A stretch of DNA of 64,000 nucleotides from assembly GCF_016026235.1 (NCBI RefSeq), contig NZ_CP065613.1; one strand, given 5' to 3'. Positions within the stretch are counted from its first letter, which is position 1, and each line of letters begins with the position of its first letter. A program made the position numbers and the translations under genes. The notes below the pieces were generated by a model. The model made no database searches, was not told where the DNA came from, and saw nothing but the letters and a program-made list of their open reading frames with translations. This document shows, piece after piece, positions 1 to 64,000 of this stretch. The DNA comes from Escherichia coli. Its GTDB lineage: Bacteria > Pseudomonadota > Gammaproteobacteria > Enterobacterales > Enterobacteriaceae.

Positions 1-1580
1 TGATCGCGGTAATCGCCGTAGGCGAGGGTGGCATCGCGTACCGGGTTGAGTAACGGCAGTTGCAGATTGCCGAATTCATCCTTTCCCTGCGGTGGTGGTA
101 CGTCCATAAAGGCTTTAGCCTGTGCCAGTACGTTAACGCCGGACTGCCAGTTCTGGTTGTAATAATGGTGCCAGCTTCCGACCAGCAATGCCGCCAGTGC
201 CGCGCCACAGGCGGAAAAGGCGGTCAGCCTGCGCCGGGAGCTGTTCAGCCAGACGCTGTTTTCACCTGCAAGGTTTGGCTCGGCCAGCAGGACTTCCGGG
301 AAGAGGCGGCGGGTGAAATACGGCGTTGTTTCCACCAGGGGCCAGGTCGCCAGCGAGCTGTTGCCCAGCCCGTACTGGCGGGCGGCGGACTGCGTGAAAA
401 TATCATCCACCTGGCCGCGCTGTAGCGAGGATGTGAGCCAGACGCCGCGCAGCATCACATCCATATTCTCGCCGTCCAGCAATGCGGCGAGCAGTGAAGT
501 GACGATTTCTCCCGTTCCCTGCATCTGACGGGAGAAACTGAACACGGCGCTGCGTAGCGCAGCACCGGTCTGCACGAGCATCAGGTCTGACAGCGCCAGG
601 TTCATCTGTTGCCCCCACGTCTGCCAGAACGCACTCAGCTCACTGCGCCAGTCATCGTTTTCATGGGCGCGGCGGGTAAATGTGACGCCGAGGATCGCAT
701 CGCGGCCTTTTTTATCCAGCGAATGGAAAAGTGCGGCAAAGCCAGTCAGCAGATCCAGCCGGGTCAGCACCACATAAACGGGCAACCGGCAGTGCAGGCA
801 CTGGCGGATCTCCTGGAGTTGCTGACGCAGATTTTGTACCAGTGCTTCGCGGCGGGGTTTATCCGCCGTCAGCAGATCGGGAAGATCGAGCGTCAGGATC
901 AGACCGTTGAGCGGCTGGCGTGCGCGTGTTTGCATTAGCCAGCCCAGCCAGTGTTCGCGCAGGCGGCGGTGGAGCAGATCATCCCCGCCGGGGGAGGTCA
1001 GTACACCGTCAACATCGAAAATCACCGCCTGGTTGCCCACTCGTGGTGTGATCAGCGGATGGTATTCCACACCCCGGATGCTTTCCGGCGTGTAAATAAT
1101 GTCAGATGGAAAGCTCTCACGCAACAGCGTGCTTTTACCGCTACCGGCAGGTCCAATGACCATATACCACGGCAGTTGCCACAGATAGCGGTGGTTATCC
1201 AGATGGCGGCGCAGGCGCAGCAGCCAGTGATCCAGATATTGCTGCTGGCGGTGGAGTTGCACGGTCAGCGGATCTTTTTCTTCCTCCCGCTGCTGTTTCT
1301 GCTGTTTTTCCAGCTTTTGCAGACGCTTCATTACCCGCCAGGTGAGCCAGATCAGAGCGGTAAGTCCCCAGACGGCAGTCGCAAGCCAGCGGTTTGCCAG
1401 GGGAGCCAGCCAGTGCTGCTCATAGAGCGTCCATTTCGGACCCTGCCACCAGATCCATACCAGCAGAAAAAACCATGCCAGCATCAGTAGCCAGGTGGCG
1501 GAAACTTTAAACCGCGGCATCGCTGGCCTGAGCGCAGATTTCAACGTGCTGAACAGTCGGGATGTGGGAAATTTGAACAC
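1..1580 (-). CDS. tssM: TssM (IcmF-like) T6SS inner-membrane protein, N-terminal part; gene continues past window start
   Basis: Minus-strand frame open from window edge to GTG at 1580 (AGGAG 5 nt upstream; alternative ATG at 1520). Own translation gives a hydrophobic N-terminus and Walker A GPAGSGKS. Not in ORF track because it is truncated by the window edge. Confidence 0.7.
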   Translation of the reverse strand, partial: MFKFPTSRLFSTLKSALRPAMPRFKVSATWLLMLAWFFLLVWIWWQGPKWTLYEQHWLAPLANRWLATAVWGLTALIWLTWRVMKRLQKLEKQQKQQREEEKDPLTVQLHRQQQYLDHWLLRLRRHLDNHRYLWQLPWYMVIGPAGSGKSTLLRESFPSDIIYTPESIRGVEYHPLITPRVGNQAVIFDVDGVLTSPGGDDLLHRRLREHWLGWLMQTRARQPLNGLILTLDLPDLLTADKPRREALVQNLRQQLQEIRQCLHCRLPVYVVLTRLDLLTGFAALFHSLDKKGRDAILGVTFTRRAHENDDWRSELSAFWQTWGQQMNLALSDLMLVQTGAALRSAVFSFSRQMQGTGEIVTSLLAALLDGENMDVMLRGVWLTSSLQRGQVDDIFTQSAARQYGLGNSSLATWPLVETTPYFTRRLFPEVLLAEPNLAGENSVWLNSSRRRLTAFSACGAALAALLVGSWHHYYNQNWQSGVNVLAQAKAFMDVPPPQGKDEFGNLQLPLLNPVRDATLAYGDYRD

Positions 1581-1599
1581 AGTAACTCCTTGTTATCTT

Positions 1600-3042
1600 T
1601 TACTGTTCTGCCGTGAGTTTTTGTTCCAGTGCTTTCAGCAGGGAAGGCTCCCATTCGGGTAGCATCATGTGTAAGCCTGTTTTGAAGAGCATCCGGTACT
1701 GCTGTTGTGCAAGCTGAACCATACCGGCTTCTTCCAGTAACTGCGCGCCGAAAAATTGGCGATGAAACTGGTTACGGGGATCACCTTCGGGCAGGTTTTC
1801 CAGATACCGCAGCGCGGTTTCCAGCCCGTTCTCATCGAAGCACGCCCTGGCCGCCTGTAATTCTTCATCGGTCTGTACAGCTGCTGCGGTTTGGTTGCCT
1901 GAGCCCGATGGTGCCAGCCACTGTTTCGTCTGTTCGGACACAAACGGAGTGCGGTCGTTAAACAACAGGTTGATCAGTGCGGGCAGGCGGGCCAGAAACC
2001 CGGTAACTTCATCACGAATAGCATCCGCCACCTGTTTATAACCGAGGCGCAACGCGGTCTGTGCTGAGAGGTAATGGCCGTCCAGCCAGTACGGGGCCAG
2101 CAGCAGGCTTTTTTCCACCTGCTGCCATAGCGCCATGTCGGCATTGTTCAGCCGCGCCAGGTAATCATCCATCATATCGACAGGGAAGGCTGCCAGTGGG
2201 GTCCGTCCATCGCTTTCTGCCTGCGGAGTACTGGTGATGGTCTGCCACAGCGCATGGCGGCGCAGTCGGTAACCCTGCGGTGACTCCGGCTGGCGCTCAC
2301 AGAGAATGGCTGCCACCTTCAGCAGGGTGTCGCGCCATGCTTTATCGTCGTGGCTGTCAACAGTGACTTGCGGGATTGGAGTGGCTGCAGCAGGAGGCTG
2401 AGCGGCAACCGTGTGCGGTGACATATCCGGTACAGATCCGGTCGTGGCCTGCGGCGCACTGGCGGCGGTTCGTGCCGATGATGGCATTTCAGGCGCGACA
2501 TCACGAAACGCGCGCTGAAACAGGGCAAATAAATCGTCTGTCGCCTTAGCCAGCTCAGGCGCGTTGTGCGCCTGCCAGCACTGTGCCAGTTTTGCCAGCT
2601 CTCCCAGCAAAGCATCGCGCTGTGTTGTCGCAGCATTCCCGGCAAAGTCCTGAACGGCAGACTCAAAGCGTTTTATCACCTGGGCGGCAAAGCGTTTTTT
2701 GTGGGCCATGTTCTGCGGTGCGGCGCATGTCCAGTAGTGCTCTGTATATTGTGCCAGCATCCTGGAGGCCAGCAGAATATCACCGGCATGTTGCAGGGTA
2801 CGCAGCAGGTGGGCCAGCAGGCGAAAATCTTTGGTTTCTGAGGCCAGAAGCATCAGGCCCCGGCGCTGAAGTTCGGGGATATCAAGCTGGCTGTGCGCCA
2901 GTGAGCCTAGCTTGACGATTTCGCTGTCGATAAACTCCCAGTCTGCATTACCATCATCAAGCGCGGCGGACAGCTTATCTTCCGGCAGGTTTTCCAGCAG
3001 GTGTGCAAGCCATACATCAGGATTACGTAAGTCCATTGCCAT
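1600..3042 (-). CDS. tssA: TssA (ImpA-family) T6SS protein
   Basis: Track ORF 1600..3108; start trimmed to ATG 3042 (GGGAG upstream, immediately after stop of upstream gene). N-terminal region resembles ImpA_N; position between tssM and clpV. Confidence 0.75.
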   Translation of the reverse strand: MAMDLRNPDVWLAHLLENLPEDKLSAALDDGNADWEFIDSEIVKLGSLAHSQLDIPELQRRGLMLLASETKDFRLLAHLLRTLQHAGDILLASRMLAQYTEHYWTCAAPQNMAHKKRFAAQVIKRFESAVQDFAGNAATTQRDALLGELAKLAQCWQAHNAPELAKATDDLFALFQRAFRDVAPEMPSSARTAASAPQATTGSVPDMSPHTVAAQPPAAATPIPQVTVDSHDDKAWRDTLLKVAAILCERQPESPQGYRLRRHALWQTITSTPQAESDGRTPLAAFPVDMMDDYLARLNNADMALWQQVEKSLLLAPYWLDGHYLSAQTALRLGYKQVADAIRDEVTGFLARLPALINLLFNDRTPFVSEQTKQWLAPSGSGNQTAAAVQTDEELQAARACFDENGLETALRYLENLPEGDPRNQFHRQFFGAQLLEEAGMVQLAQQQYRMLFKTGLHMMLPEWEPSLLKALEQKLTAEQ

Positions 3043-3046
3043 ATTC

Positions 3047-3790
3047 TTATTCTCCCGCCCAGTGGCAGGCGTCGCGTAGCGGCGCAATAACCCGTGCCAG
3101 CCCGTCAATGTTAAAGGTCAGCTTTCCGGCGGCGTTGTCTGCGCCGGTATCCACCGTCAGCGTTTTTGCGCCGAACAGTTGCTTAATTTCATCAATCCCG
3201 GATAACCCCCTGCTGGACTCCAGCAGGGTGCCGTTCTCGCGCACAAACCAGTGGCTGCGCAGTGCCCGTGTGTCGGCATTCAGGGTGACGGCGATATCGT
3301 GGACATCCAGAGGGTGCATCAGCGCCACCTGCATCCGGGTAATATTGTCCACGCAACTGAACATCAGCACCGGGCGTGGCGGAACATGGCCGATAGCCGG
3401 GGTGGTTATCACCACCGTCGGGCGTTCCCCCGGCACCTGCGTCACCAGCAGCTCCGTGGTGTTGCCCTGGCGGCGTTTTTCCTGCTCTGTGGCGCGGGTC
3501 CAGGCTTCGCCCACAAAGCTGGCTTTGACCAGTGCGGCGTTGCCGAAGCCGGGCTGTTCCGGCGCAAGAATGCGGTCATAACAGTCAAGCCGCTCCAGCG
3601 CCGCAGACTCCCGCCGACAGGACTGCATGGCCTGTAACGTAGCTGTCGCATCCGGCGGGGTCGTGGTGGCGACGGCGACCGCCACACCGGCCATTGACGA
3701 TGTTTCTGCGGGCGCGGCACTGGCCGGTAAGCCCGCCATCAGGCCCGCGATAAACCATCCTGTCTGCCGGAAAACGCGCAACCTGCTCAT
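3047..3790 (-). CDS. T6SS-associated secreted protein (VasI/DUF2094-like), signal peptide
   Basis: 247 aa ORF with N-terminal signal-like segment ending in AAPA; sits between clpV and tssA as in other T6SS clusters. Confidence 0.45.
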   Translation of the reverse strand: MSRLRVFRQTGWFIAGLMAGLPASAAPAETSSMAGVAVAVATTTPPDATATLQAMQSCRRESAALERLDCYDRILAPEQPGFGNAALVKASFVGEAWTRATEQEKRRQGNTTELLVTQVPGERPTVVITTPAIGHVPPRPVLMFSCVDNITRMQVALMHPLDVHDIAVTLNADTRALRSHWFVRENGTLLESSRGLSGIDEIKQLFGAKTLTVDTGADNAAGKLTFNIDGLARVIAPLRDACHWAGE

Positions 3791-6519
3791 AAAACCATTT
3801 CATCCTCTGTGACGGACTCGTCGTCCTGAGCATCTTCCACGTCTGCCGTGAATGCACCGTCTGCCGCCGACAGGCGGATGCGGGCAATCGCCGTGTTAGC
3901 CGCCATTTTCTGCAACAGCAGCAGCGAGAGCGGCGGCAGCATGTCGCCGTCGATGACCGATTCGAGCATCCTCGCGCCGTTTTCCGCGCGGGTGACGCGG
4001 CTCATGATTTCGTCCGTCACTTCCGGCTCAATAACCACCTCCGCGCCAAAGCGGCTGCGCAGCACGTTATCCAGGCGGGCCAGTTTCCCGGCGATGATGG
4101 TGGCGAGCGTCTCTTTCGACAGCGGCAGGTAAGGCACCACCTCCATTCGCGCAAGCAGGGCAGGTTTAAAGAAGTCAGCCAGCACCGGATAGAGGGCTTC
4201 CTGCATGGTCTCCGGGTCATCCGCGTGTTCGACAATCATCTGGTAACCGAGGTTGGAGGTGAGGAAGAAGACGATATTCTTACAGTCAATCAGGCGGCCT
4301 TCGCCGTCTGCCATCTCGCCCTTGTCGAACGCCTGGTAGAACAGGTTGAGCACATCCGGGTGCGCTTTTTCCACTTCATCGAGCAGTACCACCGAGTAGG
4401 GTTTCTGGCGGATGGCTTCAGTCAGTACGCCGCCTTCGCCATAGCCGACATAGCCCGGAGGGGAGCCAATCAGCCGCGAGACGGTGTGCTTCTCCTGGAA
4501 CTCGGACATATTGATGGTGGTGAGGTACTGGCGACCGCCGTAGAGCAGCTCTGCCAGTTGCAGGACGGTTTCGGTTTTACCCACGCCGCTGGGGCCAGCC
4601 AGCAGGAACGCGCCGAGCGGGCGTCCCGGACGGCGCAGGTCGGCGCGTGCGGTCAGCAGGTGTTTATGCAGGCTGGCAATTGCCAGGTCCTGGCCTTTGA
4701 TGGTGTCACCAAGCCACTTCGGCAGGTCGGTGATGACCGACATTTCATTCTGCGACAGGCGGTTAAGCGGTACGCCGGTCCATTCGGCAATCACCGCCGC
4801 AATCTGTTTTTTATCGACGTGCGGGGAAACCAGCAACCGGTCGTTATGCAGGGCGTCCAGTTCGGCAGTGAGTTGTACTAGCTGCTGCACCGGGGAAACT
4901 GTTTCAGCGGTCTCTTCCGGCTGTGTACTGCCCGCATCATCAGCCGGTGCGGTACCGGTATTATCCTGTTCTGACTCTGGCGGCGTATCCACTACGGCAT
5001 CTGTGTCCTCTGTCACACCCAGCAATAGCTGGCGCAGCGCGATAATTTCCCGTACCAGCGTCTGCTGCTGGTGCCAGGCCGCTTCCAGTTCATCCAGCGC
5101 CGTCAGCGTTTCATCGTACTGCACCAGCACCTCAGTCATCCGTGAAGTGTCGGTACGCAGCCCGATGCGAAGCTCGCGCTCAAGCTGGCGAATTTCCGCC
5201 TCCTGCTGGTGGCTCAGGGTGGTCAGCGCCGAGATTTGCTTCGGTGGCGATGACAGGTTGATTGCCACACGTGCGCAGGCCGTATCCAGCACATCAATGG
5301 CTTTGTCTGGCAACTGACGCCCGGAGAGATAACGCTCACTTAATGTCGCAGCGGCCTGCAAGGCGTCATCATCAATCAGCACACCGTGAGACTGTTCATA
5401 GACCGAAGAGAGGCCGCGCAGAATAATGGTGGCTTCGGCAGCACTGGGTTCACTGACCTTCACCAACTGGAAGCGACGCGACAGGGCGGCGTCTTTCTCG
5501 AAGTATTTTTTGTACTCGCTCCAGGTGGTGGCGGCGATGGTTTTCAGCTCGCCACGCGCCAGTGCCGGTTTGAGCAGGTTGGAGATATCCAGCCCGCCCT
5601 GCTGGTTGCCCGCGCCAATCAGGGTATGCGCTTCGTCGATAAACAGAATGACCGGCACCGGAGAGGAAATGACCTCCGCCATCAGCCCCTTGAAACGTTT
5701 TTCAAACTCACCTTTCACCGATGCTCCGGCCTGCAATGCGCCCAGGTCAAGAGTCATGATATCGGTGTTTTTCAGCTTATCCGGCACCTGCCCTGCCACG
5801 ATGCGCAGCGCCAGCCCTTCAATCAGCGCGCTTTTGCCCACGCCGGCTTCGCCCACCACCACCGGATTGTTTTTACGGCGGCGGCAGAGAATGTCGATCA
5901 TCAGGTCGATTTCGTGGTCGCGGCACAGTACCGGGTCAAGTTTTCCGTTACGGGCGTCTGCGGTCATGTTTTTGGCGTAGCGGGCCAGCAGGGTGTCGCT
6001 GGTTTCCGTTGCGCGGGGCGTTTGCCCGCCAGCCAGATCCACGGATTCGGCGGATTCTTTTGTCCATGCGGCGAAATCCTGCTGTAACTGGTCGCGGTTT
6101 ATGGCCGTCAGCAGACGGGCAGCAGCGGGTGGAATATAGCGCAGCGGTGAATGCAACAGAGTAAGCAGCAGGACGCCGCTGCGCAGTTCGCTGTGCTGCA
6201 TCTGGGCCGAGGCCAGCAGCCATGACTCCTTGAGCCATTCGACCAGCATCGGGGAGAAGCTGGGATAGCCATCGGCGGAACGTCCGCCGGGATAACTCTC
6301 CACGGTCAGCGCCTGGCGTAAATCCTCCGCACTGATGCCTGTGCGTTCGGCAATCACCCTTACGTCGTTGCGCGGGATTGCCAGCATCTGTAACAGCACA
6401 TGGGCAACGGTGATCTCACTGGCCTGCTGGCTCATACACTCCGAGGCAGCCATTTCCAGCGCCTGTTTTGCAAAGGGGTTAAGCCGCTTTACCAGCGTGG
6501 CTAAATCAATCTGGATCAT
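3787..6519 (-). CDS. clpV: ClpV (TssH) AAA+ ATPase
   Basis: 910 aa; two AAA+ modules with Walker A GEAGVGKS and GPSGVGKT; Clp N-domain-like start. Confidence 0.9.
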   Translation of the reverse strand: MIQIDLATLVKRLNPFAKQALEMAASECMSQQASEITVAHVLLQMLAIPRNDVRVIAERTGISAEDLRQALTVESYPGGRSADGYPSFSPMLVEWLKESWLLASAQMQHSELRSGVLLLTLLHSPLRYIPPAAARLLTAINRDQLQQDFAAWTKESAESVDLAGGQTPRATETSDTLLARYAKNMTADARNGKLDPVLCRDHEIDLMIDILCRRRKNNPVVVGEAGVGKSALIEGLALRIVAGQVPDKLKNTDIMTLDLGALQAGASVKGEFEKRFKGLMAEVISSPVPVILFIDEAHTLIGAGNQQGGLDISNLLKPALARGELKTIAATTWSEYKKYFEKDAALSRRFQLVKVSEPSAAEATIILRGLSSVYEQSHGVLIDDDALQAAATLSERYLSGRQLPDKAIDVLDTACARVAINLSSPPKQISALTTLSHQQEAEIRQLERELRIGLRTDTSRMTEVLVQYDETLTALDELEAAWHQQQTLVREIIALRQLLLGVTEDTDAVVDTPPESEQDNTGTAPADDAGSTQPEETAETVSPVQQLVQLTAELDALHNDRLLVSPHVDKKQIAAVIAEWTGVPLNRLSQNEMSVITDLPKWLGDTIKGQDLAIASLHKHLLTARADLRRPGRPLGAFLLAGPSGVGKTETVLQLAELLYGGRQYLTTINMSEFQEKHTVSRLIGSPPGYVGYGEGGVLTEAIRQKPYSVVLLDEVEKAHPDVLNLFYQAFDKGEMADGEGRLIDCKNIVFFLTSNLGYQMIVEHADDPETMQEALYPVLADFFKPALLARMEVVPYLPLSKETLATIIAGKLARLDNVLRSRFGAEVVIEPEVTDEIMSRVTRAENGARMLESVIDGDMLPPLSLLLLQKMAANTAIARIRLSAADGAFTADVEDAQDDESVTEDEMVL

Positions 6520-6528
6520 AAGATGTCC

Positions 6529-7302
6529 TTATCGGAGTAATTTATTGAGCTGATGCAGAATATCCTGTGTCTGGCTGTCCAGACGCAGCAGATAAAACAG
6601 ATAAAATACGGCCAGCACAACAAGACCTCCGCACATTACATGCCTGATGGTCAGCCGCCGGATTAACTGATAACGCCCACCCTGTATGTTGTTCTTCTGG
6701 TGAAGCAGCGGAAATGGCGCATCGCCGCGCAGTTTGTGCAGGGCATGGTGCAGGCGCTGGTAGATCCGCTCAAATTCATCCTGTTGCTGAATGGCAACCT
6801 TGTAGCGCCCGCGAAAGCCGAGCGAAAAACAAAGGTATAAAAATTCCAGCAGATCCTGGTAACGTATCGGCTCCCGGATAAGGCGTTCGAGCAGGATAAA
6901 CACTTTCTCGCCGCCCCAGGCTTCGTTATGAAAATGAACCAGCAGCGACTGTTTGATCCATTCGTTTTTGTTGGACCAGCCGTTGCCCAGCGCCGCTTCG
7001 TCAATAAACGTGCAGAGAATGTAGCGGAACGAAACAATGACGCCCGGTTCGTATCCCTGTTCCTGGAGTAGTTGTTCTACGGCCTGGACATCGGTTACCA
7101 CCTGGGCAAACAGATGTTCTGGCATGGCCTGGCTGTTCATGGTGGACAGACGCATCACCATGCCGAGCAACGGCGTGGCGGCGTCAATCATTGGGTTCAG
7201 GCTGTTGCCGCGAAGGGCGAGACGGTACTGACGTCCTGATGTTCCGCTCTCCGGCTCCATGGGAAAAACCGACGGTTCACCCATATCGCTGATATCGCTC
7301 AT
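6529..7302 (-). CDS. tssL: TssL (DotU-like) T6SS membrane protein
   Basis: 257 aa with C-terminal TM helix (GGLVVLAVFYLFYLL); position between tssK and clpV. Confidence 0.7.
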   Translation of the reverse strand: MSDISDMGEPSVFPMEPESGTSGRQYRLALRGNSLNPMIDAATPLLGMVMRLSTMNSQAMPEHLFAQVVTDVQAVEQLLQEQGYEPGVIVSFRYILCTFIDEAALGNGWSNKNEWIKQSLLVHFHNEAWGGEKVFILLERLIREPIRYQDLLEFLYLCFSLGFRGRYKVAIQQQDEFERIYQRLHHALHKLRGDAPFPLLHQKNNIQGGRYQLIRRLTIRHVMCGGLVVLAVFYLFYLLRLDSQTQDILHQLNKLLR

Positions 7303-7306
7303 TCAC

Positions 7307-8653
7307 TTATCCCCTTATCGCCCAGAGCTGAAGGTTCAGATCGGGGAAGGTGCCGGAGATATGCAGCGCCAGCGCGCCCGCTTTTATCACGTCCTGCCAG
7401 GCTGGGGTGCCTTTTTCCAGTTCGAAGTAAACATAACCTTCATGCCAGGGCAACTGACGCGGCGCAGCGGTAAGCGTGTGCAGCGGAATACCCGGCACCT
7501 GCACGCTGACCACGCTGCGGATTTTGTCGGTAGCGGCCACTTTCGACTGCTGGATGAACTGGCGTTGTACCTGGTCGTAGGGCATCCTGGCGCGCACTGC
7601 CAGTACCAGCTTGCAGGACTGCAACAGTGTGGGATCGTTGATGGTGGCGATCCAGGTCCCCTCTGAAAAGAACAGCGGCAGATTCTGCGCACGCGGCACC
7701 AGTACGGTATTGAGCGCGCGCCGCAGTTCCGGGATCACGGTTCTGGTGAAGGTCGCGGTAAGATCCCTGTGATTATATGGCTCCACGGTGCAGGGCAGGC
7801 GATTACCTTCGGTAAAGGTCATCAGTTCTCCCAGCAGCCCCACCAGATTCCGGTAGAAGGCTTCCGGATGCAGCGTGTGCAGTTGGGAACGATGCGTGAA
7901 CTGCATTTGATGGCGGTTAAGCATCTGCAACATCATAAATTCGGCTACATCGGCGATCCCGCTCTGTTCAGGCGAACCAATGCGCCCGGCCAGGTCAGCG
8001 GCGCGGGTGGCAAGTAGTCCCTGCACCTCGCCGGAGAATGCCCCGAGCAACCCGCTGACACGGACGGCCTGAATGGTGGGAATAAAGGTGTTGTCCAGCA
8101 CCAGCGCGCCGGTGGCATTTTTATTGAGGATACGGCACAGGGGGAGAGTCACCATCGCGCTGAGATCATCTGCGCCGCTGACTATCCTGGGGATCAACTG
8201 TCCCAGACCGACTGGCTGTTCGTCGCCTTCGTCAGTGTGAAAATCACGGACGCGGGTATGGGTGAGGCGGTAACGCTCCGTACCCTGACCGGCGCTGTGC
8301 AACCCCTGGATTTCATTGATCACGTCGCTTATCACCGGCAGCGCCAGATAAATACTGTGGCTCTCTTTCGATGAAAGGGTTCCCGGCTGGAAAGGTTCCG
8401 GCAGCAGATCCTGGTCGGGAATACTGAATACGGTGCCGTCAGGCATGCAGCCCGCCGCACGGTCAATCATAATTTTGCCCTGAGCAAGCAGTTCGGTATT
8501 GATGGAGAGTTCCGTAAAGCCCCAGAAAAAATCACCCAGTGCATCCAGACGACGGGTCAGCAGGTACTCGCAGTGACGCTGCTGTTGCTGAAAATGCTGC
8601 GGCAGGGCAAACAGCCCTTCCTGCCAGATCACCTTGTTTTTCATTGTTGCCAT
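7307..8653 (-). CDS. tssK: TssK baseplate protein
   Basis: 448 aa; N-terminus MATMKNKVIWQEGLFALPQHFQQ typical of TssK; gene order. Confidence 0.8.
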   Translation of the reverse strand: MATMKNKVIWQEGLFALPQHFQQQQRHCEYLLTRRLDALGDFFWGFTELSINTELLAQGKIMIDRAAGCMPDGTVFSIPDQDLLPEPFQPGTLSSKESHSIYLALPVISDVINEIQGLHSAGQGTERYRLTHTRVRDFHTDEGDEQPVGLGQLIPRIVSGADDLSAMVTLPLCRILNKNATGALVLDNTFIPTIQAVRVSGLLGAFSGEVQGLLATRAADLAGRIGSPEQSGIADVAEFMMLQMLNRHQMQFTHRSQLHTLHPEAFYRNLVGLLGELMTFTEGNRLPCTVEPYNHRDLTATFTRTVIPELRRALNTVLVPRAQNLPLFFSEGTWIATINDPTLLQSCKLVLAVRARMPYDQVQRQFIQQSKVAATDKIRSVVSVQVPGIPLHTLTAAPRQLPWHEGYVYFELEKGTPAWQDVIKAGALALHISGTFPDLNLQLWAIRG

Positions 8654-8655
8654 CG

Positions 8656-9180
8656 TCAGTTTTCCTCTTTTTTCATCTCAATCGCACTGGCGCGGATGTG
8701 CACCAGCAGGCGATAGTGGTGGCCGATACTTTCTACCGGCTCAATTTGTTTCCATTCTGTGGCCTGGTCGTCTGAAAAATAGGCAATGACACCGATATAA
8801 CTGGTTTTCTCATCCAGCTTGATCGGCGGCCGTGTTTTTACGGTGTCCGGCAACAGGTTGAAGTCCTGATGATCGATATAGTTTTTCCCCAGCACGTCGG
8901 GCAGCGCGGTGGTGGCAACCTGGTCGTAGTCGGCGGCCTGGAATTTGGAGTCGTCGCTCAGGTAAACCAGTTGGACATCCACCGGCGCAGCTTCGCCGTC
9001 CGCCGTCAGGTTGCTGTCCGGCTCGGTCAGCAGCGTGACGGTTAGCTCGGTTGACTGATCCATCAGCTTTCCGACCTGAATATCCGGATTGCGGATCACC
9101 TGGCTGATTTTTTTCGCTGTTTCACAGCCAGTTAATACGACGCTCATCAGAACGCAGGCCAGAAACGCTTTGCCGTTCAT
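8656..9180 (-). CDS. tssJ: TssJ outer-membrane lipoprotein
   Basis: 174 aa, lipobox LTGC after signal peptide; upstream of tssK. Confidence 0.7.
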   Translation of the reverse strand: MNGKAFLACVLMSVVLTGCETAKKISQVIRNPDIQVGKLMDQSTELTVTLLTEPDSNLTADGEAAPVDVQLVYLSDDSKFQAADYDQVATTALPDVLGKNYIDHQDFNLLPDTVKTRPPIKLDEKTSYIGVIAYFSDDQATEWKQIEPVESIGHHYRLLVHIRASAIEMKKEEN

Positions 9181-10469
9181 GCTTCCGGCTCCCGCTGTTT
9201 TTCTCGCAGCACCCGGTCATAGACCTGGGCATAAACTTCATTGAACAGCATTTCAAATCCTTGCTGTCGGCTGGAGGCCAGCTCATCGTAATAGTTGCTG
9301 TACATCTGCCATGCCCAGGCGTCGTCCATTTTCTGGCGCAGTTCATGGCTGCGGCGGTATTGCGCAAAGCGGCGCATCAGGTTGCCCGGCGAGAAGGCCT
9401 CCAGCATGACACGCAACGCTTCCACAATCGCCGCCCGGTTAGCCTCTTCATGATGCCGGATGTTGCGCAGGCTTTCGCCGATGGCCGCGGGTGCTGCGAG
9501 ATGTACCGGACTTTTACCCTCAGCGAACATGACGTTCAGCGCAGTGGCGTAGTCCATATCAAGGCGAAGCGGGTTGTCTTCCAGTGGACGCAGGTGTTTA
9601 TCCGACAGGCTGTTCTGTTGTTGTTGCAGGCTCAGCAATCCCTTAATGGCAGCCTGCAACGCCCGTCCGGCCTCTTCGAGAAACTCATCCGCATCCTGAG
9701 AATCGTGCAGCGTCAGCGGGCACTCCATACCGCGCAGCAGCGGGGTCACGGCCAGGTGGTACTGCGCCATGGCAGAAAATTCATCGTCGTCCTCATAACG
9801 GGCATTGCCGGGCGGCAGATCCATAAACGGCGTATTGATCCCGTTTGCACCTGTCAGTTCGGAGGCGGGGGCGACGGGCCGGGAAACGCGTGGTGCGATC
9901 GGATCATCTGCCACCATCAGGCTTTCCGTCTGGAGTGCCTGGAGCGGATCGCTGGAAAAACCGTGCGCCACCGTGGGGGCAAGCTGATGCTGGAACGGCA
10001 TTCCCGGATAGGACGGTTGTCCCTCGGTGGTCAGCAGGGTGTCCGCCAGACTGTCGCGGTTCATCACAATCGTTTCCGGGGTTGCCATCCGCTCGTCGTA
10101 GGTGACAGCCGCGCCGTCATGCAGAAACGCTTTCAACGCCAGTGCACCGAGCTGGATCTCATCCCCTTGGCGCAGGCGGATGAGCGCATCGGAAGAAACC
10201 GGGGCCAGATTAATCATCAGTCCCGGCGTCAGGCACCGCAGGCAATAGGCTCCGTCGTGCCGGATAACGGTACAGGCACGCGCAGCAATGCTTCCCGCCC
10301 GATCCTGTACCTGCCAGTGACATTCCGGCGTATGACCAATATCACCGCCGTTTTCGCTGAACAGGCATTTTGCGGCGCGTCCGCTTTCCAGTTCGTTGCC
10401 ATTCATCACCTGTAAAGTCAGTGAGGCCTGGCGGGATTGCTGTTTTTCCTCAGCCATAAGTGGTTCCAT
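9177..10469 (-). CDS. tagH: FHA-domain protein TagH (Fha)
   Basis: Track ORF 9177..10619; start trimmed to ATG 10469 just after tssG stop. FHA-like N-terminal region (TLQVMNGNELESGRAAKCLFSENGGDIGHTPECHWQV). Confidence 0.65.
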   Translation of the reverse strand: MEPLMAEEKQQSRQASLTLQVMNGNELESGRAAKCLFSENGGDIGHTPECHWQVQDRAGSIAARACTVIRHDGAYCLRCLTPGLMINLAPVSSDALIRLRQGDEIQLGALALKAFLHDGAAVTYDERMATPETIVMNRDSLADTLLTTEGQPSYPGMPFQHQLAPTVAHGFSSDPLQALQTESLMVADDPIAPRVSRPVAPASELTGANGINTPFMDLPPGNARYEDDDEFSAMAQYHLAVTPLLRGMECPLTLHDSQDADEFLEEAGRALQAAIKGLLSLQQQQNSLSDKHLRPLEDNPLRLDMDYATALNVMFAEGKSPVHLAAPAAIGESLRNIRHHEEANRAAIVEALRVMLEAFSPGNLMRRFAQYRRSHELRQKMDDAWAWQMYSNYYDELASSRQQGFEMLFNEVYAQVYDRVLREKQREPEA

Positions 10470-10473
10470 AGAA

Positions 10474-11523
10474 TTATTCCCTGATTCGGATGGTGATGGC
10501 GGGCGGTACTTTCGGCTGACCAATAAAGCTGGTTCTACCGAGGCGGGAGCTGGCCGGATCGCCAAGGCGCATCCCTTTAGCCTGCTGTGGTGCCAGGCAC
10601 AGCCGTAAATCCCAAGCAAACTGGTCGCGCAGAATAAAGGAAAGGAACATGGTCAGAGGCAGGTGATTTTCGCCATCGGGTAAAAATGAGAGATAACGCT
10701 CCCGCGACAGGTTGCCAATCTGCAACAGAAATTTTCCGCTGCGATCCGGCACCCGTGCGCCGAGGGTAAAATTAACGCCAAGTATGGAGCGTCCCGGAAT
10801 ATGTCCAGCCGTTTTTCCTTTCGGATTACGTACACCAAGCCGGTTCTGGTGTGCCGGATCAATGGCGACTTTACGCAGTTGCCAGCGTTCAATGGTGACA
10901 TCCGGCAAATCAAAACAGTGCGACACCAGATTACAGATAACCTCCGGCGCGCGGCCTGGTGTTGCCAGAATTCCGGCGTAAGCCAGCATTTTGCTGTGGT
11001 TAATGGCAAGCCTGTCGCGCACGCTCTGATTACCCAGCCCGACCAGCGCGTACATGCGCTGTGAAAAGGTGTCAGTGCCGCCATTACGAAAGCAGATGTA
11101 GTAGCGGTATTTGCGCCAGGCATGATAGGCAAACTGTGTCCAGCGGTGGCTGAACAGATCGAGAAATTCTTTAAGGCCGTCTTCGTTCTGTGCGGACTCC
11201 TGCGCCATCTGATCCAGATAATAGCCCGGTAGCGGCGACTGGCTGCCGGAAAAACCAAGGAACCGGGTTTGCAGTACATACTGTCCGTTCTGGCTACGGG
11301 AAAGCGCACTCAGGTCCGTACCCGGAAAACCGATACTGGCGTCAGAGCTGAAACGCACGATCTCCCGGGCAGGCTCGGTACGCAGGGAAATATCCTGGCC
11401 CGGAGCGCCATACCGACGGTACAGCGCCTCCATCAGCACATAGAAATTGCAGTTGCGCACATCCGCCGATAACGGCGGTTTTACCGCTATATAAGGGCGT
11501 GCTGACCCATTTTCTCCTGCCAT
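10474..11523 (-). CDS. tssG: TssG baseplate protein
   Basis: 349 aa; follows tssF in conserved tssE-tssF-tssG order. Confidence 0.7.
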   Translation of the reverse strand: MAGENGSARPYIAVKPPLSADVRNCNFYVLMEALYRRYGAPGQDISLRTEPAREIVRFSSDASIGFPGTDLSALSRSQNGQYVLQTRFLGFSGSQSPLPGYYLDQMAQESAQNEDGLKEFLDLFSHRWTQFAYHAWRKYRYYICFRNGGTDTFSQRMYALVGLGNQSVRDRLAINHSKMLAYAGILATPGRAPEVICNLVSHCFDLPDVTIERWQLRKVAIDPAHQNRLGVRNPKGKTAGHIPGRSILGVNFTLGARVPDRSGKFLLQIGNLSRERYLSFLPDGENHLPLTMFLSFILRDQFAWDLRLCLAPQQAKGMRLGDPASSRLGRTSFIGQPKVPPAITIRIRE

Positions 11524-13347
11524 TCCCAGGCCTCCTGACTTTCCGTGTTGATAATTTTCAGACAGTGGTACGAATTGATGCTGGCGTAGAGAGCAAAAAA
11601 GTGCGAGAGCACTGTACCAAGAAGATAAATTTCACCTTCGCAGATAAATGGATCGGGACGTATCCACAGCGTGGTCGCCAGCCCGCGAACCGGCACGCCT
11701 TTAAACAACCTGTCAACAGGTTTGGTTTCGAGTTTTTCTATGGCATCCAGTTTCTGGCGCGACAGTCTGGCCCGCTGCGGATGGTGAGCGCCTGGCAGGT
11801 CGAAGGTCCGCAGGATCTGGATCAGTGTCTCCCTGTCCAGCAGGGAGAGGTAGTTCAGGTTCATCGCGGAAATCAGCGACCAGTGCATGTCAGCCGTCCG
11901 TGACTGGCCAGAGCGGCTGCGTTGGGCGTGTGACATTATGAAATGAGGCCACCGCCGGGTTTTTGTTGACGGCCACGCAGATATCGCCGATATGCAGCCG
12001 AGCAGGGATCATACGGTTGGTACAGATTAATGACGTGGTGATCACATCATCATTAAACCGTGAGCTGTCCGGAATGCTGCCGTCCGCATGGACAAAGGCG
12101 ATACTATGTTCAAGCCCGCGGTGAAACAGGGATGTTTTAGTCCGGTGATGCCAGTAGACGACTTCCCGCTGGCGGCTGTACTCCATCTGGTGCTGGAAAC
12201 TTTCAAATTCGGGCCAGACACGCGCCTGGCTGCCAGGGTTGGATTCAGTACCTGAAACTTTGACTTTGCTGGTGACTGTGCTTATCTGAAAAATGTCATA
12301 AGCGTCGGGATGCCGGTGGCTGGCGCGCAGCGGGTATTCCGCTATCCGTCCATCAGGCCTGACGGGTTCCGCATAATGCGTAAACAGGTTAATGGCTGGC
12401 GTACAGTGCAGACGCAGTGAGTCCTGGCGTAGCTTGATGTCGGCAGGTAACGGGCGGTTAAAGTGCAGGCGCAGCGTAAACGCGCTGACCGAGAAATCGT
12501 CCGGTAGTGGCGCAACATCGCGCAGATGGAAAAAAAAGAAGGCTTCGGGATAGCAGAAATACTCCTGGAGTACCCGATAGCCGCTGTGGACATTTTTCGG
12601 CCACGGTAGCAGGGCGTCCTGGTTTTCAAATCCGGCGGCCTCCAGCCACAGATCCGGCAGCGGCAGGCGGTACTCTCCGGCAATCAGTTCCGCATCCATC
12701 AGGCATTCGCAAAACCACAGATAAAGCTGGTGTCGGGTATAATCGTCTTCATTACCCAGCCAGAACGTTATTTTGTTCAGGTCAAGCATGGCGGGGGAGA
12801 CATTGTTATCTGCGGTAAAACTGATATCTATGATGCCTTCTTTCAGGCTGCTGGCGTTGCGGGTGTCGAGAATGCGCAGTGGTTGCAGCCAGATATCGCG
12901 CGCCAGCGTGAAATGACAGGCTACGGAAGAAACGATTTTATCATGATTGTCAGACAGCACCTTCTGAGCAGCCAGGGCGGACTTTTCTGAGCGGCTTCTG
13001 ATCAGTTCATTACGGCAGACTTGAACAGGGACTTTTAACTGATCGGTTTTGGGTTCATAGGCAATAACCGTCATGGCCGGAACTGGGCGTAAATAGTTTG
13101 CCCACAGCATACGGATTAGCCCATGGGTGAATTCGGGGAATTCGTCCTCAAGTTTCTGACGCAGGCTACCGGACATAAAGGCAAAGGCTTCCATCAGGCG
13201 CTCCACGTCCGGATCACCCTCTTTCTCGGCCAGAAAGTGGGCCAGATGTGGTTTTTCCTGCGCCAGCAGTTTGCCAAGCTGGCGAAGATAATCCAGCTCT
13301 TCGCGGTAGTAACGTTCTTCAAAAGCCACAGAGATCACTCCACACAA
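11487..13347 (-). CDS. tssF: TssF baseplate protein, apparently frameshifted (two overlapping ORFs 11890..13347 and 11487..11936)
   Basis: The 485 aa and 149 aa ORFs together give about 620 aa, the normal TssF size; the C-terminal piece carries the conserved TssF C-terminus (NLNYLSLLDRETL...). Frames differ by one nucleotide within 11890-11950. Confidence 0.6.
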
Positions 13348-13760
13348 TAGCGTTGATGATTGTCCAGCAAAATGTCAAATTCAAACACTCCCCAGGTTTC
13401 GCTGACATCGACCGTAGCCACAATATGAAAACGTAGTTCCACAGGGGCGTATTCATCCGGTGCCGCAGCCGTAACAACAACATCGGTAATACGAGGTTCG
13501 TAATGTAAAATGCACTGGCTAATGGACTTACGGATTTCTCGTCTGAAATCGCTGGAGGCCAGCGATTCATCATTTAAATCAGTAATCCCCAGCTCTGGTG
13601 AGCCATAACAACTGCCGGAGCGGGTATTCAGGACCTGTTGCAGGTTACGTCTGATGGAACGTATCAGTGCTTCTTTTGGATTCTGGTATGAAGGCGGGTT
13701 GGCCGCCTCACGGATACGTTCAAAAAGACTGCTGGTTGGCCCTGAATCCCGTCTTTGCAT
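13335..13760 (-). CDS. tssE: TssE (gp25-like) baseplate protein
   Basis: 141 aa; gp25/lysozyme-like family size and position after tssC. Confidence 0.75.
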   Translation of the reverse strand: MQRRDSGPTSSLFERIREAANPPSYQNPKEALIRSIRRNLQQVLNTRSGSCYGSPELGITDLNDESLASSDFRREIRKSISQCILHYEPRITDVVVTAAAPDEYAPVELRFHIVATVDVSETWGVFEFDILLDNHQRYCVE

Positions 13761-13764
13761 CTGA

Positions 13765-15249
13765 TTATTCCTTATCCAGTCGTCCGACCAGACTCAGGTC
13801 GAAACTGGCACCCATGTATTTAAAATGCGGTCTGACAGAAATCGCGACCTGGTACCAGCCTGGCTCACCATCCACATCAAGTACCTCGATCTTCGCCTGA
13901 CGTAATGGCCGGTGGCTGCGGACTTCGGCAGGCGGATTCTCCTGGTCGGCCACATACTGGCGAATCCAGGTGTTCAGCTCGCGCTCCAGGTCACTGCGTT
14001 CTTTCCATGAGCCAAGCTGTTCGCGCTGAATTACCTTGATGTAATGCGCTAACCTACTGATAACAAATAAGTATGGCAGCTGGGTGCCGAGTTTATAGTT
14101 GGTCTCCGCAGCCTTGCCTTCGGGGGTTTTGGGGAATGTTTTGGGTTTCTGCACCGAGTTGGCCGAGAAAAAGCACGCATTATCAGACCCTTTACGCATG
14201 GTCAGTGTGATAAAGCCTTCTTCCGCCAGCTCATACTCTCTCCGGTCAGTGATCAACACTTCAGTCGGAATTTTTGCCTGCATTTGCCCCATGGATTCAT
14301 ACAGATGCACCGGGAGGTCTTTGACTGCGCCGCCGCTGGAAGGGCCAATGATATTGGGACACCAGCGATATTTAGCAAAACTTTCAGCCAGGTTCGCAGC
14401 TAGTAAAAACGAGGTGTTCCCCCACAAATAAGACTCGTGACTCTGGCTGACGTCTTCATGGTAACGGAAGGTCCTGGCTGGGTTCTCATCCGGCGAGTAA
14501 GGGTGACGCAGCAGGAACCGGGGGGCGGTCAGCCCCAGGTAGCGTGAATCTTCTGATTCACGCAAGGCACGCCAGCGGGAATAGGCCGGGCCTTCAAAGA
14601 TGGCTCCTGGTTCTTTAATCCCCGGTAACTCTGTCCATGAGTCCAGACCGAAAAATTCGGATGATACTGATGAGAGGAACGGGCTGTGCGCCATCGCACT
14701 GACCTGGCTGATATATTTCAGCAACTTCATATCCGGCGTGGTGTTCTTAAAGGCAAAGTTGCCGATTACCGCCGCCACTGGCTCACCGCCAAATTGTCCG
14801 TAACCGCTTGAATATACATGTTTGTAATATGCAGACTGCGTGATTTCAGGTGCAAATTCGAAATCATCCAGCAGTTCTTCCTGAGTGACATTCAGGAAAT
14901 GGACCTTGATGTTTTCCCGTGTATCCGCGCGTTCAACCAGCAGCTTCAGCGAGCGCAGCAGGGATTCCAGTTCCTGAAACTCCGGGGCGTGAATAATGGC
15001 ATCCATCTGCCTGCTGGTTCGGGCATCAATATCAGCAATCATGGCGTCAACGGCCAGGATATTGATAGGTTCAGCGCTACTGTCACCCTGTAACATGGCG
15101 GCAATAAAGGCGCTCACGCCCTGGCGGGTGATATCGTAGCTTTCTGATTTAGGCTGGACGCGTGTTTGCGCCATGATTTCATCAAGCAGAGATGGGGGCG
15201 CGGCGGTTTGCGACGCGCTGACGGGAGCAATATCTTCCTTTACTGACAT
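13765..15249 (-). CDS. tssC: TssC (VipB) sheath large subunit
   Basis: 494 aa, highly conserved sheath protein sequence. Confidence 0.9.
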   Translation of the reverse strand: MSVKEDIAPVSASQTAAPPSLLDEIMAQTRVQPKSESYDITRQGVSAFIAAMLQGDSSAEPINILAVDAMIADIDARTSRQMDAIIHAPEFQELESLLRSLKLLVERADTRENIKVHFLNVTQEELLDDFEFAPEITQSAYYKHVYSSGYGQFGGEPVAAVIGNFAFKNTTPDMKLLKYISQVSAMAHSPFLSSVSSEFFGLDSWTELPGIKEPGAIFEGPAYSRWRALRESEDSRYLGLTAPRFLLRHPYSPDENPARTFRYHEDVSQSHESYLWGNTSFLLAANLAESFAKYRWCPNIIGPSSGGAVKDLPVHLYESMGQMQAKIPTEVLITDRREYELAEEGFITLTMRKGSDNACFFSANSVQKPKTFPKTPEGKAAETNYKLGTQLPYLFVISRLAHYIKVIQREQLGSWKERSDLERELNTWIRQYVADQENPPAEVRSHRPLRQAKIEVLDVDGEPGWYQVAISVRPHFKYMGASFDLSLVGRLDKE

Positions 15250-15271
15250 ACTGAAAATCCTTCTGTGAAAA

Positions 15272-15775
15272 TTATTTCTGAACGGCGATACCCAGTTCTT
15301 GGATCAGCTGCTCGCGGCTGTCTTCGTTTTCCAGTAGCGCCTGAAGTTGTGCGCGGAAGGCCGGAATATTGCCTAGTGGAGACTTAAGTGCGACCAGAGC
15401 TTCACGCAATTCGAGAAGACGTTTTATTTCTGGTACCTGGCTGGCAATATGGTCCGGAGAAAGGTCATCCATAGATTTGACTTTCAGGTTGACGTACATT
15501 TGCTCATTGGGAGCGTCACTGAGTTCAGCCGGAACAACAAACTCCCGTTCAATGTCAGCTTCTGAAATGACTGCGTTGAGGTTATAGCGGTTGATAGCAA
15601 TGGCAGTTCGCTCGTCCAACGGCGTGTTATCTGGTTTCCCTTTCAGATTGCCGGTGATCAATAAATTCAGCGGCAATTCGATATCAGCAGCCACCCCATC
15701 AACTTTTGGTGTATACCGAACGCTGATTCTTTCTTTCGGCGCGACACTGCCGCCATTGTTGTTCATTTTGCTCAT
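15272..15775 (-). CDS. tssB: TssB (VipA) sheath small subunit
   Basis: 167 aa; conserved TssB sequence, immediately upstream of tssC. Confidence 0.85.
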   Translation of the reverse strand: MSKMNNNGGSVAPKERISVRYTPKVDGVAADIELPLNLLITGNLKGKPDNTPLDERTAIAINRYNLNAVISEADIEREFVVPAELSDAPNEQMYVNLKVKSMDDLSPDHIASQVPEIKRLLELREALVALKSPLGNIPAFRAQLQALLENEDSREQLIQELGIAVQK

Positions 15776-16476
15776 AAAAATGTTCCCGTTCAGGCCATGA
15801 GCACAGCATTTTCGTACTGCATAAAAATACCGAAGATACCGTTTCAGTGGCAGTTAGATAATGTAACCTTCCTTCTGTTGTGATCAGTATTCTACTCATG
15901 AAATAAAATATTAAAAGAACTATTTATATTTTAGAAAGAGATGTATTCTTCCTTGCTAATATATTATAGTGAAATAAATTTTGGTATTTATAGACTTGGT
16001 GAATATGATTTTACGGTCAATAAAATACCATAATATATTGATTTATATGCATTTATTAAATTGATTAATAAGTTTTATGTATGGTTTTATCAATTAATTA
16101 ATTGCTAGCAATACATCATAAGGAATTCCTTTAAGGAATGTCTTAATTGCGTGCTGGAACGATGGCGGAGTAAGTGTCGTAATAATTTGTTTTTGACGCG
16201 GCTGTGGATTTTTATGGGGGGGAGATACGTTATGGATAATTGTGCTGTTGAAGTTGATATATTTTTAGCTTATGTGACCGTGTTCTGAAATTGACTAAAA
16301 ATATATTTAAACACCATAAAAGAGTTTTTCAGTAGGTGCTAATTACGTGTGCCTGTAACTCGAATAAAGAAAAGGGTGTGGTTCCTGATGTGAGCCGCAT
16401 CACACTCTAACCCGTCGGGGATTAACGACGGGTTGTTCGTAAAACAGCAGTTGATAATTTCACAAGGAGTTCATAA
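15776..16476. promoter_or_regulatory. AT-rich divergent intergenic region between tssB and hcp (candidate promoters / nucleoid-protein silencing region)
   Basis: About 700 bp, extremely AT-rich with phased A/T tracts, no ORF of 60 aa or more; flanked by divergent tssB operon and hcp. Confidence 0.4.
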
Positions 16477-16995
16477 ATGCCAACCCCATGTTACATTTCA
16501 ATTACAGGTCAGACCCAGGGGAACATCACTGCCGGTGCTTTCACCGCAGATTCTGTCGGCAATATCTACGTGCAGGGACACGAAGATGAAATGCTGGTGC
16601 AGGAGTTTCTGCATAACGTTACTGTTCCAACCGATCCACAGTCTGGTCAACCTTCCGGGCAGCGCGCGCACAAACCGTTCATTTTCACCGTGGCGCTGAA
16701 CAAAGCCGTTCCGCTGCTGTACAACGCGCTGGCCTCCGGTGAAATGCTGCCGAAAGTGGAGCTGCACTGGTGGCGTACTTCAGTTGAAGGCAAGCAGGAG
16801 CACTACTTCACCACACGTCTTACTGACGCGACGATTGTGGACATGAACCTGCACATGCCGCACTGCCAGGACCCTGCACAGCGTGAGTTTACGCAATTGC
16901 TCGCAGTATCACTGGCATACCGTAAGGTTGAGTGGGAGCACATCAAATCCGGTACTTCTGGTGCCGATGACTGGCGTGCACCGCTGGAAGCATAA
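16477..16995 (+). CDS. hcp: Hcp (TssD) T6SS tube protein
   Basis: 172 aa; MPTPCYISITGQTQGNITAGAFTADSVGNIYVQGHEDEMLVQEF typical Hcp. Confidence 0.9.
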   Translation: MPTPCYISITGQTQGNITAGAFTADSVGNIYVQGHEDEMLVQEFLHNVTVPTDPQSGQPSGQRAHKPFIFTVALNKAVPLLYNALASGEMLPKVELHWWRTSVEGKQEHYFTTRLTDATIVDMNLHMPHCQDPAQREFTQLLAVSLAYRKVEWEHIKSGTSGADDWRAPLEA

Positions 16996-17003
16996 ATCTG
17001 AGT

Positions 17004-17041
17004 CAACAACATCCTGCCTTCGTGCAGGATGTTGTTTTTGT
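17004..17041 (+). terminator. Rho-independent terminator after hcp
   Basis: Inverted repeat CAACAACATCCTGC / GCAGGATGTTGTT followed by TTTTTG, 9 nt after hcp stop. Confidence 0.6.
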
Positions 17042-17215
17042 ACGTGTAAAAAATGAGTGTCAGTAAGGAGTTACGCTTTCATGAGGGAGATGGCGGATGC
17101 CGGAAACCCGGGCGGTAGCGTACCTGAAAATGTAAAGATGAGTGTAACGCTGCACTGGCACCCTTTGCTGCATGGTGAGAATCATTTGGTCCGTGAATAA
17201 ATCAGGGAGGTCATT

Positions 17216-19615
17216 ATGTCCTTAAAAGGTCTGCGCTTTACGCTGGAGGCTGACGGCCAGGAGCCGGACACCTTTGCAGTGGTGAATTTCAGGTTAATCC
17301 AGAACCAGTCTTATCCGTTTGTGATGAGTGTGGATGTTGCCAGCGACTCTTTTATGCAGACGGCGGAGATGCTGCTGGAGAAGAAGGCGACGCTGACCAT
17401 CTGGCAGGGCGTCATCCCGCTGCGTTATGTTACCGGCGTGGTGGCGGGCTTTGGCATGCAGGAGAACAATGGCTGGCAGATGCGTTACCACCTGCGTATT
17501 GAGCCGCCGTTATGGCGGTGCGGGCTGCGGCAGAATTTCCGTATCTTCCAGCAGCAGGATATCCGGACGATATCGGCCACGTTACTGAACGAGAACGGCG
17601 TCACGGAGTGGACGCCGCTGTTTTATGAGGACCATCCGGCGCGGGAGTTCTGTGTGCAGTACGGGGAGTCGGACCTGGCGTTTCTGTCCCGGCTGTGGGC
17701 GGAGGAGGGAATTTTCTTCTTTGAGCGGTTTGCGGCGGACAGTCCGGAGCAGAAGCTGACGCTGTGCGACGATGTGGCGGGGCTGTCACAGGCGGGAGAG
17801 CTTCCGTTTAACCCGGACACATCGGCAGGAGCGGAGACAGAGTGTGTCAGTATGTTCCGTTATGAGGCGTATGTCCGCCCGTCGTCGGTGCAGAGCCAGG
17901 ATTACACGTTTAAGGTGCCGGACTGGCCGGGGATGTATGAGCAGCAGGGTGAGAACCTGAACGGACAGCTGGCGCAGTACGAGATATTTGATTATCCGGG
18001 AAGGTTCAAGGATGAGCAGCACGGCAAGGATTTCACGCTGTACCAGATGGAGAGCCTGCGCAGTGATGCGGAAAAGGCCACAGGGCAGAGTAATTCGCCG
18101 AGGCTGTGGCCGGGAACGCGGTTTACGCTGACGGGGCATCCGCAGAAGATGCTGAACCGTGAATGGCAGGTGGTACAGAGCATTCTGTCAGGAAACCAGC
18201 CGCAGGCGCTGCACGGCAGCCAGGGAAAGGGAACCACACTGGGAAATCAGTTAGAGGTGATACCGGCGGACCGGACGTGGCGTCCACGGCTGCAAAGCAA
18301 ACCGAAGGTGGACGGGCCACAGAGCGCCATTGTCACCGGGCCTGCGGGAGAGGAAATCTTCTGCGATGAACATGGCCGGGTACGGGTGAAGTTCCACTGG
18401 GACCGTTATCACGGGATGACGGAGGCGAGTTCATGCTGGGTGCGGGTATCGCAGGCGTGGGCGGGGCCGGGGTTTGGTAACCTGGCGATACCGCGGGTGG
18501 GCCAGGAGGTGATTGTTGATTTTCTGAACGGAGACCCGGACCAGCCGCTGGTCATGGGCCGGACGCACCATGAGGACAACCGTTCGCCGGGCGACCTGCC
18601 GGGAACGAAGACGCAGATGACCATCCGGTCGAAGACCTATAAAGGAAGCGGATTTAACGAACTGCGCTTCGAGGACGCCACCAGTAATGAGCAGGTGTAT
18701 ATCCATGCGCAGAAGAACATGGATACGGAGGTGCTCAACGACCGGACAACGGATGTGAAACATGACCATACGGAAACCATCGGTAACGACCAGAAGATAA
18801 CGGTGGTGAAGGGTCAGACGGTTCAGGTCGGTACAAAAAAAGAGGGGGGCCACGACCAGAGTATCACGGTGGCGAACGACCGGCGTATCACGGTACGTAA
18901 TGACCAGACTCTGAAGGTGACGAATGACCGGACGGTGAGCGTGAGTCACGATGACGGTCTGTACGTCAGAAACGACCGTAAAGTGACGGTGGAAGGGAAG
19001 CAGGAGCATAAGACGACGGGGAACCATATCAGTCTGGTGGAGGGGAAACACAGCCTGGTGGTGAAGGGGGACCTGGCGGAGAAGGTGAGTGGCGCGCTGG
19101 GGATAAAAGTGGACGGGGATATCGTGCTGGAGAGCAGCAGCCGGATAAGCCTGAAGGTGGGTGGCTCGTTTATCGTCATTCAGCCGGGCGGAGTGGATAT
19201 TGCCGGGCCGAAGATAAACCTGAACGGTGGGGGCAGTGCGGGGACACCGGTGGGGACGATGCAGCCGGCGGTGCTGGAGGCTCCGGAGGATGAGAGCAGT
19301 GATGATGGCAGTGATGACTCCGGAGAGGATAGTGGCAATCCCGCAGGGAGTGACGGAGGAGGTGATGGCGGTGACGATGAAGATGATCCTGAAAAATATA
19401 CCCTCCAGTTCCATTTTACGGACGATGACGGGATACCGTATTCAGAGACGCAGTATATTGCCTTTTTTGAGGATGGCACACAGACGCGTGGTGAAACAGA
19501 CAGAGAGGGATATACAGAAATATTTTATACAGATACAGCACAGGAAATTAAAGTCCAATTGTTATTTTCGGATGCTTTTTATATTGAGCCGGAGGGGCAT
19601 TATGGCAGGGAATAA
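17216..19615 (+). CDS. vgrG: VgrG (TssI) spike protein with acidic C-terminal extension
   Basis: 799 aa; gp27/gp5-like body, repeated RNDxT/V-type beta-helix motifs, C-terminal acidic linker (DDGSDDSGED...GGDDEDD) plus about 70 aa tail. Confidence 0.9.
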   Translation: MSLKGLRFTLEADGQEPDTFAVVNFRLIQNQSYPFVMSVDVASDSFMQTAEMLLEKKATLTIWQGVIPLRYVTGVVAGFGMQENNGWQMRYHLRIEPPLWRCGLRQNFRIFQQQDIRTISATLLNENGVTEWTPLFYEDHPAREFCVQYGESDLAFLSRLWAEEGIFFFERFAADSPEQKLTLCDDVAGLSQAGELPFNPDTSAGAETECVSMFRYEAYVRPSSVQSQDYTFKVPDWPGMYEQQGENLNGQLAQYEIFDYPGRFKDEQHGKDFTLYQMESLRSDAEKATGQSNSPRLWPGTRFTLTGHPQKMLNREWQVVQSILSGNQPQALHGSQGKGTTLGNQLEVIPADRTWRPRLQSKPKVDGPQSAIVTGPAGEEIFCDEHGRVRVKFHWDRYHGMTEASSCWVRVSQAWAGPGFGNLAIPRVGQEVIVDFLNGDPDQPLVMGRTHHEDNRSPGDLPGTKTQMTIRSKTYKGSGFNELRFEDATSNEQVYIHAQKNMDTEVLNDRTTDVKHDHTETIGNDQKITVVKGQTVQVGTKKEGGHDQSITVANDRRITVRNDQTLKVTNDRTVSVSHDDGLYVRNDRKVTVEGKQEHKTTGNHISLVEGKHSLVVKGDLAEKVSGALGIKVDGDIVLESSSRISLKVGGSFIVIQPGGVDIAGPKINLNGGGSAGTPVGTMQPAVLEAPEDESSDDGSDDSGEDSGNPAGSDGGGDGGDDEDDPEKYTLQFHFTDDDGIPYSETQYIAFFEDGTQTRGETDREGYTEIFYTDTAQEIKVQLLFSDAFYIEPEGHYGRE

Positions 19616-20405
19616 TAATACTAGTGGGACTTCACAACCCGAGTCGCAAGTATGTGTAGTACCGCAAAAAATTACAAATAAATTTAAAATAATGATGAGT
19701 AAGGCTTGTAAAGCACAGAAAATGGTTTTATTGAAAAGAGCAGATGATATTATGTCATGGGAGGGGGAACAACAACGAGATTTTATTAAAGTTTTTGGCC
19801 TTAAAGGCGAGGACATTATAAAAATCAGAAAGGTTGGGGAAGATACTGGGAAACGAATGCAAGCGAGACTATTCATAATGGATGGCATCAGACGAATAAT
19901 GACGATTGCAAATGGTTTGACGATCGAAAGCTATAAAGATTATACGAACTGCAATGAATTTGCTGCTTTTATTAGTCCACATCTTGATCCTCCTTACATT
20001 GTAAATATCGGAGCGCATTTTGAATACAGACATGGTATAAAACAGTCGGTTACAGGTAGAGACTCTCATGTAAGTACACTTTGCCATGAAATGTCCCATA
20101 TATTTTGGTATTGGGGTGACAATCAAAAAGGTGGTATGTGGACTCAGGATTATACGGGTATTAATAAGTTCGCAACAAGTAATAAGGATGAAGTTAGCTA
20201 TGAGAAACATGTTTCAGTGGCTAATGATCTGGTTACATTGCGTAAAGATCAGTTATTTGAGAATGCATATAATGTTGAAAGATATTTTTATATAAAATTA
20301 AATGATGAAGATATTGAAGCTCAAGATGAGAATATGTTAGCAAAAAAAGTAGAGGATAAAATAAAAGAGATAGAAAAATGTTTTGATGAGTTGATGGGGA
20401 AATAA
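19602..20405 (+). CDS. Putative VgrG-associated effector, zincin-like metallopeptidase candidate (HExxH)
   Basis: ATG at 19602 overlaps vgrG stop by 14 nt (track ORF 19227..20405 begins inside vgrG). AT-rich; motif STLCHEMSHIFWYWGD...WTQDYTG (HExxH plus a downstream Asp). Confidence 0.45.
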   Translation: MAGNNNTSGTSQPESQVCVVPQKITNKFKIMMSKACKAQKMVLLKRADDIMSWEGEQQRDFIKVFGLKGEDIIKIRKVGEDTGKRMQARLFIMDGIRRIMTIANGLTIESYKDYTNCNEFAAFISPHLDPPYIVNIGAHFEYRHGIKQSVTGRDSHVSTLCHEMSHIFWYWGDNQKGGMWTQDYTGINKFATSNKDEVSYEKHVSVANDLVTLRKDQLFENAYNVERYFYIKLNDEDIEAQDENMLAKKVEDKIKEIEKCFDELMGK

Positions 20406-20468
20406 GATGAAGAGGTTGGCTTTCTATAATCTAAATTATGTTGTACTGATGGTTTTTTTCTTTGTTTT

Positions 20469-21155
20469 TTGCCATTATCTATTGCAATTGCAATAGATAA
20501 TGAGAATCTTTTTGTAAAAAAATACAGATTCGGTTTTGAACGAAGAAGTGACAATGGGAAACCAATTATTTATCTTAGCCATAATTTAGCGCCAGAGGAA
20601 AATATAAGTAATGAATTAACAAATGATGTTGTTGTTAAATTGGTGGTTAAGCCACATGCTGAAAATATTTTAGCTACTATAACTTTTTATAACAGTAGTA
20701 CTAAATCGTATTTTCTCCCCAGAATATATTATCCAAAGAACTTCCAAAAAGGAAATGGAGATGTATTTGATGCTTTGTGTGATGACGAATTCTTGATTAC
20801 ATCAGGAAATATTAGCTTAGACTATCTAGGAGGCTTTTGTCCCTTTGAGCTTGATTTGAATTTGAGCCGATGGGTGGAAATTACGGCAGGTAAAAAAATA
20901 TCTTTTGATGTAAAATTGAATGATATGCATTCATTTCTCCCCAGTTTAAATAATTATCATATAAAAACATTAAACTACAAACTTGTTAGGAGAAAATGGT
21001 TTGTATTAAAATCAATTAATGAAACATTCCTCTCTATTTTGATGAAAAGATACTCATGTAATGAATATGATTTTAGAGCTATATCATTTAGTGGAGAGGG
21101 ATGTGATAATTATGAATTTGATAAAAATACGTTTTTTTTGTTAATCAAATATTAG
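20469..21155 (+). CDS. Hypothetical protein, immunity candidate for the upstream effector
   Basis: AT-rich 228 aa ORF directly downstream; begins with TTG in the track; a 29-codon ATG-initiated hydrophobic peptide (20407..20496) lies in another frame just upstream across a T-run. Confidence 0.3.
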   Translation: MPLSIAIAIDNENLFVKKYRFGFERRSDNGKPIIYLSHNLAPEENISNELTNDVVVKLVVKPHAENILATITFYNSSTKSYFLPRIYYPKNFQKGNGDVFDALCDDEFLITSGNISLDYLGGFCPFELDLNLSRWVEITAGKKISFDVKLNDMHSFLPSLNNYHIKTLNYKLVRRKWFVLKSINETFLSILMKRYSCNEYDFRAISFSGEGCDNYEFDKNTFFLLIKY

Positions 21156-21394
21156 ATAAAGATGATGAGCAACATTCTGTTCATATTAGGTCTAATGAAT
21201 TTTCCATCAATATCGATGGAAGCTTGGTAAAGCAACCTTATTGATTAAAATGTATCGCAGGTTTTATTTTCTGTAATGCTGGTGCATGTGCGTAAATATT
21301 TCTTAAGAGCCGGAAACACCTCTTCCGCCTTTATCGACGATAAACCTACCGCCAGAACCGGTGATGCCATTGACTGCGGTGGCGTGGTTAAAGG

Positions 21395-21732
21395 TGGCGG
21401 GCGATGTGGTGCTGGAGAGCAGCAGCCGGATAAGCCTGAAGGTGGGCGGTTCGTTTGTGGTCATCCATTCAGGGGGCGTGGACATCGTCGGGCCGAAAAT
21501 CAATCTCAATAGCGGCGGTAGTCCGGGAACGCCGGTGCCGACGCTGCAACCGGCGGTTCTGAAAGCGCTGGCAGATGATAAAAGTTTAGCGGCTGAGCAA
21601 AATGATAGTAATGCATCGTCCGATCAGAATGATAACAACGATGAGGGTGAGGAAGCGCCAGAAAAATCGGTGTGTAAGGAGTGCCTGAAAAGGGCGCAAG
21701 AAGCCGCCGCCGTTTTTGCGCCTCGTGGATAA
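21395..21732 (+). pseudogene. vgrG 3-prime fragment (orphan VgrG C-terminal region)
   Basis: 21395-21560 is near-identical at DNA and protein level to vgrG 19103-19270 (GDVVLESSSRISLKVGGSFVVI...GPKINLN); upstream sequence is unrelated to vgrG; distinct C-terminal tail. Confidence 0.7.
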
Positions 21733-21738
21733 GGGAGA

Positions 21739-22509
21739 ATGACAATGATAACAGTATCGCCACACGCTACCGATCAAGACAAATATATTATCTGGCTGAA
21801 GCAAGCTGAATCATTCTGTTCTGCCGCTGGTTTGGATTACATAGATGTGCTTGTTGACCAGGCTGGAACCGACCAACCTTTGCAAAATGATATGCTTCAT
21901 CTGTGGCCAGCCATTCACTGGTATGCCCTGTTTGAAGGAACGCCTGAAGCTGAGACGATGGAGTATTCCCCTGTAGTGTTACGCCTGTACTTTGCGCTCA
22001 GTAGCCATCGCAAATTTCTGGCACAACTGATGGCGTCATTTGCTGATACGCCGCGTCTTACTTTGTTGATATCCCCTCTTACATTCGACCTGCTGGGGCG
22101 GCATCTTCAGGTATTGTCACAGGTTCAGTGGGAAGAACAGACCGGATTGCTGCGTTACTATGATAATCGGGTGTTCCCTTTACTGTTCACACATGTTTTG
22201 ACTAACGAGCAGCAGGCGACATTTACTGATATTGCGTTGTTCTGGAGCTGGTTAGACCGTGATGGTGAGATTAACTGGAAATCAGGAAGTTTTTCACCAG
22301 AACGCAGGCTTACTGACAACCCGGAGATGAATCGGGTGGATGATGTACAGGTGGGATTGATGGGCTGTATCTGCGACGCTGAAGTCCTGATGAAGGAGAA
22401 AGCAGTCAGTGAACTCAGTCAGGAAAGCTATTTTGCCCACTGTCTTGATATTGCTTTCAGAGCCAATGACGCGAAATATTTCGGAGCTTTGCGGGACTTC
22501 GAAGGATAA
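21739..22509 (+). CDS. DUF4123-like T6SS effector adaptor (Tap/Tec-type)
   Basis: 256 aa immediately after the vgrG fragment (RBS AAGGGAG); size and position typical of DUF4123 adaptors. Confidence 0.6.
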   Translation: MTMITVSPHATDQDKYIIWLKQAESFCSAAGLDYIDVLVDQAGTDQPLQNDMLHLWPAIHWYALFEGTPEAETMEYSPVVLRLYFALSSHRKFLAQLMASFADTPRLTLLISPLTFDLLGRHLQVLSQVQWEEQTGLLRYYDNRVFPLLFTHVLTNEQQATFTDIALFWSWLDRDGEINWKSGSFSPERRLTDNPEMNRVDDVQVGLMGCICDAEVLMKEKAVSELSQESYFAHCLDIAFRANDAKYFGALRDFEG

Positions 22510-22822
22510 TATTGTGGTGATGTACGGGGAGATTTATCTGTTTAAAAGTCCGTAGCTGTTAATATCAAGAGATAATCGTGAAATAAACGGAAAATCAAGC
22601 TCGACATGTAATGGTAGTATCCATCATGTTGCATTTGTGTTCGATCGTAATGTCAGTTCACTTGGCTGCAATATATTTTGCGTAATATCATCAATGCTCT
22701 GTCGATATTCCAATGTGTGACAATCGAAAGATATGCATTTTATTTGCTTCTTTGTCAAAACTTTATTGTCGTAGAAACAATACCCATCAATTAAAATCTC
22801 TCAAAGTAAAAGAACCAGCAAC

Positions 22823-23377
22823 ATGTCCAGCAAAATAAGGAAAAGTATCAGTATGAGAGCGATTTTCAAATGTTATTCTCTAATGATTTTATTTGCAGTA
22901 TCAGGCTGTTCAATGGCAAAAAATAGCGGTGATTACACTGCTGTGGATATTAATGGGATAAATCATACGGATAAGGATATAAATTATATACACATCAATG
23001 GTTACGGCGGACCAAATATTGGCCCATTCGGAGACGGTGGAAGATATTGTTGCGTTATGCTGCCAGATAAGTGGCATTCTGGATTAAAAGCCCGAGTTGA
23101 GTGGGAGGTTGATCCAAATACAGCTCCTCTGCCTCCAGGCTATAAGGACAGGGAGAAATTTGAAGCATGGAAGAAAGTTGCGCTAAACAGTTTTAGAAAA
23201 TATTCAACAATTGTTGATATCCCGGAATATGATGCTGAGCTTTGTGGCCTGACCGTTCATTTTCTAACGTGTAATCAGATAAAAGTGACAACCGTCTGCC
23301 AGAAATATGGTACACCAAATTATCCTATCAAAGAACCCCGCGAGATGAAGGAACCAGCAACATGTCCAGCAAAATAA
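22823..23377 (+). CDS. DUF3304-like lipoprotein, Tli1-type immunity candidate (copy a)
   Basis: 184 aa, signal peptide with lipobox VSGC; paralogous to the next gene; Cys-rich (RYCCVMLPDKWHSGLKARVEWEVDPN). Confidence 0.5.
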   Translation: MSSKIRKSISMRAIFKCYSLMILFAVSGCSMAKNSGDYTAVDINGINHTDKDINYIHINGYGGPNIGPFGDGGRYCCVMLPDKWHSGLKARVEWEVDPNTAPLPPGYKDREKFEAWKKVALNSFRKYSTIVDIPEYDAELCGLTVHFLTCNQIKVTTVCQKYGTPNYPIKEPREMKEPATCPAK

Positions 23378-23904
23378 GAAATGGAATGAATATAACAAAA
23401 GTAGTTAAAGGCTGTCTGGTATTAATTTTGATGGTGATTTCGGGTTGCTCAGCAGCTAATTACGACGATTATACTGCAGGTGATCTCCGGGCAATAAATC
23501 ATATTAAAGGTATCAGTATTAATTGGTTCACCGTAAATGGTTATCGGGTCCATGGTTTGGGCGGTGGATATTGCTGCATAATGTTACCAGAGAAGTGGCA
23601 TTCTGGATTAAAAGCCCGGATCGAGTGGGAAGTAGACCCGAACCCCCTTGAACCTATTGCAATGAAAAAAGAAGGTTTTGGCTATGAAGAAGATGCTTAT
23701 GCTAAACATGCTGCAAATTATCAAAAATATAAAGTAATTGTTGATATCCCGGAATACGGCGCTGAACGTTGTGGCCTGACCGTTCATTTTCTGCCGTGTA
23801 ATCAGATTAAAGTGACAACCGTCTGCGAGGGCTATGGCACACCGAATTATCCTATCAAAGAACCCCGCGAGATGAAGGAACCTGCAACATGTCCAGCAAA
23901 ATAA
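23362..23904 (+). CDS. DUF3304-like lipoprotein, Tli1-type immunity candidate (copy b)
   Basis: 180 aa paralog of 22823..23377; the 3-prime approx 130 bp are about 90 percent identical between the copies. Confidence 0.5.
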   Translation: MSSKIRNGMNITKVVKGCLVLILMVISGCSAANYDDYTAGDLRAINHIKGISINWFTVNGYRVHGLGGGYCCIMLPEKWHSGLKARIEWEVDPNPLEPIAMKKEGFGYEEDAYAKHAANYQKYKVIVDIPEYGAERCGLTVHFLPCNQIKVTTVCEGYGTPNYPIKEPREMKEPATCPAK

Positions 23905-25982
23905 GTGGTCTGGCTTTTCCGTGTTATGCCCCCCCGGTGTTCCCTGAAGATGGGCGATTAATATTATCTGAAGTGCAGGTAAACGCGAACTACCTAAAAC
24001 AAATCAATAAAACAGAGGAGCACAAAACCAACTGTAGTAAACAGGCTGGATTTAGAATTGGCTTTACGTGTAATCAAAGTCTGCATATTAGTCTGTTTTT
24101 TGATGGTACAAATAATAATGAATATAATGACACAAAAGTCTCTCATCCAACCAATATTGCGAAATTATTCCACACAAGTATCGAAGACCGTAATGCTGGG
24201 TATTTTTCCTATTACATACCTGGTGTAGGCACACCATTTCCCAAGATAGGTGAAATGGATTACAGCAACAGCGGACTGGAATTTGCCACCGGTGGTGAAG
24301 ACAGGATTAATTGGGCATTATTACGCCTCGTGGATGCTCTTAGCTATGCTATTGACCCTACCCAAAATGGGCTGAATGAGAAGGTGGCAAAAGAGCACAT
24401 TCCTGTCATGCGAGCTCACTGGCCGATGACTGGTGAAGTGAATCGTCGCAATGTGATTAACCCCTACCTGGAAAAATTACAGGGGCAGTTAGAACAAGCC
24501 AGTCCGCGCCTGCTAAACGTAAAGCTATTTATCTACGGATTTTCCCGTGGCGCAGCGGAAGCGCGAACCTTTGTTAACTGGTTGACTCAGTTAGCTTGCC
24601 CGCAGAGGCAACAGGTGATGCTGGCCGGTTTAGCTGTCAGTATTGAGTTTTTGGGGCTGCTGGATACCGTAGCTTCTGTGGGGGCGGCGCATGTTTTGCC
24701 GGGCGCTGCCGGTCATATGGGATGGGCCGATAGTACTCAGCAACTCCCTGATGAGCGGCACTTTCCCGGCCTGATTAAATGCTGTCGTCACTTCGTTGCC
24801 GCGCATGAGCAGCGGCTGTGCTTCCCGCTGGATTCAATCCGTCGTCCTGAAGGCAATTATCCTTTATATGCAGAGGAAGTGATCTATCCGGGGATGCACT
24901 CTGATGTCGGTGGTGGCTATCCCGTTTGCGATCAGGGGAAGTCCTGTGGAGGTCCAGATGAAATTCTCTCTCAAATTGCTCTGCATGATATGTATCTTGC
25001 GGCGTTTGATGAGGGCTCTCCATTATCAGTGCATCCTTTATTCATAACCAAAATGATAAAAGATATTTCACCATCAAGAGCTATGTCTGATTCATCAATT
25101 GCTGAATTTGTCATCGCTCCAATGTTGATTAAACGCTTCAACATCTGGCGTCAAGCGCTGCTGAACACCACCTTGCAGGGTACAGAAGAAATGATTGATA
25201 CGAGGGAAGGTTATCACTCCTATCAACTTGCCCAGGTTCTTGAAAGCGCAATTAGCGATCAGATCGGCTGGATCACCGCCTGGCGTATCGGTCGCTATGC
25301 GAATAACAGCCTTCTTGTGCAACCTTTTTATATTAAGGCGCCACAGCTGGATAAAGATGGACTTGATAAAGAGGCTAAAGCGCGTAAAGAACAAATGGAA
25401 AATATTGAAAAAGAACAGGCGAACAAGCAGAAAGGGAATGGCACACTTGATGAAAGTAATCAGGGCATTCCTATCCTTGACCCAACCAATGCTCAGTATC
25501 AGTTGCGAGAGGCAGCCCGAGAATTTCAGAGCGATTATAAAGGATGGACGCGCGATATTAACGGCAGCGTCATGGAGAAAGCCATTCAGATTCTTGTGGA
25601 TGTCATTCCTAAATATCCGGTGTATCTGATTAATGGCGATGATGAAGCAAAAGAATATCAGCAAATTAAGGCTATGGGAGACGGACTCTATCCACAATTT
25701 TTTATTGATTCACTGGGAACGGGAACGCGTACTCAGCCATGCGCTGAATTACTGGCTCTCTATGATGACCAGGTTCACGACTCCCGCGCCTGGTTTATGC
25801 AAAGTTCGCTGGGTGGACGCGAACCCTGGGGCGGTTATTTTCGCTACCGCATGATTTACTTCGGTGATGAGGCTAATAAAGAGCTGAAGCTAATCTCTGC
25901 AGATGGCAAAGTTGTTGGCGATCAGCCCACATCCAACCGGGTCATTTATTGGATGGAATCGAAAACGGTGAGCCGAGGTTAA
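23889..25982 (+). CDS. Tle1-like phospholipase effector (DUF2235 alpha/beta hydrolase)
   Basis: 697 aa; DUF2235 hallmark HISLFFDGTNNN and nucleophile elbow GFSRG; follows adaptor and lipoprotein genes. Confidence 0.7.
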   Translation: MSSKISGLAFPCYAPPVFPEDGRLILSEVQVNANYLKQINKTEEHKTNCSKQAGFRIGFTCNQSLHISLFFDGTNNNEYNDTKVSHPTNIAKLFHTSIEDRNAGYFSYYIPGVGTPFPKIGEMDYSNSGLEFATGGEDRINWALLRLVDALSYAIDPTQNGLNEKVAKEHIPVMRAHWPMTGEVNRRNVINPYLEKLQGQLEQASPRLLNVKLFIYGFSRGAAEARTFVNWLTQLACPQRQQVMLAGLAVSIEFLGLLDTVASVGAAHVLPGAAGHMGWADSTQQLPDERHFPGLIKCCRHFVAAHEQRLCFPLDSIRRPEGNYPLYAEEVIYPGMHSDVGGGYPVCDQGKSCGGPDEILSQIALHDMYLAAFDEGSPLSVHPLFITKMIKDISPSRAMSDSSIAEFVIAPMLIKRFNIWRQALLNTTLQGTEEMIDTREGYHSYQLAQVLESAISDQIGWITAWRIGRYANNSLLVQPFYIKAPQLDKDGLDKEAKARKEQMENIEKEQANKQKGNGTLDESNQGIPILDPTNAQYQLREAAREFQSDYKGWTRDINGSVMEKAIQILVDVIPKYPVYLINGDDEAKEYQQIKAMGDGLYPQFFIDSLGTGTRTQPCAELLALYDDQVHDSRAWFMQSSLGGREPWGGYFRYRMIYFGDEANKELKLISADGKVVGDQPTSNRVIYWMESKTVSRG

Positions 25983-26039
25983 GTTCATAAGATTGAGGGG
26001 TTGGTGACCGGGAAAATGTAGACATGTAGTGCCTAATCA

Positions 26040-26100
26040 CCCCAGTTCAAACCCATCCGCATCCCGCCATGCCGGAAACTTCACACTGTACTCCCAGGGA
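26040..26100 (-). pseudogene. Diverged duplicate of the yafV 3-prime end
   Basis: 26053-26092 matches 29895-29928 (catccgcatccYgccatgccggaaactt); reverse translation reads ...KFPAWRDADGFELG*, like the yafV C-terminus ...[14 protein letters not shown]. Confidence 0.45.
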
Positions 26101-26238
26101 AAAATCACGTAATGCTGCTTTTTTTGTACTAAATAATTCGCATTTTATGTTCAATAATTGAGGTGTTCCTTATTACCTAAAGCTGTTTTTCATTGCTTAT
26201 ACATGATCAAATACTCATTGCATAATTAAGGGGGCAAA

Positions 26239-27055
26239 ATGGAACTTAAAAAATTGATGGAACATATTTCTATTATCCCCGATTACAGGCAAGCCTGGAA
26301 AGTGGAACATAAATTGCAGATATTCTATCTGTTAACTATTTGCGCCGTTATTTCTGGTGCATAATGCTGGGAAGATATAGAGGATTTGGGGAAACACAAC
26401 CCGATTTTTTGAAGTGATATGGTGATTTTGAAAATGGTATTCCTGTTCACGATATCATTGCCAGAGTTGTATCCTGTATCAGTCCTGAAAAATTTCATGA
26501 GTGCTTTATTAACTGGATGCGTGACTGTCATTCTTCAGATGATAAAGACGTCATTACAATTGATGGAAAAACGCTCCGGCACTCTTATGATAAAAGTCGT
26601 CACAAGGGAGCAATTTATGTCATTAAAATCCGTCTTCATATTGTTTGCATGTCTCTGATGAATTTATTGATTTTACGTTTGAATGGAAAGGGCTGAAGAA
26701 ATTATGCATGGCAGTCTCATTTCGCTCAATAATAGCAGAACAAAAGAAAAATCCCGAAATGACGGTCAGATATTATAGCATTTCTGCTGATTTAACCGCA
26801 GAGAAGTTCGCCACAGCGAACCGAAATCACTGGCAAGTGGAGAATAAATTGCACTGGCATCTGGACGTGGTAATGAATAAAGACGACTTTATAATAAGAA
26901 GATGAAATGCAACAGAATTATTTTCAGGGATACGGAACATCGCTATTAATATTTCAAAGAAAGATAAGATACTCAAGGCCGGGGCAAGATGTAAGATGTG
27001 AAAGCAGCTGCGGACAGAGACTACCTCGCGTCAGTCCTTTCGGGGGCGGGCTTTC
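26239..27055 (+). pseudogene. H-repeat associated protein (ISAs1-family transposase) pseudogene with internal deletion and frameshifts
   Basis: Starts [26 protein letters not shown]..., then stop/frame changes; contains [28 protein letters not shown] and C-terminal [23 protein letters not shown]...[20 protein letters not shown]; about 320 bp of the middle are missing relative to the full-length family. Confidence 0.7.
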
Positions 27056-27228
27056 GTAATCTTGCTCTGCAAGGGATGATAAAAAGTGCAACTTTATTCC
27101 ACGCAGCTATTTAGACAGCGTACAGTAAACAAACGAAAGTTGTTATTTCAATGGTCAGGGCAAGAGCATGAAGTGTTTACTACACACTATGCTCTTGTAC
27201 TGGAGTCAGGTCTTGTTTGGAGGGATAA

Positions 27229-27732
27229 ATGGTAGATATTGTCGAGGCCGATAAAACGGATATTTATTTCATTCAGGAGAGTGTTTATGGCAAAATCGGG
27301 TTGCCAGCTTTTGGTAATACAATAGGACCATCCGCACAGCAAGTTGTTAAAAAGGTATTCGCTGTCGTTAAAGAACGAGATAAGACACATGCAAAACAGA
27401 GATTATTGTTGGAATATAATGGTAACAAACTCTGGATGAATGCTATTGATGGCAGTGAAGCTATCCTACCAACAGAATTTTCTAAGCGATACGAACTTTC
27501 ATTATTCAATACTACTAATTTTGGAGAAGATCCTTTTCCTGATGTTAATTTATATAATAATATGAAATCAAGTTTTTTTGTAAGGTTTGGTGGAACATCC
27601 CATCCCGAGGCTTGGGCTATTTATAATGCAAGTACGAAAGAGGTTAAATATATAGAAACTGCAAGAGAAATTGATAAAATATTCAGTGATTTTAACTTGA
27701 GTGGTACATTGCCAATTCACATTGGTCAATGA
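27229..27732 (+). CDS. Hypothetical protein (AT-rich orphan ORF)
   Basis: 167 aa ORF in a very AT-rich segment between H-repeat fragments; no recognisable motif. Confidence 0.3.
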   Translation: MVDIVEADKTDIYFIQESVYGKIGLPAFGNTIGPSAQQVVKKVFAVVKERDKTHAKQRLLLEYNGNKLWMNAIDGSEAILPTEFSKRYELSLFNTTNFGEDPFPDVNLYNNMKSSFFVRFGGTSHPEAWAIYNASTKEVKYIETAREIDKIFSDFNLSGTLPIHIGQ

Positions 27733-28005
27733 TTTTTCAAATTGTGTGATTAAATAATTGAACATTAATGATGATTTATAGCATCATTATTCTATAACAT
27801 GAATAAACGGATTGAATGTGTTATGTTAAAAATGAGTTTATACGTAATAATATTGTTATTTCCCTTTCAGATTAGTGCAGCCATTACTAGCAAGGAAAGT
27901 GAGGTTGTTTCACCATTATTAATGGATGTTAATTCTTCACTAACAATGGAAAATATTTCTGAATTATCCACATCATCGGAACCATCGCAACAGGGGGTAT
28001 TTCCC

Positions 28006-29297
28006 TGAGGGATCCCCAGAAAATTTAGTAAACCATTATCATATTGGTATACCGTTGCTGTAGAACTTTCAGCCCTGCGTCAAGTGACAGTGTGTTTAGT
28101 ATGAGTGGAGAATGTCGAATCACATTCTCCGCCAGTTTTAATAACGAGATGACTCGCCTGTGCTTCACTGTATTTGCCTGATATTTATGATGTATCCCTT
28201 TGTTTTCCAGGCTGAAACCGCTTAACCACATAATGATACTGGCTAATGTTGCGATCAGACTCAATACCGTGACCCGCCCGGATGAATGACTGGCACCAAA
28301 CCGTAGTCCAAATCCCCAGCGAGGATTTTTTTCATCCCTGAAATTTTGCTCAATTTGCATTCTACGGCTGTATAATTTCATTACCTGTTTTGGCGAGAAC
28401 TCAGTACTGTTTGTGAAAATAAACCATGGTGATTTCCCGGCAGTACGAGCTTTAGCCGTCACCGATGGTCTGGTTGCTCTTTCCTTCGAGCGTTTAAATC
28501 TACGACCTTTAGGCTTACTTTTATAAAGATAAAAATGCCCTTCATGTTGTGCATTTTTATCTCGACCCAGCAGGCCTTCACCTAAATAAATTGCTGTCGT
28601 TGATGCTTTTGTGCCTGAGTCCGACACCTTTTCCCAGCCATTACCAACATTGTAATAATGATTGCCCAGTACCCGGCAAATATAGGTCCAGCCACGGGAG
28701 CGGAGCTGTTGGAACCATCGCCCCTGAAAACCGGCATCTGTAATAACAATGACATCAGTCCCGGGGGAAAAGCACTCAGCAAGCGATTCCAGAAAACGCT
28801 CATGTACATCTGCATTCGCTGTCTGTGATGATGGAACGACACAACTCATCAACGGTAAAGAACGCCCGTCACATGCCAGGCTTGCCCGCAAAAGCTGAAA
28901 ACGAGAGGCATGATAAGCACTCCAGTCAATGAGTATCACAACACGAGACATTCCCCGCGTAATCTTTTGGGTAATTCGCTGAAAAATGGTGGAAACCTCA
29001 TTTTGCAAATGTCGATTCCCCAACAGTCGATCCACCCGCTTTATTTTGTTTTTAACTGATGCCGTACCGGTTAAATGACGCCCGATACTGGTAAGTGTGA
29101 GGGAAGCGCCATTTATTACAGCATTAGTTGCGTCAATCAGTGATTTTTGACGGTAAAGATGCAAAGGGGCCAGTATATTGTTAAGGAAATTTTGGCATAA
29201 TGAACGTGCAGGCATAGTGGTGATCTCCTTGAAATTGTTAGCACAATCAATTAGATCACATCTCACTATGCCTGTCTTGTTTTCTGGGGATTCCTCA
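28006..29297 (-). mobile_element. IS4-family-like insertion sequence, copy 1 (intact), approx 1292 bp
   Basis: Terminal inverted repeats TGAGGGATCCCCAGAAAA / TGAGGAATCCCCAGAAAA; 11-bp direct repeat GGGGTATTTCC at 27994-28004 and 29298-29308; single transposase ORF. Confidence 0.8.
28025..29215 (-). CDS. IS transposase (intact)
   Basis: Track ORF 28025..29266; start placed at ATG 29215 (MPARSLCQNFLNN...) with RBS AAGGAG, matching the start in copy 2. Confidence 0.8.
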   Translation of the reverse strand: MPARSLCQNFLNNILAPLHLYRQKSLIDATNAVINGASLTLTSIGRHLTGTASVKNKIKRVDRLLGNRHLQNEVSTIFQRITQKITRGMSRVVILIDWSAYHASRFQLLRASLACDGRSLPLMSCVVPSSQTANADVHERFLESLAECFSPGTDVIVITDAGFQGRWFQQLRSRGWTYICRVLGNHYYNVGNGWEKVSDSGTKASTTAIYLGEGLLGRDKNAQHEGHFYLYKSKPKGRRFKRSKERATRPSVTAKARTAGKSPWFIFTNSTEFSPKQVMKLYSRRMQIEQNFRDEKNPRWGFGLRFGASHSSGRVTVLSLIATLASIIMWLSGFSLENKGIHHKYQANTVKHRRVISLLKLAENVIRHSPLILNTLSLDAGLKVLQQRYTNMIMVY

Positions 29298-29635
29298 GGG
29301 GTATTTCCTGTAATATGTACTCGACTTCATCCTGGCTCTGTAATGAAACGCCAGTTATTAACCGGCTGGGGGCCTGTTTTTATAATTGGGGATGATCCTT
29401 TTTCTCTGCGCTGGATGAGTGAACATCTGGAGATCCTTAAATCGCTAAATGCCCTTGGTTTGGTTGTTAATGTTGAATCAGTAGAACGAATGGAGGTATT
29501 ACAGCAGCGGGCTGATGGGTTATTGTTATTGCCAGTTATCTGCGATAATTTCGTGCAAACTCTGCAATTAAATGCTTATCCGGTATTAATCACAGAGATG
29601 GAAATATCACAATGATTAATAACATAATTACTGCA

Positions 29636-29835
29636 AATAATATCGTAATTTTGAAAATGGTAATCCTGTTCACGACACCATAATTAGAGTTATGTCTTGT
29701 ATCCGTTCAGTATAATTTCACGAATGCTTTATTAACTGGATGCGTGACTGCCATTCATCAAATGATAAAGACGTCATCGCAATTGATGGAAAAGCGCTTC
29801 CACACTCCTATGATAAAAGTGGTCGCAGGAGAGCG
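29636..29835 (+). pseudogene. H-repeat associated protein fragment (second, diverged copy of the 5-prime region)
   Basis: Encodes ...[35 protein letters not shown]...; about 85 percent DNA identity to 26420-26590, same orientation. Confidence 0.55.
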
Positions 29836-29886
29836 GGCTTTCGTAGTAATACCCCGACTCTCCCCGTCCTTAAACACAACCCCCAC

Positions 29887-30666
29887 TCACCACAACCTAA
29901 ACTCATCCGCATCCTGCCATGCCGGAAACTTTTCTCTATATTCCCGCAATGCCATCATCGACAGCTCCGCATCAATGCGCGTTGCCTGATGCGCGTCGGC
30001 AGTAGCGATAATCTCGCCTTGTGGATTAATCACCCGGCTGTCACCGCGATAATGGCAGCCGTTGCCATCGCTGCCGACGCGATTGCATCCCGCCACATAC
30101 GCCTGATTCTCAATCGCGCGGGCCGTCAGCAATGCCTGCCAGTGCAGAGAGCGCGGAGCAGGCCAGTTGGCAACGTAGATGGCGAGGTCATAATCGTTGA
30201 GATTGCGCGACCACACCGGAAAACGTAAGTCGTAGCACACCAACGGCAAAATACGCCAGCCGCGCCATTCCACAATCACTCGCGCATTGCCCGCTTTATA
30301 ATGTAGATGCTCATCTGCCATGCGGAACAGATGACGCTTATCATAAAAATGTACCGTGCCGCCCGGCTCAACCAGCAAAAAGCGGTTAACCGAACCAGAC
30401 TCCGTTTGTAATGCAACACTGCCTGCAATCAGCGCATTGCACTGCTGCGCCTTAGCTGTCATCCAGTTCACTACGTCATCTTGTGCTAGCGACGAAGCTG
30501 CCGCTTCCATGGCAAAGCCGCTGGTAAACATCTCCGGTAGAACGATCACATCGCGCCCGGTAATACCTTCCAGTTGACGATCAAAATGACGCAGGTTGGC
30601 AGGGCCATCCATCCACACCAGTGGTTGCTGCAAAAGCGTAATCTTCAAACCAGGCACGGTGTACAA
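29887..30666 (-). CDS. yafV: YafV-like carbon-nitrogen hydrolase (omega-amidase)
   Basis: 259 aa nitrilase-superfamily protein; true start may be a GTG three codons downstream ([11 protein letters not shown]...). Confidence 0.85.
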
Positions 30667-30810
30667 CTCCTTTATGCGAAGGGTTTTATAACTTTAACAC
30701 CTTATCAGGCAGTTGCCTTAGCGCAGAATAAATTGATAACAAATGCTGATATTGGAAATATCTGATTTGCAAATTATCGTGTTATCGCCAGGCTTTAGAA
30801 GGTTAATAAC

Positions 30811-31284
30811 ATGGGCAGGATAAGCTCGGGAGGAATGATGTTTAAGGCAATAACGACAGTCGCCGCTCTGGTCATCGCCACCAGTGCAATGGCGCAGGAT
30901 GATTTAACCATTAGCAGCCTTGCAAAGGGCGAAACCACCAAAGCTGCATTTAATCAGATGGTACAAGGGCATAAGCTGCCTGCCTGGGTGATGAAAGGCG
31001 GTACTTATACTCCCGCACAAACCGTAACGTTGGGAGATGAGACGTATCAGGTGATGAGCGCGTGCAAACCGCATGACTGTGGCTCGCAACGTATCGCTGT
31101 GATGTGGTCCGAGAAATCTAATCAGATGACGGGGCTGTTCTCGACTATTGATGAGAAAACGTCGCAAGAGAAACTCACCTGGCTGAATGTGAACGATGCG
31201 CTTTCGATTGATGGTAAAACGGTGCTGTTCGCGGCGTTGACCGGCAGCCTGGAAAACCATCCGGATGGCTTTAATTTTAAATAA
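30811..31284 (+). CDS. ivy: Ivy, inhibitor of vertebrate lysozyme
   Basis: 157 aa periplasmic protein with signal peptide and CKPHDCG motif. Confidence 0.85.
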   Translation: MGRISSGGMMFKAITTVAALVIATSAMAQDDLTISSLAKGETTKAAFNQMVQGHKLPAWVMKGGTYTPAQTVTLGDETYQVMSACKPHDCGSQRIAVMWSEKSNQMTGLFSTIDEKTSQEKLTWLNVNDALSIDGKTVLFAALTGSLENHPDGFNFK

Positions 31285-31294
31285 TTGGCGGATA

Positions 31295-31325
31295 AAGAAA
31301 CGGAGCCTTTCGGCTCCGTTATTCA
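31295..31325. terminator. Bidirectional stem-loop terminator between ivy and fadE
   Basis: CGGAGCC-TTTC-GGCTCCG hairpin flanked by A-run upstream and T-run downstream, between convergent genes. Confidence 0.5.
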
Positions 31326-31326
31326 A

Positions 31327-33771
31327 TTACGCGGCTTCAACTTTCCGCACTTTCTCCGGCAACTTTACCGGCTTCGTCGCCAGCTCTTCCGGATCAAAGT
31401 CATCAACGTTAATACTGCGCAGACGGCTTTCTTCAGCTTTCACCAGAATAGCGGCTTCATCTTTATCAATCAGCCCCTTCGCCAGCGCGTTGTGCGCCAG
31501 TTCATCCAGACGGGTAAACGGCAGGTTTTTACCCAGCTCTTTACAGATCCGCTGATGAATTGGGTCGGCGGCAATCACATCCACCAGCGCCTCTTCCAGC
31601 AAGCCAACCGGATTATGCTCGCTCGGCGTCAGGTACTGACCGCGACCAATGCGGGAACGGGTGGCGTTCGGCACTTGTAAAATCTTCGCCACTTTATGAT
31701 TCAGCTTGTCAGAAGGTGCCAGATAATGACGTCCGGTCGGGAAGATCACCACATTCAGCAGCCCGGCAACCACGCGGTTCGGGAAGTTTTGCAGTAAATC
31801 ATCCATCGCCTGTTCAGCCTGATACAGCGCATCTTGTACGCCCCAGTGCACCAGCGGCAGGTCGGCTTCATTACGGCCTTCGTCGTCATAACGCTTCAGC
31901 ACGGCAGAGGCGAGGTAGAGCTGGCTTAAAATATCCCCCAGACGGGCCGAGATGCGCTCGCGACGTTTCAGGCTGCCGCCCAGCACCGCCATAGACACAT
32001 CAGAAAGCAGGGCGAGGTTGGCGCTCAGGCGGTTCAGGTGCTGATAGTAGCGTTTAGTGGCATCGCCGGTTGGCGTGCTGCTGGTTAAACCGCGCGTCAG
32101 GCCCAGCCAGAAGCTGCGAACTTTGTTGCTACCGACGTGACCGATATGTTTGAACAACAGTTTATCGAACGCGTTGACGTCATTGTTCTTCGCCGCTTCC
32201 ATCTCTTCCAGCACGTACGGATGGCAACGAATCGCTCCTTGTCCGAAGATCATCATGCTGCGGGTCAGAATGTTAGCCCCTTCAACGGTGATGGCAATCG
32301 GTGCGCCCTGGTAAGCACGCGCCAGGAAGTTGCTTTGCCCGAGCATAATGCCTTTGCCACCAGTGATATCCATCGCATCAATAATCGACTGCTGCCCGCG
32401 GTGGGTACAGTGATACTTAACGATAGCCGACAGCACGGCAGGTTTTTCGCCGAGCATAATGCCGTAGGTAATCAGCGATGCCGCAGCATCCATCACGTAG
32501 GCATTACCGGCAATACGCGCCAGCGGCTCTTCAATCCCTTCCATCTTACCGATAGAGATTTTGAACTGACGGCGAATGTGAGCATACGCGCCCGTTGCCA
32601 GCGCTACCGATTTCACGCCGCCGGTTGAGTTGGAAGGCAGGGTGATGCCGCGGCCTACCGAGAGGCACTCCACCAGCATCCGCCAGCCTTGCCCGGCCAT
32701 TTTCGGCCCACCGATGATGTAATCGATCGGTACGAAGACATCTTTACCGCGCGTCGGTCCGTTCTGGAACGGTACGTTCAGCGGGAAGTGGCGACGACCA
32801 ATTTCCACGCCCGGCGTGGTGGTCGGGATCAGCGCACAGGTAATACCTAAATCTTCTGCGCCACCCAGCAGCTTTTCCGGGTCGGAGAGTTTAAACGCCA
32901 GCCCAAGCACAGTCGCAATCGGTGCCAGCGTAATATAGCGTTTGTTCCAGGTCAGACGCATCCCCAGCACCTGCTGGCCCTGCCATTCGCCCATGCAGAC
33001 AATCCCGGTGTCCGGAATCGCGCCCGCATCGGAACCCGCTTCCGGGCTTGTCAGTGCAAAGCAAGGGATCTCCTGACCACGCGCCAGACGCGGCAGATAG
33101 TGATCTTTCTGCTCGTCAGTGCCGTAATGTTGCAGCAGCTCGCCCGGGCCTAATGAGTTCGGCACGCCGACGGTAATCGCCAGGATCCCGCTCACGCCGG
33201 AGAGTTTTTGCAGCACGCGAGACTGGGCATAAGCTGAGAACTCCAGTCCGCCGTACTCTTTTTTGATAATCATCGCGAAGAAGCGATGCTCTTTAAGGTA
33301 CGCCCACAACTCCGGCGGCAGATCCGCCAGCTCATGAGTAATCTGGAAATCATTCGCCATCCGGCAGGCTTCTTCTACCGGGCCGTCGAGAAACGCTTGC
33401 TCTTCGGCGGTCAGGCGCGGCTGCGGATAGTTATGCAGCTTTTTCCAGTCCGGCTTGCCCTGGAACAAGTCGCCCTCCCACCAGGTGGTGCCCGCATCAA
33501 TCGCTTCTTTCTCAGTGCGCGACATCGGCGGCATCACCTTACGGAAACCGCGAAATACCGGCGCGGAAATCATCGACTTACGCATAGGCGCAAAGTTAAA
33601 TGGCACGAGGATAATGGCCAGAGGCACCAGTACCCACGCCGACCACAGACCAGCAACGCCGAGGGCGGCTGTCCAGGCGAGCAAAATCAGACTGCTGATA
33701 AATAAGCTCACGCGGTGATAGAACAACGCGCCGAGCAGGACAACCGTAGCGAGAATACTCAAAATCATCAT
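31327..33771 (-). CDS. fadE: FadE acyl-CoA dehydrogenase
   Basis: Track ORF 31327..33849; start trimmed to the [13 protein letters not shown]... methionine (814 aa). Confidence 0.9.
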
Positions 33772-34010
33772 AACGAAAAGCCCCTTACTTGTAGGAGGTC
33801 TGACCACTTGTGATGATATGGTTGTAGTGGATGTAAAAACATTTAGCAATGTGTTTACAATATAATTACAACAAAGCTCACATTGTTGCTGTTTTTATCC
33901 GCACTTCAGGTCAAAAAGTCCTGGTCATAGCACCTGCCCGTACTTCTCGCTTTTGGCGGTATCCGGTACACTGCATTTTGTCTATTACATTTATGCTGAA
34001 GGATATCCTC

Positions 34011-34589
34011 ATGTACCAGGATCTTATTCGTAACGAACTGAACGAAGCGGCGGAAACGCTGGCTAACTTTTTAAAAGATGACGCCAATATTCACGCCATT
34101 CAGCGCGCGGCGGTCCTGTTAGCAGACAGCTTTAAAGCCGGTGGCAAAGTGCTTTCCTGCGGCAACGGCGGTTCCCATTGCGACGCTATGCACTTTGCCG
34201 AAGAGTTGACCGGTCGCTACCGTGAAAACCGTCCGGGCTACCCGGCGATTGCTATTTCTGACGTTAGTCATATTTCCTGCGTCGGTAATGATTTCGGTTT
34301 CAATGATATTTTCTCCCGCTACGTTGAAGCGGTAGGTCGCGAAGGCGATGTACTGCTGGGGATCTCCACCTCCGGTAACTCTGCAAACGTGATCAAAGCG
34401 ATCGCAGCGGCGCGTGAGAAGGGGATGAAAGTGATCACCCTGACCGGTAAAGACGGCGGTAAAATGGCTGGCACGGCGGATATCGAAATTCGCGTTCCGC
34501 ACTTTGGTTATGCCGACCGCATTCAGGAGATTCACATTAAAGTGATCCATATCCTGATCCAGTTAATTGAAAAAGAGATGGTTAAGTAA
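34011..34589 (+). CDS. gmhA: GmhA (LpcA) sedoheptulose-7-phosphate isomerase
   Basis: Track ORF 33849..34589; start trimmed to [15 protein letters not shown]... (192 aa), SIS domain. Confidence 0.9.
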
Positions 34590-34594
34590 GTCTG

Positions 34595-34740
<146 letters not shown>

Positions 34741-34794
34741 CTTAAATCAATCTTCGCCGGGGGCCATGCGCTCCCGCTGTTGTGGAGGTTACCC

Positions 34795-35562
34795 ATGTGC
34801 GAATTGCTCGGGATGAGCGCCAACGTCCCTACCGATATCTGCTTTAGTTTCACCGGTCTGGTGCAGCGTGGTGGTGGAACCGGGCCACATAAAGATGGCT
34901 GGGGCATTACCTTTTACGAAGGTAAAGGCTGTCGCACATTTAAAGATCCACAACCCAGCTTTAATTCCCCCATCGCCAAACTTGTCCAGGACTACCCGAT
35001 AAAATCCTGTTCGGTGGTGGCTCATATTCGCCAGGCCAATCGGGGCGAGGTGGCGCTGGAAAATACTCACCCGTTTACCCGTGAGTTATGGGGGCGTAAC
35101 TGGACTTATGCCCATAACGGACAACTGACGGGCTACAAATCACTGGAAACCGGCAACTTCCGCCCGGTCGGTGAAACCGATAGCGAAAAAGCCTTCTGCT
35201 GGCTCCTGCATAAATTAACGCAGCGTTACCCGCGCACACCGGGCAACATGGCGGCAGTGTTTAAATATATCGCCTCACTGGCGGATGAACTGCGGCAGAA
35301 GGGCGTTTTCAACATGCTGCTTTCTGACGGGCGCTATGTGATGGCGTATTGCTCGACTAATTTACACTGGATCACCCGCCGCGCGCCGTTTGGCGTGGCA
35401 ACGCTGCTGGATCAGGATGTGGAAATCGACTTCAGCTCGCAGACCACACCGAATGATGTGGTCACGGTGATTGCAACACAGCCGCTGACGGGCAATGAAA
35501 CCTGGCAAAAGATTATGCCAGGCGAATGGCGCTTATTTTGCCTCGGGGAGCGTGTAGTTTGA
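34795..35562 (+). CDS. yafJ: YafJ class-II glutamine amidotransferase
   Basis: Starts [10 protein letters not shown] (N-terminal Cys nucleophile after Met); 255 aa. Confidence 0.85.
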
Positions 35563-36273
35563 TGCCAGTTGTGGCTGCACAACTTCGTGGCTTAACGGCT
35601 TGCTGACCACGTAACGACCATTGACCACAGAAACGGTCGGTGGCTTACGGGTTTGCTCAAAGTAGTCGTAACCCAGCTTCAGTTGCTCCCAGAAGTCCTT
35701 AAAGTTGGAATATTTATGGCGCTTCATATTGGCGTCGGTCATGCGGAACGGGTAAATACTCACTTGCACGCTCGGCTGACCAAACACCAGCGCACCAGTA
35801 ACGAACTGGAAGATCTCATCAATACCCTGATTGGTCATTGCGTAGCAGCCGATGGAAACACAATCGCCGTGGATCATCAGGTATTTCCCTTCATAACCAT
35901 GCGCACGGTCATAGGCATTGGGGAAACCAATATTAATCGCTTTGTAGTAACGGCTGTCTGGTTTTAACTGATTACGCTGGACGCTATAAAACCCTTCCGG
36001 GCTTTTGAAATCGCCCTGACGCTGTTTTGGCCCTAAGCCGCCGGAATATTTACAGATTTTATAACTGTCGAGCAGCTGATATTGCTCGCCCATTTTGACG
36101 TAGAGATCGAGCGTACGTTCTTCCTTGAAGATCTGGATGTAGACAGGGGATCCCATCAACTGCTGCTTATACTCTTTGCTCACTGGCGTGGTCGAGCTAC
36201 TGCTGCCCAGCAAACCGGCAAACGAAACGCACGGGATCAACAACATCGCAAGAATTAATGCGATTTTACGCAT
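35533..36273 (-). CDS. yafK: YafK L,D-transpeptidase-fold protein
   Basis: 246 aa with signal peptide and YkuD-like catalytic region ([14 protein letters not shown]). Confidence 0.85.
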
Positions 36274-36428
36274 ACTGCTTATTCCTTGATAAAACGGTTA
36301 CACACGCCAGGACGGCAAAATAGATCCCAAATCGGAATAGTCTGGATTTGGAAGGCTCACATTATCACCAAAAGAGTTTTACGCAAGCCTGTCGGCGCAG
36401 GGTTTACAAATTTCATCGGCAGCGTGCT

Positions 36429-36707
36429 TTACCCAAAGAGCGCCGCGTGAGTTCCAGTTCTCTCAAATCGTAAAAGTTTATCGGTAAGTTTGTAAATCAG
36501 GATCCAGTCCGGTTCGACATGAGCATCGCGATAACCTTTCCATGAACCTTGCAGCGGGTGGTCTTTATAAACAGCTGGAAGCGGTAAAGCATTATTGATA
36601 AGAAGCGTCATAAGATATTTCAATTTATTCATATACTTATGACGCTTTTGTGCAAGTTTTACATCCTTTGAAAATTGTCCCGAGTATTCAATATCCCTTT
36701 GAATCAT
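36429..36707 (-). CDS. yafQ: YafQ toxin (RelE-family mRNA interferase)
   Basis: 92 aa, directly downstream of dinJ with 2-nt gap. Confidence 0.85.
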   Translation of the reverse strand: MIQRDIEYSGQFSKDVKLAQKRHKYMNKLKYLMTLLINNALPLPAVYKDHPLQGSWKGYRDAHVEPDWILIYKLTDKLLRFERTGTHAALFG

Positions 36708-36709
36708 AT

Positions 36710-36970
36710 TTAAATTCCTAATTTATCAAATAAATCATCGGCGTCTTTGGCCTTATGAACATCAACGCCAGCTTCGCTGTTTTTGATTGATTGAATGGTT
36801 AATTGATTAGGCTCGCGTAAATCAAACGGCAATGCCTTTTCACGCGCGACCTTTGTGAGGGTTATGCGAACCAGGTCAGAGATGGTCAGCCCCATCCCGG
36901 CCAGTACGTCCGCCGCCTGATTCTTCAGATCTTCATCGATTCGGGCACGAACAAACGCGTTAGCAGCCAT
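36710..36970 (-). CDS. dinJ: DinJ antitoxin
   Basis: 86 aa RHH antitoxin upstream of yafQ. Confidence 0.85.
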   Translation of the reverse strand: MAANAFVRARIDEDLKNQAADVLAGMGLTISDLVRITLTKVAREKALPFDLREPNQLTIQSIKNSEAGVDVHKAKDADDLFDKLGI

Positions 36971-36985
36971 TGGGGTATCTCCTGT

Positions 36986-37005
36986 GCTGTATATTTATTC
37001 AGCTT
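36986..37005 (-). promoter_or_regulatory. LexA box (SOS operator) upstream of dinJ
   Basis: Minus-strand sequence AGCTGAATAAATATACAGCA: CTG-N10-CAG palindromic half-sites 16-35 nt upstream of dinJ start. Confidence 0.55.
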
Positions 37006-37179
37006 GAATTGTAGCTCAAATGAGCAACAGCGGCAATTCATGAGCAATTCAATAAACTGATGTATTTACATAATTCACTGAAATATATATGTTAATTTTA
37101 TAATAATGGTTTATTAAGTTTGTTCAGAAACGATCTGGGATACACTGCAACATTAAAGCATGACCAGCCATTATTGAGT

Positions 37180-37929
37180 ATGTCCTTGCCGTCGATTCCA
37201 TCCTTTGTATTGTCGGGATTACTGTTGATTTGTTTGCCGTTTTCTTCATTTGCCAGCGCCACCACATCACATATCTCTTTCAGCTACGCCGCCCGCCAGC
37301 GGATGCAAAACCGTGCGCGTTTATTAAAACAGTACCAAACCCATCTGAAAAAGCAGGCCAGCTATATTGTGGAAGGCAATGCCGAAAGCAGAAGGGCGCT
37401 GCGCCAGCACAACCGCGAACAGATAAAACAGCATCCAGAATGGTTTCCTGCGCCGCTCAAGGCGAGTGACAGACGCTGGCAGGCGCTGGCGGAAAACAAC
37501 CACTTTTTAAGCAGCGATCACCTGCATAACATCACCGAAGTGGCGATTCACCGCCTGGAGCAGCAGCTTGGCAAGCCTTACGTCTGGGGCGGCACGCGGC
37601 CTGATAAAGGCTTCGACTGTAGCGGGTTGGTTTTTTATGCCTACAACAAGATCCTCGAGGCGAAGCTCCCGCGCACGGCCAATGAGATGTATCACTACCG
37701 CCGGGCAACGATTGTGGCGAATAACGACCTGCGCCGGGGAGATTTGCTGTTTTTCCATATTCACAGTCGTGAGATTGCCGACCATATGGGGGTGTATCTG
37801 GGCGACGGTCAGTTTATTGAGTCACCGCGCACCGGGGAAACCATTCGGGTAAGTCGGTTAGCTGAACCTTTCTGGCAGGATCACTTTTTAGGCGCGCGGC
37901 GGATTTTGACGGAGGAGACGATTTTGTAG
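37180..37929 (+). CDS. yafL: YafL NlpC/P60-family peptidase lipoprotein
   Basis: Track ORF 37120..37929; start trimmed to MSLPSIPSF...; NlpC/P60 motifs DCSGLVFYAY and HMGVYLGDGQFIES. Confidence 0.8.
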   Translation: MSLPSIPSFVLSGLLLICLPFSSFASATTSHISFSYAARQRMQNRARLLKQYQTHLKKQASYIVEGNAESRRALRQHNREQIKQHPEWFPAPLKASDRRWQALAENNHFLSSDHLHNITEVAIHRLEQQLGKPYVWGGTRPDKGFDCSGLVFYAYNKILEAKLPRTANEMYHYRRATIVANNDLRRGDLLFFHIHSREIADHMGVYLGDGQFIESPRTGETIRVSRLAEPFWQDHFLGARRILTEETIL

Positions 37930-38010
37930 GACGGATAAGGCGTTTACGCCGCATCCGGCAGTTGTGCACGGATGCCTGATGCGACGCTGACGCGTCTTAT
38001 CATGCCTACA
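37930..38010. repeat. REP elements
   Basis: GTAGGACGGATAAGGCGTTTACGCCGCATCCGGCA... palindromes after yafL. Confidence 0.65.
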
Positions 38011-38104
38011 AATTTGTGCGTTTTTGCGAGCCGCTTTCCCGTTATTCCATCACCTCATTGCCGACCTTTCCTTTTCTTCTTACCGTTGAGAAAAAGGAGT
38101 CGCC

Positions 38105-38602
38105 ATGTCTGAATATCGTCGGTATTACATCAAAGGGGGAACCTGGTTTTTCACGGTTAACCTACGAAATCGTCGAAGCCACCTTCTGACCGCTCAGTTC
38201 CAGATGCTCCGTAACGCCATTATTAACGTTAAGCGAGACAGACCTTTTGAAATTAACGCCTGGGTCGTTTTGCCGGAGCATATGCATTGCATATGGACAT
38301 TACCCGAAAGCGATGATGATTTTTCCTCGCGCTGGCGGGAGATTAAAAAGCAGTTCACCCATGCTTGCGGATTGAATAATATCTGGCAACCGCGTTTTTG
38401 GGAGCATGCCATTCGCAATACCACAGATTACCGACATCATGTTGATTATATTTATATAAATCCAGTGAAACATGGCTGGGTAAAGCAGGTGAGAGATTGG
38501 CCATTCTCAACGTTCCATCGCGATGTGGCGCGAGGGTTATATCCCATTGATTGGGCGGGAGACATAACGGATTTAAATGCTGGCGAGCGTATTATTTTAT
38601 AA
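38105..38602 (+). CDS. rayT: RayT (TnpA-REP) REP-associated tyrosine transposase
   Basis: 165 aa with HxH-type motif (LPEHMHCIW) and Y1 transposase-like C-terminus; flanked on both sides by REP clusters. Confidence 0.8.
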   Translation: MSEYRRYYIKGGTWFFTVNLRNRRSHLLTAQFQMLRNAIINVKRDRPFEINAWVVLPEHMHCIWTLPESDDDFSSRWREIKKQFTHACGLNNIWQPRFWEHAIRNTTDYRHHVDYIYINPVKHGWVKQVRDWPFSTFHRDVARGLYPIDWAGDITDLNAGERIIL

Positions 38603-38604
38603 TT

Positions 38605-38785
<181 letters not shown>

Positions 38786-38787
38786 AC

Positions 38788-40864
<2,077 letters not shown>

Positions 40865-40881
<17 letters not shown>

Positions 40882-42004
40882 CCAGTTTAAGCACCTCTTT
40901 GGGAATGGAAATATGTCTGTTCAGGGCCGGGCGCGGCTGTGCGCCCTCGCGCCAGTGTTTCATTTGCAGGACGTAGGTCAGAACGTGGGCGATGGCCCGG
41001 TAAAGCTGAAACGGAATTTGCTGGTTCACCTGGGTGGTGTAGTAAACCGAGCGCGCCAGCCGCGGGAACTCGACCACTTCCACCTGATTCTCAGCGGCGA
41101 CCTGGCGAATATAGAGGGCGATTTCATCGGTGCCCTTCGCCACCACAAACGGCGCGGCGGCGCGCGACTGGTCATACTGCAACGCCACGGCGTAGTGGGT
41201 CGGGTTGGTGATCACCACGTTGGCTTTCGGCACCACTTTGCGAATTTGCCCCATCGCCAGTTGCCGTTGCAGCCGCCGCACGCGCGCCTTCACTTCCGGC
41301 TTGCCTTCCTGATTTTTGTACTCTTCTTTCAGCTCCTGTTTGGTCATCTTCAGCCCTTTGGTGAACAGGGCTTTCGCCAGCGGCACGTCGAGAAGCGCAA
41401 AGAAGATAAACAGGATGACAAAGTTGCGCATCACGCTGGCGTAGAGCGACAAACCCTCATTCATCGCCAGTTTGAAGGGGAGCGCCTGCAGGCCGAGAAA
41501 GGAGGCAAAGTTATTGCGCAGGCTTACCCACAGCATCACCAGCACCACCACCGACTTCACCGTCATCTTTCCCGTTTCCGCCAGATGCTCACTGGAAAAC
41601 AGCCGCCCAATGCCTTTTAACGGACTGATTTTGCTGAAGTCCGGGAGGATTTTTTTCGGTAAAAACAGCCAGCCGCCGGGCACCAGCGAAGAGAGCAGCG
41701 CGGCGGCGGGCATCGGCAGCAAGGTGAGAATAAACTTGCCGAGAATTAACAGGTGATGGCGCAGAAACTGGCCGATCACTTGCGGGTTATTAATCTCCTG
41801 CGCGTACTGATGCACGCTGATAAAACTCTCGCGTACAAAATCGGCATACCACGGGAAGCTGCTGGAGATCACCACAAACGCCGCAAACAGGCTCGCCGCC
41901 AGCCCCATATCCTTCGAGCGCGGCAGTTGCCCCTCTTCACGCGCTTTACGCAGCTTTTGCGCCGAGGGTTTCTCTGTTTTTTCTTCGCTGCTGCTATCCG
42001 CCAT
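40865..42004 (-). CDS. lfhB: Lateral flagellar export protein FlhB homolog
   Basis: 379 aa; N-terminus MADSSSEEKTEKPSAQKLRKAREEGQLPRSKD and NPTH autocleavage motif (VVITNPTHYAVAL). Confidence 0.85.
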
Positions 42005-42776
42005 AGTGACCTTTCAGCGCGTCGAGCTGCTGCAACACAAAATTCGCCAGATGCAGGTAGTGATCCGGCAGGTTGTAGAGCAAGGTGGCGAAGCAAACCA
42101 GCCCCGCCAGCATGTTGATGGGAAAGCCCAGTGAAAAGAGATTCAGCGGCGGCGCAATGCGGTTGAGCAGGCCAAAGCAGCCCTGCACAATCAGCATGAT
42201 AAAGGTGGTCGGCAGCGCCAGCAGCGATGCGGACGCCAGCACCCAGCTAAAGGCCAGCGCGATGGTGCGCAGGGTTTGTGGATGCAGCGCGTTGCCAATC
42301 GGCCAGTAGGTGAAACCTTTGTACAACACGCTTACCAGCAGCAGATGTCCGTCCATGGCAAAAAACAGCAGGATCGCGTAAACGTTAATAAGCTCCGCCA
42401 GCACGGTGGTCGATGCGCCGCTGCTTGGGTCGTTCATCACCGCCATGCTCATCCCCATATTGAACGAGAGAATTTGCCCGGCGAGTTGTAGCGCCAGAAA
42501 CAGAAACTGGAACATCAGCCCGAATAACATGCCCCATAAAATTTGCTCCACCGTCAGGATCAGACTGTTGAGCGATAACAGATCGTGGGGAATGGGATGG
42601 GGGATCAACGGCGTGATGATGATTGCCAGCGCCAGCGACAGAATAATCCGCACGCGCACGGTCAGGGCGCTGTTATCCAGCACCGGCACATAGCGCAGAA
42701 ACGCCATAATGCGCACGAAGGGAAACCACAGCCCCAGCGCCAGATCCGTCAGTTGCGTAACGTCGCTTGTGCGCAT
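41994..42776 (-). CDS. lfiR: Lateral flagellar export protein FliR homolog
   Basis: Track ORF 41994..42827; start trimmed to ATG 42776 adjacent to lfiQ stop; polytopic membrane protein. Confidence 0.75.
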   Translation of the reverse strand: MRTSDVTQLTDLALGLWFPFVRIMAFLRYVPVLDNSALTVRVRIILSLALAIIITPLIPHPIPHDLLSLNSLILTVEQILWGMLFGLMFQFLFLALQLAGQILSFNMGMSMAVMNDPSSGASTTVLAELINVYAILLFFAMDGHLLLVSVLYKGFTYWPIGNALHPQTLRTIALAFSWVLASASLLALPTTFIMLIVQGCFGLLNRIAPPLNLFSLGFPINMLAGLVCFATLLYNLPDHYLHLANFVLQQLDALKGHYGG

Positions 42777-42777
42777 C

Positions 42778-43050
42778 TTAATGAACCAGCAGAGCGGCTT
42801 GGGTAAACAGATGAATGCACAGATCATGCAACTGGATAATCATCCATTTGCCGCACACGCCCAGCACCACCAGCGTGACAATCAGCCTCGGCAAAAAGCT
42901 CAGGGTCTGTTCGTTAATCTGCGTCACCGCCTGGAACACGCTCACCAGCAGGCCAACCAGCAGGCTTGGCACCACCAGTACCGAAACCAGCAAAATCACT
43001 ACTTTTATGCCGCTGGCGACAATGTCGGCGGCAACGTCTACGGTCAACAT
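42778..43050 (-). CDS. lfiQ: Lateral flagellar export protein FliQ homolog
   Basis: 90 aa, two TM helices, FliQ-like. Confidence 0.8.
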   Translation of the reverse strand: MLTVDVAADIVASGIKVVILLVSVLVVPSLLVGLLVSVFQAVTQINEQTLSFLPRLIVTLVVLGVCGKWMIIQLHDLCIHLFTQAALLVH

Positions 43051-43052
43051 AA

Positions 43053-43805
43053 TCAGCCCAGCCCCAGCCCGCGAATGCTGGTGGTGAGCGTGCCGATGGT
43101 CAGCGACCAGCCGTCGATCAGCACAAACAGCATCAGCTTAAAGGGCAGCGAAACAATCAGCGGCGACAGCATCATCATCCCCATCGCCATCAATACGCTT
43201 GCGACAATCAGGTCGATAACCAGAAACGGGATGTAAATCATAAAGCCAATCTGGAAGGCCGTTTTCAGCTCGCTCAACACATAGGCAGGCACCACAATCG
43301 TGAGATCCTGGTCGGCGGCATTGCCCTTCGCGCCTCCGATGGTCATGATTTGCGCCATCGCTTTTTTGTCTGTCTGCGCCAGCATAAAGCGTTTGAGTGG
43401 CGTCGCGGCGGTGCTTAACGCATCGGTCAGGGTAATCTGATCGTTTTCGAACGGTACCACCGCGTGGTCGTAAATATTGAGCCAGATAGGGCGCATCACC
43501 AGCATGGTGAGGGAGAGCGCAATGCCAATCAGAATGCGATTCGGCGGCGTTTGTTGCAGCCCCAGCGCCTGGCGCAGCAGCGACAGCACGATAATAAAGC
43601 GCGTAAAGCAGGTCATCATCAGCACCATCGTCGGCAGCAAACCGACGAGGGTCATCAGAATCAGTACCTGAATTTTGACGCTGTACTCCTGGGTGTTGCC
43701 GTGGGTGACCACGTTAAGTAGCGCAATATCGCCGCCCTGGGCCAACGCCAGCGGGGCGAGCGCCAGCAGCCCAAGGCCCAGCGTCAGTTGAGTGCGGCGT
43801 TTCAT
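43053..43805 (-). CDS. lfiP: Lateral flagellar export protein FliP homolog
   Basis: 250 aa with signal peptide and FliP-conserved membrane blocks. Confidence 0.85.
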   Translation of the reverse strand: MKRRTQLTLGLGLLALAPLALAQGGDIALLNVVTHGNTQEYSVKIQVLILMTLVGLLPTMVLMMTCFTRFIIVLSLLRQALGLQQTPPNRILIGIALSLTMLVMRPIWLNIYDHAVVPFENDQITLTDALSTAATPLKRFMLAQTDKKAMAQIMTIGGAKGNAADQDLTIVVPAYVLSELKTAFQIGFMIYIPFLVIDLIVASVLMAMGMMMLSPLIVSLPFKLMLFVLIDGWSLTIGTLTTSIRGLGLG

Positions 43806-44173
43806 GGCGCCAGGTCGTTGATATCGCGGGTGTTAAACTCCAGCACGCGCAGGCCGTACTTCTCGTTGACCACCACCACTTCCGCTTTGCCCAGCAGGAT
43901 ATTGTTCACTTTAATATCCAGCGGCTCCCCGGCGAGTTTATCCAGCTCAATCACCGTGTCGTCGTCGATATTAAGGAGGTCGGCTAACATGATTTCCACC
44001 GACGACACTTCCAGCGTTAAGGTCACCGGAATGCGTTTCAGCAGCGTCATCGAGTCGGAAAAACGGTCTTCCAGGCGGGTGACCAGCGTTTCAGCGTCGG
44101 CGGATTTTGCGACAGGCGCAACTTCATCGGTGAGGCCAAAATCCCCGGCTAAAATATCTTCTTGCTTACTCAT
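43802..44173 (-). CDS. lfiN: Lateral flagellar switch protein FliN homolog
   Basis: Track ORF 43802..44233; start trimmed to ATG 44173; C-terminal SpoA-like region (LLGKAEVVVVNEKYGLRVLE). Confidence 0.7.
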   Translation of the reverse strand: MSKQEDILAGDFGLTDEVAPVAKSADAETLVTRLEDRFSDSMTLLKRIPVTLTLEVSSVEIMLADLLNIDDDTVIELDKLAGEPLDIKVNNILLGKAEVVVVNEKYGLRVLEFNTRDINDLAP

Positions 44174-45017
44174 GGCTATTCTCATTTTTGCCCGCCAGCT
44201 CCGACAAAAACAGTTTGTCTTTGTCTTCCACAATCAGAGCGCTAAATAATTCAGATTGCCCAATCGCCACCGGGAACGTTTCTCCCAGTGATATGGGTAA
44301 AATATCCCCGGCTTTTATCTGCGTGAGATCCGCGACATTCATCGATAGCTCGGCGATTTTGACGTTCAGGGTCAGCGGCAGGGAGCGGATGATCTCTTTA
44401 ATCAGGGCCGGTTTATTAACGGATTTCGCCACCTGCTGCGGTTTACTGTGCTCGCTGTGGCGGATCAGATTTAAAATAAAATCGGTGTGGGCGTCGTCGA
44501 GCAAAATACGAAAACTGCTCTCTTCATCGCCCGCAAGGGTAAAGGTTAATTGATACGCCCAGTGGGTAATTACCGTGCTGCTGTCCAGCTTTAATTTCAG
44601 CGCAATACCGGATGTTTGCAGATTAAATATCAGCGTGCAGATATCCAGCGCCAGACGGTTTTTTAATCGTGTTTCAGTTTTGGTCGGCAGGACGTTATGC
44701 GCTTTAGCCTCTTCCAGAGACGACTCCAGACCATAAAAATTGCCCAGCAGCATTAACAGCAAGGAGCGATCGATATTAAACGCCAGATGCCCGACCTGGG
44801 AAACCATCAGTTCAGCGTTTTTATTAATAATATCCATTTCGCAGCCAATCTTTTTTAAGGTGATATTGCTGCGATGCTTTTTGAGAAAGTAGCTGCCCAG
44901 ATGCGAATCAATCACGTCAAAATTCCCTGTAAACAGGGTCGGCAGGCGATGGTAGGGGCGTCCGAGCCGATTACCTTCTAATTTAAAGATGCCTGGCGTT
45001 TTACTGTACTTCAGCAT
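44166..45017 (-). CDS. lfiM: Lateral flagellar switch protein FliM-like
   Basis: 283 aa upstream of lfiN in conserved order; assignment mainly positional. Confidence 0.55.
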   Translation of the reverse strand: MLKYSKTPGIFKLEGNRLGRPYHRLPTLFTGNFDVIDSHLGSYFLKKHRSNITLKKIGCEMDIINKNAELMVSQVGHLAFNIDRSLLLMLLGNFYGLESSLEEAKAHNVLPTKTETRLKNRLALDICTLIFNLQTSGIALKLKLDSSTVITHWAYQLTFTLAGDEESSFRILLDDAHTDFILNLIRHSEHSKPQQVAKSVNKPALIKEIIRSLPLTLNVKIAELSMNVADLTQIKAGDILPISLGETFPVAIGQSELFSALIVEDKDKLFLSELAGKNENSHE

Positions 45018-45189
45018 GGCTTACTTTCTCTGCTGTAATGGTATGGGCGATTTTGTGCACGCAAATCCGGCAGTGACACAAGGTGAGGTATTAAATAGAG
45101 AGGGCGTGAAAGGGGCAAATTATTAATAGGGTGAAAAAATAATTAAATTATTAAAGGGTGAGATATCGGGCATCGTCATAACACATTGC

Positions 45190-45285
<96 letters not shown>

Positions 45286-45404
45286 TAACTCATTGTTTAC
45301 CATCAAATAATATTTTTATTATCGTTTAATTCGAACTTGTTAATCCCGCCGGTGATACGCTTCACAATATCCTGTTTTCTGTCGCTACTTATATCGTTCA
45401 CCCT

Positions 45405-46382
45405 ATGTCTGAACTTATTGCAACTGCCGCTTCCAGCATTAACGCTTTTACTCTGGCAAAGCGTGTCGCCGCCTTTAACGTGCCGGTGCTCATTCAGGGC
45501 GAAACCGGCGCGGGCAAAGAGTGCGTGGCAAAATATATTCACACCGTAGCCTTTGGTGAAAATGAAAACGTCCCCTATATCGGCGTGAACTGCGCGGCGA
45601 TCCCGGAAAACATGCTGGAAGCCACGTTATTTGGCTACGACAAAGGCGCATTTACCGGCGCAATTGCCAGCGTGCCAGGAAAAATGGAACTGGCGAATAA
45701 CGGTACCTTATTACTCGATGAAATTGGCGATATGCCGCTGGCATTACAGGCTAAAATATTACGCGTATTGCAGGAACAGCAGGTTGAGCGATTAGGCAGC
45801 AACCGACAAATTAAACTCAATTTTCGCCTGATTGCCTGCACCAATAAAAACCTTGAACAGGAAGTGGCTGCCGGGCGTTTTCGTGAAGATCTCTATTATC
45901 GTCTGGCGGTTATTCCTATTACCATGCCGCCGCTGCGCGAACGTCTGAACGATATTATTCCGCTGGCAGAGTCATTTATTAAAAAATACTCCACGGTGCT
46001 GGTGAAAAATATCACCCTTTCAGAATCTACCCGCCGTGCGCTGCTCAATTACCGCTGGCCCGGCAACGTGCGCCAGTTGGAGAACGCCATTCAGCGGGGA
46101 ATGATTTTAAACCGCGATGGCGTGATTTACCCGGACGCGTTAGGCCTGCCGGAAAATGACGTTGCCGACCGCAGCGAACTGCAATGGCCTGCCGTCAACA
46201 TTGCTGAAACCAGCGATTTAGGCCAGCACGGACGAAGCGCGCAATATCAATATATCGCCGACCTGATGCGTAAATATCAGGGCAACCGCAGCAAAATCGC
46301 CGACCTGTTAGGCATTACCCCGCGCGCACTGCGTTATCGACTGGCCTCCATGCGCAAGCAAGGTATCGAAGTTTTCTCCTGA
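45405..46382 (+). CDS. lafK: Sigma-54-dependent transcriptional activator (LafK-like), no receiver domain
   Basis: 325 aa; Walker A GETGAGKE, GAFTGA motif, C-terminal HTH; protein begins directly with the AAA+ domain. Confidence 0.75.
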   Translation: MSELIATAASSINAFTLAKRVAAFNVPVLIQGETGAGKECVAKYIHTVAFGENENVPYIGVNCAAIPENMLEATLFGYDKGAFTGAIASVPGKMELANNGTLLLDEIGDMPLALQAKILRVLQEQQVERLGSNRQIKLNFRLIACTNKNLEQEVAAGRFREDLYYRLAVIPITMPPLRERLNDIIPLAESFIKKYSTVLVKNITLSESTRRALLNYRWPGNVRQLENAIQRGMILNRDGVIYPDALGLPENDVADRSELQWPAVNIAETSDLGQHGRSAQYQYIADLMRKYQGNRSKIADLLGITPRALRYRLASMRKQGIEVFS

Positions 46383-46396
46383 CCCGGAAGTTAAAA

Positions 46397-46738
46397 ATGA
46401 GCATTACCACAATCAACAGCACCATGCAGGCGCAAATCATGCAGGACGTGCAGCGGATGCAGGCCAACGCCCAGGCGCCGGTGCTGCCCGCCATGACCTT
46501 CAGTTCCACTGACCTGGACGTTTCGTTTAACCGCATTATGCAGGGCGCGCTCGGTCACGTTGACCAGTTCCAGCAGGTGGCGGAGCAGCAGCAAACGGCA
46601 ATCGACCTGGGAAAAAGCGATGACCTGGCCGGCGCGATGATCGCCAGCCAGCAGGCGTCGCTCTCTTTCTCGGCGCTGGTTCAGGTGCGCAATAAAATTG
46701 CCACCGGGTTTAACGACCTGATGAGTATGTCGATCTAA
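46397..46738 (+). CDS. lfiE: Lateral flagellar FliE homolog
   Basis: 113 aa, position before fliF homolog. Confidence 0.6.
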   Translation: MSITTINSTMQAQIMQDVQRMQANAQAPVLPAMTFSSTDLDVSFNRIMQGALGHVDQFQQVAEQQQTAIDLGKSDDLAGAMIASQQASLSFSALVQVRNKIATGFNDLMSMSI

Positions 46739-46742
46739 CCCT

Positions 46743-48398
46743 ATGAATGCACAAATAAAGAAGTTAACCCAGGCGTTTCCGGCGTTTCGACTGCGTCTTG
46801 CAGATAACAAACGCTGGGCGTTGATGGCGGGTGTGGGGATTGCCGTGGCGGCGACGGCGATTATCGTCAGCGTGCTGTGGACCGCTAATCGCGGCTACGT
46901 CTCGCTCTACGGACGCCAGGAAAATCTGCCCGTGTCGCAGATTGTTACCGTGCTGGACGGTGAAAAACTCAGCTACCGCATCGACCCGCAAAGCGGGCAG
47001 ATACTGGTGCCGGAAGATGAACTGTCGAAAACGCGCATGACCCTTGCCGCGAAAGGCGTGCAGGCGATCTTGCCCAGCGGCTACGAGCTGATGGACAAAG
47101 ACGAAGTGCTCGGCAGCAGCCAGTTCGTACAGAATGTGCGCTACAAACGCAGCCTCGAAGGGGAGCTGGCGCAGAGCATCATGTCGCTGGACGCGGTGGA
47201 GAGCGCGCGGGTGCATCTGGCGCTCAACGAAGAAAGCTCGTTTGTGGTCAGCGATGTGCCGCAAAACAGCGCCTCGGTAGTGGTGCGCCTGCACTACGGC
47301 GCGAAGCTGAACATGGACCAGGTGAACGCCATCGTGCATCTGGTTTCCGGCAGTATTCCGGGGCTGCACGCCAGCAAAGTCAGCGTCGTCGATCAGGCGG
47401 GTAACTTGCTGACCGACGGCATTGGCGCGGGCGAGGCGGTTTCTGCCGCTACCCGTAAACGCGATCAGATCCTCAAAGATATTCAGGATAAAACCCGCGC
47501 CAGCGTGGCAAACGTGCTGGATTCGCTGGTCGGCAGCGGGAATTACCGCGTCAGCGTGATGCCGGATCTCGACCTCAGCACCATCGACGAAACCCAGGAA
47601 CACTACGGCGACGCGCCGAAAATCAACCGCGAAGAGAGCGTGCTGGATAGCGACACCAATCAGGTGGCGATGGGCGTGCCCGGTTCGCTCAGCAACCGTC
47701 CGCCCGTTGCGCCTAATCAGGTAACCAACGGCGCGACGCCTGCCGATGAAAATCGCTCGCCGGAAGCGCTTTCGAAACATAGCGAAAGCAAGCGCGATTA
47801 CTCTTACGACCGTAGCGTCCAGCATATTCAGCATCCCGGCTTTGCGGTGAAACGCCTCAACGTGGCGGTGGTGCTCAATCAAAACGCCCCGGCGCTGAAA
47901 AACTGGAAGCCGGAGCAGACCACGCAGCTTACCGCGTTGCTGAACAATGCCGCCGGTATCGACGTCCAGCGCGGTGACAATCTCACTTTATCGCTGCTCA
48001 ACTTTGTCCCGCAGGTGGTCCCGGTCGAGCCTGTCATTCCGCTGTGGAAAGATGACAGCGTGCTGGCCTGGGTGCGGCTGATTGGCTGCGGCCTGCTGGC
48101 GCTGTTGCTGCTGTTCTTCGTGGTGCGACCGCTGATGAAACGGCTGACGGCGGTGCGAGTGCCGGTTATCACACCAGAACCGGAAGCCGTCAGCGAACCG
48201 TGGATCGCCACGCCGGAAGAAGAACGTAAAAACGTCGATCTGCCGTCGCTGCCTGGCGATGACAGCCTGCCTTCGCAGAGTTCCGGCCTCGAAGTAAAAC
48301 TCGAGTTCTTGCAAAAACTGGCCATGAGCGACACCGATCGCGTAGCCGAAGTTCTCAGACAATGGATCACCAGCAATGAGCGAATTGACAACAAATAA
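46743..48398 (+). CDS. lfiF: Lateral flagellar MS-ring protein FliF homolog
   Basis: 551 aa with N-terminal and late TM segments. Confidence 0.85.
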   Translation: MNAQIKKLTQAFPAFRLRLADNKRWALMAGVGIAVAATAIIVSVLWTANRGYVSLYGRQENLPVSQIVTVLDGEKLSYRIDPQSGQILVPEDELSKTRMTLAAKGVQAILPSGYELMDKDEVLGSSQFVQNVRYKRSLEGELAQSIMSLDAVESARVHLALNEESSFVVSDVPQNSASVVVRLHYGAKLNMDQVNAIVHLVSGSIPGLHASKVSVVDQAGNLLTDGIGAGEAVSAATRKRDQILKDIQDKTRASVANVLDSLVGSGNYRVSVMPDLDLSTIDETQEHYGDAPKINREESVLDSDTNQVAMGVPGSLSNRPPVAPNQVTNGATPADENRSPEALSKHSESKRDYSYDRSVQHIQHPGFAVKRLNVAVVLNQNAPALKNWKPEQTTQLTALLNNAAGIDVQRGDNLTLSLLNFVPQVVPVEPVIPLWKDDSVLAWVRLIGCGLLALLLLFFVVRPLMKRLTAVRVPVITPEPEAVSEPWIATPEEERKNVDLPSLPGDDSLPSQSSGLEVKLEFLQKLAMSDTDRVAEVLRQWITSNERIDNK

Positions 48399-49386
48399 GA
48401 GCAACAGCTACCTGGAACAGGCGGCGATCCTGCTGCTGTGTCTGGGCGAAGAAGCGGCGGCGACGGTGATGCAAAAACTCAGCCGCGAAGAAGTGGTGCG
48501 CCTGAGCGAAAACATGGCGCGGCTTTCCGGCGTGAAAACCAGCATGGCGCGCAAAGTGATCAACAACTTCTTTGATGAGTTCCGCGAACAGAGCGGGATC
48601 AACGGTGCATCGCGATCCATGTTGCAGGGCATTCTCAACAAAGCCCTCGGCACCGAGATCGCCAGCAGCGTGATCAACGGCATCTACGGCGATGAGATCC
48701 GCTCGCGGATGGCACGCCTGCAATGGATGGAACCGCGCCAGCTGGCGATGCTGATCTCCGAAGAACATCTGCAATTACAGGCGGTGTTCCTCGCGTTTCT
48801 GACGCCAGAAATCTCGGCGGCGGTGCTCTCGTATCTCAATGAATCGGTGCAAAACGAAATTCTCTACCGGGTGGCGAAACTCAACGACGTTAACCGCGAT
48901 GTGGTGGATGAACTGGACAGGTTGATCGAACGCGGCCTGTCGGTGCTTTCGGAACATGGCTCGAAGGTGAAAGGCATTAAACAGGCGGCGGATATCGTCA
49001 ACCGCTTCCAGGGCAACCAGCAGGTGATCCTCGACCAGATGCGCGAGCGCGACGAGGACGTGCTGGAGCAGCTCCAGGATGAGATGTACGACTTCTTTAT
49101 CCTCAGCCGTCAGAACGAAGAGGTGCGCCGACGCCTGCTTGACGAAGTGCAGATGGAAGACTGGGCGGTGGCGCTGAAAGGCACCGAAGCCCTGCTGCGC
49201 CGTTCGATTTACGCGGTAATGCCAAAACGGCAGGCGCAGCAACTGGAAGCCATCACCGCGCGTCTGGGGCCGGTGCCGGTCAGCCGTATCGAACAGATCC
49301 GCCGCGAAATCATGGGCATCGCCCGTGAACTGGAAGAGGCGGGCGAAATTCAGCTACAGCTCTTTGCGGAACAGACGGCGGAGTAA
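48376..49386 (+). CDS. lfiG: Lateral flagellar motor switch protein FliG homolog
   Basis: 336 aa; FliG-like armadillo repeats. Confidence 0.85.
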   Translation: MSELTTNKSNSYLEQAAILLLCLGEEAAATVMQKLSREEVVRLSENMARLSGVKTSMARKVINNFFDEFREQSGINGASRSMLQGILNKALGTEIASSVINGIYGDEIRSRMARLQWMEPRQLAMLISEEHLQLQAVFLAFLTPEISAAVLSYLNESVQNEILYRVAKLNDVNRDVVDELDRLIERGLSVLSEHGSKVKGIKQAADIVNRFQGNQQVILDQMRERDEDVLEQLQDEMYDFFILSRQNEEVRRRLLDEVQMEDWAVALKGTEALLRRSIYAVMPKRQAQQLEAITARLGPVPVSRIEQIRREIMGIARELEEAGEIQLQLFAEQTAE

Positions 49387-49388
49387 CC

Positions 49389-50099
49389 ATGACCATTGAA
49401 ACACTGCGCGGGCGCTATCGCCTGCACCGTTTCCCGCCCCGCCAGCGTGCGGTGACCGGAGAACCGCTCACCGCCAGCATCAGCGCCGCCGATTACCAGC
49501 GCCAGTTGATGGACGGTTTTCAGGAAGGGCTGCAAAAAGGGTTTGCTCAGGGAATGACCGAAGGTCAGGAGCAGGGCTTTAGCGAAGGTCATCAGCAAGG
49601 TTTTGCCGAAGGGCGACGTCAGGGCTACACCGAAGGCAGCCTCGCCGGGCAGCAGGAAGGGCGCAAACAGTTTGTTGAGGCGGCGCAGCCGCTGGAAGCT
49701 ATCACCGGTAAAGTGAACGATTTCCTCGCCCATATCGAACGTAAACAGCGGGAAGATTTGCTGCAACTGGTGGAAAAAGTCACCCGTCAGGTGATCCGCT
49801 GCGAACTGGCGCTGCAACCGACGCAGTTGCTGGCGCTGGTGGAAGAGGCGCTGGCGGCCTTCCCGGCAATGCCGGAAACATTACAGGTGATGCTGAGTAC
49901 AGAAGAGTTTAACCGCCTGCGCGACGCGGTGCCGGAAAAAGTCAGCGAATGGGGGTTGACGCCTTCGCCGGATCTGCCGCTGGGGGAATGTCGGGTGATC
50001 ACTGACAAATCCGAACTGGATATCGGCTGCGAGCATCGCCTTGAACAATGCATGACCGCGCTGAAAGAAACACTCACGCCGGAGTCGCAGGGTGAGTGA
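49389..50099 (+). CDS. lfiH: Lateral flagellar FliH homolog
   Basis: 236 aa between fliG and fliI homologs; repeated GxxxG-type segment (QEGLQKGFAQGMTEGQEQGFSEG). Confidence 0.6.
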   Translation: MTIETLRGRYRLHRFPPRQRAVTGEPLTASISAADYQRQLMDGFQEGLQKGFAQGMTEGQEQGFSEGHQQGFAEGRRQGYTEGSLAGQQEGRKQFVEAAQPLEAITGKVNDFLAHIERKQREDLLQLVEKVTRQVIRCELALQPTQLLALVEEALAAFPAMPETLQVMLSTEEFNRLRDAVPEKVSEWGLTPSPDLPLGECRVITDKSELDIGCEHRLEQCMTALKETLTPESQGE

Positions 50100-51429
50100 T
50101 TTTTCTGCGTTCGATAACGCCCTGCGCTCGCTGGAGTCGATCCCGCTGGCCCGCGTCGCCGGGCGGCTGGTGCGCCTTAACGGCATCCTGCTGGAGAGTG
50201 TCGGCTGCCCGCTAATGACCGGGCAGCTGTGCCGCATCGAAAGTGCCAATCACACGCTGATCGACGCGCAGGCCGTGGGCTTTAATCGCGACATCACCTA
50301 TTTAATGCCGTTTAAACAGCCGGTCGGCCTGATGGCAGGCGCACGCGTCTTCCCAGAAGAAAAAGCCCACGACATCCTGATAGGCGAAAGCTGGTTAGGC
50401 CGCGTGGTGAATGGCCTCGGCGAACCGCTGGATGGCAAAGGCCGCCTGAACGGCAACGACCTTCTGCCGCCGTTGCCGCCCTCGGTTAATCCCTTAACTC
50501 GTCGTTCGGTAGACGAACCGCTGGACGTGGGCGTGAAAGCGATCAACGGCCTGCTGACCATCGGCAAAGGCCAGCGCGTCGGACTAATGGCGGGCAGCGG
50601 CGTCGGGAAAAGCGTGCTGCTGGGGATGATCACCCGCCAGACCAAAGCCGATATCGTGGTGGTTGGGCTGATTGGGGAACGCGGGCGCGAAGTGAAAGAG
50701 TTTATCGACCACTCGCTGGGCGCGGACGGGCTGGCAAAGTCTATCGTCGTCGTCGCGCCTGCCGATGAATCGCCGCTGATGCGTCTGAAAGCCACCGAAC
50801 TGTGCCACTCCATCGCCGCCTGGTTTCGCGACCGCGGGCATCACGTCTTACTGCTGGTGGATTCCCTGACCCGCTACGCGATGGCGCAGCGGGAAATCGC
50901 CCTTTCGCTCGGCGAACCGCCCGCCACCAAAGGCTATCCGCCGTCGGCATTCGGCATGATCCCCAAACTGGTCGAGAGCGCAGGCAACAGCGAAAGCGCG
51001 GGATCGATGACCGCCATTTACACCGTGCTGGCGGAAGGCGACGACCAGCAAGATCCGATTGTCGACTGCGCCCGCGCGGTGCTGGACGGGCATATCGTGT
51101 TAACCCGCAAACTGGCGGAAGCGGGGCACTATCCGGCCATTGATATCGGCCAGTCGATCAGCCGCTGCATGAATCAGGTCACCAGCCTGGAACATCAGCA
51201 ATCTGCCCGCGCGTTAAAGCAAAACTATGCCGCCTACATGGAGATCAAACCGCTGATCCCGCTCGGCGGCTACGTGGCAGGCGCCGACGCCAGCGTCGAC
51301 AAAGCGGTGAAAATGTTCCCAGCTATCGAGCGGTTTTTGCGCCAGGAGATGCGCGAACCCGCCTCCCTCGAACTGGTGCAAAGCCGCCTGCAAATCCTCT
51401 TTCCTGGTGTCAAAAAGGCAGAACAGTAA
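50092..51429 (+). CDS. lfiI: Lateral flagellar export ATPase FliI homolog
   Basis: 445 aa; Walker A GSGVGKS, F1-ATPase beta-like. Confidence 0.9.
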   Translation: MSDFSAFDNALRSLESIPLARVAGRLVRLNGILLESVGCPLMTGQLCRIESANHTLIDAQAVGFNRDITYLMPFKQPVGLMAGARVFPEEKAHDILIGESWLGRVVNGLGEPLDGKGRLNGNDLLPPLPPSVNPLTRRSVDEPLDVGVKAINGLLTIGKGQRVGLMAGSGVGKSVLLGMITRQTKADIVVVGLIGERGREVKEFIDHSLGADGLAKSIVVVAPADESPLMRLKATELCHSIAAWFRDRGHHVLLLVDSLTRYAMAQREIALSLGEPPATKGYPPSAFGMIPKLVESAGNSESAGSMTAIYTVLAEGDDQQDPIVDCARAVLDGHIVLTRKLAEAGHYPAIDIGQSISRCMNQVTSLEHQQSARALKQNYAAYMEIKPLIPLGGYVAGADASVDKAVKMFPAIERFLRQEMREPASLELVQSRLQILFPGVKKAEQ

Positions 51430-51431
51430 CT

Positions 51432-51866
51432 ATGCGACAAATCATCGACACCCTGGCGCAGTTGCAGCGCCTGCGGGATAAATCGGTCAAAGACAAAACC
51501 GTCGAGCTGGCAAAGCAAAAACAGATTTGCGCGGGCTATGACAACAATATCAAAGCATTAGGCTATCTGGTGGAGAAAACGTCTGCGGGCGCGGCGGCGT
51601 CGGTGGAATCGCTGAAAAACGTCAGCGGCTACAAAGGCACTTTGCGCAAGGTGATCGCCTGGCAGGAGCAGGAAAAAACGCTAGCTAACATCAAAGCCAC
51701 GCGAATGCAGAAAAACCTGACGGCGGCGGCGTGCGAAGAGAAAGTGGTGGCCCTGACGCTGGACGACAAACGCCGCGAGCAACAAGAAAGCGCCACGGCG
51801 AAAGCGCAAAAAGCGGTGGACGACATCGCCGTTCAGTGCTGGCTGCGGCATAAATTAGCGGAGTAG
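51432..51866 (+). CDS. lfiJ: Lateral flagellar FliJ homolog
   Basis: 144 aa coiled-coil protein after fliI homolog. Confidence 0.55.
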   Translation: MRQIIDTLAQLQRLRDKSVKDKTVELAKQKQICAGYDNNIKALGYLVEKTSAGAAASVESLKNVSGYKGTLRKVIAWQEQEKTLANIKATRMQKNLTAAACEEKVVALTLDDKRREQQESATAKAQKAVDDIAVQCWLRHKLAE

Positions 51867-51868
51867 CC

Positions 51869-52264
51869 ATGAAAACGGTCATCACCTTCGGCACCTTCGA
51901 TGTGTTTCATGTCGGTCATCTGCGCCTTTTACAACGCGCCCGCAAGCTGGGCGAACGGCTGCTGGTCGGCGTATTGTCCGACGCCCTGAACATCGCCAAA
52001 AAGGGCAGGGCACCGGTTTACCATCAGGATGACCGCATGGCGATCATCGCCGGGCTGGCGTGCGTGGATGGCGTATTTCTGGAGGAATCGCTGGCGCAGA
52101 AAGCGGAGTATTTGCGGGGGTACAGTGCGGATATTTTAGTGATGGGGGATGACTGGGCAGGGAAGTTTGACGATTTCTCGTGTGTCTGTGAGGTGGTCTA
52201 TTTTCCCCGTACGCCGTCGGTATCGACGACGGGGATCATTGAGGTGATTAGGGGGAATGCATGA
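51869..52264 (+). CDS. Glycerol-3-phosphate cytidylyltransferase (TagD/TarD-like)
   Basis: 131 aa; VITFGTFDVFHVGHLRLL (HxGH motif), VMGDDWAGKFD and EVVYFPRTPSVSTTGI closely parallel Bacillus TagD as I recall it. Confidence 0.8.
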   Translation: MKTVITFGTFDVFHVGHLRLLQRARKLGERLLVGVLSDALNIAKKGRAPVYHQDDRMAIIAGLACVDGVFLEESLAQKAEYLRGYSADILVMGDDWAGKFDDFSCVCEVVYFPRTPSVSTTGIIEVIRGNA

Positions 52265-52275
52265 CAAAATAAAAT

Positions 52276-52839
52276 TTATTTTTGAGCCTCAAAGTAATTG
52301 AAGAAATATGTGTTATATTTATTTGTGTCTTTTTGTTTTATTCCATTTTTGCTAAAATAACTGTTTTTGTTTGTTGATATCTCTATTTCGATAGATTTTT
52401 CTTTTTTCATATATTCAATTTTGCATTTGTAATATCTAATAACGATATTTTCCCCATCCTTTATAACTTCAAAAATATTTGCATCATGCAGTTTGTCTAA
52501 TTTTCTATTCAAAAAGAAAGCGTCTGTTACCAGCGTTTCAACCTTGTTATTATAAGAAAAAAAGAAGCTCGCTGCACCCATATCGTTGCTTTCAAAAACT
52601 TGCTGTATATTCCCTTTAAAAAGGATGGTTTGCACTATAGTTGTTGGGGAAGAGTTTTTCTTACTATGGTTACTATAAGTTTTCATATTAATAACCATAT
52701 CCTTAAGTATGTCATTTTCCCCATATACTTCAAAGGCAGGTAGGTTTTTATTATAATCTGGATACACTATTATCATGAATAATAGAATCAAGCTTCTCAA
52801 TATAATACTAATCATTTGATTTATTCTTCCGGTGATCAT
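52276..52839 (-). CDS. Hypothetical membrane/secreted protein (AT-rich insert, gene 2)
   Basis: 187 aa, N-terminal hydrophobic segment (MISIILRSLILLFMIIVY), Asn/Lys-rich; 32-nt overlap with upstream gene. Confidence 0.4.
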   Translation of the reverse strand: MITGRINQMISIILRSLILLFMIIVYPDYNKNLPAFEVYGENDILKDMVINMKTYSNHSKKNSSPTTIVQTILFKGNIQQVFESNDMGAASFFFSYNNKVETLVTDAFFLNRKLDKLHDANIFEVIKDGENIVIRYYKCKIEYMKKEKSIEIEISTNKNSYFSKNGIKQKDTNKYNTYFFNYFEAQK

Positions 52840-53629
52840 TAAAACTGCTTTGATTGCAGGTTAAAATCAATTTCCCATTATTATAACACTGCATAGGGAG
52901 AGACTTTAGTGGATTTTTATCATCCGGAAATAAGGCATCCCATCCTTGACCTTCAGAACAGGCAACCATGTATGTTGGTGAAAAAGACCAACCTATATTT
53001 ATTGACCTCATAATCGAAGTTGTCCTAATATCTGGGAAATAAGATGGATAAGTACTTTCTGTTTGTCCCCAGACATTAACGTCCTTAAAATTATCTAATA
53101 GGGATAATTTACTGGCAAAACCTTGTCCTGAATCATCACTTGCATAACTAGTGCGACAACCATACATAACAAACATAGCGTTATTTGACCAGTTAAAATC
53201 AATTGAATCCCATCCTCCGATTATGTTCATTTGTTGTGGGTATTTAGGCACGGAAGGTGTATTTACAGAGTCTGAGGTTGTAGGACCATGAATTGGCCCC
53301 CCATGTGAGAATAAACTGACTTCTTTAACTTTTGCTTTGGTTATACCTCCATTCTTGTTTATAAAGGTTTCTAATATTTCTTTGATTTGATTAAATGTGT
53401 TAATTGATAAATGGTAAACTATCTGTGTTTCTTTTTTATACTCGGGGGAGTAAAGGATGTTGAAATAACGCGTCAGACATGCTTCTTCAAAAATAGAACG
53501 TCGGCTATCACCGGACTCATCAACCCAAAATAATAGAAACAATTCCTTTGGGCGAGATATTTTTTGAGTGACAATGTTGTTTTGTTTCTGGCTTGTTGTA
53601 CCGGAAGTTACTTTTTTATCATAAGTCAT
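52808..53629 (-). CDS. Hypothetical protein (AT-rich insert, gene 1)
   Basis: 273 aa; candidate catalytic residues in SLFSHGGPIHG (approx 105-115) and MYGCRTSY (approx 155-162); no family recognised. Confidence 0.4.
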   Translation of the reverse strand: MTYDKKVTSGTTSQKQNNIVTQKISRPKELFLLFWVDESGDSRRSIFEEACLTRYFNILYSPEYKKETQIVYHLSINTFNQIKEILETFINKNGGITKAKVKEVSLFSHGGPIHGPTTSDSVNTPSVPKYPQQMNIIGGWDSIDFNWSNNAMFVMYGCRTSYASDDSGQGFASKLSLLDNFKDVNVWGQTESTYPSYFPDIRTTSIMRSINIGWSFSPTYMVACSEGQGWDALFPDDKNPLKSLPMQCYNNGKLILTCNQSSFNDHRKNKSND

Positions 53630-53844
53630 GTTATCGTTTATGCTCTATCAATTTTAACAAAATGTTAAATTACGCAATAATTGTTATAGTGTGTAACCTA
53701 TATTTATGATAAGCAATATGTTTAGCAAGATTCAGGTTTTTTCAGAATTCATAAAGATCGCTCCCCCACAATCTACGACTTTTACCGATTCACCAGTCAT
53801 AAAGCGATGAGTTTGAAATCAGAGGGTAGTTAAGTGCGTTGTTC

Positions 53845-53945
53845 GTGCCAGATGCGGCGTAAACGCCTTAACCGGCCTACAAATCCTTACAAATTCAATA
53901 CATTGCAAGGTCGCGTAGGCCTGATAAGCGAAGCGCATCAGGCAC
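53845..53945. repeat. REP elements
   Basis: GCCAGATGCGGCGTAAACGCCTTAACCGGCCTAC and GTAGGCCTGATAAGCGAAGCGCATCAGGC palindromes. Confidence 0.6.
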
Positions 53946-53954
53946 TTGCGCGGT

Positions 53955-54767
53955 TTACCCAAACGCCTCTACAATCACCATCGCCGCCCGTTCTCCCGCT
54001 TTGCCATCCATAAACGCATCGCAATAATGATGGCGAATTTCCGCCAGCTTCGTCTGCACCGCCCCCCAGTCAAACGCCTCTGACAGCAAATAACGCAGTT
54101 CCGCGACATTATGAGCCACCGGCAATATTTCGCGAATCCGCTGGTCGGCGCTCTCTGCCGTGGAGTAACTTTTCTCACCGTCGAGCAAATCATTCATGCC
54201 CGGAAAGTCGAGCAGGATCACCCGCTTATCAACGTGGATAGCATCGAAAATAAAACCGCTGTTATCGGTCAGCACGTAATCGGCCTTTGCCAGTAGCGCC
54301 AGCGTGTGGCGGGCGGAGTCGGTGCGCTGTTTTAAGTGCCTGCGCGCCAGGGCCAGCGATGCGGCTTCTTCCGGGCGTGAGCAGGTGCCGTGGTGCAGTT
54401 TGCAAATCAGGTTCACATCACCGCTTAAGCGGCCCAATTTTTCTGCCCAGTGGGGCAGGGAGCTTAGTGCGCCAAACGTTGGGGCGTAGAGCACCGTAGG
54501 TTTACGGTCATCCAGTTCGATATTTCTCGGCAACGCGCGATCAAACGTGCCGTTATGCCAGGCGTCGAAGCGCGGGTTGCCGACCACTTTTGCGCTGCCG
54601 AAATGTTCCAGCGCCTGCTGGCTGTAGTGGCTGTAACACAAAATGCGCTGATAAAAACGGTTCCAGTCGGCGTGGTTCCACGTCTCTTTAGCTAAGCCGT
54701 ACATAGCGCGGACGTTCACCGCTGCCAGGCCATTGAGTATGGCGTGTGGTAGGGGCTGACCAGGCAT
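53955..54767 (-). CDS. CDP-glycerol glycerophosphotransferase (TagF/TagB-like) C-terminal region
   Basis: 270 aa with TagF-family blocks GNPRFD, VLYAPTF, KLHH, YVLTDNSGFIFDAIHVDKRVILLD. Confidence 0.65.
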   Translation of the reverse strand: MPGQPLPHAILNGLAAVNVRAMYGLAKETWNHADWNRFYQRILCYSHYSQQALEHFGSAKVVGNPRFDAWHNGTFDRALPRNIELDDRKPTVLYAPTFGALSSLPHWAEKLGRLSGDVNLICKLHHGTCSRPEEAASLALARRHLKQRTDSARHTLALLAKADYVLTDNSGFIFDAIHVDKRVILLDFPGMNDLLDGEKSYSTAESADQRIREILPVAHNVAELRYLLSEAFDWGAVQTKLAEIRHHYCDAFMDGKAGERAAMVIVEAFG

Positions 54768-56392
54768 TTCACTCGCAGGCCGTGTGCCTGCATTGCCGAT
54801 AAGTGCATTCCTTTAAGCTGCGGGTCGTCGATGCTTTTTAGCGTTGCCAGCATCTCATCAAGAAACGGTTTAAACACGCGGTCGTTGATCACCAGCGTGC
54901 AGCTCTGCCCCTGCGCCTGTAGCGCGGTGATGATTGGGCGGTAGAGCGCGTAGTGGAAGGAGGTTTCCATAAAAAAGCCGATGGTGTCGGCGATGGGTAA
55001 TGCGGATGGCTTTGTGGCTACGGGTAACTTATTGAAATAGTGACCAATGTTGTCAGTCGCTTTTTTCTCTATATCGCTAAAGCCCGGTCGCTGATAACTA
55101 AGGCTCGGATAACAGGCCAGCCATTTGTCGGCGCGTAGCAGCGGCTGCCAGCAGGCTTCCAGCGAGTGCTCATCGTTGCTCATCTGCTGCGCCAGTTGCG
55201 GGTAGTAGCGGCTGTTCACCAGATAAGCGCATACCTTGCGGCAGTCCCGCGCGTGCACCAGCCCCGGCAAACTTTTTAGCATCGTTCCCTGCGAAATTTC
55301 GCCGCCAAGGATCATCACCTGCCAGGGAATTTTCGCCAGGCTCGCCAGCAGCGTGTTCAGCACCTGAATATGTTTCTCCTGCTTGAGAATAACCGCGTCA
55401 TCTTCCAGCAGCAGGTAGTTTTGCCAGCTGTGCTGTTGCGCCAGGCGCAGCGCCTGCAAGTGTGAATGGCGGCGGCCCCGTTGACCGTTTTCATCTTCAT
55501 TGGCGGCAAGGCGGGTGATCTTCTCGGGTGGAATATGCAGCAGTGCCAGTTCTTCACGGATCTGCTGTAAGCGATCCGGGCGTTTATCCAGATTCACGAT
55601 GACCACCTGATCAATCGCCTGATGGTTGATTGCCTGGTGATGAGTGGCGTTATGCAGACTCAGATAAGCGTTGCGTAGCAGCGGATCGCTGACGATGTCG
55701 CTCAGTTCGGCGTTTACAGGCGTGCTGGCCCCGAGAATAAAGTCTTTATCAAAGGTGTTGTGGCTGTGCGAGATACACAGAATCGTGCGCTCGCCGGGCA
55801 ACTGCAGCGGGTTAACGCTGAAATTGTTGGTGAAACTTTTCTCTTCGCTCAGATTGCAATCGTCATCGTAACGGTGCTTTTTCAGGTAGTTACAGTGATA
55901 GCAAAAGGTGCCGTTGAGGATGTTATGCGGGCCAAAGCTGCGGCTTTGAAAGATACGGTTGATATGGCTGTACCAGATGGGGATCTGGTCAGAACCGGAG
56001 ATGAGCGCCCGGTGTTTTTGCATTATGGCGATGGTGTAAGAGATTTTATCTGCCGGGTAGTAGTCGTCGTCATCCATGCAGAGGATATATTCGCCGCGCG
56101 CCAGTTCGTTGAGCATATTGCGTTTTTTGCCCAGCGGCAGTTTTTCCGGGTGATGGATGTAGCGGATGTTGAAGGACTCCGGCGTGCCATTGGTCAGGCG
56201 GTCGATGATGTGTTGATGGCTTTGCGGGGAGTCGTCGAGGATGACCAGTTCGCGGTGATCTGCCGGGTAGTCCTGATAGCGGTACATGTAGAGCAGGTAC
56301 GGCAGGAATGTGGCACGGTTCCAAGTTGGCGTGACGACGCTCACGAAGGGTTTTTCGCGGTGAGTAGCGAGTGTTTTGATGATGGTTTGCAT
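54716..56392 (-). CDS. Multidomain glycosyltransferase (GT2-like N-terminus, GT25-like middle, TagF-like tail)
   Basis: 558 aa; GT2-type start (VSVVTPTWNRATFLP...ILDDSP, DDD), central VVIVNLDKRPDRL block; overlaps the downstream TagF-like ORF by 52 nt in another frame. Confidence 0.6.
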   Translation of the reverse strand: MQTIIKTLATHREKPFVSVVTPTWNRATFLPYLLYMYRYQDYPADHRELVILDDSPQSHQHIIDRLTNGTPESFNIRYIHHPEKLPLGKKRNMLNELARGEYILCMDDDDYYPADKISYTIAIMQKHRALISGSDQIPIWYSHINRIFQSRSFGPHNILNGTFCYHCNYLKKHRYDDDCNLSEEKSFTNNFSVNPLQLPGERTILCISHSHNTFDKDFILGASTPVNAELSDIVSDPLLRNAYLSLHNATHHQAINHQAIDQVVIVNLDKRPDRLQQIREELALLHIPPEKITRLAANEDENGQRGRRHSHLQALRLAQQHSWQNYLLLEDDAVILKQEKHIQVLNTLLASLAKIPWQVMILGGEISQGTMLKSLPGLVHARDCRKVCAYLVNSRYYPQLAQQMSNDEHSLEACWQPLLRADKWLACYPSLSYQRPGFSDIEKKATDNIGHYFNKLPVATKPSALPIADTIGFFMETSFHYALYRPIITALQAQGQSCTLVINDRVFKPFLDEMLATLKSIDDPQLKGMHLSAMQAHGLRVKCLVSPYHTPYSMAWQR

Positions 56393-57092
56393 GATATGTT
56401 TACGAAGTAGATAAGGCCGGGAAAAACCGGCCTGAAAGCGTTAGCAAGGTAGCAGCGAAAACGCATAAAGCAGCGGCTCTGCGCAACATTCAGCCTGAAT
56501 TTGTTGGCGAATCAGCAGCGCATTTTCACTCTCTCGCCAGCGTTCAAACATGGCAAAGAGGGCGAAAATATCCTCCTGCCGCAGCGGAGAACCATCCAGC
56601 GTCCATAAACTGATTAACGTGCGGAGGAGATAAAAATCGCACACCAGCGGGAAATAATCCGCCCCGTCAGTCTGCCCAATCATATCGTGGTAAACGCGGT
56701 AAATCAGCCAGTTACGCATCATCCAGGGCGCGGTGGCAAAATGCTGTTGCCAGGTGGTTTGCCACTGCGTCTGAAGCTGCTGTTGTAACAGGGCTTCGCT
56801 GTTGGCGTCATGCAGCGTCAGTAAAGTAACCTGCAACGGCAGCGAGGCTTTGCGCGGGCTTTCCGGCAAAATCGACCAGTCAAACGCACAACCGCCGAGC
56901 AGCGTCATCAACTGGCGCGCCAGCTGTGGCACGGGTGGGAGCTGGGCGTACTGTGCCTGTAGCGTACCTTTTTTCGCATGATCGGCCAGCGCCTGTGGCA
57001 GCGTCGTCAAACGGGCCAGGATGTCTCCGTCTCTGCCCGGCATTTTGCTGGCGCGGGAGAGCAAAATCCCGACAGCATACAGGGAAAGCTCC

Positions 57093-58383
57093 TGAGGAAT
57101 CCCCAGAAAACAAGACAGGCATAGTGAGATGTGATCTAATTGATTGTGCTAACAATTTCAAGGAGATCACCACTATGCCTGCACGTTCATTATGCCAAAA
57201 TTTCCTTAACAATATACTGGCCCCTTTGCATCTTTACCGTCAAAAATCACTGATTGACGCAACTAATGCTGTAATAAATGGCGCTTCCCTCACACTTACC
57301 AGTATCGGGCGTCATTTAACCGGTACGGCATCAGTTAAAAACAAAATAAAGCGGGTGGATCGACTGTTGGGGAATCGACATTTGCAAAATGAGGTTTCCA
57401 CCATTTTTTAGCGAATTACCCAAAAGATTACGCGGGGAATGTCTCGTGTTGTGATACTCATTGACTGGAGTGCTTATCATGCCTCTCGTTTTCAGCTTTT
57501 GCGGGCAAGCCTGGCATGTGACGGGCGTTCTTTACCGTTGATGAGTTGTGTCGTTCCATCATCACAGACAGCGAATGCAGATGTACATGAGCGTTTTCTG
57601 GAATCGCTTGCTGAGTGCTTTTCCCCCGGGACTGATGTCATTGTTATTACAGATGCCGGTTTTCAGGGGCGATGGTTCCAACAGCTCCGCTCCCGTGGCT
57701 GGACCTATATTTGCCGGGTACTGGGCAATCATTATTACAATGTTGGTAATGGCTGGGAAAAGGTGTCGGACTCAGGCACAAAAGCATCAACGACAGCAAT
57801 TTATTTAGGTGAAGGCCTGCTGGGTCGAGATAAAAATGCACAACATGAAGGGCATTTTTATCTTTATAAAAGTAAGCCTAAAGGTCGTAGATTTAAACGC
57901 TCGAAGGAAAGAGCAACCAGACCATCGGTGACGGCTAAAGCTCGTACTGCCGGGAAATCACCATGGTTTATTTTCACAAACAGTACTGAGTTCTCGCCAA
58001 AACAGGTAATGAAATTATACAGCCGTAGAATGCAAATTGAGCAAAATTTCAGGGATGAAAAAATCCTCGCTGGGGATTTGGACTACGGTTTGGTGCCAGT
58101 CATTCATCCGGGCGGGTCACGGTATTGAGTCTGATCGCAACATTAGCCAGTATCATTATGTGGTTAAGCGGTTTCAGCCTGGAAAACAAAGGGATACATC
58201 ATAAATATCAGGCAAATACAGTGAAGCACAGGCGAGTCATCTCGTTATTAAAACTGGCGGAGAATGTGATTCGACATTCTCCACTCATACTAAACACACT
58301 GTCACTTGACGCAGGGCTGAAAGTTCTACAGCAACGGTATACCAATATGATAATGGTTTACTAAATTTTCTGGGGATCCCTCA
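57093..58383 (+). mobile_element. IS4-family-like insertion sequence, copy 2 (mutated), inverted relative to copy 1
   Basis: Same inverted repeats as copy 1; 11-bp direct repeat GGGAAAGCTCC at 57082-57092 and 58385-58395. Confidence 0.8.
57175..58364 (+). pseudogene. IS transposase pseudogene (nonsense codon plus 1-bp deletion)
   Basis: Relative to copy 1: CAG to TAG at approx 57410 and an A6 run where copy 1 has A7 (approx 58066-58071); track shows three ORF pieces. Confidence 0.75.
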
Positions 58384-58802
58384 GGGGAAAGCTCCGGGGT
58401 TAAATCACGGAGCGTGAGGGTACTCAAAATCACCTGGTTTACTATCGCATCGCGCGCGGAAAGCTCTGCGGAATTATCTTCCACAGGGCGGTAGGTGAGC
58501 TGTAAATCAAAGGCCCTGACATCGTTGAGCACCGCTTCGCAGCTGGCAATATCGGTCAATGACAGGCTCAGGCGAATCTCGTTTTTCCACACCTTGCGGA
58601 CGTATAAAGGCGAACCGGGGTGACGCGCTAAAAATTTGCGCACGTATTCCGGTTCGTAACATTCAATAAAACTCATAGGTGGCTTCCAGTCTTTAATGCT
58701 GTGCAGGATATGCAATAAGCGTGCCGGGGATTTTTGTAATTAAAAACAAGGGATTGGAAATCAGGCGGAAAATCCATTTCCGCTATGGGGAAGGTATTCG
58801 CG

Positions 58803-59231
58803 TTATTCCTGATAGAGAAAATCTGCTTCGCTGCCTAAAAACGACTGAATAAATTCATACTGGCGAATCAACAGCTCGCCGTTTTTATCGTTGTAGGCTT
58901 TGCAGCGTTCCGCTTTTTGCTCAAGGCGTTGCCACAACTGCTGTGCTGCCGCTTTTTGTACCGCAGGAAGCCAGGCAAATACCTGCGCCAGACCGTCACG
59001 ATTTACGCTAACACCGAGCATTTTCAGCAGGCTGTGCCGTTGATGGCTATGTCCATGCAACTGCTCATAGTGATGCATTATCTCCTCGTTTACTGCCAGC
59101 AGCTCCTCGCTGGCGCGGCGAATCATGCAGATCCGCTGGCGCTGGAGACGTTCGCGCAGGGAATCATACAGCGCGTCGTCGTCACGAATTCCCTGCAGCA
59201 ACGCCTTCACCTGTTGTAACCGGATACTCAC
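58803..59231 (-). CDS. lfgN: Lateral flagellar chaperone FlgN-like
   Basis: 142 aa helical protein downstream of flgM homolog; mainly positional. Confidence 0.5.
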   Translation of the reverse strand: MSIRLQQVKALLQGIRDDDALYDSLRERLQRQRICMIRRASEELLAVNEEIMHHYEQLHGHSHQRHSLLKMLGVSVNRDGLAQVFAWLPAVQKAAAQQLWQRLEQKAERCKAYNDKNGELLIRQYEFIQSFLGSEADFLYQE

Positions 59232-59243
59232 TTCATCGGCCTC

Positions 59244-59522
59244 TTAGTTCTGGAAAAAACTCAGCATGTCGCTGGCTAACTGTTCGGTGTTCACTTGCGG
59301 GCTGCCGGAGGCCAGCATCGCCTGCATTTGCGCCACTTTGTCGCTGTCGATATCGCTCTCTTGCTGGTCGTTCAGCGTTTGCTGGGCAGACTGCAATCCC
59401 GCCTGAGTAATGTCGTCGGCGCTCAGCGCCGTGGTGGTGGTCGCCGTGCTTTTGGGCGGCTGGCTGGCGCCTGCCGTCGTGGCTGTCGGGCGATTGCCTG
59501 GCATAGTCGGGGTGATTTTCAT
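59244..59522 (-). CDS. lfgM: Anti-sigma-28 factor FlgM-like
   Basis: 92 aa, Ser/Thr/Gln-rich with FlgM-like C-terminal helix; between flgA and flgN homologs. Confidence 0.55.
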   Translation of the reverse strand: MKITPTMPGNRPTATTAGASQPPKSTATTTTALSADDITQAGLQSAQQTLNDQQESDIDSDKVAQMQAMLASGSPQVNTEQLASDMLSFFQN

Positions 59523-59602
59523 CGCAACCTCGTCTCGGTATTTGGGTGGGTTACACTGGTAAAGCGGTTAACAGGCGGCAAAACTTTAATCGCCTGCGCA
59601 AA

Positions 59603-60361
59603 TTACTCCGCACTTACCGTCGTCACCACGCCGCTTTCTGCCACCATCGCGCTGATGATCCGCTGGCTGCTGGCGTTACGTATTTTCACCATCTCGCCTT
59701 TGCGACCATTTTTCAGCGCCACGCCGGGCATCGAGGCGGTGATCCCTGCGCTCTGGTAAACAATCATCACCGGCTGATCGCGCTCGACCAGCACAGGCGA
59801 AACCAGTTCTTCTTTGGTGATTGGCCTGCCCGGTTGCAGCGCGTGCTTACTGCTTAAACCAATTGCGTCATTGAGATCCATCAACACATCGCGGCGCTGG
59901 GCGCTGACGTTGTAGGGCTTCAACTCCACATCATTCGCCGTGAGCGGCGTATCGCGGGCAACCAGTGACTTTGTCATCACCACCGGCACCAGCACATCCG
60001 GGCGCACCGCCACGTTCATCTGCCAGCTTTGCGGGCAACTGACGGTGAAGTTCATCCGGTTGAGGGCGATTTCCGCAGGCGAAGTGAGCGTAACGCCGGG
60101 TGTTGTCGCACAGGGCGCGGCGGTCGCAATCTGCGAGGGAATGTAGACCTTAAAGGTGTAGCGATAGTCATGCCACTGCCGCTGCTGCGCCAGCGATTCA
60201 ATTTCCTGGCTCGCGGCATTCAGCACCTGGGCGTTGACTTGTTCCCGTGCGCTGTGTTGCACGGGGTGGACGGCGGCGTAGCCCGGTAAGGCCAGCGCCA
60301 GGAGGAAATACAACTTCCGCCTGCAAAATTGAAAACTCATAAACCCTTTCTCATCAGTCAC
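59603..60361 (-). CDS. lfgA: FlgA-like P-ring assembly chaperone
   Basis: 252 aa with signal peptide and C-terminal GEMVKIRNASSQRIISAMV motif; divergent from lfgB. Confidence 0.7.
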   Translation of the reverse strand: MTDEKGFMSFQFCRRKLYFLLALALPGYAAVHPVQHSAREQVNAQVLNAASQEIESLAQQRQWHDYRYTFKVYIPSQIATAAPCATTPGVTLTSPAEIALNRMNFTVSCPQSWQMNVAVRPDVLVPVVMTKSLVARDTPLTANDVELKPYNVSAQRRDVLMDLNDAIGLSSKHALQPGRPITKEELVSPVLVERDQPVMIVYQSAGITASMPGVALKNGRKGEMVKIRNASSQRIISAMVAESGVVTTVSAE

Positions 60362-60374
60362 TTAAAAAATGACA

Positions 60375-60391
60375 CGGCGATTGCTTAGCGT
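60375..60391 (+). promoter_or_regulatory. Candidate sigma-54 promoter upstream of lfgB
   Basis: TGACACGGCGATTGCT matches TGGCAC-N5-TTGC except the first G of the -24 GG; about 30 nt upstream of the lfgB start; sigma-54 activator lafK is in the locus. Confidence 0.25.
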
Positions 60392-60421
60392 ATGCGGATT
60401 GAAGCAGGAGTGACGCAGGAA

Positions 60422-60757
60422 ATGGGGATCAGTTTTCAGCAGGCATTGGGAGTACATCCGCAGGCAGTGAAGTTACGTCTTGAGAGGACCGAGCTACTGA
60501 CTGCGAATCTGGCGAACGTTGATACGCCAAATTTCAAGGCTAAAGATATTGATTTTGCCAGGGAGATGCAACGGGCAAATAACGCGGCGGTGGATGTCCA
60601 GTACCGCGTGCCGATGCAGCCTTCCGAAGATGGCAACACCGTGGAACTGAACAGCGAACAGGCGCGGTTTTCACAAAATAGTATGGATTATCAAAGCAGT
60701 CTGACCTTTCTGAATCTGCAAATCAGCGGCATCAGAGAGGCCATTGAAGGGAAATAA
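60422..60757 (+). CDS. lfgB: Lateral flagellar rod protein FlgB homolog
   Basis: Track ORF 60392..60757; start trimmed to MGISFQQALGVHPQAVKLRLERTELLTANLANVDTPNFKAKDIDF. Confidence 0.8.
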   Translation: MGISFQQALGVHPQAVKLRLERTELLTANLANVDTPNFKAKDIDFAREMQRANNAAVDVQYRVPMQPSEDGNTVELNSEQARFSQNSMDYQSSLTFLNLQISGIREAIEGK

Positions 60758-60759
60758 GC

Positions 60760-61191
60760 ATGTCATTTACTGATATCTATCAGATTTCCGGCTCGGCGAT
60801 GACGGCGCAAACGCTACGTTTGAATACCGTTGCCAGTAACCTGGCGAATGCCAATGCGCCCGCCAGCAGCGAGGCGCAGGCGTATAAAGCGCGCAGCCCA
60901 GTGTTTGCGGCGGTGTATCACCACAGCTTGCTGGCGGGAACGCATCGCCATGCGATCGACGGTGCCAGCGTGCAGGTGCAGGACGTGCTGCAAACCGGCG
61001 GGGCGGTGAAACGCTATGAACCGCATTCGCCGCTCGCCGATGCTAACGGCGACGTCTGGTATCCCGACGTCAACGTGGTGGAACAGATGGCGGACATGAT
61101 GTCGGCCTCGCGCGATTTCGAAACCAATGTCGATGTGCTCAACAACGTGAAAAGTATGCAGCAAAGTTTGCTGAAACTGGGAGAAGCCTGA
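60760..61191 (+). CDS. lfgC: Lateral flagellar rod protein FlgC homolog
   Basis: 143 aa; FlgC-conserved N- and C-terminal blocks. Confidence 0.85.
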   Translation: MSFTDIYQISGSAMTAQTLRLNTVASNLANANAPASSEAQAYKARSPVFAAVYHHSLLAGTHRHAIDGASVQVQDVLQTGGAVKRYEPHSPLADANGDVWYPDVNVVEQMADMMSASRDFETNVDVLNNVKSMQQSLLKLGEA

Positions 61192-61904
61192 TGAATACCC
61201 TGGCGCTGAATGCGCAATCGCCGCAACCCACCGCCACGGCGGAAAGCAATAATGTGGCGGCCAGCGACACGACAAGCAGCAGCGATAGCTCGCCCGTCGA
61301 TACTTTCCTGACGCTGTTTGTCGCCGAGATCCAAAACCAGGACCCGACTGACCCGACCGACGCCACCGAATATATCGACCAGCTTTCGTCGATGGCGCAG
61401 GTGGCGATGATGGAAGAGATGAGTGTGCAGGCCAACACCAACGCGGTGCTGATGAGCAACATCCAGGTGATGGCGCTCGGTAACCTGGTGGGCGACGACA
61501 TTATGGTGCAGACCACCGCCTTGCAGGTGAGCGACCAGACCATAAATGGTCGCGCTACGCTGGACGACGCCTGTACCACCGCCGATCTCCACTTTACCGA
61601 TGCCGCAGGCGATGACTACACCGTCTCGCTGATCCCGGAAGGCAGTTCGTCCGTCGGGCCAGGGCAGGTGGATTTCTCGGTGAACCCTGCCGATTACGGT
61701 ATCCCGCCGGGCGATTACGACGTTTCGGTGGTCACCAATACCGGGGAAGAAGAGGTGCCGATTGAAGTGTCCGGCGAAGTGGAAGATGTGCGCATCCCGC
61801 TCGACGGCAGCTCTCCGGTGCTCAACGTTGCAGGCGTGGGCGAAGTGCCGTTCACCATGATTAGCCAGTTTGGCGTACCCGATGCCGACAGTAATGTAGC
61901 GTGA
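61191..61904 (+). CDS. lfgD: Lateral flagellar hook-cap protein FlgD homolog
   Basis: 237 aa; FLTLFVAEIQNQDPTDP motif typical of FlgD. Confidence 0.75.
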   Translation: MNTLALNAQSPQPTATAESNNVAASDTTSSSDSSPVDTFLTLFVAEIQNQDPTDPTDATEYIDQLSSMAQVAMMEEMSVQANTNAVLMSNIQVMALGNLVGDDIMVQTTALQVSDQTINGRATLDDACTTADLHFTDAAGDDYTVSLIPEGSSSVGPGQVDFSVNPADYGIPPGDYDVSVVTNTGEEEVPIEVSGEVEDVRIPLDGSSPVLNVAGVGEVPFTMISQFGVPDADSNVA

Positions 61905-61919
61905 TGTCCGGTGCCAAAT

Positions 61920-62008
61920 AGCCTGATGCGCTTCGCTTATCAGGCCAACACCAAAGTTATCGCCACCAGCACGCAGCTCGATGACGCGCTGTTCCAGGCA
62001 ATGTAATG
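61920..62008 (+). other. REP-like palindrome plus approx 20-codon coding remnant where lfgE is expected
   Basis: GCCTGATGCGCTTCGCTTATCAGGCC followed by an in-frame ...NTKVIATSTQLDDALFQAM-stop that overlaps the lfgF ATG as TAATG. Confidence 0.45.
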
Positions 62009-62743
62009 GACCGTTTGATTTATACCGCCCTGAGCGGTGCTTCTCAGACCCTGTACGAGCAGCAGATTAGCGCCAACAACCTGGCGAACGTCAACACCAA
62101 CGGTTTTCGCGCCGATATGGCGATGGCGACCAACGACAAGGTGAAAGGCAGCGGCTTCGACACGCGCTATATGGCGCAGGAAGGGGCCAGCGGCGTGAAC
62201 GACAGCACGGGTGTAGCGGAGAAAACCGAACGCCCGCTGGACGTGGCGATTCAGGGCGCGGGTTACATTGCGGTGCAGGATAAAAACGGCAACGAAGTCT
62301 ATACCCGCAACGGCAACATTCAGCAGGACGACCAGGGGCAACTGACTATCGACGGCAATCTGGTGCTGGGGGATAACGGGCCGATCATTCTGCCGCCGAA
62401 CGCCATTGCTTCGTTTGGCAGCGACGGCACGCTGTCGGTGACGCCCGATGACGGCGACGTAACCGCGACGATGGATATCGACCGCCTGAAGCTGGTGGAT
62501 ATCCCGGTCGCTAACCTGGCGAAAAATCCTGAAGGGATGCTGGTGACTAGCGACGGCATTCCGGCCCAGCGCGATGAAAACATCAAAGTCAGCGGCGGTT
62601 TTCTCGAAGGCAGCAACGTCTCGGCGGTGAGCGAGATGATGTCGTCCATCGCCATGAACCGCCAGTTTGAAGCGCAGATCAAAATGATGAAAACCGCCGA
62701 AGATATCAGCGACGCGGGCAACCGCTTATTGCGCGGCTCGTAA
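62006..62743 (+). CDS. lfgF: Lateral flagellar rod protein FlgF homolog
   Basis: 245 aa; MDRLIYTALSGASQTLYEQQISANNLANVNTNGFRAD. Confidence 0.8.
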   Translation: MDRLIYTALSGASQTLYEQQISANNLANVNTNGFRADMAMATNDKVKGSGFDTRYMAQEGASGVNDSTGVAEKTERPLDVAIQGAGYIAVQDKNGNEVYTRNGNIQQDDQGQLTIDGNLVLGDNGPIILPPNAIASFGSDGTLSVTPDDGDVTATMDIDRLKLVDIPVANLAKNPEGMLVTSDGIPAQRDENIKVSGGFLEGSNVSAVSEMMSSIAMNRQFEAQIKMMKTAEDISDAGNRLLRGS

Positions 62744-62749
62744 CCGCAC

Positions 62750-62800
<51 letters not shown>

Positions 62801-62821
62801 AATAACACGGAATTTACCACC

Positions 62822-63607
62822 ATGAACGCAGCATTATGGATCAGCAAAACTGGCCTCTCGGCGCAGGATGCTGAAATGAGCGCGATTGCCAACAACATCG
62901 CCAACGTTAACACCACTGGCTTCAAGCGCGATCGGGTGATGTTTCAGGATCTGTTTTACCAGACCCAGGAAGCGCCGGGGGCGATGCTCGACCAGAACAA
63001 CATCATGCCGACCGGGCTGCAATTCGGTAGCGGCGTGCGCATTGTTGGCACCCAGAAAACCTTCACCGAAGGCAACGTTGAAACCACCGACAACGCGATG
63101 AATGTCGCCATTATGGGGCAGGTTTTTTTGCAGGTGCAAAAGGCCAATGGCGATATTGCCTATACCCGCGATGGCAATTTGCAGGTGAACGCTGACGGCG
63201 TGCTGACCAACTCGCAGGGCTTGCCGTTGCAGCTGGAAATCGACGTTCCGGCAGGGGCGACTAATGTTGCTTTTGGCGAAGACGGCACGGTGACGGCGAT
63301 CTTACCCGGCGACAGCGACGTGACCGAGTTAGGGCAACTGACGCTGGTGAACTTCGCCAACCCGGCGGGGCTTTCCGCCGAGGGCGACAACCTCTATCTG
63401 GAAACCGCCGCCAGCGGTCAGCCGACCGAAGGCGTACCGGGCGAAGATGGGCTTGGCACCTTGCAGGACAACGCCCTGGAAGGCTCAAACGTGGATATTG
63501 TCAACGAAATGGTGGCGATGATTACGGTGCAACGTGCGTACGAGATGAACGCCAAAATGGTGTCGGCGGCGGACGATATGTTGCAGTACATCAGCCAGAC
63601 GCTGTAA
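62822..63607 (+). CDS. lfgG: Lateral flagellar distal rod protein FlgG homolog
   Basis: 261 aa, highly conserved FlgG sequence. Confidence 0.9.
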   Translation: MNAALWISKTGLSAQDAEMSAIANNIANVNTTGFKRDRVMFQDLFYQTQEAPGAMLDQNNIMPTGLQFGSGVRIVGTQKTFTEGNVETTDNAMNVAIMGQVFLQVQKANGDIAYTRDGNLQVNADGVLTNSQGLPLQLEIDVPAGATNVAFGEDGTVTAILPGDSDVTELGQLTLVNFANPAGLSAEGDNLYLETAASGQPTEGVPGEDGLGTLQDNALEGSNVDIVNEMVAMITVQRAYEMNAKMVSAADDMLQYISQTL

Positions 63608-63609
63608 GG

Positions 63610-63660
63610 CGAAATGTCGGATGCGACGCTGACGCGTCTTATCCGACCTACAAAAGCCCA
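63610..63660. repeat. REP element
   Basis: GTCGGATGCGACGCTGACGCGTCTTATCCGACCTAC after lfgG. Confidence 0.6.
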
Positions 63661-63689
63661 TAACTCACTGTATTTAAAACAGGCAGAAC

Positions 63690-64000
63690 GTGAAAAATTA
63701 TCTCTGGCTGGTGGCGCTGCTTCCCCTGCTTAGCGGGTGTGAATCGCAGGCCATTCTGGTCAAAAAAGACGACGCATACTTTGCGCCACCGAAAACCGAA
63801 GCGCCGCCTCCGGCAGACGGGCGTGCCGGGGGCGTATTTGAAACCGGCTACAACTGGTCGCTAACCGCCGATCGGCGGGCTTATCGTGTGGGCGATATCC
63901 TGACGGTGATCCTCGAAGAATCCACCCAGTCGAGCAAACAGGCGAAAACCAACTTCGGCAAAAGCAACACCGTCGATATCGGCGCGCCGACCATTTTTGG
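63690..64000 (+). CDS. lfgH: Lateral flagellar L-ring lipoprotein FlgH homolog, N-terminal part; continues past window end
   Basis: GTG start, signal peptide with lipobox LSGC, then FlgH-like sequence (GVFETGYNWSLTADRRAYRVGDILTVILEE); not in ORF track because truncated. Confidence 0.75.
   Translation, partial: MKNYLWLVALLPLLSGCESQAILVKKDDAYFAPPKTEAPPPADGRAGGVFETGYNWSLTADRRAYRVGDILTVILEESTQSSKQAKTNFGKSNTVDIGAPTIF

Follow-up and report, generated by a model that had tools for sequence, protein, structure and literature searches.

What genes close the distal end of the aspV–yafV island of this Escherichia coli genome, and what might they do there? Between remnants of two ISAs1-family elements, the 64,000-nucleotide stretch that we analysed (the window) carries two AT-rich open reading frames, ORF-A and ORF-B, the second of which is split by an insertion sequence. 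A first-pass annotation had put them forward as candidates for an orphan toxin/immunity module or other undescribed cargo, on the grounds that H-repeat elements commonly sit next to such modules.

Architecture of the locus

The locus is composed of the following features.

~26238–27119, plus strand: ISAs1 (H-repeat) transposase pseudogene, upstream; context only, with no functional tie to the pair
27120–27228, plus strand: leader of the ORF-A/ORF-B unit, filling the interval between the upstream ISAs1 and ORF-A
27229–27732, plus strand: ORF-A, 167 aa, open frame, intact
27823–28004, plus strand: ORF-B 5′ part, predicted Sec signal peptide and low-complexity linker; alternative upstream ATG at 27799
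27994–28004: left target-site duplication, 11 bp, GGGGTATTTCC, direct repeat (repeat family D10)
28005–29297, minus strand: ISEc60 (IS4 family), 1293 bp, with inverted ends and transposase matches; splits ORF-B
28025–29266, minus strand: ISEc60 transposase ORF, with DDE_Tnp_1 and NF033591 matches
29298–29308: right target-site duplication, 11 bp, GGGGTATTTCC, direct repeat
29309–29615, plus strand: ORF-B 3′ part, conserved DUF2859 domain, predicted thioredoxin-like fold without CXXC
29641–29835, plus strand: part of the interior of another ISAs1-family element (83% identity with the upstream copy), lying between the pair and yafV
29887–30657, minus strand: yafV, first core gene and right border of the aspV–yafV island

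The GC content is 34.7% for ORF-A and 33% and 41% for the two parts of ORF-B, against 52.1% for the window. The initial description of two AT-rich frames (33–41% versus 52% GC), one of them interrupted by an IS, was therefore accurate, as were the extent and integrity of the 167-aa ORF-A. A GGAGG Shine-Dalgarno sequence for ORF-A lies at 27219–27223, inside the leader, and the leader's first nucleotide, 27120 (query position 61), is where the match begins in many E. coli genomes. Scanning for promoters and terminators gave promoter counts near shuffle expectation.

The insertion sequence owes its name to full-length 99.9% matches annotated as ISEc60. Its 21-nt inverted ends lie at 28003–28023 and 29280–29300, and the empty sites of uninterrupted genomes hold a single copy of the 11-mer that is duplicated here. 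Joining 27799–28005 to 29298–29615, as proposed earlier, does keep the frame, but it counts the duplicated target repeat twice and so adds an extra GVFP; the pre-insertion gene is 27799–28004 plus 29309–29615 (513 nt, 170 aa). The true start is probably ATG 27823, giving 162 aa, since the RefSeq annotation agrees and in-frame stops in a second allele force it. The element cuts ORF-B just 5′ of the part encoding the folded domain. This insertion is recent; none of 5426 complete E. coli genomes contains the ISEc60/ORF-B junction.

The adjacency of the pair to the H-repeat is incidental, because a homologous pair in another enterobacterial genus (locus L004) has no ISAs1 at all and in the second E. 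coli allele ISAs1 lies on the opposite, downstream side. The rationale on which the candidates had originally been picked out thus falls away. We also rejected the idea that the genes are ISAs1 passengers: quite apart from those two loci, the pair lies outside the upstream element, with the unit starting at ~27120. The downstream ISAs1 fragment at 29641–29835 was absent from the earlier annotation.

Conservation, alleles and distribution

ORF-A is present at ≥99% identity in 547 of the 5426 complete E. coli genomes and the 3′ part of ORF-B in 757, with the uninterrupted pair in ~540; the matching genomes include strains S88, UTI89, 536, NRG 857C and 042. The second E. coli allele pair has both frames open and shares 68% (ORF-A) and 76% (ORF-B) amino acid identity with the pair studied here. 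The locus is polymorphic, with 80–81% nucleotide identity between alleles for ORF-A and ORF-B versus 97.7% for the neighbouring yafV. Synonymous changes exceed non-synonymous ones between the alleles (Fisher p = 9e-8 for ORF-A and 3e-5 for ORF-B), with dN/dS of 0.30 and 0.35, respectively.

Both frames are also open beyond E. coli. Patterns built from close alleles, when run against GTDB species representatives, returned E. whittamii alone, with 96% identity for ORF-A and 90% for ORF-B. The L004 pair is open too, at 59% and 48% identity, in a genus whose yafV has only 77.5% nucleotide identity. Across lineages the divergence ranks of the two ORFs are congruent, and four divergent lineages, of which two are not E. 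coli, retain the A–B order, adjacency and short spacing (27–90 nt). Both ORFs are real genes under purifying selection and not chance frames, and the suggestion that they are horizontally acquired cargo is borne out. The module is dispensable: in ~200 E. coli genomes ORF-A has been lost and ORF-B is frameshifted.

ORF-A and its remote relatives

ORF-A has no hydrophobic segment, signal peptide or TM helix. Neither it nor 21 members of its family matched anything in Pfam, NCBIfam, PHROGs or PADLOC, and PDB sequence and profile searches with the ORF-A and ORF-B families gave nothing meaningful. Our literature searches (on the protein accessions, on DUF805 with T6SS immunity and on aspV/yafV) returned nothing on the ORF-A/ORF-B genes. 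Structure prediction, one of the checks suggested at the outset, gave a confident model of ORF-A with a pLDDT of 84.7 and a predicted beta-sheet platform, but fold comparison provided no informative structural relatives and no enzyme relatives.

A word-indexed protein search with ORF-A recovered Escherichia sequences only, and an exhaustive HMMER search of 1.84 billion representative proteins was needed to reach remote relatives. It yielded 31 homologues of 36–217 aa. ORF-A founds a previously undescribed protein family. Of its polar residues, E17, D101 and Y109 alone are near-invariant; the family alignment contains no invariant Cys, His or Ser and no recognisable toxin domain or catalytic motif. 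A segment of ~30 residues that is present in relatives of ~190 aa is missing from the Escherichia protein, which could, judging from this gap, be a de-toxified form.

None of the 31 homologues forms part of a larger Rhs, VgrG, PAAR or Hcp protein, and ORF-A has no Rhs or PAAR Pfam domain, so the fusions to Rhs or other toxin N-terminal regions that had been anticipated did not materialise. Like Rhs/H-repeat orphan toxin–immunity modules, the pair lies beside ISAs1 at the tail of a toxin-rich island. Unlike them, it has no Rhs core, PAAR or other carrier homology (VgrG, Hcp and CdiA included), ORF-A has its own start and Shine-Dalgarno sequence, its homologues are never fused to carriers and the ISAs1 adjacency is unconserved. 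We therefore discarded the Rhs/H-repeat orphan-toxin reading.

[quoted passage not shown] One (P0089, 40% identity to ORF-A) begins 16 nt after an orphan hcp, and a Paraburkholderia member (P0120) has tssL/tssM on one side and tssF/tssG on the other, within a T6SS core cluster. Several family members are far from any T6SS gene. The gene is missing from most T6SS clusters, and the two- to three-gene modules that contain it turn up at unrelated places in chromosomes and on a contig that resembles a Rep3 plasmid; no ICE setting was seen among the contexts examined.

The relatives, like ORF-A, have no signal peptide or TM helix, and a small envelope protein adjoins each. At five loci (L011, L012, L015, L016 and L021) this neighbour is a co-directional 4-TM protein of 149–165 aa, with or without DUF805; at two others (L010 and L023) it is a convergent multi-TM protein; in the Escherichia/L004 clade it is an exported DUF2859 protein, ORF-B. 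Such a combination of a signal-less protein with an envelope-located neighbour is typical of effector–immunity pairs. The partner varies between subfamilies, and any role for ORF-B is inferred from its position.

ORF-B is a DUF2859 protein outside its ICE setting

The first-pass statement that neither ORF carries a recognisable motif stands for ORF-A but not for ORF-B, whose sequence clearly places it in DUF2859/TIGR03765 (the PFL_4695-family ICE proteins): it scores 99.5 bits against PF11072 (cutoff 25) and 120.6 bits against TIGR03765 (cutoff 59.75), covering the full model, positions 1–105. That ORF-B is a secreted protein also agrees with our analysis: hydropathy and inspection reveal a hydrophobic segment at residues 1–23, ending ...FQISA/A, as expected of a Sec signal. 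The predicted thioredoxin-like fold has no CXXC and carries GDDPFS at the active-site position.

In true ICEs the DUF2859 gene lies between the genes for a VirB1-like lytic transglycosylase and traD (PMC10018362). Two Salmonella ICE loci (L006 and L007) have this canonical setting. ORF-B, by contrast, adjoins no MPF-G T4SS, traD (iceD4) or VirB1-like transglycosylase gene, and no T4SS or ICE gene was found within at least 10 kb of it in the window, E. coli 042, FDAARGOS_943, PS10-3 or L004. The ORF-A-paired clade has also gained cysteines at residues 64 and 139 that are absent from ICE-type members, and the ICE-type N-terminal motif (ALTVVADLGGES..PLF) is degenerate in ORF-B. Since no T4SS gene is near and two cysteines have been gained, we conclude that ORF-B has moved out of its ancestral ICE setting. 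ORF-A is not the counterpart of the gene upstream of DUF2859 in ICEs, an SLT transglycosylase to which it has no similarity.

The studied member of the family is Orf71178 of ICEclc, an accessory envelope protein of conjugation with no known immunity role, deletion of which lowers transfer ~10-fold (PMC10018362). It is predicted to have a Sec signal, a disordered linker and a thioredoxin-like domain (PMC10018362), and ORF-B shares this layout, its C-terminal alpha/beta domain likewise being predicted to be thioredoxin-like without CXXC. ORF-B differs in having no traD, virB1-like transglycosylase or MPF-G genes nearby and in being paired with ORF-A beside T6SS cargo. TraF and TrbB of F-type conjugation systems have been cited as analogues of Orf71178 (PMC10018362). 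They too adopt the thioredoxin fold in the periplasm, in some cases without CXXC, and are associated with a secretion apparatus; they are compared here as analogues and not homologues, having no sequence relationship to ORF-B, which has no T4SS here.

Linkage to the T6SS island in E. coli

Within the E. coli aspV T6SS island, the pair occupies the distal end, on the side of yafV. Upstream of it the window contains a full T6SS-1 cluster followed by vgrG, a DUF4123 adaptor gene, Tli1 (two copies) and Tle1. One gene of the cluster is damaged in this strain:

11487–13347, minus strand: tssF of the T6SS-1 cluster, frameshifted by one extra A at 11892

With the tssF frameshift and the IS insertions, the island is decaying in the source strain. 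Linkage to T6SS genes recurs in independent lineages. In L004 the pair comes after vgrG, DUF4123, two further genes and PAAR, and allele 2 is preceded by a different T6SS cargo set, comprising VgrG, DUF2169, a PAAR-like protein and an HNH toxin. At the allele-2 locus a further gene, encoding a CxxC thioredoxin, closely precedes ORF-A. Among the 5426 complete E. coli genomes, T6SS-1 tssF is present in 549 and ORF-A in 547, with a union of 560 and hence ~536 genomes with both, a near-perfect co-occurrence that partly reflects plain physical linkage within one island. No other candidate immunity gene was seen beside ORF-A at the Escherichia/L004 loci examined.

A possible T6SS effector–immunity module

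The genomic context leads us to favour, tentatively and at a little less than an even chance, the explanation that ORF-A represents a new T6SS cargo effector of the stand-alone type and that its protective partner in the envelope is ORF-B, recruited from an ICE. The toxin/immunity reading advanced at the outset is thus the best available one, given the repeated linkage of the ORF-A family to T6SS genes and small envelope partners. The two genes would constitute a cargo module at the distal end of the aspV T6SS island. ORF-A, a 19-kDa protein made in the cytoplasm without a Sec signal, would most likely be delivered as stand-alone cargo, being small enough for the Hcp lumen, and would act on the envelope of neighbouring cells. 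ORF-B, probably descended from the DUF2859 protein that assists ICEclc-type (MPF-G) conjugation, would reach the periplasm by its Sec signal peptide and, with a thioredoxin fold devoid of CXXC, would most likely serve as the immunity partner of ORF-A in the Escherichia/L004 lineage, substituting for the 4-TM proteins of the inner membrane with which distant relatives of ORF-A are paired.

In the source strain the module would be out of service, ORF-B being split by ISEc60 and the baseplate gene tssF frameshifted. An intact ORF-A next to a broken ORF-B could be tolerated only with its delivery or expression switched off, as the tssF frameshift suggests. We accordingly rejected the argument that the broken putative immunity gene speaks strongly against an effector–immunity pair, because the IS junction is unique to the source strain and tssF is frameshifted there.

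Stand-alone T6SS effector–immunity pairs delivered via Hcp or VgrG include Tse1/Tsi1, Tae4/Tai4 and Tle1/Tli1. Like these, ORF-A is effector-sized and has no signal peptide, and the gene of an envelope protein comes next. As with T6SS cargo pairs generally, the genes terminate a T6SS cluster or, in a relative, follow an orphan hcp, and they show allelic diversity and AT-rich composition. Unlike such pairs, ORF-A has no sequence or fold similarity to described effector or immunity families and no motif of the Cys-His or Ser-Asp-His type, and its partner family varies by clade.

Alternative explanations

The family membership of ORF-B, a bona fide TIGR03765 protein by score, invites an alternative in which ORF-A is indeed T6SS-linked effector or cargo and ORF-B is not its immunity protein but a thioredoxin-like helper of periplasmic folding, domesticated or hitchhiking, which a former ICE left behind at aspV and which is co-inherited through adjacency alone. 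The accessory role of Orf71178 in conjugation, with its ~10-fold transfer loss on deletion and no known immunity function (PMC10018362), is in keeping with this, as are the quite different 4-TM proteins paired with distant ORF-A relatives and the separate CxxC thioredoxin gene of allele 2. We nevertheless consider it unlikely. Adjacency, order and 27–90 nt spacing have persisted through four divergent lineages, ORF-B has been kept under purifying selection with no T4SS to serve, and the Escherichia/L004 clade offers no alternative immunity candidate beside ORF-A. A more radical version would make the whole pair a decaying, functionless remnant of an ICE or other mobile DNA, with ORF-A as ICE cargo and the T6SS neighbourhood a coincidence of two elements targeting the aspV hotspot. 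None of the annotated loci examined has a further ICE gene, true ICEs have an SLT transglycosylase unrelated to ORF-A upstream of DUF2859, and ORF-A relatives lie beside hcp or in a T6SS core cluster in unrelated bacteria, in no case in an ICE context. Open frames across genera and a dN/dS of ~0.3 further argue against neutral decay. Thus, even with an ICE-family ORF-B, AT-rich DNA, IS debris on the flanks, the loss of ORF-A with ORF-B frameshifts in ~200 genomes and the IS in ORF-B of the source strain in its favour, we regard a remnant as distinctly improbable.

ORF-A might also be no toxin but an accessory or regulatory T6SS component (an adaptor, chaperone or assembly factor), with ORF-B and the other membrane partners acting as envelope anchors or co-factors. 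The Paraburkholderia gene pair between core tssL/tssM and tssF/tssG would suit such a role, as would the lack of a visible toxin motif and the predicted beta-sheet platform without enzyme relatives. Set against this are the absence of the gene from most T6SS clusters, its occurrence in self-contained two- to three-gene modules at unrelated sites and on the Rep3 plasmid-like contig, and its polymorphism at a single locus. These features are cargo-like rather than machinery-like, so we give a component role little credence, and the cargo effector with a protective partner remains our preferred reading.

Implications

The effector–partner reading can be taken a step further, to the proposal that the immunity protein of a T6SS effector family of novel fold started out as a periplasmic thioredoxin-like accessory protein of a conjugation T4SS, which was captured and given a new role. 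We view this proposal as rather improbable. Were it true, DUF2859 proteins would act by binding and restraining an envelope-active protein, and their target in ICEs could be the VirB1-like lytic transglycosylase always encoded beside them. ORF-A would then represent a new class of envelope-targeting T6SS toxins, other members of which would be neutralised by dedicated 4-TM proteins.

If ORF-A is a T6SS effector, the toxins that extra-intestinal and enteroaggregative E. coli deploy through T6SS-1 would include one more family, as yet uncharacterised and of a predicted fold that is new. If ORF-B is an immunity protein, it would be a component moved between secretion contexts, from T4SS helper to T6SS immunity, and would be the first hint of what DUF2859 does, a mild conjugation phenotype aside. 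Even if neither holds, the work is of use for annotation, as the label ‘integrating conjugative element protein’ is applied at a locus with no sign of an ICE. Orphan two- or three-gene modules that now go by the name ‘hypothetical’ in Burkholderiales, in Salmonella and in soil metagenomes are likewise flagged by the ORF-A family. The locus also lends itself to cheap and direct testing, as it has just two genes, both small, and nature supplies allele pairs as well as knock-outs.

Gene structure and conservation of the ORF-A/ORF-B pair

The window is E. coli chromosomal DNA at the aspV-yafV island, and it carries a complete-looking T6SS-1 cluster (tssA, vasI, clpV, tssL, tssK, tssJ, an FHA protein gene, tssG, tssF, tssE, tssC, tssB and hcp). 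The features relevant here are listed below; the internal ISAs1 fragment is followed by the core genes yafV, ivy, fadE and gmhA.

17216-19615: vgrG
21739-25982: genes for a DUF4123 adaptor, two DUF3304 (Tli1-type) proteins and the Tle1 phospholipase
about 26238-27119: ISAs1 (H-repeat) pseudogene, after the Tle1 block
27229-27732: ORF-A, intact, 167 codons, GGAGG five bases 5' of the ATG
27799-28004 and 29309-29615: ORF-B, pre-insertion frame
28005-29297: IS4-family element, 1293 bp, transposase on the minus strand, interrupting ORF-B
29641-29835: internal ISAs1 fragment, 195 bp

The first-pass annotation had described two AT-rich ORFs, one split by an insertion sequence. We confirmed this description: ORF-A is an open frame, GC content is 33-41% in the ORFs versus 52% window-wide, and the inserted element has 21-nt inverted ends and an 11-bp target duplication, GGGGTATTTCC. 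Its transposase matches DDE_Tnp_1 and NF033591, and full-length 99.9% matches annotated as such elsewhere identify it as ISEc60. The earlier join of ORF-B, however, retained both copies of the repeat and so contained four extra residues; with the element and one repeat copy taken out, the frame has 170 codons. The true start is likely the ATG at 27823, giving 162 aa, since RefSeq uses the same start in E. coli 042 and stop codons close the upstream frame in the second, diverged E. coli allele (allele 2). The insertion falls between the signal-peptide/linker region of ORF-B and its folded domain.

ORF-A and ORF-B are real genes, not the random, unconserved ORFs that the first-pass annotation had allowed for. 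Of 5426 complete E. coli genomes, 547 have ORF-A at 99% identity or higher and 757 have the 3' part of ORF-B. Uninterrupted loci, such as those of E. coli 042 and FDAARGOS_943, have both genes, annotated as "hypothetical protein" (ORF-A) and "integrating conjugative element protein" (ORF-B). Allele 2, which occupies this chromosomal position in strains OU349849 and PS10-3, has both frames open and shares 68% (ORF-A) and 76% (ORF-B) protein identity with the window-type pair (allele 1), with dN/dS values of 0.30 and 0.35, respectively, and a significant excess of synonymous change. The pair is also found in E. whittamii (96% and 90% identity) and, with both frames open and a 27-nt intergenic gap, in a metagenomic enterobacterium (locus L004; 59% and 48%), whose yafV is only 77.5% identical to that of E. 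coli at the DNA level, placing the organism in another genus. Loci with the two E. coli alleles differ far more in ORF-A and ORF-B (80-81% identity) than in yafV (97.7%), indicating that the module is a polymorphic, exchanged cassette rather than the product of divergence in place. About 200 further E. coli genomes have lost both ORF-A and the T6SS; the single ORF-A-less locus examined still has a frameshifted ORF-B beside yafV. The module is dispensable and decays after island loss.

The H-repeat association that had drawn attention to these ORFs proved coincidental. The pair begins about 109 nt past the end of the upstream ISAs1, and the downstream piece is a different family member (83% identity to the upstream copy). 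Allele 2 has ISAs1 downstream of the pair, and L004 has none. These differing layouts point to chance IS traffic at the island border.

ORF-A founds a family linked to T6SS

No match was found in Pfam for ORF-A and 20 relatives, in NCBIfam, PHROGs or PADLOC for ORF-A, or among PDB sequences with ORF-A-family profiles. The structural model is confident (pLDDT 84.7, pTM 0.79) and predicts a sheet of three long strands with smaller elements and a C-terminal helix; a search for its structural neighbours returned none that was convincing. Exhaustive scanning with HMMER, covering 1.84 billion representative proteins, yielded 31 relatives of 36-217 aa, full-length members having about 150-217 aa and the shortest being fragments. 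Conserved features are a glutamate (E17) in an N-terminal strand and the motifs GLPxLGNTxGPS and GxDPxPxxxLYxN...GG...PxA; a stretch of about 30 residues within the protein is missing from the Escherichia subfamily. No relative forms part of a larger Rhs, VgrG, PAAR or Hcp protein.

Within E. coli, genomes with allele 1 and genomes with the T6SS-1 cluster are nearly the same set: of the complete genomes, 547 carry ORF-A and 549 carry T6SS-1 tssF, with a union of 560 and hence about 536 carrying both. Allele 2 follows another T6SS cargo set, encoding VgrG, DUF6484, DUF2169, a PAAR-like protein and an HNH toxin. Among remote relatives, P0089 (40% identity) starts 16 nt 3' of an orphan hcp, within an island between wecH and yiaA of an enterobacterium, and P0120 of Paraburkholderia, together with a 164-aa partner, is encoded between tssL/tssM/tssL and tssF/tssG. 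Further members occur in modules of two or three genes, at unrelated chromosomal sites, made up of an A-like gene and a 149-165-aa four-TM protein, often with DUF805; one such locus has an orphan Tai4 immunity gene 2 kb upstream. In L021 (6777-7825), a small contig that resembles a plasmid and encodes Rep3, ParA and a resolvase, the four-TM partner precedes the A-like gene with a 4-bp overlap, so the module can be plasmid-borne and distant from any T6SS. A frameshifted family pseudogene with a convergent multi-TM ORF lies between rpoC and sseK1 in Salmonella Senftenberg NCTC10384 'plasmid 4' (NZ_LN868946.1, 6700-7630), and the hcp-linked P0089 copy is arranged likewise; that replicon contains rpoBC and the thi operon, so it is chromosomal DNA despite its plasmid label. 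ORF-A is the founder of an undescribed family linked to T6SS.

Several ORFs near these copies were also noted. Immediately 5' of ORF-A, allele 2 has a conserved trio (L024, 10880-13570; L003, 6931-9576) encoding, besides a WD40/BNR-like protein, a protein of 411 aa that matches nothing in Pfam and a cytoplasmic thioredoxin of 137 aa that has a WCNNC motif; in L009 (16-1025) an internally deleted trio precedes a degenerate ORF-A and a third ORF-B allele (45% identical). In L004, a short ORF between PAAR and the ORF-A homologue (8738-8953) was taken, from its own sequence, to be a putative VgrG N-terminal fragment, and a 179-aa ORF without a Pfam match lies 3' of the DUF2859 gene (10910-11449).

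ORF-B is a DUF2859 protein outside its ICE setting

The first-pass annotation recognised no motif in either ORF, but ORF-B belongs to a known family, matching DUF2859 (PF11072, 2e-28) and TIGR03765 ("PFL_4695 family integrating conjugative element protein", 2e-35, scoring 120.6 bits where the cutoff is 59.75). Outside Escherichia, its closest relatives share 43-60% identity across the aligned region and are annotated as ICE proteins; they come from Salmonella, Citrobacter, Erwinia and Buttiauxella. In the Salmonella loci the DUF2859 gene lies in a canonical MPF-G conjugation cluster, directly 3' of an SLT-type transglycosylase gene and followed by traD, a RAQPRD-family gene, DUF3262, DUF2976 and further genes to traC. 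The family member Orf71178 of ICEclc, encoded between iceD4 and the VirB1-like iceB1, has a Sec signal peptide, a cell-envelope location and a predicted thiol-disulfide-oxidoreductase-like structure, and its deletion lowers transfer about ten-fold (PMC10018362). None of the ORF-B copies in E. coli, E. whittamii and L004 has conjugation genes near it. In the ORF-A-paired clade the ICE-type N-terminal motif is degraded, and cysteines absent from ICE-type members have been gained at residues 64 and 139.

A candidate effector and its proposed protective partner

Stand-alone T6SS cargo effectors and their immunity genes are recognised by a combination of features that is seen here: a small protein that lacks a signal peptide and has repeatedly and independently come to lie beside hcp, vgrG, PAAR or T6SS core genes, an adjacent small envelope-located partner, a self-contained module and allelic polymorphism. 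From this context we tentatively favour ORF-A as a new T6SS effector and ORF-B as the partner protecting the producer, a reading we hold at somewhat less than even confidence. To that extent the earlier proposal of an orphan toxin/immunity pair stands, whereas fusion to an Rhs carrier was seen in none of the 31 relatives. ORF-A would probably be Hcp-borne, given its 19-kDa size, and its target would be the envelope; ORF-B would guard the producer cell against it, having been recruited from an ICE accessory protein to replace the four-TM partners used in other clades.

The role of ORF-B is the weakest link. ORF-A could be a real effector and ORF-B merely a domesticated or hitchhiking ICE relic beside it, which would suit the ICE annotation of its relatives and has to accommodate an excess of synonymous change in ORF-B and its pairing with ORF-A in another genus; we regard this as unlikely. 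A further reading, in which both genes are remains of an ICE in decay, would likewise fit the ancestry of ORF-B, and is very unlikely beside open frames in both alleles and surroundings free of conjugation genes. The position of P0120 between core genes would suit ORF-A as a T6SS accessory protein, which we consider quite unlikely alongside the plasmid-like copy. We class the pair, on its context, as a candidate T6SS cargo module with an unusual partner of ICE origin, in which ORF-B represents a known family in a non-canonical setting and ORF-A a new, testable candidate effector family.

State of this strain and its island

A search of the 5426 complete E. coli genomes found no copy of the ISEc60/ORF-B junction. 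The strain closest to that of the window, FDAARGOS_943 (NZ_CP065615.1), retains an uninterrupted site and carries about 38 copies of ISEc60; the insertion is therefore very recent. The complete element is rare, being present in 14 of the 5426 genomes. The T6SS island of FDAARGOS_943 has also been struck by IS21 (in tssC) and IS1, which together with its ISEc60 load indicates a lineage undergoing IS expansion. In the window, tssF (11487-13347) has one extra A at 11892 relative to the intact gene of strain 98232, dividing this T6SS-1 baseplate gene into two overlapping frames; among the matches listed, the copies of other genomes are shorter by one base as well. The extra base reflects either an inactivating frameshift specific to this strain or an error in sequencing. 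Loss of T6SS function would account for an intact putative toxin gene beside a broken putative immunity gene.

Elsewhere in the island, three successive ORFs at 22713-23904 share an identical ...KEPATCPAK* tail overlapping the MSSKI... start of the next gene, the set comprising a 41-aa ORF, the two DUF3304 Tli1-type genes and the tle1 start. The arrangement resembles tandemly duplicated immunity genes that have kept their junction, and in FDAARGOS_943 one copy has been struck by IS1. Directly 3' of vgrG, a very AT-rich segment (19227-21155, GC 28-38%) contains one ORF of 392 aa, with a GTG start that overlaps the 3' end of vgrG, and one of 228 aa. Neither has a Pfam match, and the two may form a further cargo or immunity pair, also uncharacterised.

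What the first reader, a model, noticed from the sequence alone, without database searches (positions are those of the whole stretch)
28006..29297. Two copies of one IS in inverted orientation about 28 kb apart; one intact, one decayed
Copy 1 (28006-29297) has an intact transposase. Copy 2 (57093-58383) has a CAG to TAG nonsense change and a 1-bp deletion in an A-run. Each copy has its own 11-bp target duplication, so both are simple insertions, each interrupting a gene. Being inverted repeats of approx 1.3 kb they are substrates for inversion of the intervening yafV to Flag-2 segment, and copy 1 could still mobilise.
Basis: seen in the sequence. Interest (0 to 1): 0.5.

Follow-up and report, generated by a model that had tools for sequence, protein, structure and literature searches.

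The report
Two ISEc60 insertion sequences, one broken
These are two nearly identical copies of a catalogued jumping gene (ISEc60, a relative of IS10) that recently landed in two non-essential E. coli genes; this is ordinary mobile-element biology and not a new kind of feature.

Summary
The window carries two inverted copies of one 1294-bp insertion sequence. Copy 1 is at 28005-29298 and copy 2 at 57092-58384, and they differ at only two positions. PGAP annotation of matching RefSeq copies names the element ISEc60. It belongs to the IS4 family and is about 36% identical in protein to IS10.

Copy 1 encodes a 396-aa transposase identical to WP_001111632.1. Copy 2 has Q79 CAG->TAG and an A7->A6 frameshift, and both changes are private to that copy.

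The target duplication is 10 bp, not 11. Twelve copies always end CTGAGG...CCTCAG. The apparent 11th base is the terminal base of the IS, which happens to match a G/C-rich target of the form GGGnnnnCCC.

Removing each IS plus one duplicate restores an intact gene. One is an ICE-remnant gene and the other is the Flag-2 lysine-N-methylase. Both empty sites exist in E. coli FDAARGOS_943, which is about 99.94% identical and collinear with the window.

No inversion has occurred in this assembly, and the pair did not arrive as a composite transposon. Inversion potential and mobility of copy 1 are reasonable inferences but are not shown here. Interest is low.

The parts
28005..29298 (-). ISEc60 copy 1, complete, 1294 bp. 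The transposase reads on the - strand.
   Evidence: 99.9% identical over all 1294 bases to RefSeq elements annotated 'IS4-like element ISEc60 family transposase'. Ends CTGAGG...CCTCAG are shared with 11 other copies.
28025..29215 (-). Copy 1 transposase CDS, 396 aa plus stop, intact. Catalytic residues are D97, D160 and E289. The YREK signature is Y282-R285-E289-K296.
   Evidence: ORF seen. The translation is identical to the FDAARGOS_943 copy annotated WP_001111632.1. NCBIfam NF033591 scores 360.5 bits against a cutoff of 152. Pfam PF01609 has E=2.8e-20. Motif positions come, and alignment to IS10A transposase.
29280..29298 (-). Copy 1 IRL, the transposase-proximal terminal inverted repeat. 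Sequence CTGAGGAATCCCCAGAAAA, with no GATC.
   Evidence: Read directly. It matches IRR at 18 of 19 positions.
28005..28023 (-). Copy 1 IRR, the transposase-distal terminal inverted repeat. Sequence CTGAGGGATCCCCAGAAAA, which contains a GATC Dam site.
   Evidence: GATC at sense positions 1285-1288. IS10A shows the same A/G asymmetry between its ends.
27995..28004 (.). Copy 1 target-site duplication, left copy, GGGTATTTCC.
29299..29308 (.). Copy 1 target-site duplication, right copy, GGGTATTTCC.
   Evidence: The empty site with a single copy matches FDAARGOS_943 at 100% over 2000 bp in one piece.
27799..29615 (+). Interrupted gene 1, an 'integrating conjugative element protein' gene split by copy 1. 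The 5' part runs to 28004 and the 3' part is 29309-29615. It lies in a small island flanked by ISAs1 remnants next to yafV.
   Evidence: The reconstructed ORF is uninterrupted. The annotated intact homologue is WP_197939617.1.
57092..58384 (+). ISEc60 copy 2, 1293 bp. Both ends are intact and the transposase is inactivated.
57175..58364 (+). Copy 2 transposase pseudogene.
   Evidence: Translation shows a stop at codon 79 and a frame change after K296. The ORFs are fragmented.
57409..57411 (+). Nonsense codon TAG, where 7 other copies have CAG (Q79). It lies upstream of all catalytic residues.
   Evidence: sense position 318 is T in copy 2 only.
58058..58063 (+). A6 run, where 7 other copies have A7. 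This is a frameshift immediately after the YREK lysine K296.
57082..57091 (.). Copy 2 target-site duplication, left copy, GGGAAAGCTC.
58385..58394 (.). Copy 2 target-site duplication, right copy, GGGAAAGCTC.
   Evidence: The empty site matches FDAARGOS_943 at 99.9% over 2000 bp in one piece.
56441..58676 (-). Interrupted gene 2, the Flag-2 cluster lysine-N-methylase (FliB/LafV-like) split by copy 2. The 5' part is 58676-58385 and the 3' part is 57081-56441.
   Evidence: The reconstructed 310-aa ORF is uninterrupted. The annotated intact homologue is WP_197940108.1, lying between flgN and a glycosyltransferase.
29299..57091 (.). The 27.8-kb segment between the two copies. It carries an ISAs1 remnant, yafV, ivy, fadE, lpcA, yafJ, dpaA, yafQ-dinJ, yafL, rayT and the first half of Flag-2 (flhA...fliJ, glycosyltransferases). 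It is in the ancestral orientation.
   Evidence: Collinear with FDAARGOS_943 at 99.93%.

Best explanation
Two independent, recent, simple insertions of the known insertion sequence ISEc60 lie in the chromosome of an E. coli strain that is a close sister of FDAARGOS_943. ISEc60 belongs to the IS4 family and is IS10-like.

By homology with IS10 and IS50, the DDE transposase binds the 19-bp terminal inverted repeats and excises the element by cut-and-paste. It then inserts the element at staggered cuts 10 bp apart, preferably in GGGnnnnCCC-like sites. Repair of those cuts produces the 10-bp direct duplications.

Copy 1 landed in an ICE-remnant gene. It keeps a consensus transposase and both ends, so it is probably autonomous. 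Copy 2 landed in the Flag-2 lysine-N-methylase gene. It later acquired a nonsense codon and a frameshift, so it is non-autonomous. Because its ends are intact, it could at best be moved in trans.

Shown here: identity of the element, boundaries, duplications, the lesions, the interrupted genes, the empty sites in a sister strain, and the absence of inversion. Inferred from family knowledge: the chemistry of transposition, current activity of copy 1, and the ability of the 1.3-kb inverted copies to support RecA-dependent inversion of the 27.8-kb segment.
For: - Element identity: 99.9% over 1294 bp to RefSeq copies annotated ISEc60. The transposase is identical to WP_001111632.1.
- Family: NF033591 IS4 family at 360.5 bits against a cutoff of 152. 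PF01609 DDE domain. YREK motif and D97/D160/E289.
- Relation to IS10: about 36% identity over 93% of the protein to IS10A and ISVsa5 transposases, E~1e-64. The ends match IS10A ends at 12 of 13 positions, with the same GATC asymmetry.
- Duplication length: 10 bp in 10 of 12 copies, with constant termini.
- Simple insertions: both empty sites are present as single uninterrupted matches in FDAARGOS_943, and the restored ORFs are intact.
- No rearrangement: the window is collinear with that strain, with about 35 SNPs in about 61 kb but 7 IS presence/absence differences. This points to very recent IS activity.
- Relationship of the copies: both window copies share a private synonymous marker, and both lesions are private to copy 2.
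Against: No direct evidence of activity for copy 1: there are no reads, no excision footprints and no assay. No sigma-70-like promoter was found upstream of the transposase by the simple scan. The A-run deletion in copy 2 is the kind of difference an assembly or polishing error could make. I could not compare against the ISfinder reference entry itself, so the name ISEc60 rests on PGAP annotation of identical RefSeq copies.
Confidence: 0.93

Rival explanations
1. The two copies are the arms of a Tn10/Tn5-style composite transposon that inserted as one 30.4-kb unit. Like Tn10 and Tn5, it would have one working and one defective arm.
For: The architecture resembles Tn10 and Tn5: inverted IS10-like arms, one with a nonsense mutation.
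Against: The outer flanks are not a duplication of each other (GGGTATTTCC vs GGGAAAGCTC), and each arm has its own 10-bp duplication instead. The enclosed DNA is ordinary E. coli backbone plus Flag-2, in the same place and order as in FDAARGOS_943, which lacks both arms. Both transposase genes read outward, so the outer termini are the two GATC-bearing IRR ends. That is the reverse of Tn10.
Confidence: 0.01
2. Copy 2 is not really decayed. One or both of its differences are assembly or polishing errors within a multi-copy repeat, and both copies are intact.
For: Both differences sit in or next to homopolymer runs: T5C->T6 and A7->A6. They are the only private changes in copy 2 and both happen to be inactivating. 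The window also has three other 1-bp indels relative to FDAARGOS_943 in about 61 kb, and two of them split genes.
Against: A C->T substitution is not a typical homopolymer-length error. The other indels are not in long homopolymers, and overall divergence is low and clean. Frameshifted ISEc60 copies are also annotated in other assemblies.
Confidence: 0.1
3. The 27.8-kb segment has already been inverted by recombination between the copies, so the present order is a rearranged state.
For: Inverted 1.3-kb repeats at 99.85% identity are adequate RecA substrates. This rests on established knowledge and was not tested here.
Against: Each copy is flanked by a matching pair of 10-mers, and an odd number of inversions would have exchanged them. 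The segment has the same orientation as in FDAARGOS_943.
Confidence: 0.01

Closest known systems
ISEc60 (IS4 family), as annotated by PGAP in E. coli CFSAN029787, RMDEC332/364, VL46 and FDAARGOS_943
   Same: Copy 1 is 99.9% identical over the full 1294 bp. Its transposase is identical to WP_001111632.1. The termini and the 10-bp duplication are the same.
   Different: Nothing differs in kind. There is one private synonymous change (sense position 122 C->T) shared by both window copies, and copy 2 has two inactivating changes. The two insertion sites were not found in any of 5426 complete RefSeq E. coli genomes.
IS10 / IS10A (IS1999) / ISVsa5, the arms of Tn10 and Tn1999
   Same: The DDE transposase has about 36% identity over 93% of its length, with aligned D, D, E and YREK residues. 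The ends CTGAGGAATCCCC / CTGAGGGATCCCC compare with IS10A CTGAAGAATCCCC / CTGAAGGATCCCC. In both, the Dam GATC site is present only at the transposase-distal end.
   Different: The duplication is 10 bp, whereas for IS10 it is 9 bp (from my own knowledge of IS10). The element is 1294 bp against about 1329 bp. The Rfam scan returned no match other than a weak chance hit to an unrelated family, so no RNA-OUT-like antisense RNA was found, and no pIN/pOUT-like promoters were detected by the simple scan. IS10-style Dam and antisense control is therefore unproven for ISEc60.
Tn5 (IS50L/IS50R) and Tn10 (IS10L/IS10R) composite transposons
   Same: Inverted arms of an IS4-family element, with one arm intact and one arm defective. 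In IS50L the defect is also a nonsense codon (from my own knowledge).
   Different: Here the arms inserted separately, each with its own duplication. They enclose 27.8 kb of resident chromosome, and their transposase genes read outward.
IS expansion with gene decay in Shigella and enteroinvasive E. coli, and decay of the Flag-2 cluster in E. coli
   Same: There are many IS presence/absence differences between near-identical strains. Flag-2 is hit independently in both strains: lysine-N-methylase here, and flgH plus a glycosyltransferase in FDAARGOS_943.
   Different: The pathotype of the source strain is unknown. ISEc60 is a rare IS: only 14 of 5426 complete genomes hold a near-full copy.

Membership tests
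IS4 family insertion sequence | DDE transposase domain (Pfam PF01609) and a match to a curated IS4-family model above its cutoff | tested here: met
   PF01609 E=2.8e-20. NF033591 scores 360.5 bits against a cutoff of 152.
IS4 family insertion sequence | Y-(2)-R-(3)-E-(6)-K signature containing the catalytic E | tested here: met
   YSRRMQIEQNFRDEK gives Y282, R285, E289 and K296. It aligns with the IS10A sequence YAKRMQIEETFRDLK.
IS4 family insertion sequence | Short terminal inverted repeats | tested here: met
   CTGAGG(A/G)ATCCCCAGAAAA matches at 18 of 19 positions.
IS4 family insertion sequence | Direct target duplication of fixed length, in the 9-13 bp range | tested here: met
   10 bp in 10 of 12 copies. 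Two of those copies are unambiguous.
IS4 family insertion sequence | Cut-and-paste transposition through a DNA hairpin intermediate | not testable with these tools
   Inferred from IS10 and IS50 biochemistry only.
ISEc60 (same element) | Near-identity in DNA and transposase to the named element | tested here: met
   99.9% DNA identity to PGAP-labelled ISEc60 copies. The protein is identical to WP_001111632.1.
ISEc60 (same element) | Match to the ISfinder reference entry (length, IR, DR) | not testable with these tools
   ISfinder is not available here. The literature search found only passing mentions.
Composite (compound) transposon | One target duplication flanking the outer ends of the whole unit | tested here: not met
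   The outer flanks are GGGTATTTCC and GGGAAAGCTC. Each arm has its own pair.
Composite (compound) transposon | The enclosed segment is foreign to the site, being absent or located elsewhere in relatives that lack the arms | tested here: not met
   The segment is collinear chromosomal backbone in FDAARGOS_943.
IS-mediated inversion (already occurred) | Exchanged, non-matching target duplications at the two copies, and reversed order relative to relatives | tested here: not met
   The duplications match at each copy, and the orientation is the same as in the sister strain.

The most novel reading that the evidence does not exclude
The two copies might work together rather than separately. One possibility is an 'inside-out' Tn10/Tn5-like compound element, with one working and one defective arm, able to move the 27.8-kb yafV-to-Flag-2 segment. 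The other is a recombination switch whose inversion isomers coexist in the population. A related reading is that the repeated, independent ISEc60 hits in Flag-2 in two sister strains reflect selection for loss of this second flagellar system and not neutral decay.
Probability: 0.05. Interest if true: 0.35.

Novelty: already known. Interest (0 to 1): 0.1.

Why it matters
The finding matters little beyond annotation. It fixes the boundaries and names of two mobile elements. It records two gene disruptions, one in an ICE-remnant gene and one in the Flag-2 lysine-N-methylase. It also flags a 1.3-kb inverted repeat pair that can confuse assembly and could flip 27.8 kb of chromosome.

Three by-products are modestly useful. 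ISEc60 makes 10-bp duplications and seems to prefer GGGnnnnCCC targets. Its ends share with IS10 the asymmetry of a Dam site at one end only. And the lineage shows a very recent IS burst, with 7 IS differences against about 35 SNPs in about 61 kb, which is useful for strain typing and for studying IS-driven genome decay.

Tried and rejected
- Copy 1 junction in complete RefSeq E. coli: I searched for an existing genome with the same insertion. No place covered 80% or more of the query.
- Copy 1 junction in GTDB species representatives: an exact 45-mer gave 0 matches, so the source genome remains unidentified.
- Solved structures: a PDB sequence search with the transposase gave only chance hits with E>0.3. 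Tn5 transposase is too distant for phmmer.
- Rfam scan of the element for an IS10-like RNA-OUT antisense RNA: one chance hit to an unrelated family at E=0.73 and nothing else.
- Simple promoter scan: no sigma-70-like site upstream of the transposase start or pointing outward through IRL. I therefore make no claim about IS10-style pIN/pOUT control.
- Literature search for ISEc60: two papers with passing mentions only, and I did not read them.
- An 11-bp duplication was considered and rejected. It requires asymmetric IS ends (C...A), and copies whose flanks do not extend contradict it.
- Composite-transposon origin and a past inversion were considered and rejected.

Full report
**Observation**

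The repeat finder reports one long inverted repeat in the window. It is split into two arms pairs only by a 1-bp indel: 28000-28331/58058-58389 at 100% and 28327-29312/57078-58063 at 99%.

A pairwise alignment of 27985-29320 (+) with 57070-58405 (-) shows exactly two differences inside the element. One is a single-base substitution and the other is a 1-bp length change in a homopolymer. Identity stops abruptly at both ends, at CTGAGG... and ...CCTCAG. A 1.3-kb match at 99.85% identity is not a chance event.

**Boundaries and target duplication**

In copy 1 the sequence GGGTATTTCC immediately precedes CTGAGG (27995-28004) and immediately follows CCTCAG (29299-29308). In copy 2 the same holds for GGGAAAGCTC (57082-57091 and 58385-58394).

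With those exact coordinates the flanking 11-mers are not identical. An 11-bp repeat exists only if one terminal base of the IS is counted as target.

To settle this I compared 12 copies: the two in the window, three in FDAARGOS_943, and seven from five other strains. The termini are CTGAGG...CCTCAG in all 12. The duplication is exactly 10 bp in ten of them. In two of those (FDAARGOS_943 glycosyltransferase copy, RMDEC364) neither neighbouring base allows an extension.

The duplicated 10-mers are G-rich on the left and C-rich on the right, roughly GGGnnnnCCC. That composition explains why an extra G or C so often coincides with the IS terminus. The elements are therefore 28005-29298 (1294 bp) and 57092-58384 (1293 bp), each with a 10-bp duplication.

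**What the element is**

Megablast against 5426 complete RefSeq E. coli genomes finds full-length matches at 99.9% identity. These are annotated 'IS4-like element ISEc60 family transposase'. The element is rare: only 14 genomes hold a place covering at least 80% of it. One genome, FDAARGOS_943, has 38-39 places.

The 396-aa ORF of copy 1 (29215-28025, - strand) is identical to the protein annotated WP_001111632.1 in that strain. Family evidence is as follows:

- NCBIfam NF033591 (IS4 family transposase) scores 360.5 bits against a curated cutoff of 152.
- Pfam PF01609 (DDE_Tnp_1) has E=2.8e-20.
- The IS4-family signature Y-(2)-R-(3)-E-(6)-K is present as Y282, R285, E289 and K296, with candidate catalytic D97 and D160.

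tblastn against plasmids shows about 36% identity over 93% of the protein to IS10A and ISVsa5 transposases, E about 1e-64. A global alignment with an IS10A transposase lines up the D, D, E and YREK residues.

The terminal repeats are CTGAGGAATCCCCAGAAAA (IRL) and CTGAGGGATCCCCAGAAAA (IRR), matching at 18 of 19 positions. They match the ends of the fetched IS10A copy, CTGAAGAATCCCC and CTGAAGGATCCCC, at 12 of 13 positions. The A/G asymmetry is the same in both elements and creates a GATC Dam site only at the transposase-distal end. ISEc60 is thus an IS10-like member of the IS4 family.

**State of the two copies**

Among eight near-identical copies only four sites vary:

| Sense position | State |
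|---|---|
| 122 | T in both window copies, C in all six others. Synonymous (Asn13 AAT vs AAC). |
| 318 | T only in copy 2. Q79 CAG->TAG, window 57409-57411. |
| A-run near 967 | One base shorter only in copy 2. A6 at 58058-58063, frameshift right after K296. |
| 997 | Differs only in the FDAARGOS_943 flgH copy. |

Copy 1 therefore carries the consensus transposase and both ends, and is plausibly autonomous. Copy 2 shares a private marker with copy 1, so the two are sister copies within this strain. Copy 2 picked up both of its lesions after that split.

The stop at codon 79 precedes all catalytic residues, so copy 2 cannot make transposase. Its ends are intact.

One caveat applies. Both lesions lie in or beside homopolymers (T5C->T6, A7->A6). 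I cannot exclude that the A-run change is an assembly error, though the substitution is less likely to be one.

**Are they simple insertions into genes?**

I removed each IS plus one copy of its 10-mer and searched the reconstructed 2-kb sites. The copy 1 site matches FDAARGOS_943 at 100% in one piece, and 542 genomes cover at least 80% of it. The copy 2 site matches the same strain at 99.9% in one piece, and 1277 genomes cover at least 80%.

In that strain the sites lie inside two genes. One is an intact 'integrating conjugative element protein' gene (WP_197939617.1), in a small island between ISAs1 remnants next to yafV. The other is the Flag-2 'lysine-N-methylase' gene (WP_197940108.1), between flgN and a glycosyltransferase. 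The reconstructed window sequences give uninterrupted ORFs across both junctions, 162/170 aa and 310 aa. Both are therefore simple insertions that disrupt coding sequences.

**Has anything rearranged?**

A BLAST comparison of the whole window with the FDAARGOS_943 region shows complete collinearity, with about 35 mismatches in about 61 kb. The 29298-57092 segment is in the same orientation as its flanks. Matching 10-mers at each copy also exclude an odd number of inversions.

The outer flanks of the pair are unrelated, and the enclosed DNA is ordinary chromosome: yafV, ivy, fadE, lpcA, yafJ, dpaA, dinJ-yafQ, yafL, rayT and half of Flag-2. The pair is therefore not a composite transposon that arrived as a unit.

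Both transposase genes read outward. The outer termini of the pair are the two GATC-bearing IRR ends, which is the reverse of Tn10.

**Context**

The two strains differ by seven IS presence/absence events in this 64-kb stretch.

- FDAARGOS_943 has IS21 in tssC, IS600, IS1, an IS5-family element, and ISEc60 in the Flag-2 glycosyltransferase. None of these is in the window. It also has ISEc60 in flgH, a site about 100 bp beyond the window's end, so that insertion could not be checked against the window.
- The window has its own two ISEc60 copies.

Against about 0.06% nucleotide divergence, this indicates very recent and independent IS activity in the lineage. That is indirect support for ISEc60 being active. 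No complete RefSeq E. coli genome and no GTDB representative genome carries the copy 1 junction, so the source strain is not identified.

**Mechanism**

Shown by the sequence: the terminal inverted repeats, a DDE/YREK transposase, 10-bp duplications, and a biased target.

Inferred from IS10 and IS50 biochemistry (established knowledge, not tested here): the transposase pairs the two ends, excises the element by hairpin-mediated double-strand cleavage, and inserts it at 10-bp staggered cuts. IS10-type transposases act mostly in cis, so copy 2 would be mobilised poorly if at all.

The single GATC at IRR suggests Dam-sensitive end usage as in IS10, but support is thin. The Rfam scan returned no match other than a weak chance hit to an unrelated family, so no RNA-OUT-like RNA was found. 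No consensus promoters were found near IRL either.

Homologous recombination between the 1.3-kb inverted copies could invert the 27.8-kb segment. Because both breakpoints lie in genes that are already dead, this would cost nothing further. There is no evidence that it has happened.

**Comparison with the known, and verdict**

This is ISEc60 itself, a catalogued element, in two strain-specific sites. Novelty is 'already known'. Interest is low at 0.1.

The only mildly curious points are these:

- Both private changes in copy 2 are inactivating.
- The pair formally resembles Tn5/Tn10 architecture, with one good arm and one nonsense arm.
- ISEc60 hit Flag-2 independently in both sister strains.

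Noticed in passing
window 1-64000 vs NZ_CP065615.1 (L001, L010); empty sites near window 15058-15064, 21736-21742, 23046-23054, 53024-53027, 54384-54393: The window and E. coli FDAARGOS_943 differ by only about 35 SNPs in about 61 kb. They nevertheless differ by seven IS presence/absence events. IS21 in tssC, IS600, IS1, an IS5-family element and two ISEc60 copies are present there and absent here, while the two ISEc60 copies of the finding are present here and absent there. This is a very recent IS burst in the lineage.
   Followed up: partly
window 11892 (ORFs 11890-13347 and 11487-11936, - strand): There is an extra A relative to FDAARGOS_943, and it splits the T6SS baseplate gene tssF into two ORFs. 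This is either a real pseudogene or a sequencing error in one of the two assemblies.
   Followed up: partly
window 54742 (ORFs 54716-56392 and 53955-54767, - strand): A 1-bp deletion (GGG->GG) relative to FDAARGOS_943 splits the large Flag-2 glycosyltransferase. In FDAARGOS_943 the same gene is instead broken by an ISEc60 insertion. Flag-2 therefore carries independent lesions in both strains.
   Followed up: partly
window 1307: One 9-bp repeat unit (CTGCTGTTT) is missing relative to FDAARGOS_943. This is an in-frame length polymorphism, by position in the T6SS tssM gene of FDAARGOS_943.
   Followed up: no
window 26412-26611 and 29635-29834; also 19086-19300/21371-21585 and 23197-23378/23724-23905: Three pairs of diverged direct repeats at 75-90% identity. 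The first pair corresponds to the two ISAs1 (H-repeat) transposase remnants that bracket the small island hit by copy 1. The others fall among the T6SS effector, DUF3304 and vgrG paralogues.
   Followed up: partly
12 ISEc60 copies: window 27995-28004 and 57082-57091; L001-L009 flanks: The ISEc60 target 10-mers are G-rich at the 5' end and C-rich at the 3' end. Examples are GGGTATTTCC, GGGGAAACCC, GGGGTAGCCC, GGGATAACCT and GGTAAATCCC. This suggests a preference for GGGnnnnCCC-like sites.
   Followed up: partly
L002 (NZ_CP011417.1 65318-67211), locus positions about 275-310: Plasmid pCFSAN029787_01 carries two ISEc60 copies in tandem, in the same orientation. They are separated by exactly the 10-bp sequence GGTAAATCCC, which recurs after the second copy. 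This could be an IS dimer made by unequal exchange at the duplication, or an insertion into the neighbour's duplication.
   Followed up: no
window 28005-28023 (IRR) vs 29280-29298 (IRL); L011 ends: ISEc60 and IS10A share an end asymmetry: GATC is present only in the transposase-distal inverted repeat. Two more GATC sites lie upstream of the transposase ATG, at sense positions 42 and 74. This hints at IS10-like Dam control, which was not tested.
   Followed up: partly

What the first reader, a model, noticed from the sequence alone, without database searches (positions are those of the whole stretch)
36986..37005. SOS operator in front of dinJ-yafQ
A CTG-N10-CAG palindrome (AGCTGAATAAATATACAGCA on the coding strand) lies 16-35 nt upstream of the dinJ start, consistent with LexA control of this toxin-antitoxin operon.
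Basis: partly seen in the sequence, partly recalled or inferred. Interest (0 to 1): 0.2.

Follow-up and report, generated by a model that had tools for sequence, protein, structure and literature searches.

The report
Known LexA box before dinJ-yafQ
This is the well-known SOS (LexA) repressor binding site in front of the E. coli dinJ-yafQ toxin-antitoxin genes; it is real and scores well, but it is already in the literature and databases, so it is ordinary.

Summary
The palindrome is real. It ends 14 nt before the dinJ ATG. Bare CTG-N10-CAG is not rare here (20 seen, about 15 expected). A heterology index from 18 independent UV-induced LexA boxes gives 7.36, the best site in the 64 kb (next 9.5; about 0.017 expected by chance) and within the range of recA, uvrD, cho and ruvA boxes. 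The site starts 4 nt after a predicted -10 (TACAAT), so it covers the likely transcription start. It is identical in K-12.

Papers state that LexA binds this promoter and that RegulonDB lists dinJ-yafQ as LexA targets. SOS induction has not been seen in E. coli, but the Salmonella homologue is induced 7.8-fold.

One addition: the element conserved upstream of dinJ homologues across distant bacteria is a different palindrome, GTAGCTCA-N2-TGAGCTAC, in the -35/-10 spacer. I take it as the likely DinJ operator. Among the genera sampled, the LexA box occurs only in Escherichia and Salmonella, where the leader is 7-8 nt longer.

Verdict: interpretation supported, already known, low interest.

The parts
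36985..37004 (-). LexA (SOS) box, 20-mer AGCTGAATAAATATACAGCA. The CTG-N10-CAG core is at 36987..37002 and the spacer is 10/10 A/T.
   Evidence: for the sequence. HI 7.36, the best in the window. Identical in K-12 and O157:H7. A box with the same 14-nt gap to the ATG sits in the Salmonella homologue.
37008..37013 (-). Predicted -10 hexamer TACAAT of the dinJ promoter. The box starts 4 nt downstream of it, so the inferred transcription start (about 37000-37002) lies inside the box.
   Evidence: Promoter scan, 9/12 match with a 17-nt spacer. The hexamer position is conserved in homologues as TACAGT, TACATT or CACAAT. The transcription start was not mapped here.
37031..37036 (-). Predicted -35 hexamer TTGCCG (TTGTCG in K-12).
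37011..37028 (-). Palindrome GTTGCTCA-TT-TGAGCTAC in the -35/-10 spacer. Its right arm overlaps the first 3 nt of the -10. It is the likely operator for the ribbon-helix-helix antitoxin DinJ and is conserved upstream of dinJ homologues across phyla.
   Evidence: one match in the window at up to 3 mismatches, 0.13 expected; 0-3 mismatches to GTAGCTCANNTGAGCTAC in 27 of 29 homologous loci, 18-40 nt before the ATG.. DinJ binding is inferred, not shown here.
36979..36983 (-). Shine-Dalgarno sequence AGGAG, 8 nt before the dinJ ATG and directly after the box.
   Evidence: Sequence; conserved in the alignment.
36710..36970 (-). dinJ, an 86-aa antitoxin of the RelB/DinJ family.
   Evidence: Pfam RelB PF04221, E 3e-34; RefSeq annotation of K-12 and FDAARGOS_943.
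36429..36707 (-). yafQ, a 92-aa mRNA-interferase toxin. It starts 2 nt after the dinJ stop codon and is co-transcribed from the same promoter.
   Evidence: Pfam YafQ_toxin PF15738, E 3e-31; annotation.

Best explanation
The palindrome at 36985..37004 is the LexA operator of the dinJ-yafQ type II toxin-antitoxin operon. It lies 4 nt downstream of the -10 hexamer and spans the inferred transcription start and the early leader. A LexA dimer bound there should block RNA polymerase binding or initiation. RecA-stimulated LexA self-cleavage after DNA damage would remove that block. It is the second of two locks on this promoter. The first is a palindrome in the -35/-10 spacer (37011..37028) that is conserved in every dinJ homologue examined. 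I take that palindrome to be the DinJ (or DinJ-YafQ) autorepression site. Because both locks act on one promoter, loss of LexA alone may give little induction while DinJ is still present. That would explain why SOS induction is hard to see in E. coli. What is shown here: the sequence, its score, its position relative to the predicted promoter, its identity to K-12, and its taxonomic distribution. What comes from the literature: LexA binding in vitro and the RegulonDB listing. What is inferred: the transcription start, the steric mechanism, DinJ binding to the spacer palindrome, and the double-lock explanation.
For: HI 7.36 is the best site in 64 kb, with 0.017 expected by chance, and lies within the range of proven SOS boxes. 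The site sits immediately downstream of a 9/12 sigma-70 promoter match. It is identical in K-12. The 60-nt core from the Shine-Dalgarno sequence to the spacer palindrome is identical in 2375 of 3332 E. coli records. By contrast, only 4 records are >=99% identical over the 86-nt stretch that reaches upstream of the -35. Salmonella enterica dinJ-yafQ sits at a different chromosomal site, between rtcA and malT, and its DinJ is 85% identical. It carries AACTGTATAGAGACACAGTA (HI 6.23) with the same 14-nt gap to the ATG. Six of 20 positions differ from E. coli, none of them in CTG or CAG. That Salmonella gene is induced 7.8-fold by nalidixic acid (PMC8072944). [quoted passage not shown]
Against: DNA-damage induction of E. 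coli dinJ 'has not been seen' according to PMC4996492. dinJ is not mentioned in the UV tiling-array study. The box has A rather than the near-invariant T at position 6 (CTGA instead of CTGT), a base absent from all 18 training sites. No LexA box is found upstream of dinJ in Yersinia, Xenorhabdus, Photorhabdus, Pectobacterium or Klebsiella-type loci (best HI >= 15), so LexA control is not intrinsic to the family. The primary papers (Ruangprasert 2014, Prysak 2009, Armalyte 2012, Fernandez de Henestrosa 2000) could not be read here.
Confidence: 0.9

Rival explanations
1. The CTG-N10-CAG palindrome is the autorepression operator of DinJ or DinJ-YafQ, either instead of or as well as a LexA site.
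For: A review table lists 'dinJ-yafQ, CTGAATAAATATACAG' as the DinJ binding sequence, citing Prysak 2009. It also lists a LexA-consensus-like site as the DinJ target at cspE (PMC11610964).
Against: None of the DinJ homologues outside Escherichia and Salmonella, at 59-87% identity, has this palindrome. All have GTAGCTCA-N2-TGAGCTAC in the promoter spacer. [quoted passage not shown] The E. coli and Salmonella boxes keep only the LexA-defining positions.
Confidence: 0.12
2. It is a non-functional relic or a chance AT-rich palindrome: it looks like a LexA box but has no regulatory consequence in E. coli.
For: SOS induction has reportedly not been seen in E. coli, and dinJ is absent from the UV-induced sets. 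Position 6 is non-consensus. Strain EC96 tolerates an ISKox3 insertion inside the box.
Against: Chance expectation is 0.017 per 64 kb and 0.00045 for the intergenic region. The box is invariant across divergent E. coli lineages while sequence upstream of the -35 varies. It is positionally conserved in Salmonella, with substitutions only at non-critical positions, and that copy responds to SOS induction. In vitro LexA binding is reported.
Confidence: 0.06
3. The palindrome acts at the RNA level, as a 5'-UTR hairpin that affects dinJ translation or mRNA stability.
For: The palindrome lies just upstream of the Shine-Dalgarno sequence.
Against: The leader does not fold better than shuffled sequence: MFE -6 kcal/mol, z = 0.62, and 144 of 200 shuffles fold at least as well. 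There is no Rfam match. The inferred transcription start lies inside the left arm, so the full hairpin would not be transcribed.
Confidence: 0.01
4. The box controls the divergent gene yafL (37180..37929, plus strand) rather than dinJ.
For: The site lies in the shared dinJ-yafL intergenic region.
Against: The box is 176 nt from the yafL start. It also lies upstream of the plus-strand promoter-like sites at 37065..37107, a position from which a repressor would not occlude RNA polymerase. In Salmonella the box travels with dinJ-yafQ into a different neighbourhood that has no yafL.
Confidence: 0.02

Closest known systems
The dinJ LexA box of E. coli K-12. By my recollection it was first listed by Lewis et al. 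1994 and by Fernandez de Henestrosa et al. 2000; it is in RegulonDB according to PMC4576408.
   Same: The 20-mer is identical, as are its distance to the ATG and the surrounding -10, Shine-Dalgarno and spacer palindrome. It is the same locus: yafJ-dpaA-yafQ-dinJ-yafL-rayT.
   Different: Nothing differs in the operator itself. The window's strain has seven single-base differences from K-12 further upstream, one of them in the -35 hexamer (TTGCCG against TTGTCG in K-12) and the other six upstream of it.
Canonical SOS operators of recA, lexA, uvrD, ruvA and cho (gammaproteobacterial consensus TACTG(TA)5CAGTA).
   Same: It has the CTG-N10-CAG core, an all-A/T spacer, an HI in the same range and a position overlapping the core promoter.
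   Different: It has A instead of T at position 6 and GC instead of AC before CTG. It shares the promoter with a second, unrelated repressor site. DNA-damage induction is not documented in E. coli.
The LexA box of Salmonella Typhimurium dinJ (STM14_4236; PMC8072944).
   Same: It is a homologous module (DinJ 85% identical) with the same 14-nt gap from box to ATG and the same 40-nt gap from spacer palindrome to ATG.
   Different: Six of 20 box positions differ and the Salmonella box is closer to the consensus (CTGT...ACAG, HI 6.23). It lies at a different chromosomal site, between rtcA and malT. It has been shown to be induced 7.8-fold by nalidixic acid.
[quoted passage not shown]
   Same: Each is a toxin-antitoxin module placed under SOS control by a LexA box at its promoter.
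   Different: Most are type I systems in which only the toxin gene is under LexA control. Here a type II operon is repressed by both LexA and its own antitoxin.

Membership tests
LexA (SOS) box, gammaproteobacterial type | CTG-N10-CAG core | tested here: met
   CTGAATAAATATACAG at 37002..36987.
LexA (SOS) box, gammaproteobacterial type | The 20-bp site scores within the range of proven sites (heterology index) | tested here: met
   HI 7.36, against leave-one-out HI of 0.6-12.8 for 18 UV-induced boxes. It is the best site in 64 kb, with 0.017 expected by chance.
LexA (SOS) box, gammaproteobacterial type | The site overlaps the core promoter or transcription start of the regulated gene | tested here: inconclusive
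   The box starts 4 nt after a predicted -10 (TACAAT; 9/12 promoter match). The promoter and the transcription start are predictions and were not mapped here.
LexA (SOS) box, gammaproteobacterial type | LexA protein binds the site | not testable with these tools
   Reported in secondary sources citing Ruangprasert 2014. The primary paper is not held.
LexA (SOS) box, gammaproteobacterial type | The downstream gene is induced by DNA damage in a RecA/LexA-dependent way | not testable with these tools
   The literature is mixed. It is reported as not seen in E. coli and dinJ is absent from a UV tiling-array study. The Salmonella homologue with a box in the same position is induced 7.8-fold.
LexA (SOS) box, gammaproteobacterial type | The site is conserved at the orthologous promoter in related species | tested here: met
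   It is met for Escherichia and Salmonella, at the same position with CTG and CAG kept. It is absent from homologues in other Enterobacterales.
dinJ-yafQ type II toxin-antitoxin operon | A RelB/DinJ antitoxin gene is followed directly by a YafQ toxin gene | tested here: met
   Pfam RelB at E 3e-34 and YafQ_toxin at E 3e-31. The genes are 2 nt apart on the same strand.
dinJ-yafQ type II toxin-antitoxin operon | An autorepression operator for the antitoxin lies in the promoter | tested here: inconclusive
   A palindrome in the -35/-10 spacer is conserved in 27 of 29 homologous loci at up to 3 mismatches. DinJ binding to it was not tested, and the literature available here is ambiguous about which palindrome DinJ binds.

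The most novel reading that the evidence does not exclude
Within the dinJ-yafQ family the LexA box is a recent, clade-restricted addition. It is seen only in Escherichia and Salmonella, in a leader 7-8 nt longer than elsewhere. It is layered onto a deeply conserved DinJ operator (GTAGCTCA-N2-TGAGCTAC). If so, reviews that list the CTG-N10-CAG palindrome as DinJ's own operator are probably wrong. The persistence of DinJ autorepression would also explain why E. coli dinJ shows no clear SOS induction even though LexA binds.
Probability: 0.5. Interest if true: 0.25.

Novelty: already known. Interest (0 to 1): 0.1.

Why it matters
It matters little as a discovery. The site is a textbook or database entry, and here it confirms only that the window's strain keeps the K-12 regulatory architecture. 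The comparative result has modest value for toxin-antitoxin regulation, because it separates the LexA site from the probable DinJ operator. It shows that SOS wiring of this module is limited to the Escherichia/Salmonella branch. It also offers a testable reason (two locks on one promoter) for the long-standing mismatch between LexA binding and the lack of SOS induction of dinJ in E. coli.

Tried and rejected
1. The bare CTG-N10-CAG count is not significant (20 against about 15), so the pattern alone is no evidence. The full 20-mer had to be scored.
2. The RNA-hairpin reading of the palindrome was rejected: fold z = 0.62 and no Rfam hit.
3. I looked for the dinB LexA box as an in-window positive control and did not find it. 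The closest genome has a complete Flag-2 flagellar cluster after rayT, which pushes dinB beyond the window end.
4. The next-best LexA-like sites, 26365..26384 (HI 9.5) and 42830..42849 (HI 9.96), each lack one of the CTG/CAG triplets and were not pursued.
5. A scan for the alphaproteobacterial LexA motif (GTTC-N7-GTTC) upstream of the three alphaproteobacterial dinJ homologues found nothing.
6. I tried to read Ruangprasert 2014, Liang 2014, Armalyte 2012, Wade 2005 and Hu 2012. None is held, and the cap on papers was then reached. Statements about LexA and DinJ binding therefore rest on secondary citations.
7. The divergent-gene (yafL) reading was rejected on geometry and on the Salmonella context.

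Full report
**Observation.** The minus strand of the window carries yafQ (36429..36707) and dinJ (36710..36970). Their products match Pfam YafQ_toxin (E 3e-31) and RelB (E 3e-34). The surrounding genes are annotated yafJ-dpaA-yafQ-dinJ-yafL-rayT in K-12 and in the closest genome, FDAARGOS_943. The stated coordinates are therefore one base too high. The CTG-N10-CAG core is at 36987..37002, and the 20-mer ends 14 nt before the ATG.

**Is it more than chance?** The bare CTG-N10-CAG pattern is not: 20 matches in the window against 14.75 +/- 3.78 in shuffles. I built a Berg-von Hippel heterology index (HI) from 18 LexA boxes found upstream of UV-induced genes in an independent study (PMC3009722, Table 4). 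dinJ is not among those 18. The dinJ site scores HI 7.36. Leave-one-out values for proven sites include recA 7.44, uvrD 7.82, cho 7.93, ruvA 8.52 and dinB 11.8. It is the best-scoring 20-mer on either strand of the whole 64 kb; the next are 9.5 and 9.96. Dinucleotide shuffles give 0.017 such sites per window, and shuffles of the AT-rich intergenic region give 0.00045. Its one unusual base is A at position 6 (CTGA rather than CTGT).

**Anatomy of the promoter.** A sigma-70 scan finds TTGCCG (37036..37031), a 17-nt spacer, then TACAAT (37013..37008) on the minus strand. The LexA box begins 4 nt after the -10. The inferred transcription start (about 37000-37002, not mapped here) therefore lies inside the box. 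The Shine-Dalgarno sequence AGGAG (36983..36979) follows directly. The promoter spacer holds a second palindrome, GTTGCTCA-TT-TGAGCTAC (37028..37011), whose right arm overlaps the -10.

**Comparison with K-12 and within E. coli.**
- From the spacer palindrome to the ATG, the window is identical to K-12.
- The locus is present in 3325 of 5426 complete E. coli genomes.
- The 60-nt core (36971..37030) is identical in 2375 of 3332 records.
- Only 4 records are >=99% identical over the 86 nt that extend beyond the -35, so variation concentrates upstream of the core.
- Sampled variants: O157:H7 keeps the box. An O176:H45 strain has CTGT (closer to consensus) next to a yafQ pseudogene. One strain has a 1-nt insertion between the -10 and the box. 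Strain EC96 has an ISKox3 element inserted inside the box.

**Comparison across species.** A scan of species-representative genomes with DinJ returned 30 loci. They come from Escherichia, Yersinia, Xenorhabdus, Photorhabdus, Pectobacterium, Methylococcus, Ferrovum, an acidobacterium and alphaproteobacteria.
- Only the Escherichia locus has a LexA-like site within 200 nt upstream. Every other locus has a best HI of 14.9 or more, and none has CTG-N10-CAG near the promoter.
- What is conserved is GTAGCTCA-NN-TGAGCTAC. It matches with 0-3 mismatches in 27 of 29 loci, 18-40 nt before the ATG, always abutting a -10-like hexamer. The chance rate is 0.13 per 128 kb at up to 3 mismatches.
- Further loci were reached through protein homologues. 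Salmonella enterica dinJ-yafQ lies between rtcA and malT, a different neighbourhood, and its DinJ is 85% identical. It carries AACTGTATAGAGACACAGTA (HI 6.23) with the same 14-nt gap to the ATG and the same 40-nt gap from spacer palindrome to ATG. Six of 20 positions differ from E. coli, none in CTG or CAG.
- Klebsiella-type, Xenorhabdus and Yersinia leaders are 7-8 nt shorter and have no box.
- A Pseudocitrobacter dinJ with no called yafQ has the long leader but what looks like a decayed box.

**Literature.**
- LexA binds the dinJ promoter, according to PMC4996492, PMC8138530 and PMC10135005, all citing Ruangprasert 2014.
- RegulonDB lists dinJ and yafQ as LexA-regulated (PMC4576408). [quoted passage not shown]
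- PMC4996492 adds that induction after DNA damage 'has not been seen'. dinJ is not mentioned in the UV tiling-array paper.
- In Salmonella Typhimurium, dinJ (STM14_4236) rose 7.8-fold with nalidixic acid, and the authors report a LexA box 14 bp from the ATG (PMC8072944).
- One review table gives CTGAATAAATATACAG as the DinJ binding site, citing Prysak 2009. Another paper describes the DinJ site as a palindrome overlapping promoter elements and names the LexA consensus as an additional element.
- The primary papers are not held.
- From memory only: the box was first listed by Lewis et al. 1994 and Fernandez de Henestrosa et al. 2000 with an HI near 7.

**Mechanism.** The best-supported reading is a double-locked promoter.
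- DinJ, alone or with YafQ, binds the conserved spacer palindrome and occludes the -35/-10. This step is inferred from conservation and from the general behaviour of ribbon-helix-helix antitoxins.
- LexA binds the box across the transcription start. Binding is reported in the literature; the geometry is shown here.
- The two sites are 6 bp apart edge to edge and 25 bp centre to centre, so both proteins could bind together.
- Cleavage of LexA alone would then give limited derepression while DinJ persists. This is consistent with the weak or absent SOS induction in E. coli.
- The Salmonella palindrome is more degenerate (3 mismatches). That might make the LexA effect more visible there, but this is speculation.

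**Rivals.** They are the palindrome as DinJ operator, a non-functional relic, an RNA hairpin (z = 0.62; no Rfam hit) and control of yafL. All are weaker for the reasons given in their entries.

**Verdict.** The feature is already known, so interest is low (0.1). The only mildly new point is comparative. Among the genera sampled, the LexA box is an Escherichia/Salmonella-specific addition next to a deeply conserved, different palindrome that is the more plausible DinJ operator.

Noticed in passing
window 37011..37028 (minus strand); loci L007-L035, L039, L042, L044: The palindrome GTAGCTCA-NN-TGAGCTAC in the -35/-10 spacer is conserved upstream of dinJ homologues from Enterobacterales to alphaproteobacteria and an acidobacterium. 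It is probably the DinJ operator. A review instead lists the LexA-box palindrome as DinJ's site.
   Followed up: yes
window 37040..37047 (TTGCTCAT on the minus strand), 20 nt upstream of the left arm of the palindrome: This is an extra copy of the left half-site of the palindrome, just upstream of and overlapping the -35 region (direct repeat D1). In K-12 it reads TTACTCAT. It could be an auxiliary DinJ half-site.
   Followed up: no
L004 (E. coli EC96, NZ_CP060748.1) positions 213..1433: An ISKox3 (ISL3-like) element is inserted inside the dinJ LexA box. It separates dinJ from its promoter and leaves only ATAAATATACAGCA next to the gene.
   Followed up: partly
L039-L041 (Salmonella enterica): dinJ-yafQ sits between rtcA and malT, not next to yafL. 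It still carries a LexA box at the same distance from the ATG, so the module seems to have moved together with its operator.
   Followed up: yes
L044 (Pseudocitrobacter corydidari CP087880.1) 1400..1761: This dinJ has no yafQ gene called downstream. It keeps the long leader and the spacer palindrome, but the LexA box looks decayed (AAGGTATAG-TGTTCACCACAGG).
   Followed up: partly
window 38788..about 63600: A complete Flag-2 (lateral flagella) gene cluster (flhA, flhB, fliR-fliM, fliE-fliJ, flgN-flgG) follows rayT. I recall, but did not check here, that K-12 keeps only remnants of this cluster. It places dinB and its LexA box beyond the window end. Gene names are taken from the 99.9%-identical FDAARGOS_943 genome.
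   Followed up: partly
window 1..about 26000: This is a type VI secretion cluster (tssA-tssK, tssH, hcp, vgrG, an M35 peptidase, a Tle1-like phospholipase effector and DUF3304/DUF4123 genes). It is intact here, whereas in FDAARGOS_943 it is interrupted by IS21, IS600 and IS1.
   Followed up: partly
window 28003..29298 and 57092..58386: There are two copies of an IS4-like element (ISEc60) in opposite orientations. The first is absent from FDAARGOS_943 at that site, where it interrupts a gene annotated 'integrating conjugative element protein'. The second splits a glycosyltransferase gene in the Flag-2 cluster in both strains.
   Followed up: partly
window 26365..26384 and 42830..42849: These are the next-best LexA-like 20-mers (HI 9.5 and 9.96). 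Each lacks one of the CTG/CAG triplets, so they are probably chance matches.
   Followed up: no
L006 (E. coli O176:H45 MIN9): The LexA box has CTGT instead of CTGA, which is closer to the consensus, and yafQ in that strain is a pseudogene with an internal stop.
   Followed up: no

Follow-up and report, generated by a model that had tools for sequence, protein, structure and literature searches.

Genes that resemble those of Gram-positive teichoic acid synthesis raise a question when they are met in a flagellar locus of Escherichia coli: do they act on flagellin, and can they still do so in the strain at hand? The window, the whole stretch of DNA that was analysed, comprises 64,000 nucleotides of contig NZ_CP065613.1 (RefSeq assembly GCF_016026235.1). 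The interval under study corresponds to variable region 1 (VR1) of the Flag-2 locus for lateral flagella in E. coli, and VR1 is bounded by lfiJ and lfgN (Table 1). An earlier note on this DNA had described three elements there, a TagD-like cytidylyltransferase, a TagF-type phosphotransferase and a multidomain glycosyltransferase, and all three are indeed present. It did not know the modification of lateral flagellin by such a module to be characterised. The idea is not new, since the locus and its genes were already known, and a teichoic-like flagellin glycan already proposed, in the work of De Maayer, Pillay and Coutinho (2020; PMC6993521), who found the same genes in the same locus, gave them the same interpretation and proposed from genomes that teichoic-acid-type glycopolymers are placed on Flag-2 flagellin. 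In that study TagD (133 aa) occurred in 235 strains of 10 genera and GT2-1 (828 aa), annotated solely as pfam00535, in 222 Enterobacteriaceae, with LafV and TagB1-8 also between lfiJ and lfgN. That the GT2-1 chain also includes another GT-A domain and a TagF-like domain was unreported there, and the glycosyltransferase (GT) copy in the window, in contrast to theirs, is pseudogenised. The best explanation of the region, which we favour with moderate confidence, is a module for glycosylation, glycerol-phosphate addition and methylation of flagellin that has decayed in the window.

Table 1. Coordinates, strand and supporting evidence of the features in and around VR1 of the window.
Feature	Position	Strand	Evidence
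lfiJ (Flag-2 FliJ homologue; context)	51432..51866	+	ORF list; fliJ annotation in NZ_CP065615 and A32
tagD-like glycerol-3-phosphate cytidylyltransferase gene, 131 aa	51869..52264	+	PF01467 2.8e-19; 1COZ E 1.5e-31
hyp187, probable immunity gene of toxin cassette; cargo	52276..52839	-	overlap with hyp273; GC 28%
hyp273, free-standing homologue of Rhs polymorphic-toxin C-terminal domain; cargo	52808..53629	-	profile search; GC 36%
REP/BIME repeat just past GT-gene stop codon	53832..53947	.	genome matches and motif
Glycosyltransferase/phosphotransferase gene, 812 aa when intact, pseudogene here	53955..56392	-	alignment to A32, FDAARGOS_943
TagF/TagB-like GT-B phosphotransferase domain, aa ~465-812	53955..55000	-	AF2, Foldseek, PF04464 in orthologues
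Second GT-A domain, GT25-like, aa ~253-460	55013..55630	-	Foldseek COLGALT1 E 2e-13
GT2-family GT-A domain, aa 18-132	55997..56341	-	PF00535 2.8e-18
lafV C-terminal fragment (flagellin lysine-N-methylase, FliB homologue)	56441..57081	-	NF038110 Lys_methyl_FliB 1.1e-10
ISEc60-like IS4-family element inside lafV	57082..58384	+	1303-bp insertion vs A32
lafV N-terminal fragment, start codon at 58676	58385..58676	-	alignment to A32
lfgN (Flag-2 FlgN; far VR1 boundary)	58803..59231	-	ORF list; homologous-record annotation

The tagD-like gene begins 2 bp past the lfiJ stop, directly after the fliJ homologue as had been noted. Its product matched the Pfam cytidylyltransferase profile and possessed the signature motifs H14-V-G-H17, VMGDDW and EVVYFPRT..VSTT. 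Over residues 1-129 it aligned with B. subtilis TagD (PDB 1COZ; 44.5% identity) and with S. aureus TarD (PDB 2B7L; E 1e-26), enzymes of the same size and fold family, and the next-best family among PDB structures, ethanolamine-phosphate cytidylyltransferase, was 14 orders of magnitude weaker. The claimed resemblance to TagD therefore extends over the full length of the protein. The TIGR01518 score of 111 bits, however, was below the NCBIfam equivalog cutoff of 165 bits. When 18 Flag-2 orthologues were aligned with TagD and TarD, the HxGH motif, D11, K44, R55/56, D66, DDW and RT..STT were conserved in the orthologues. The TagD-like protein has neither R63 nor W74, which the Gram-positive enzymes possess, and an extra residue is inserted beside K46. 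The window protein carries the change S36L (codon 51974-51976) at a position where all other aligned sequences have Ser36.

Two ORFs are read on the opposite strand, 54716-56392 (558 aa) and 53955-54767 (270 aa), and had been listed side by side as a GT2/GT25 multidomain glycosyltransferase and a TagF-type domain. Both ORFs belong to one gene, the GT2-1 of De Maayer et al., which the annotation of strain A32, whose locus is intact, gives as a single glycosyltransferase of 812 aa. It is read as two ORFs because of a 1-bp deletion at position 54740, where A32 and FDAARGOS_943 have GGG and the window has GG. The frameshift falls at about residue 550 and cuts off the conserved H480 from W572/H574 and H667/H668, leaving the 270-aa ORF as the distal two thirds of the TagF-like domain. 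Since the deletion is a single-base difference, in a GGG run, from a sequence with 99.9% identity (FDAARGOS_943), and since the IS copy in the window is likewise one indel off its relatives, it could be an artefact of sequencing or assembly at this 3-base homopolymer, with an intact gene in the real strain. We consider this improbable: only 2 indels occurred over about 26 kb aligned to FDAARGOS_943, so that the assembly is not error-prone, and the lineage is visibly decaying, with several disrupted genes in FDAARGOS_943. The IS disruption of lafV and the deletion of lfgE in the window stand regardless.

The intact protein consists of a GT2 domain, a second GT-A domain and a TagF-like GT-B domain, in this order. 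PF00535 was found in all 16 members of the GT family searched, and the acidic motif D107-D110 of the GT2 domain was invariant in the alignment columns, as was E330-D331-D332 in the second GT-A domain. The latter domain gave no Pfam GT25 match at E<=1e-3 in any of the 16 members, and its profile matched COLGALT1 and R655 in the PDB weakly (E 0.05-0.15). It is homologous (E ~1e-48) to standalone VR1 proteins of 214-225 aa with weak PF01755 matches. For the GT2 and second GT-A domains together, the best Foldseek match was human COLGALT1 (CAZy GT25), an enzyme with tandem GT-A domains which glycosylates a protein side chain; about 550 columns aligned, at an identity of only 12-13%. The first GT-A domain of COLGALT1 is non-catalytic, whereas acidic DxD-type motifs are kept in both GT-A domains of the Flag-2 protein, and nothing points to a hydroxylysine acceptor.

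In the TagF-like domain the confidence of the AF2 model was highest (10-residue block means mostly 82-96). Foldseek matched it with TagF (3L7I/J, E 6e-9) and also with TarL and Cps3D, UDP-GlcNAc 2-epimerases equalling TagF in score. PF04464 gave only 0.004-0.024 with the E. coli domain but reached significance with 7 of the 13 orthologues, at best 9e-11 (against 1 of 13 for Epimerase_2), as well as with standalone TagF-type orthologues, which carry the name CDP-glycerol glycerophosphotransferase family protein. Profile searches thus bore out the TagD and GT2 assignments, reached the TagF-like assignment through orthologues and left GT25 without a Pfam match. TarL aligned with the E. coli domain at E 0.015 across the motifs YAPT/KLHH/TDNSGFIFD. 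What the domain shares with Gram-positive TagB, TagF and TarL is thus its GT-B fold, its relatives that match PF04464 and histidines that are conserved in each of the two subdomains. In the Flag-2 domain, however, the family motifs YAPTxR and DYSS are altered to YAPTxG and DNSG, and the domain, unlike TagF, is fused to two glycosyltransferase domains. Members of the TagF family have two catalytic histidines (PMC10901376); the histidines among H480, W572/H574 and H667/H668, conserved in 64 family members, are candidate counterparts of TagF H444/H584. The distance from the candidate catalytic His (H574) to PRxD is about 30 residues shorter than in TarL, which may reflect absence of the membrane-binding insertions of TarL.

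TagD and TagF-type domains occurred together. Among 30 complete Flag-2 loci from different species, 15 had both, 1 had a TagF-type domain without TagD, none had TagD alone and 14 had neither (Fisher p = 2e-7, a value that overstates the evidence because related loci are phylogenetically non-independent). In locus L018 a fused TagF-type domain was present and no TagD was found in the region. Three arrangements were seen among the TagD-coupled loci, fused, standalone and canonical TagB-type, and TagD was absent where the C-terminal domain of the GT was missing or swapped for Capsule_synth. The co-occurrence supports a putative coupling of CDP-glycerol supply to a glycerol-phosphate transfer step, the functional link that the earlier note had drawn. 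The TagF-like domain fused in GT2-1 explains why De Maayer et al. found TagD in so many more strains (235) than they listed for standalone TagB (65).

From lafK through tagD the genes are separated by 2-14 bp or overlap. The GC content of tagD (56%), the GT gene and lafV (55-56% for all three) is near the Flag-2 core value, and the three genes are kept across enterobacterial genera; the module is therefore not imported Gram-positive chemistry. The N-terminal region of the GT adjoins lafV in nearly all Flag-2 loci examined, and the central region of LafA is rich in Ser/Thr. In intact strains the lateral flagellin probably receives a sugar together with glycerol-phosphate from the products of these genes. 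The TagD-like enzyme would form CDP-glycerol from CTP and sn-glycerol-3-phosphate, and the GT2 domain of the 812-aa cytoplasmic enzyme, probably with the GT25-like domain, would add one or two sugars to Ser/Thr of LafA. The C-terminal domain would then transfer glycerol-phosphate from CDP-glycerol to this glycan through a phosphodiester bond with release of CMP, presumably once rather than repeatedly, and LafV would methylate lysines of the flagellin. LafA was undetectable in the ST131 strain EC958 under laboratory conditions (PMC4637896).

A parallel architecture is seen, by description, in the b-type flagellin system of P. aeruginosa PAO1 (PA1088-PA1091) and the type A system of C. difficile (CD0240-CD0244). 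In such systems a GT2 enzyme puts a sugar on Ser/Thr, a nucleotidyltransferase supplies a CDP donor and a TagF-like enzyme makes the phosphodiester addition; mutants established that CD0244 and the PA1088-PA1091 genes are required for the phospho-linked part of the glycans, and PA1091 is a GT2 fused with a CD0244-like phosphotransferase (PMC10714395, PMC11833859), so that both parts lie in one protein, as in the 812-aa enzyme. This precedent and the adjacency to lafV make modification of flagellin, as earlier suggested, plausible, with LafA as the presumed target. The donor proposed in both species is CDP-(N-methyl/dimethyl)threonine, made by an enzyme of CD0242 type, which belongs to a different fold family, whereas the TagD-type enzyme of Flag-2 points to CDP-glycerol. 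Flag-2 also differs in its extra GT25-like domain and in having no phosphoserine-phosphatase-like or glycan methyltransferase gene.

If the GT and TagF-like domains alternated, a repeating poly(glycosyl-glycerol-phosphate) could be built on flagellin instead of one capping glycerol-phosphate. Gram-negative multi-domain enzymes with fused GT and TagF-like parts do make such polymers: Cps3D, Cps1B and Bcs3, TagF-like capsule polymerases of Gram-negative pathogens, join glycosyltransferase domains to TagF-like polyol-phosphate transferase domains and depend on a dedicated glycerol-3-phosphate cytidylyltransferase (PMC5974469, PMC8262930). Cps3D (8QOY) was among the structural matches (E 8e-8), and De Maayer et al. 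likewise used the word 'glycopolymers' (PMC6993521). These enzymes, however, are encoded in group 2 capsule loci, alongside ABC-transporter genes, and make long polymers on a glycolipid, whereas the Flag-2 enzyme lies in a flagellar context from which export and lipid-anchor genes are absent. Within the TagF family, polymerases are enlarged at the N-terminus by an additional domain, and a length of about 350-400 aa is that of primases and of enzymes that transfer once (PMC10901376); the standalone Flag-2 orthologues are 350-370 aa. CD0244 and PA1091 add a single phospho-group, and a long anionic chain would be hard to fit with unfolded passage through the narrow flagellar export channel. Polymerisation thus appears unlikely, and a single transfer is preferred.

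Still less probable is a different donor: the TagD-like enzyme would then activate not glycerol-3-phosphate but some other phospho-alcohol, or a phospho-amino acid, for transfer by the TagF-like domain. The sub-cutoff score, the changes at R63 and W74 and the insertion next to K46 would allow it, and TagF-like domains of flagellin systems have been proposed to use non-glycerol CDP donors (CDP-threonine in C. difficile). In Plesiomonas, moreover, the full-length enzyme has a homologue whose neighbours are not tagD but genes similar to those of the Campylobacter CDP-amidate pathway, which points to a donor that varies with gene context. On the other hand, the best matches by far, over the whole length, were two solved glycerol-3-phosphate cytidylyltransferases, the E. 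coli region has no kinase or phosphotransferase for an unusual phospho-substrate, glycerol-3-phosphate is a central metabolite, and CD0242 is from another nucleotidyltransferase family. Equally slim is the chance that the module acts on an envelope glycan, or on an exported flagellar protein other than LafA (hook or cap), and that its placement reflects only an insertion hotspot. Unrelated cargo is documented to accumulate in VR1 (De Maayer et al. 2020, PMC6993521), a toxin cassette sits mid-module and no flagellin-specific recognition domain was identified in the module. Yet tagD lies 2 bp from lfiJ in one gene string, Flag-2 loci of different genera always pair the GT with lafV, the GC of the module is that of the flagellar core and unlike that of true cargo, and the Flag-2 loci examined have no lipid-carrier, flippase or ABC-transporter genes. 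In contrast to Gram-positive wall teichoic acid synthesis, the Flag-2 system has no lipid-linked acceptor pathway (tagO/tagA) and no TagGH transporter.

Flagellin thus remains the preferred target, but the module in the window is a decaying remnant and cannot work. The GT frameshift, the split lafV (310 aa when intact in A32), the S36L change in TagD and the loss of the hook gene lfgE mean that no filament could be assembled or modified. The element in lafV is 99.6% identical to annotated ISEc60 copies, and its own transposase is broken into three ORFs. The lafV gene belongs with the module, but the interval of the earlier note stops just short of it. The locus in the window is 99.9% identical to the Flag-2 locus of FDAARGOS_943 and to record NZ_CP065615, and 94.5% to intact loci. 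In FDAARGOS_943 insertion sequences interrupt the GT gene (ISEc60), the toxin gene (IS5) and flgH, and a stop codon lies within flgL.

Two low-GC ORFs inside the interval had been missed. Together (52276-53629) they form an Rhs-type toxin/immunity cassette unrelated to the glycosylation module. A profile search found 339 relatives of hyp273, with the domain at the extreme C-terminus of long members of up to 3576 aa and, in 4 of 5 long proteins tested, directly after the RHS-associated core TIGR03696; the match to DUF4347 was weak. Only 144 of the 5426 E. coli genomes searched carried the gene. On the same strand hyp187 overlaps its end by 32 nt; searches of Pfam, NCBIfam and PADLOC gave nothing for it, and PHROG only a weak match. 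Between the cassette and the GT gene, the repeat stretch alone was matched in 5380 of the 5426 genomes and contains gcctgatgcgct.cgcttatcaggcctac, which we take to be the REP motif.

The finding sits in the secondary or lateral flagellar locus, Flag-2, of Escherichia coli. Over bases 50000-58000 the window was 99.9% identical to E. coli FDAARGOS_943 and 94.5% identical to the intact Flag-2 loci of many strains. The order in annotated records is flhA-flhB-fliRQPNM, lafK-fliEFGHIJ, a variable stretch, flgN-flgM-flgA, and flgB onward, and the stretch between lfiJ and lfgN was named VR1 by De Maayer et al. 2020 (PMC6993521). From lafK to tagD the genes overlap or are separated by gaps of 2-14 bp, so that tagD looks like the final gene of the lafK string. 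In intact strains 46 bp separate lafV from the glycosyltransferase gene (GT) downstream of it, and the GT-LafV pair was present in nearly all Flag-2 loci examined; LafV is homologous to FliB, which methylates flagellin lysines (NF038110, 1.1e-10). The idea that teichoic acid genes had recently been acquired from Gram-positive bacteria was rejected, because tagD, GT and lafV have a GC content of 55-56% (lfiE-J, 59%) versus 28-36% in the true cargo, a toxin cassette, and because of conservation in many enterobacterial genera. A scan for sigma-70 promoters and terminators, made with a tool that does not cover flagellar sigma-54/sigma-28 promoters, was uninformative, as its predictions clustered in the AT-rich cassette. 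The REP/BIME stretch (115 bp) by itself matched 5380 of 5426 E. coli genomes.

Features of the variable stretch and its borders in the window
Feature	Position	Strand	Length	Remarks
lfiJ	51432-51866			upstream border of the variable stretch
tagD-like ORF	51869-52264	+		start 2 bp past lfiJ; PF01467, 2.8e-19
two-gene cassette hyp187/hyp273	52276-53629	-		GC 28-36%; between tagD and GT
REP/BIME repeat	53832-53947			directly after the GT stop codon
ORF (GT, C-terminal part)	53955-54767	-		region with weak PF04464 match, E 0.024 on the intact 812-aa protein
ORF (GT, N-terminal part)	54716-56392	-		GT2 domain PF00535, 2.8e-18, aa 18-132
ISEc60-like IS4-family element	57082-58384		1303 bp	inserted in lafV, splitting lafV
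lfgN	58803-59231			far border of the variable stretch

The feature is real, and its gene content had been identified correctly in the earlier note. The TagD-like protein claimed to lie directly after the fliJ homologue was found there with the motifs quoted for it. It is a single domain of about 130 aa, residues 1-129 of which aligned with residues 1-128 of B. subtilis TagD (1COZ, E 1.5e-31, 44.5% identity), and its alignment to S. aureus 2B7L was also full-length (E 1e-26). The next-best family was ethanolamine-phosphate cytidylyltransferase (E 2.5e-17). The HxGH motif is present near the N-terminus as H14-V-G-H17, aligned to H14/H17 of 1COZ, and the C-terminal motif RTxGISTT reads R-T-P-S-V-S-T-T. 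The NCBIfam equivalog cutoff of TIGR01518 was not reached (111.1 bits versus 165.4 required), and because of this score most copies are named merely 'adenylyltransferase/cytidyltransferase family protein' by PGAP.

Residues reported to be important for TagD function are the basic K44/K46, and R55, R63, D66, W74, D94 and W95. In the alignment of Flag-2 copies K44, R55(56), D66, D94 and W95 were conserved, and the counterpart of K46 was R47, shifted by an insertion of one residue. At the place of R63, Escherichia and Pseudocitrobacter have Ala and the remaining Flag-2 copies Lys/Arg, and W74 is Leu in all those compared. The window copy carries the change S36L (codon 51974-51976). Ser stands at this position in all 18 other Flag-2 TagD copies examined, in the two Gram-positive enzymes (TagD of B. 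subtilis, TarD of S. aureus) and likewise in FDAARGOS_943. A TagD-type enzyme would point to CDP-glycerol as the donor, formed along with PPi from CTP and sn-glycerol-3-phosphate.

The two ORFs on the opposite strand are parts of one gene. In A32, a strain with an intact Flag-2 locus, they form a single gene for an 812-aa 'glycosyltransferase', which a 1-bp deletion has split in the window: one base is missing at 54740 (GG versus GGG in FDAARGOS_943), and the break falls at about residue 550, within the C-terminal TagF-like domain. The enzyme was analyzed by means of an alignment of 23 full-length orthologues and a predicted structure (AF2) with a mean pLDDT of 75, in which the C-terminal third was the most confident (10-residue block means mostly 82-96 for residues 470-812). 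The GT2 domain (PF00535) was found in 16 of 16 relatives, and its acidic DxD-type motif, D107-D110, is invariant. In a Foldseek search of the N-terminal half against PDB the top eight matches, over about 550 aligned columns, were chains of human COLGALT1 (E 2e-13 to 3e-11), which belongs to CAZy family GT25 and has two GT-A domains in tandem. The Pfam GT25 profile PF01755 had no match in the E. coli GT and matched its relatives in 0/16 cases at E<=1e-3 and 1/16 at E<=0.1. Weak precomputed PF01755 matches were confined to Plesiomonas homologues and standalone VR1 paralogues. The middle domain (aa ~253-460), in which E330-D331-D332 is invariant, is homologous (E ~1e-48) to standalone VR1 proteins of 214-225 aa. 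A profile of the whole enzyme run against PDB found the GT2 domain alone, plus marginal GT25 matches. The enzyme is therefore described here as a GT2 domain followed by a GT25-like domain and, at the C-terminus, a divergent phosphotransferase domain of the TagB/TagF family.

For the TagF-type domain proposed on the opposite strand, the E. coli copy itself gave E 0.024 with PF04464 at full length and 0.0039 for the domain alone. The fold is GT-B with two Rossmann units, and Foldseek matched it to TagF (3L7I/3L7J, E ~6e-9) and also to TarL and Cps3D. GT-B epimerases matched equally well. An identity as UDP-GlcNAc 2-epimerase was rejected despite the similar fold scores, because PF04464 was found at E<=1e-3 in 7/13 orthologues (best 9e-11) versus Epimerase_2 in 1/13, because the motifs of the TagB/TagF family fit, and because the domain tracks TagD. 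Nearly all standalone orthologues (350-390 aa, from other genera) have precomputed PF04464 matches, and they carry the name of CDP-glycerol glycerophosphotransferase family proteins. With a profile of the domain the best match in PDB was TarL, at a marginal E of 0.015, and the alignment paired YAPTxG, KLHH and TDNSGFIFD with FAPTFR, KMHP and SDYSSLIYE of TarL. The TagB/TagF family is characterized by a pair of catalytic histidines, the first stacking against a tryptophan and the second being part of a KxHP motif; these are H444/H584 in TagF, and W299-H300 and H433 in KMHP in TarL (PMC10901376). Among 64 members of the family studied here H480 was conserved in 100%, W572/H574 in 98% and H667/H668 in 95/97%, the last two in the KLHH motif lined up with the TarL KMHP. 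This pattern fits the TagB/TagF family, with H480 or H574 as the candidate for the H444/H300 position and H667 as the candidate for H584/H433.

For the distribution of tagD, loci encoding relatives of the N-terminal two-domain region were taken from one genome per species and from contigs with chosen variants, and scanned with profiles for TagD, the TagF-like domain, FliJ, FlgN and LafV. Among 30 complete, non-duplicate Flag-2 loci, 15 had both a TagF-type domain and TagD, 14 had neither, one had the TagF-type domain alone and none had TagD alone (Fisher p = 2e-7, a value which overstates the evidence since the loci are related). The pattern of co-occurrence is clear despite this kinship. The fused form was found with TagD in Escherichia, Pseudocitrobacter, Citrobacter, Enterobacter and Pseudescherichia; in Erwinia oleae, C. 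sedlakii and E. wuhouensis a standalone TagF-like form lies beside a short GT of 455-526 aa. TagD was absent where the third domain was missing or swapped for Capsule_synth (PF05159). The sole locus with the fused domain but without tagD (L018, 9977-12982) comes from the metagenome-assembled Enterobacteriaceae bacterium UBA7338. There GT is directly followed by lfiJ; in Pseudescherichia vulneris (L017), a close relative, tagD lies at this point. The absence could be explained by gene loss, by a copy elsewhere in the genome or by an assembly artefact. A further locus, L023, lacks lfgN and was left out of the 30-locus count. It was rejected as an exception to the coupling and represents a third arrangement among the loci with TagD, since the neighbouring protein of 403 aa is related to canonical TagF (3L7I, E 5.8e-14).

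In two loci (L005, 8001-10628, and L012, 9926-12577) a Capsule_synth domain of the KpsC/KpsS type takes the place of the TagF-like domain; only the L005 protein has a recorded PF05159 match, and the replacement in L012 is presumed. In place of tagD these loci carry other genes, which encode e.g. a hexapeptide acetyltransferase and a GT25-like standalone protein. The enzyme appears to have an exchangeable C-terminal module. A full-length three-domain homologue (39% identity) was also found in a metagenome-assembled Plesiomonas sp. (GCA_051658765.1; locus L006, 8001-15618), where motAB and a gene for a sigma factor lie next to it. Instead of tagD it has as neighbours genes for a PRK05849-type kinase (901 bits), a protein like gamma-glutamyl-CDP-amidate hydrolase (112 bits, below cutoff) and a nucleotidyltransferase, a trio resembling genes of the phosphoramidate (CDP-amidate) pathway in Campylobacter. 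This arrangement suggests that the C-terminal domain uses a donor that varies with the neighbouring genes, and hints at a different CDP-linked donor in Plesiomonas.

The module in the window is itself a pseudogenised, decaying remnant. The frameshift at 54740 in GT could be a sequencing error in a run of three bases, but the conclusion would not change even then, for the damage extends to other genes. The ISEc60-like copy that splits lafV is probably dead as well, because its own transposase is divided into three ORFs (56926-57411, 57439-58128 and 58125-58364); FDAARGOS_943 has 38 places matching this element, at different positions. At the lfgD/lfgF junction (~61938-61950) about 1.35 kb are missing in comparison with another Flag-2 locus (L002, 22650-23999), including most of the hook gene lfgE, and the lateral flagellar system of the strain cannot build a hook. 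FDAARGOS_943, the nearest relative with a sequence, is damaged independently: ISEc60 interrupts its GT and IS5 its toxin gene, flgH contains an IS element, and flgL has a stop codon. The lineage is losing its lateral flagella.

For intact loci, flagellin is the putative target of the module because of the position of tagD in the lafK string, the pairing of GT with LafV, the core-like GC content and the Ser/Thr-rich LafA. In E. coli A32 lafA (L087, 3403-4317) encodes a flagellin of 304 aa whose central region is very rich in Ser/Thr. The protein has few lysines, with none in the Ser/Thr-rich centre, which is of interest because a lysine methylase gene, lafV, is conserved beside GT. LafA was not detectably expressed in the ST131 strain EC958 under laboratory conditions (PMC4637896). 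Our literature search found no mass-spectrometric data on any Flag-2 flagellin and no report of a glycerol-phosphate glycan on any flagellin.

Phospho-glycans of flagellin have been studied experimentally in two other bacteria. In C. difficile FliC keeps just the core GlcNAc without CD0244, which is predicted to be a TagF-like phosphotransferase using a CDP-activated donor from CD0242 (PMC10714395). In P. aeruginosa PAO1 a GT2 and a CD0244-like part are fused in one protein, PA1091, and the deoxyhexose alone remains on the flagellin of pa1088-pa1090 mutants (PMC11833859). Like the PA1088-1091 and CD0240-0244 systems, the Flag-2 module combines at a flagellar locus a GT2, a TagF-like phosphotransferase and a synthase for a CDP-linked donor, and we infer that it shares their design. 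The likeness to CD0244 and PA1091 is one of design, taken from their descriptions, and the donor here would differ, the TagD-type enzyme pointing to CDP-glycerol. A word-indexed protein search with the profile of the C-terminal domain retrieved enterobacterial and Plesiomonas relatives alone, with no bridge to PA1091 or CD0244.

Both the observation and its interpretation are already known as a genome-based prediction. De Maayer, Pillay and Coutinho (2020) described TagD in VR1 of 235 strains, TagB1-8 in 65 strains, and LafV, and annotated GT2-1 (828 aa, 222 strains) with pfam00535 only; they considered teichoic-acid-type glycopolymers to be probably part of the Flag-2 flagellin glycan (PMC6993521). 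The present analysis adds that GT2-1 has three domains, a TagF-like one among them; this brings the counts of TagD and TagB into agreement and explains the distribution of TagD. It also quantifies the TagD/TagF coupling across species, links the module to the phospho-glycan class of PA1091 and CD0244, and adds the Plesiomonas homologue beside CDP-amidate-type genes instead of tagD. The functional idea, as read from the genes, appears reasonable and has comparative support. In another reading, the GT2/GT25-like/TagF-like enzyme of intact strains might act as a polymerase that places a teichoic-acid-like poly(glycosyl-glycerol-phosphate) directly on the lateral flagellin. We regard this as improbable; if true, a Gram-negative bacterium would anchor a teichoic acid to protein, with synthesis in the cytoplasm and no lipid carrier involved. 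In a wider version of it the exchangeable C-terminal domain and the matching donor genes would be a plug-in system diversifying the charge and antigenicity of the filament. This version rests on what lies beside each form of the enzyme: TagD beside the TagF-like one, genes of the CDP-amidate type beside the Plesiomonas one, and no TagD beside the one with Capsule_synth. tagD and GT were found at >=90% identity in about 1278 of 5426 complete E. coli genomes, ST131 strains included. Should the prediction hold where the locus is intact, roughly one E. coli genome in four would encode the decoration of a second filament with an anionic glycerol-phosphate glycan, with effects on filament antigenicity, innate immune recognition and surface behaviour.

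The low-GC ORFs hyp187 and hyp273, located between tagD and GT, were rejected as part of the modification module, both because most E. coli loci with tagD and GT do not have them and because of their membership in an Rhs toxin family. The cassette occurs in only 144 of the 5426 complete E. coli genomes; the roughly 1278 with tagD and GT have other cargo or nothing between these genes. For hyp273 (273 aa) just seven close clusters were found in a large protein database, and a profile search of 1.84 billion representatives gave 339 relatives. Long relatives carry the domain at the extreme C-terminus, in 4/5 tested (P0248, P0318, P0330 and P0313) directly after an RHS-associated core, as in P0248 with the core at 1223-1312 and the domain at 1316-1547. 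This placement identifies hyp273 as a free-standing homologue of Rhs polymorphic-toxin C-terminal domains. Comparison of hyp187 and hyp273 with PADLOC, PHROGs, NCBIfam and Pfam gave nothing beyond a weak DUF4347 match. hyp273 has an invariant FSHxG...YGC pattern, and its low-confidence AlphaFold model (pLDDT 50) matched caspase, CHAT and C11 folds in Foldseek (E ~0.03), which together hint at a possible cysteine-protease-like fold. The 187-aa hyp187 is encoded on the same strand as hyp273, overlaps its 3' end and, by its position alone, is probably the immunity gene.
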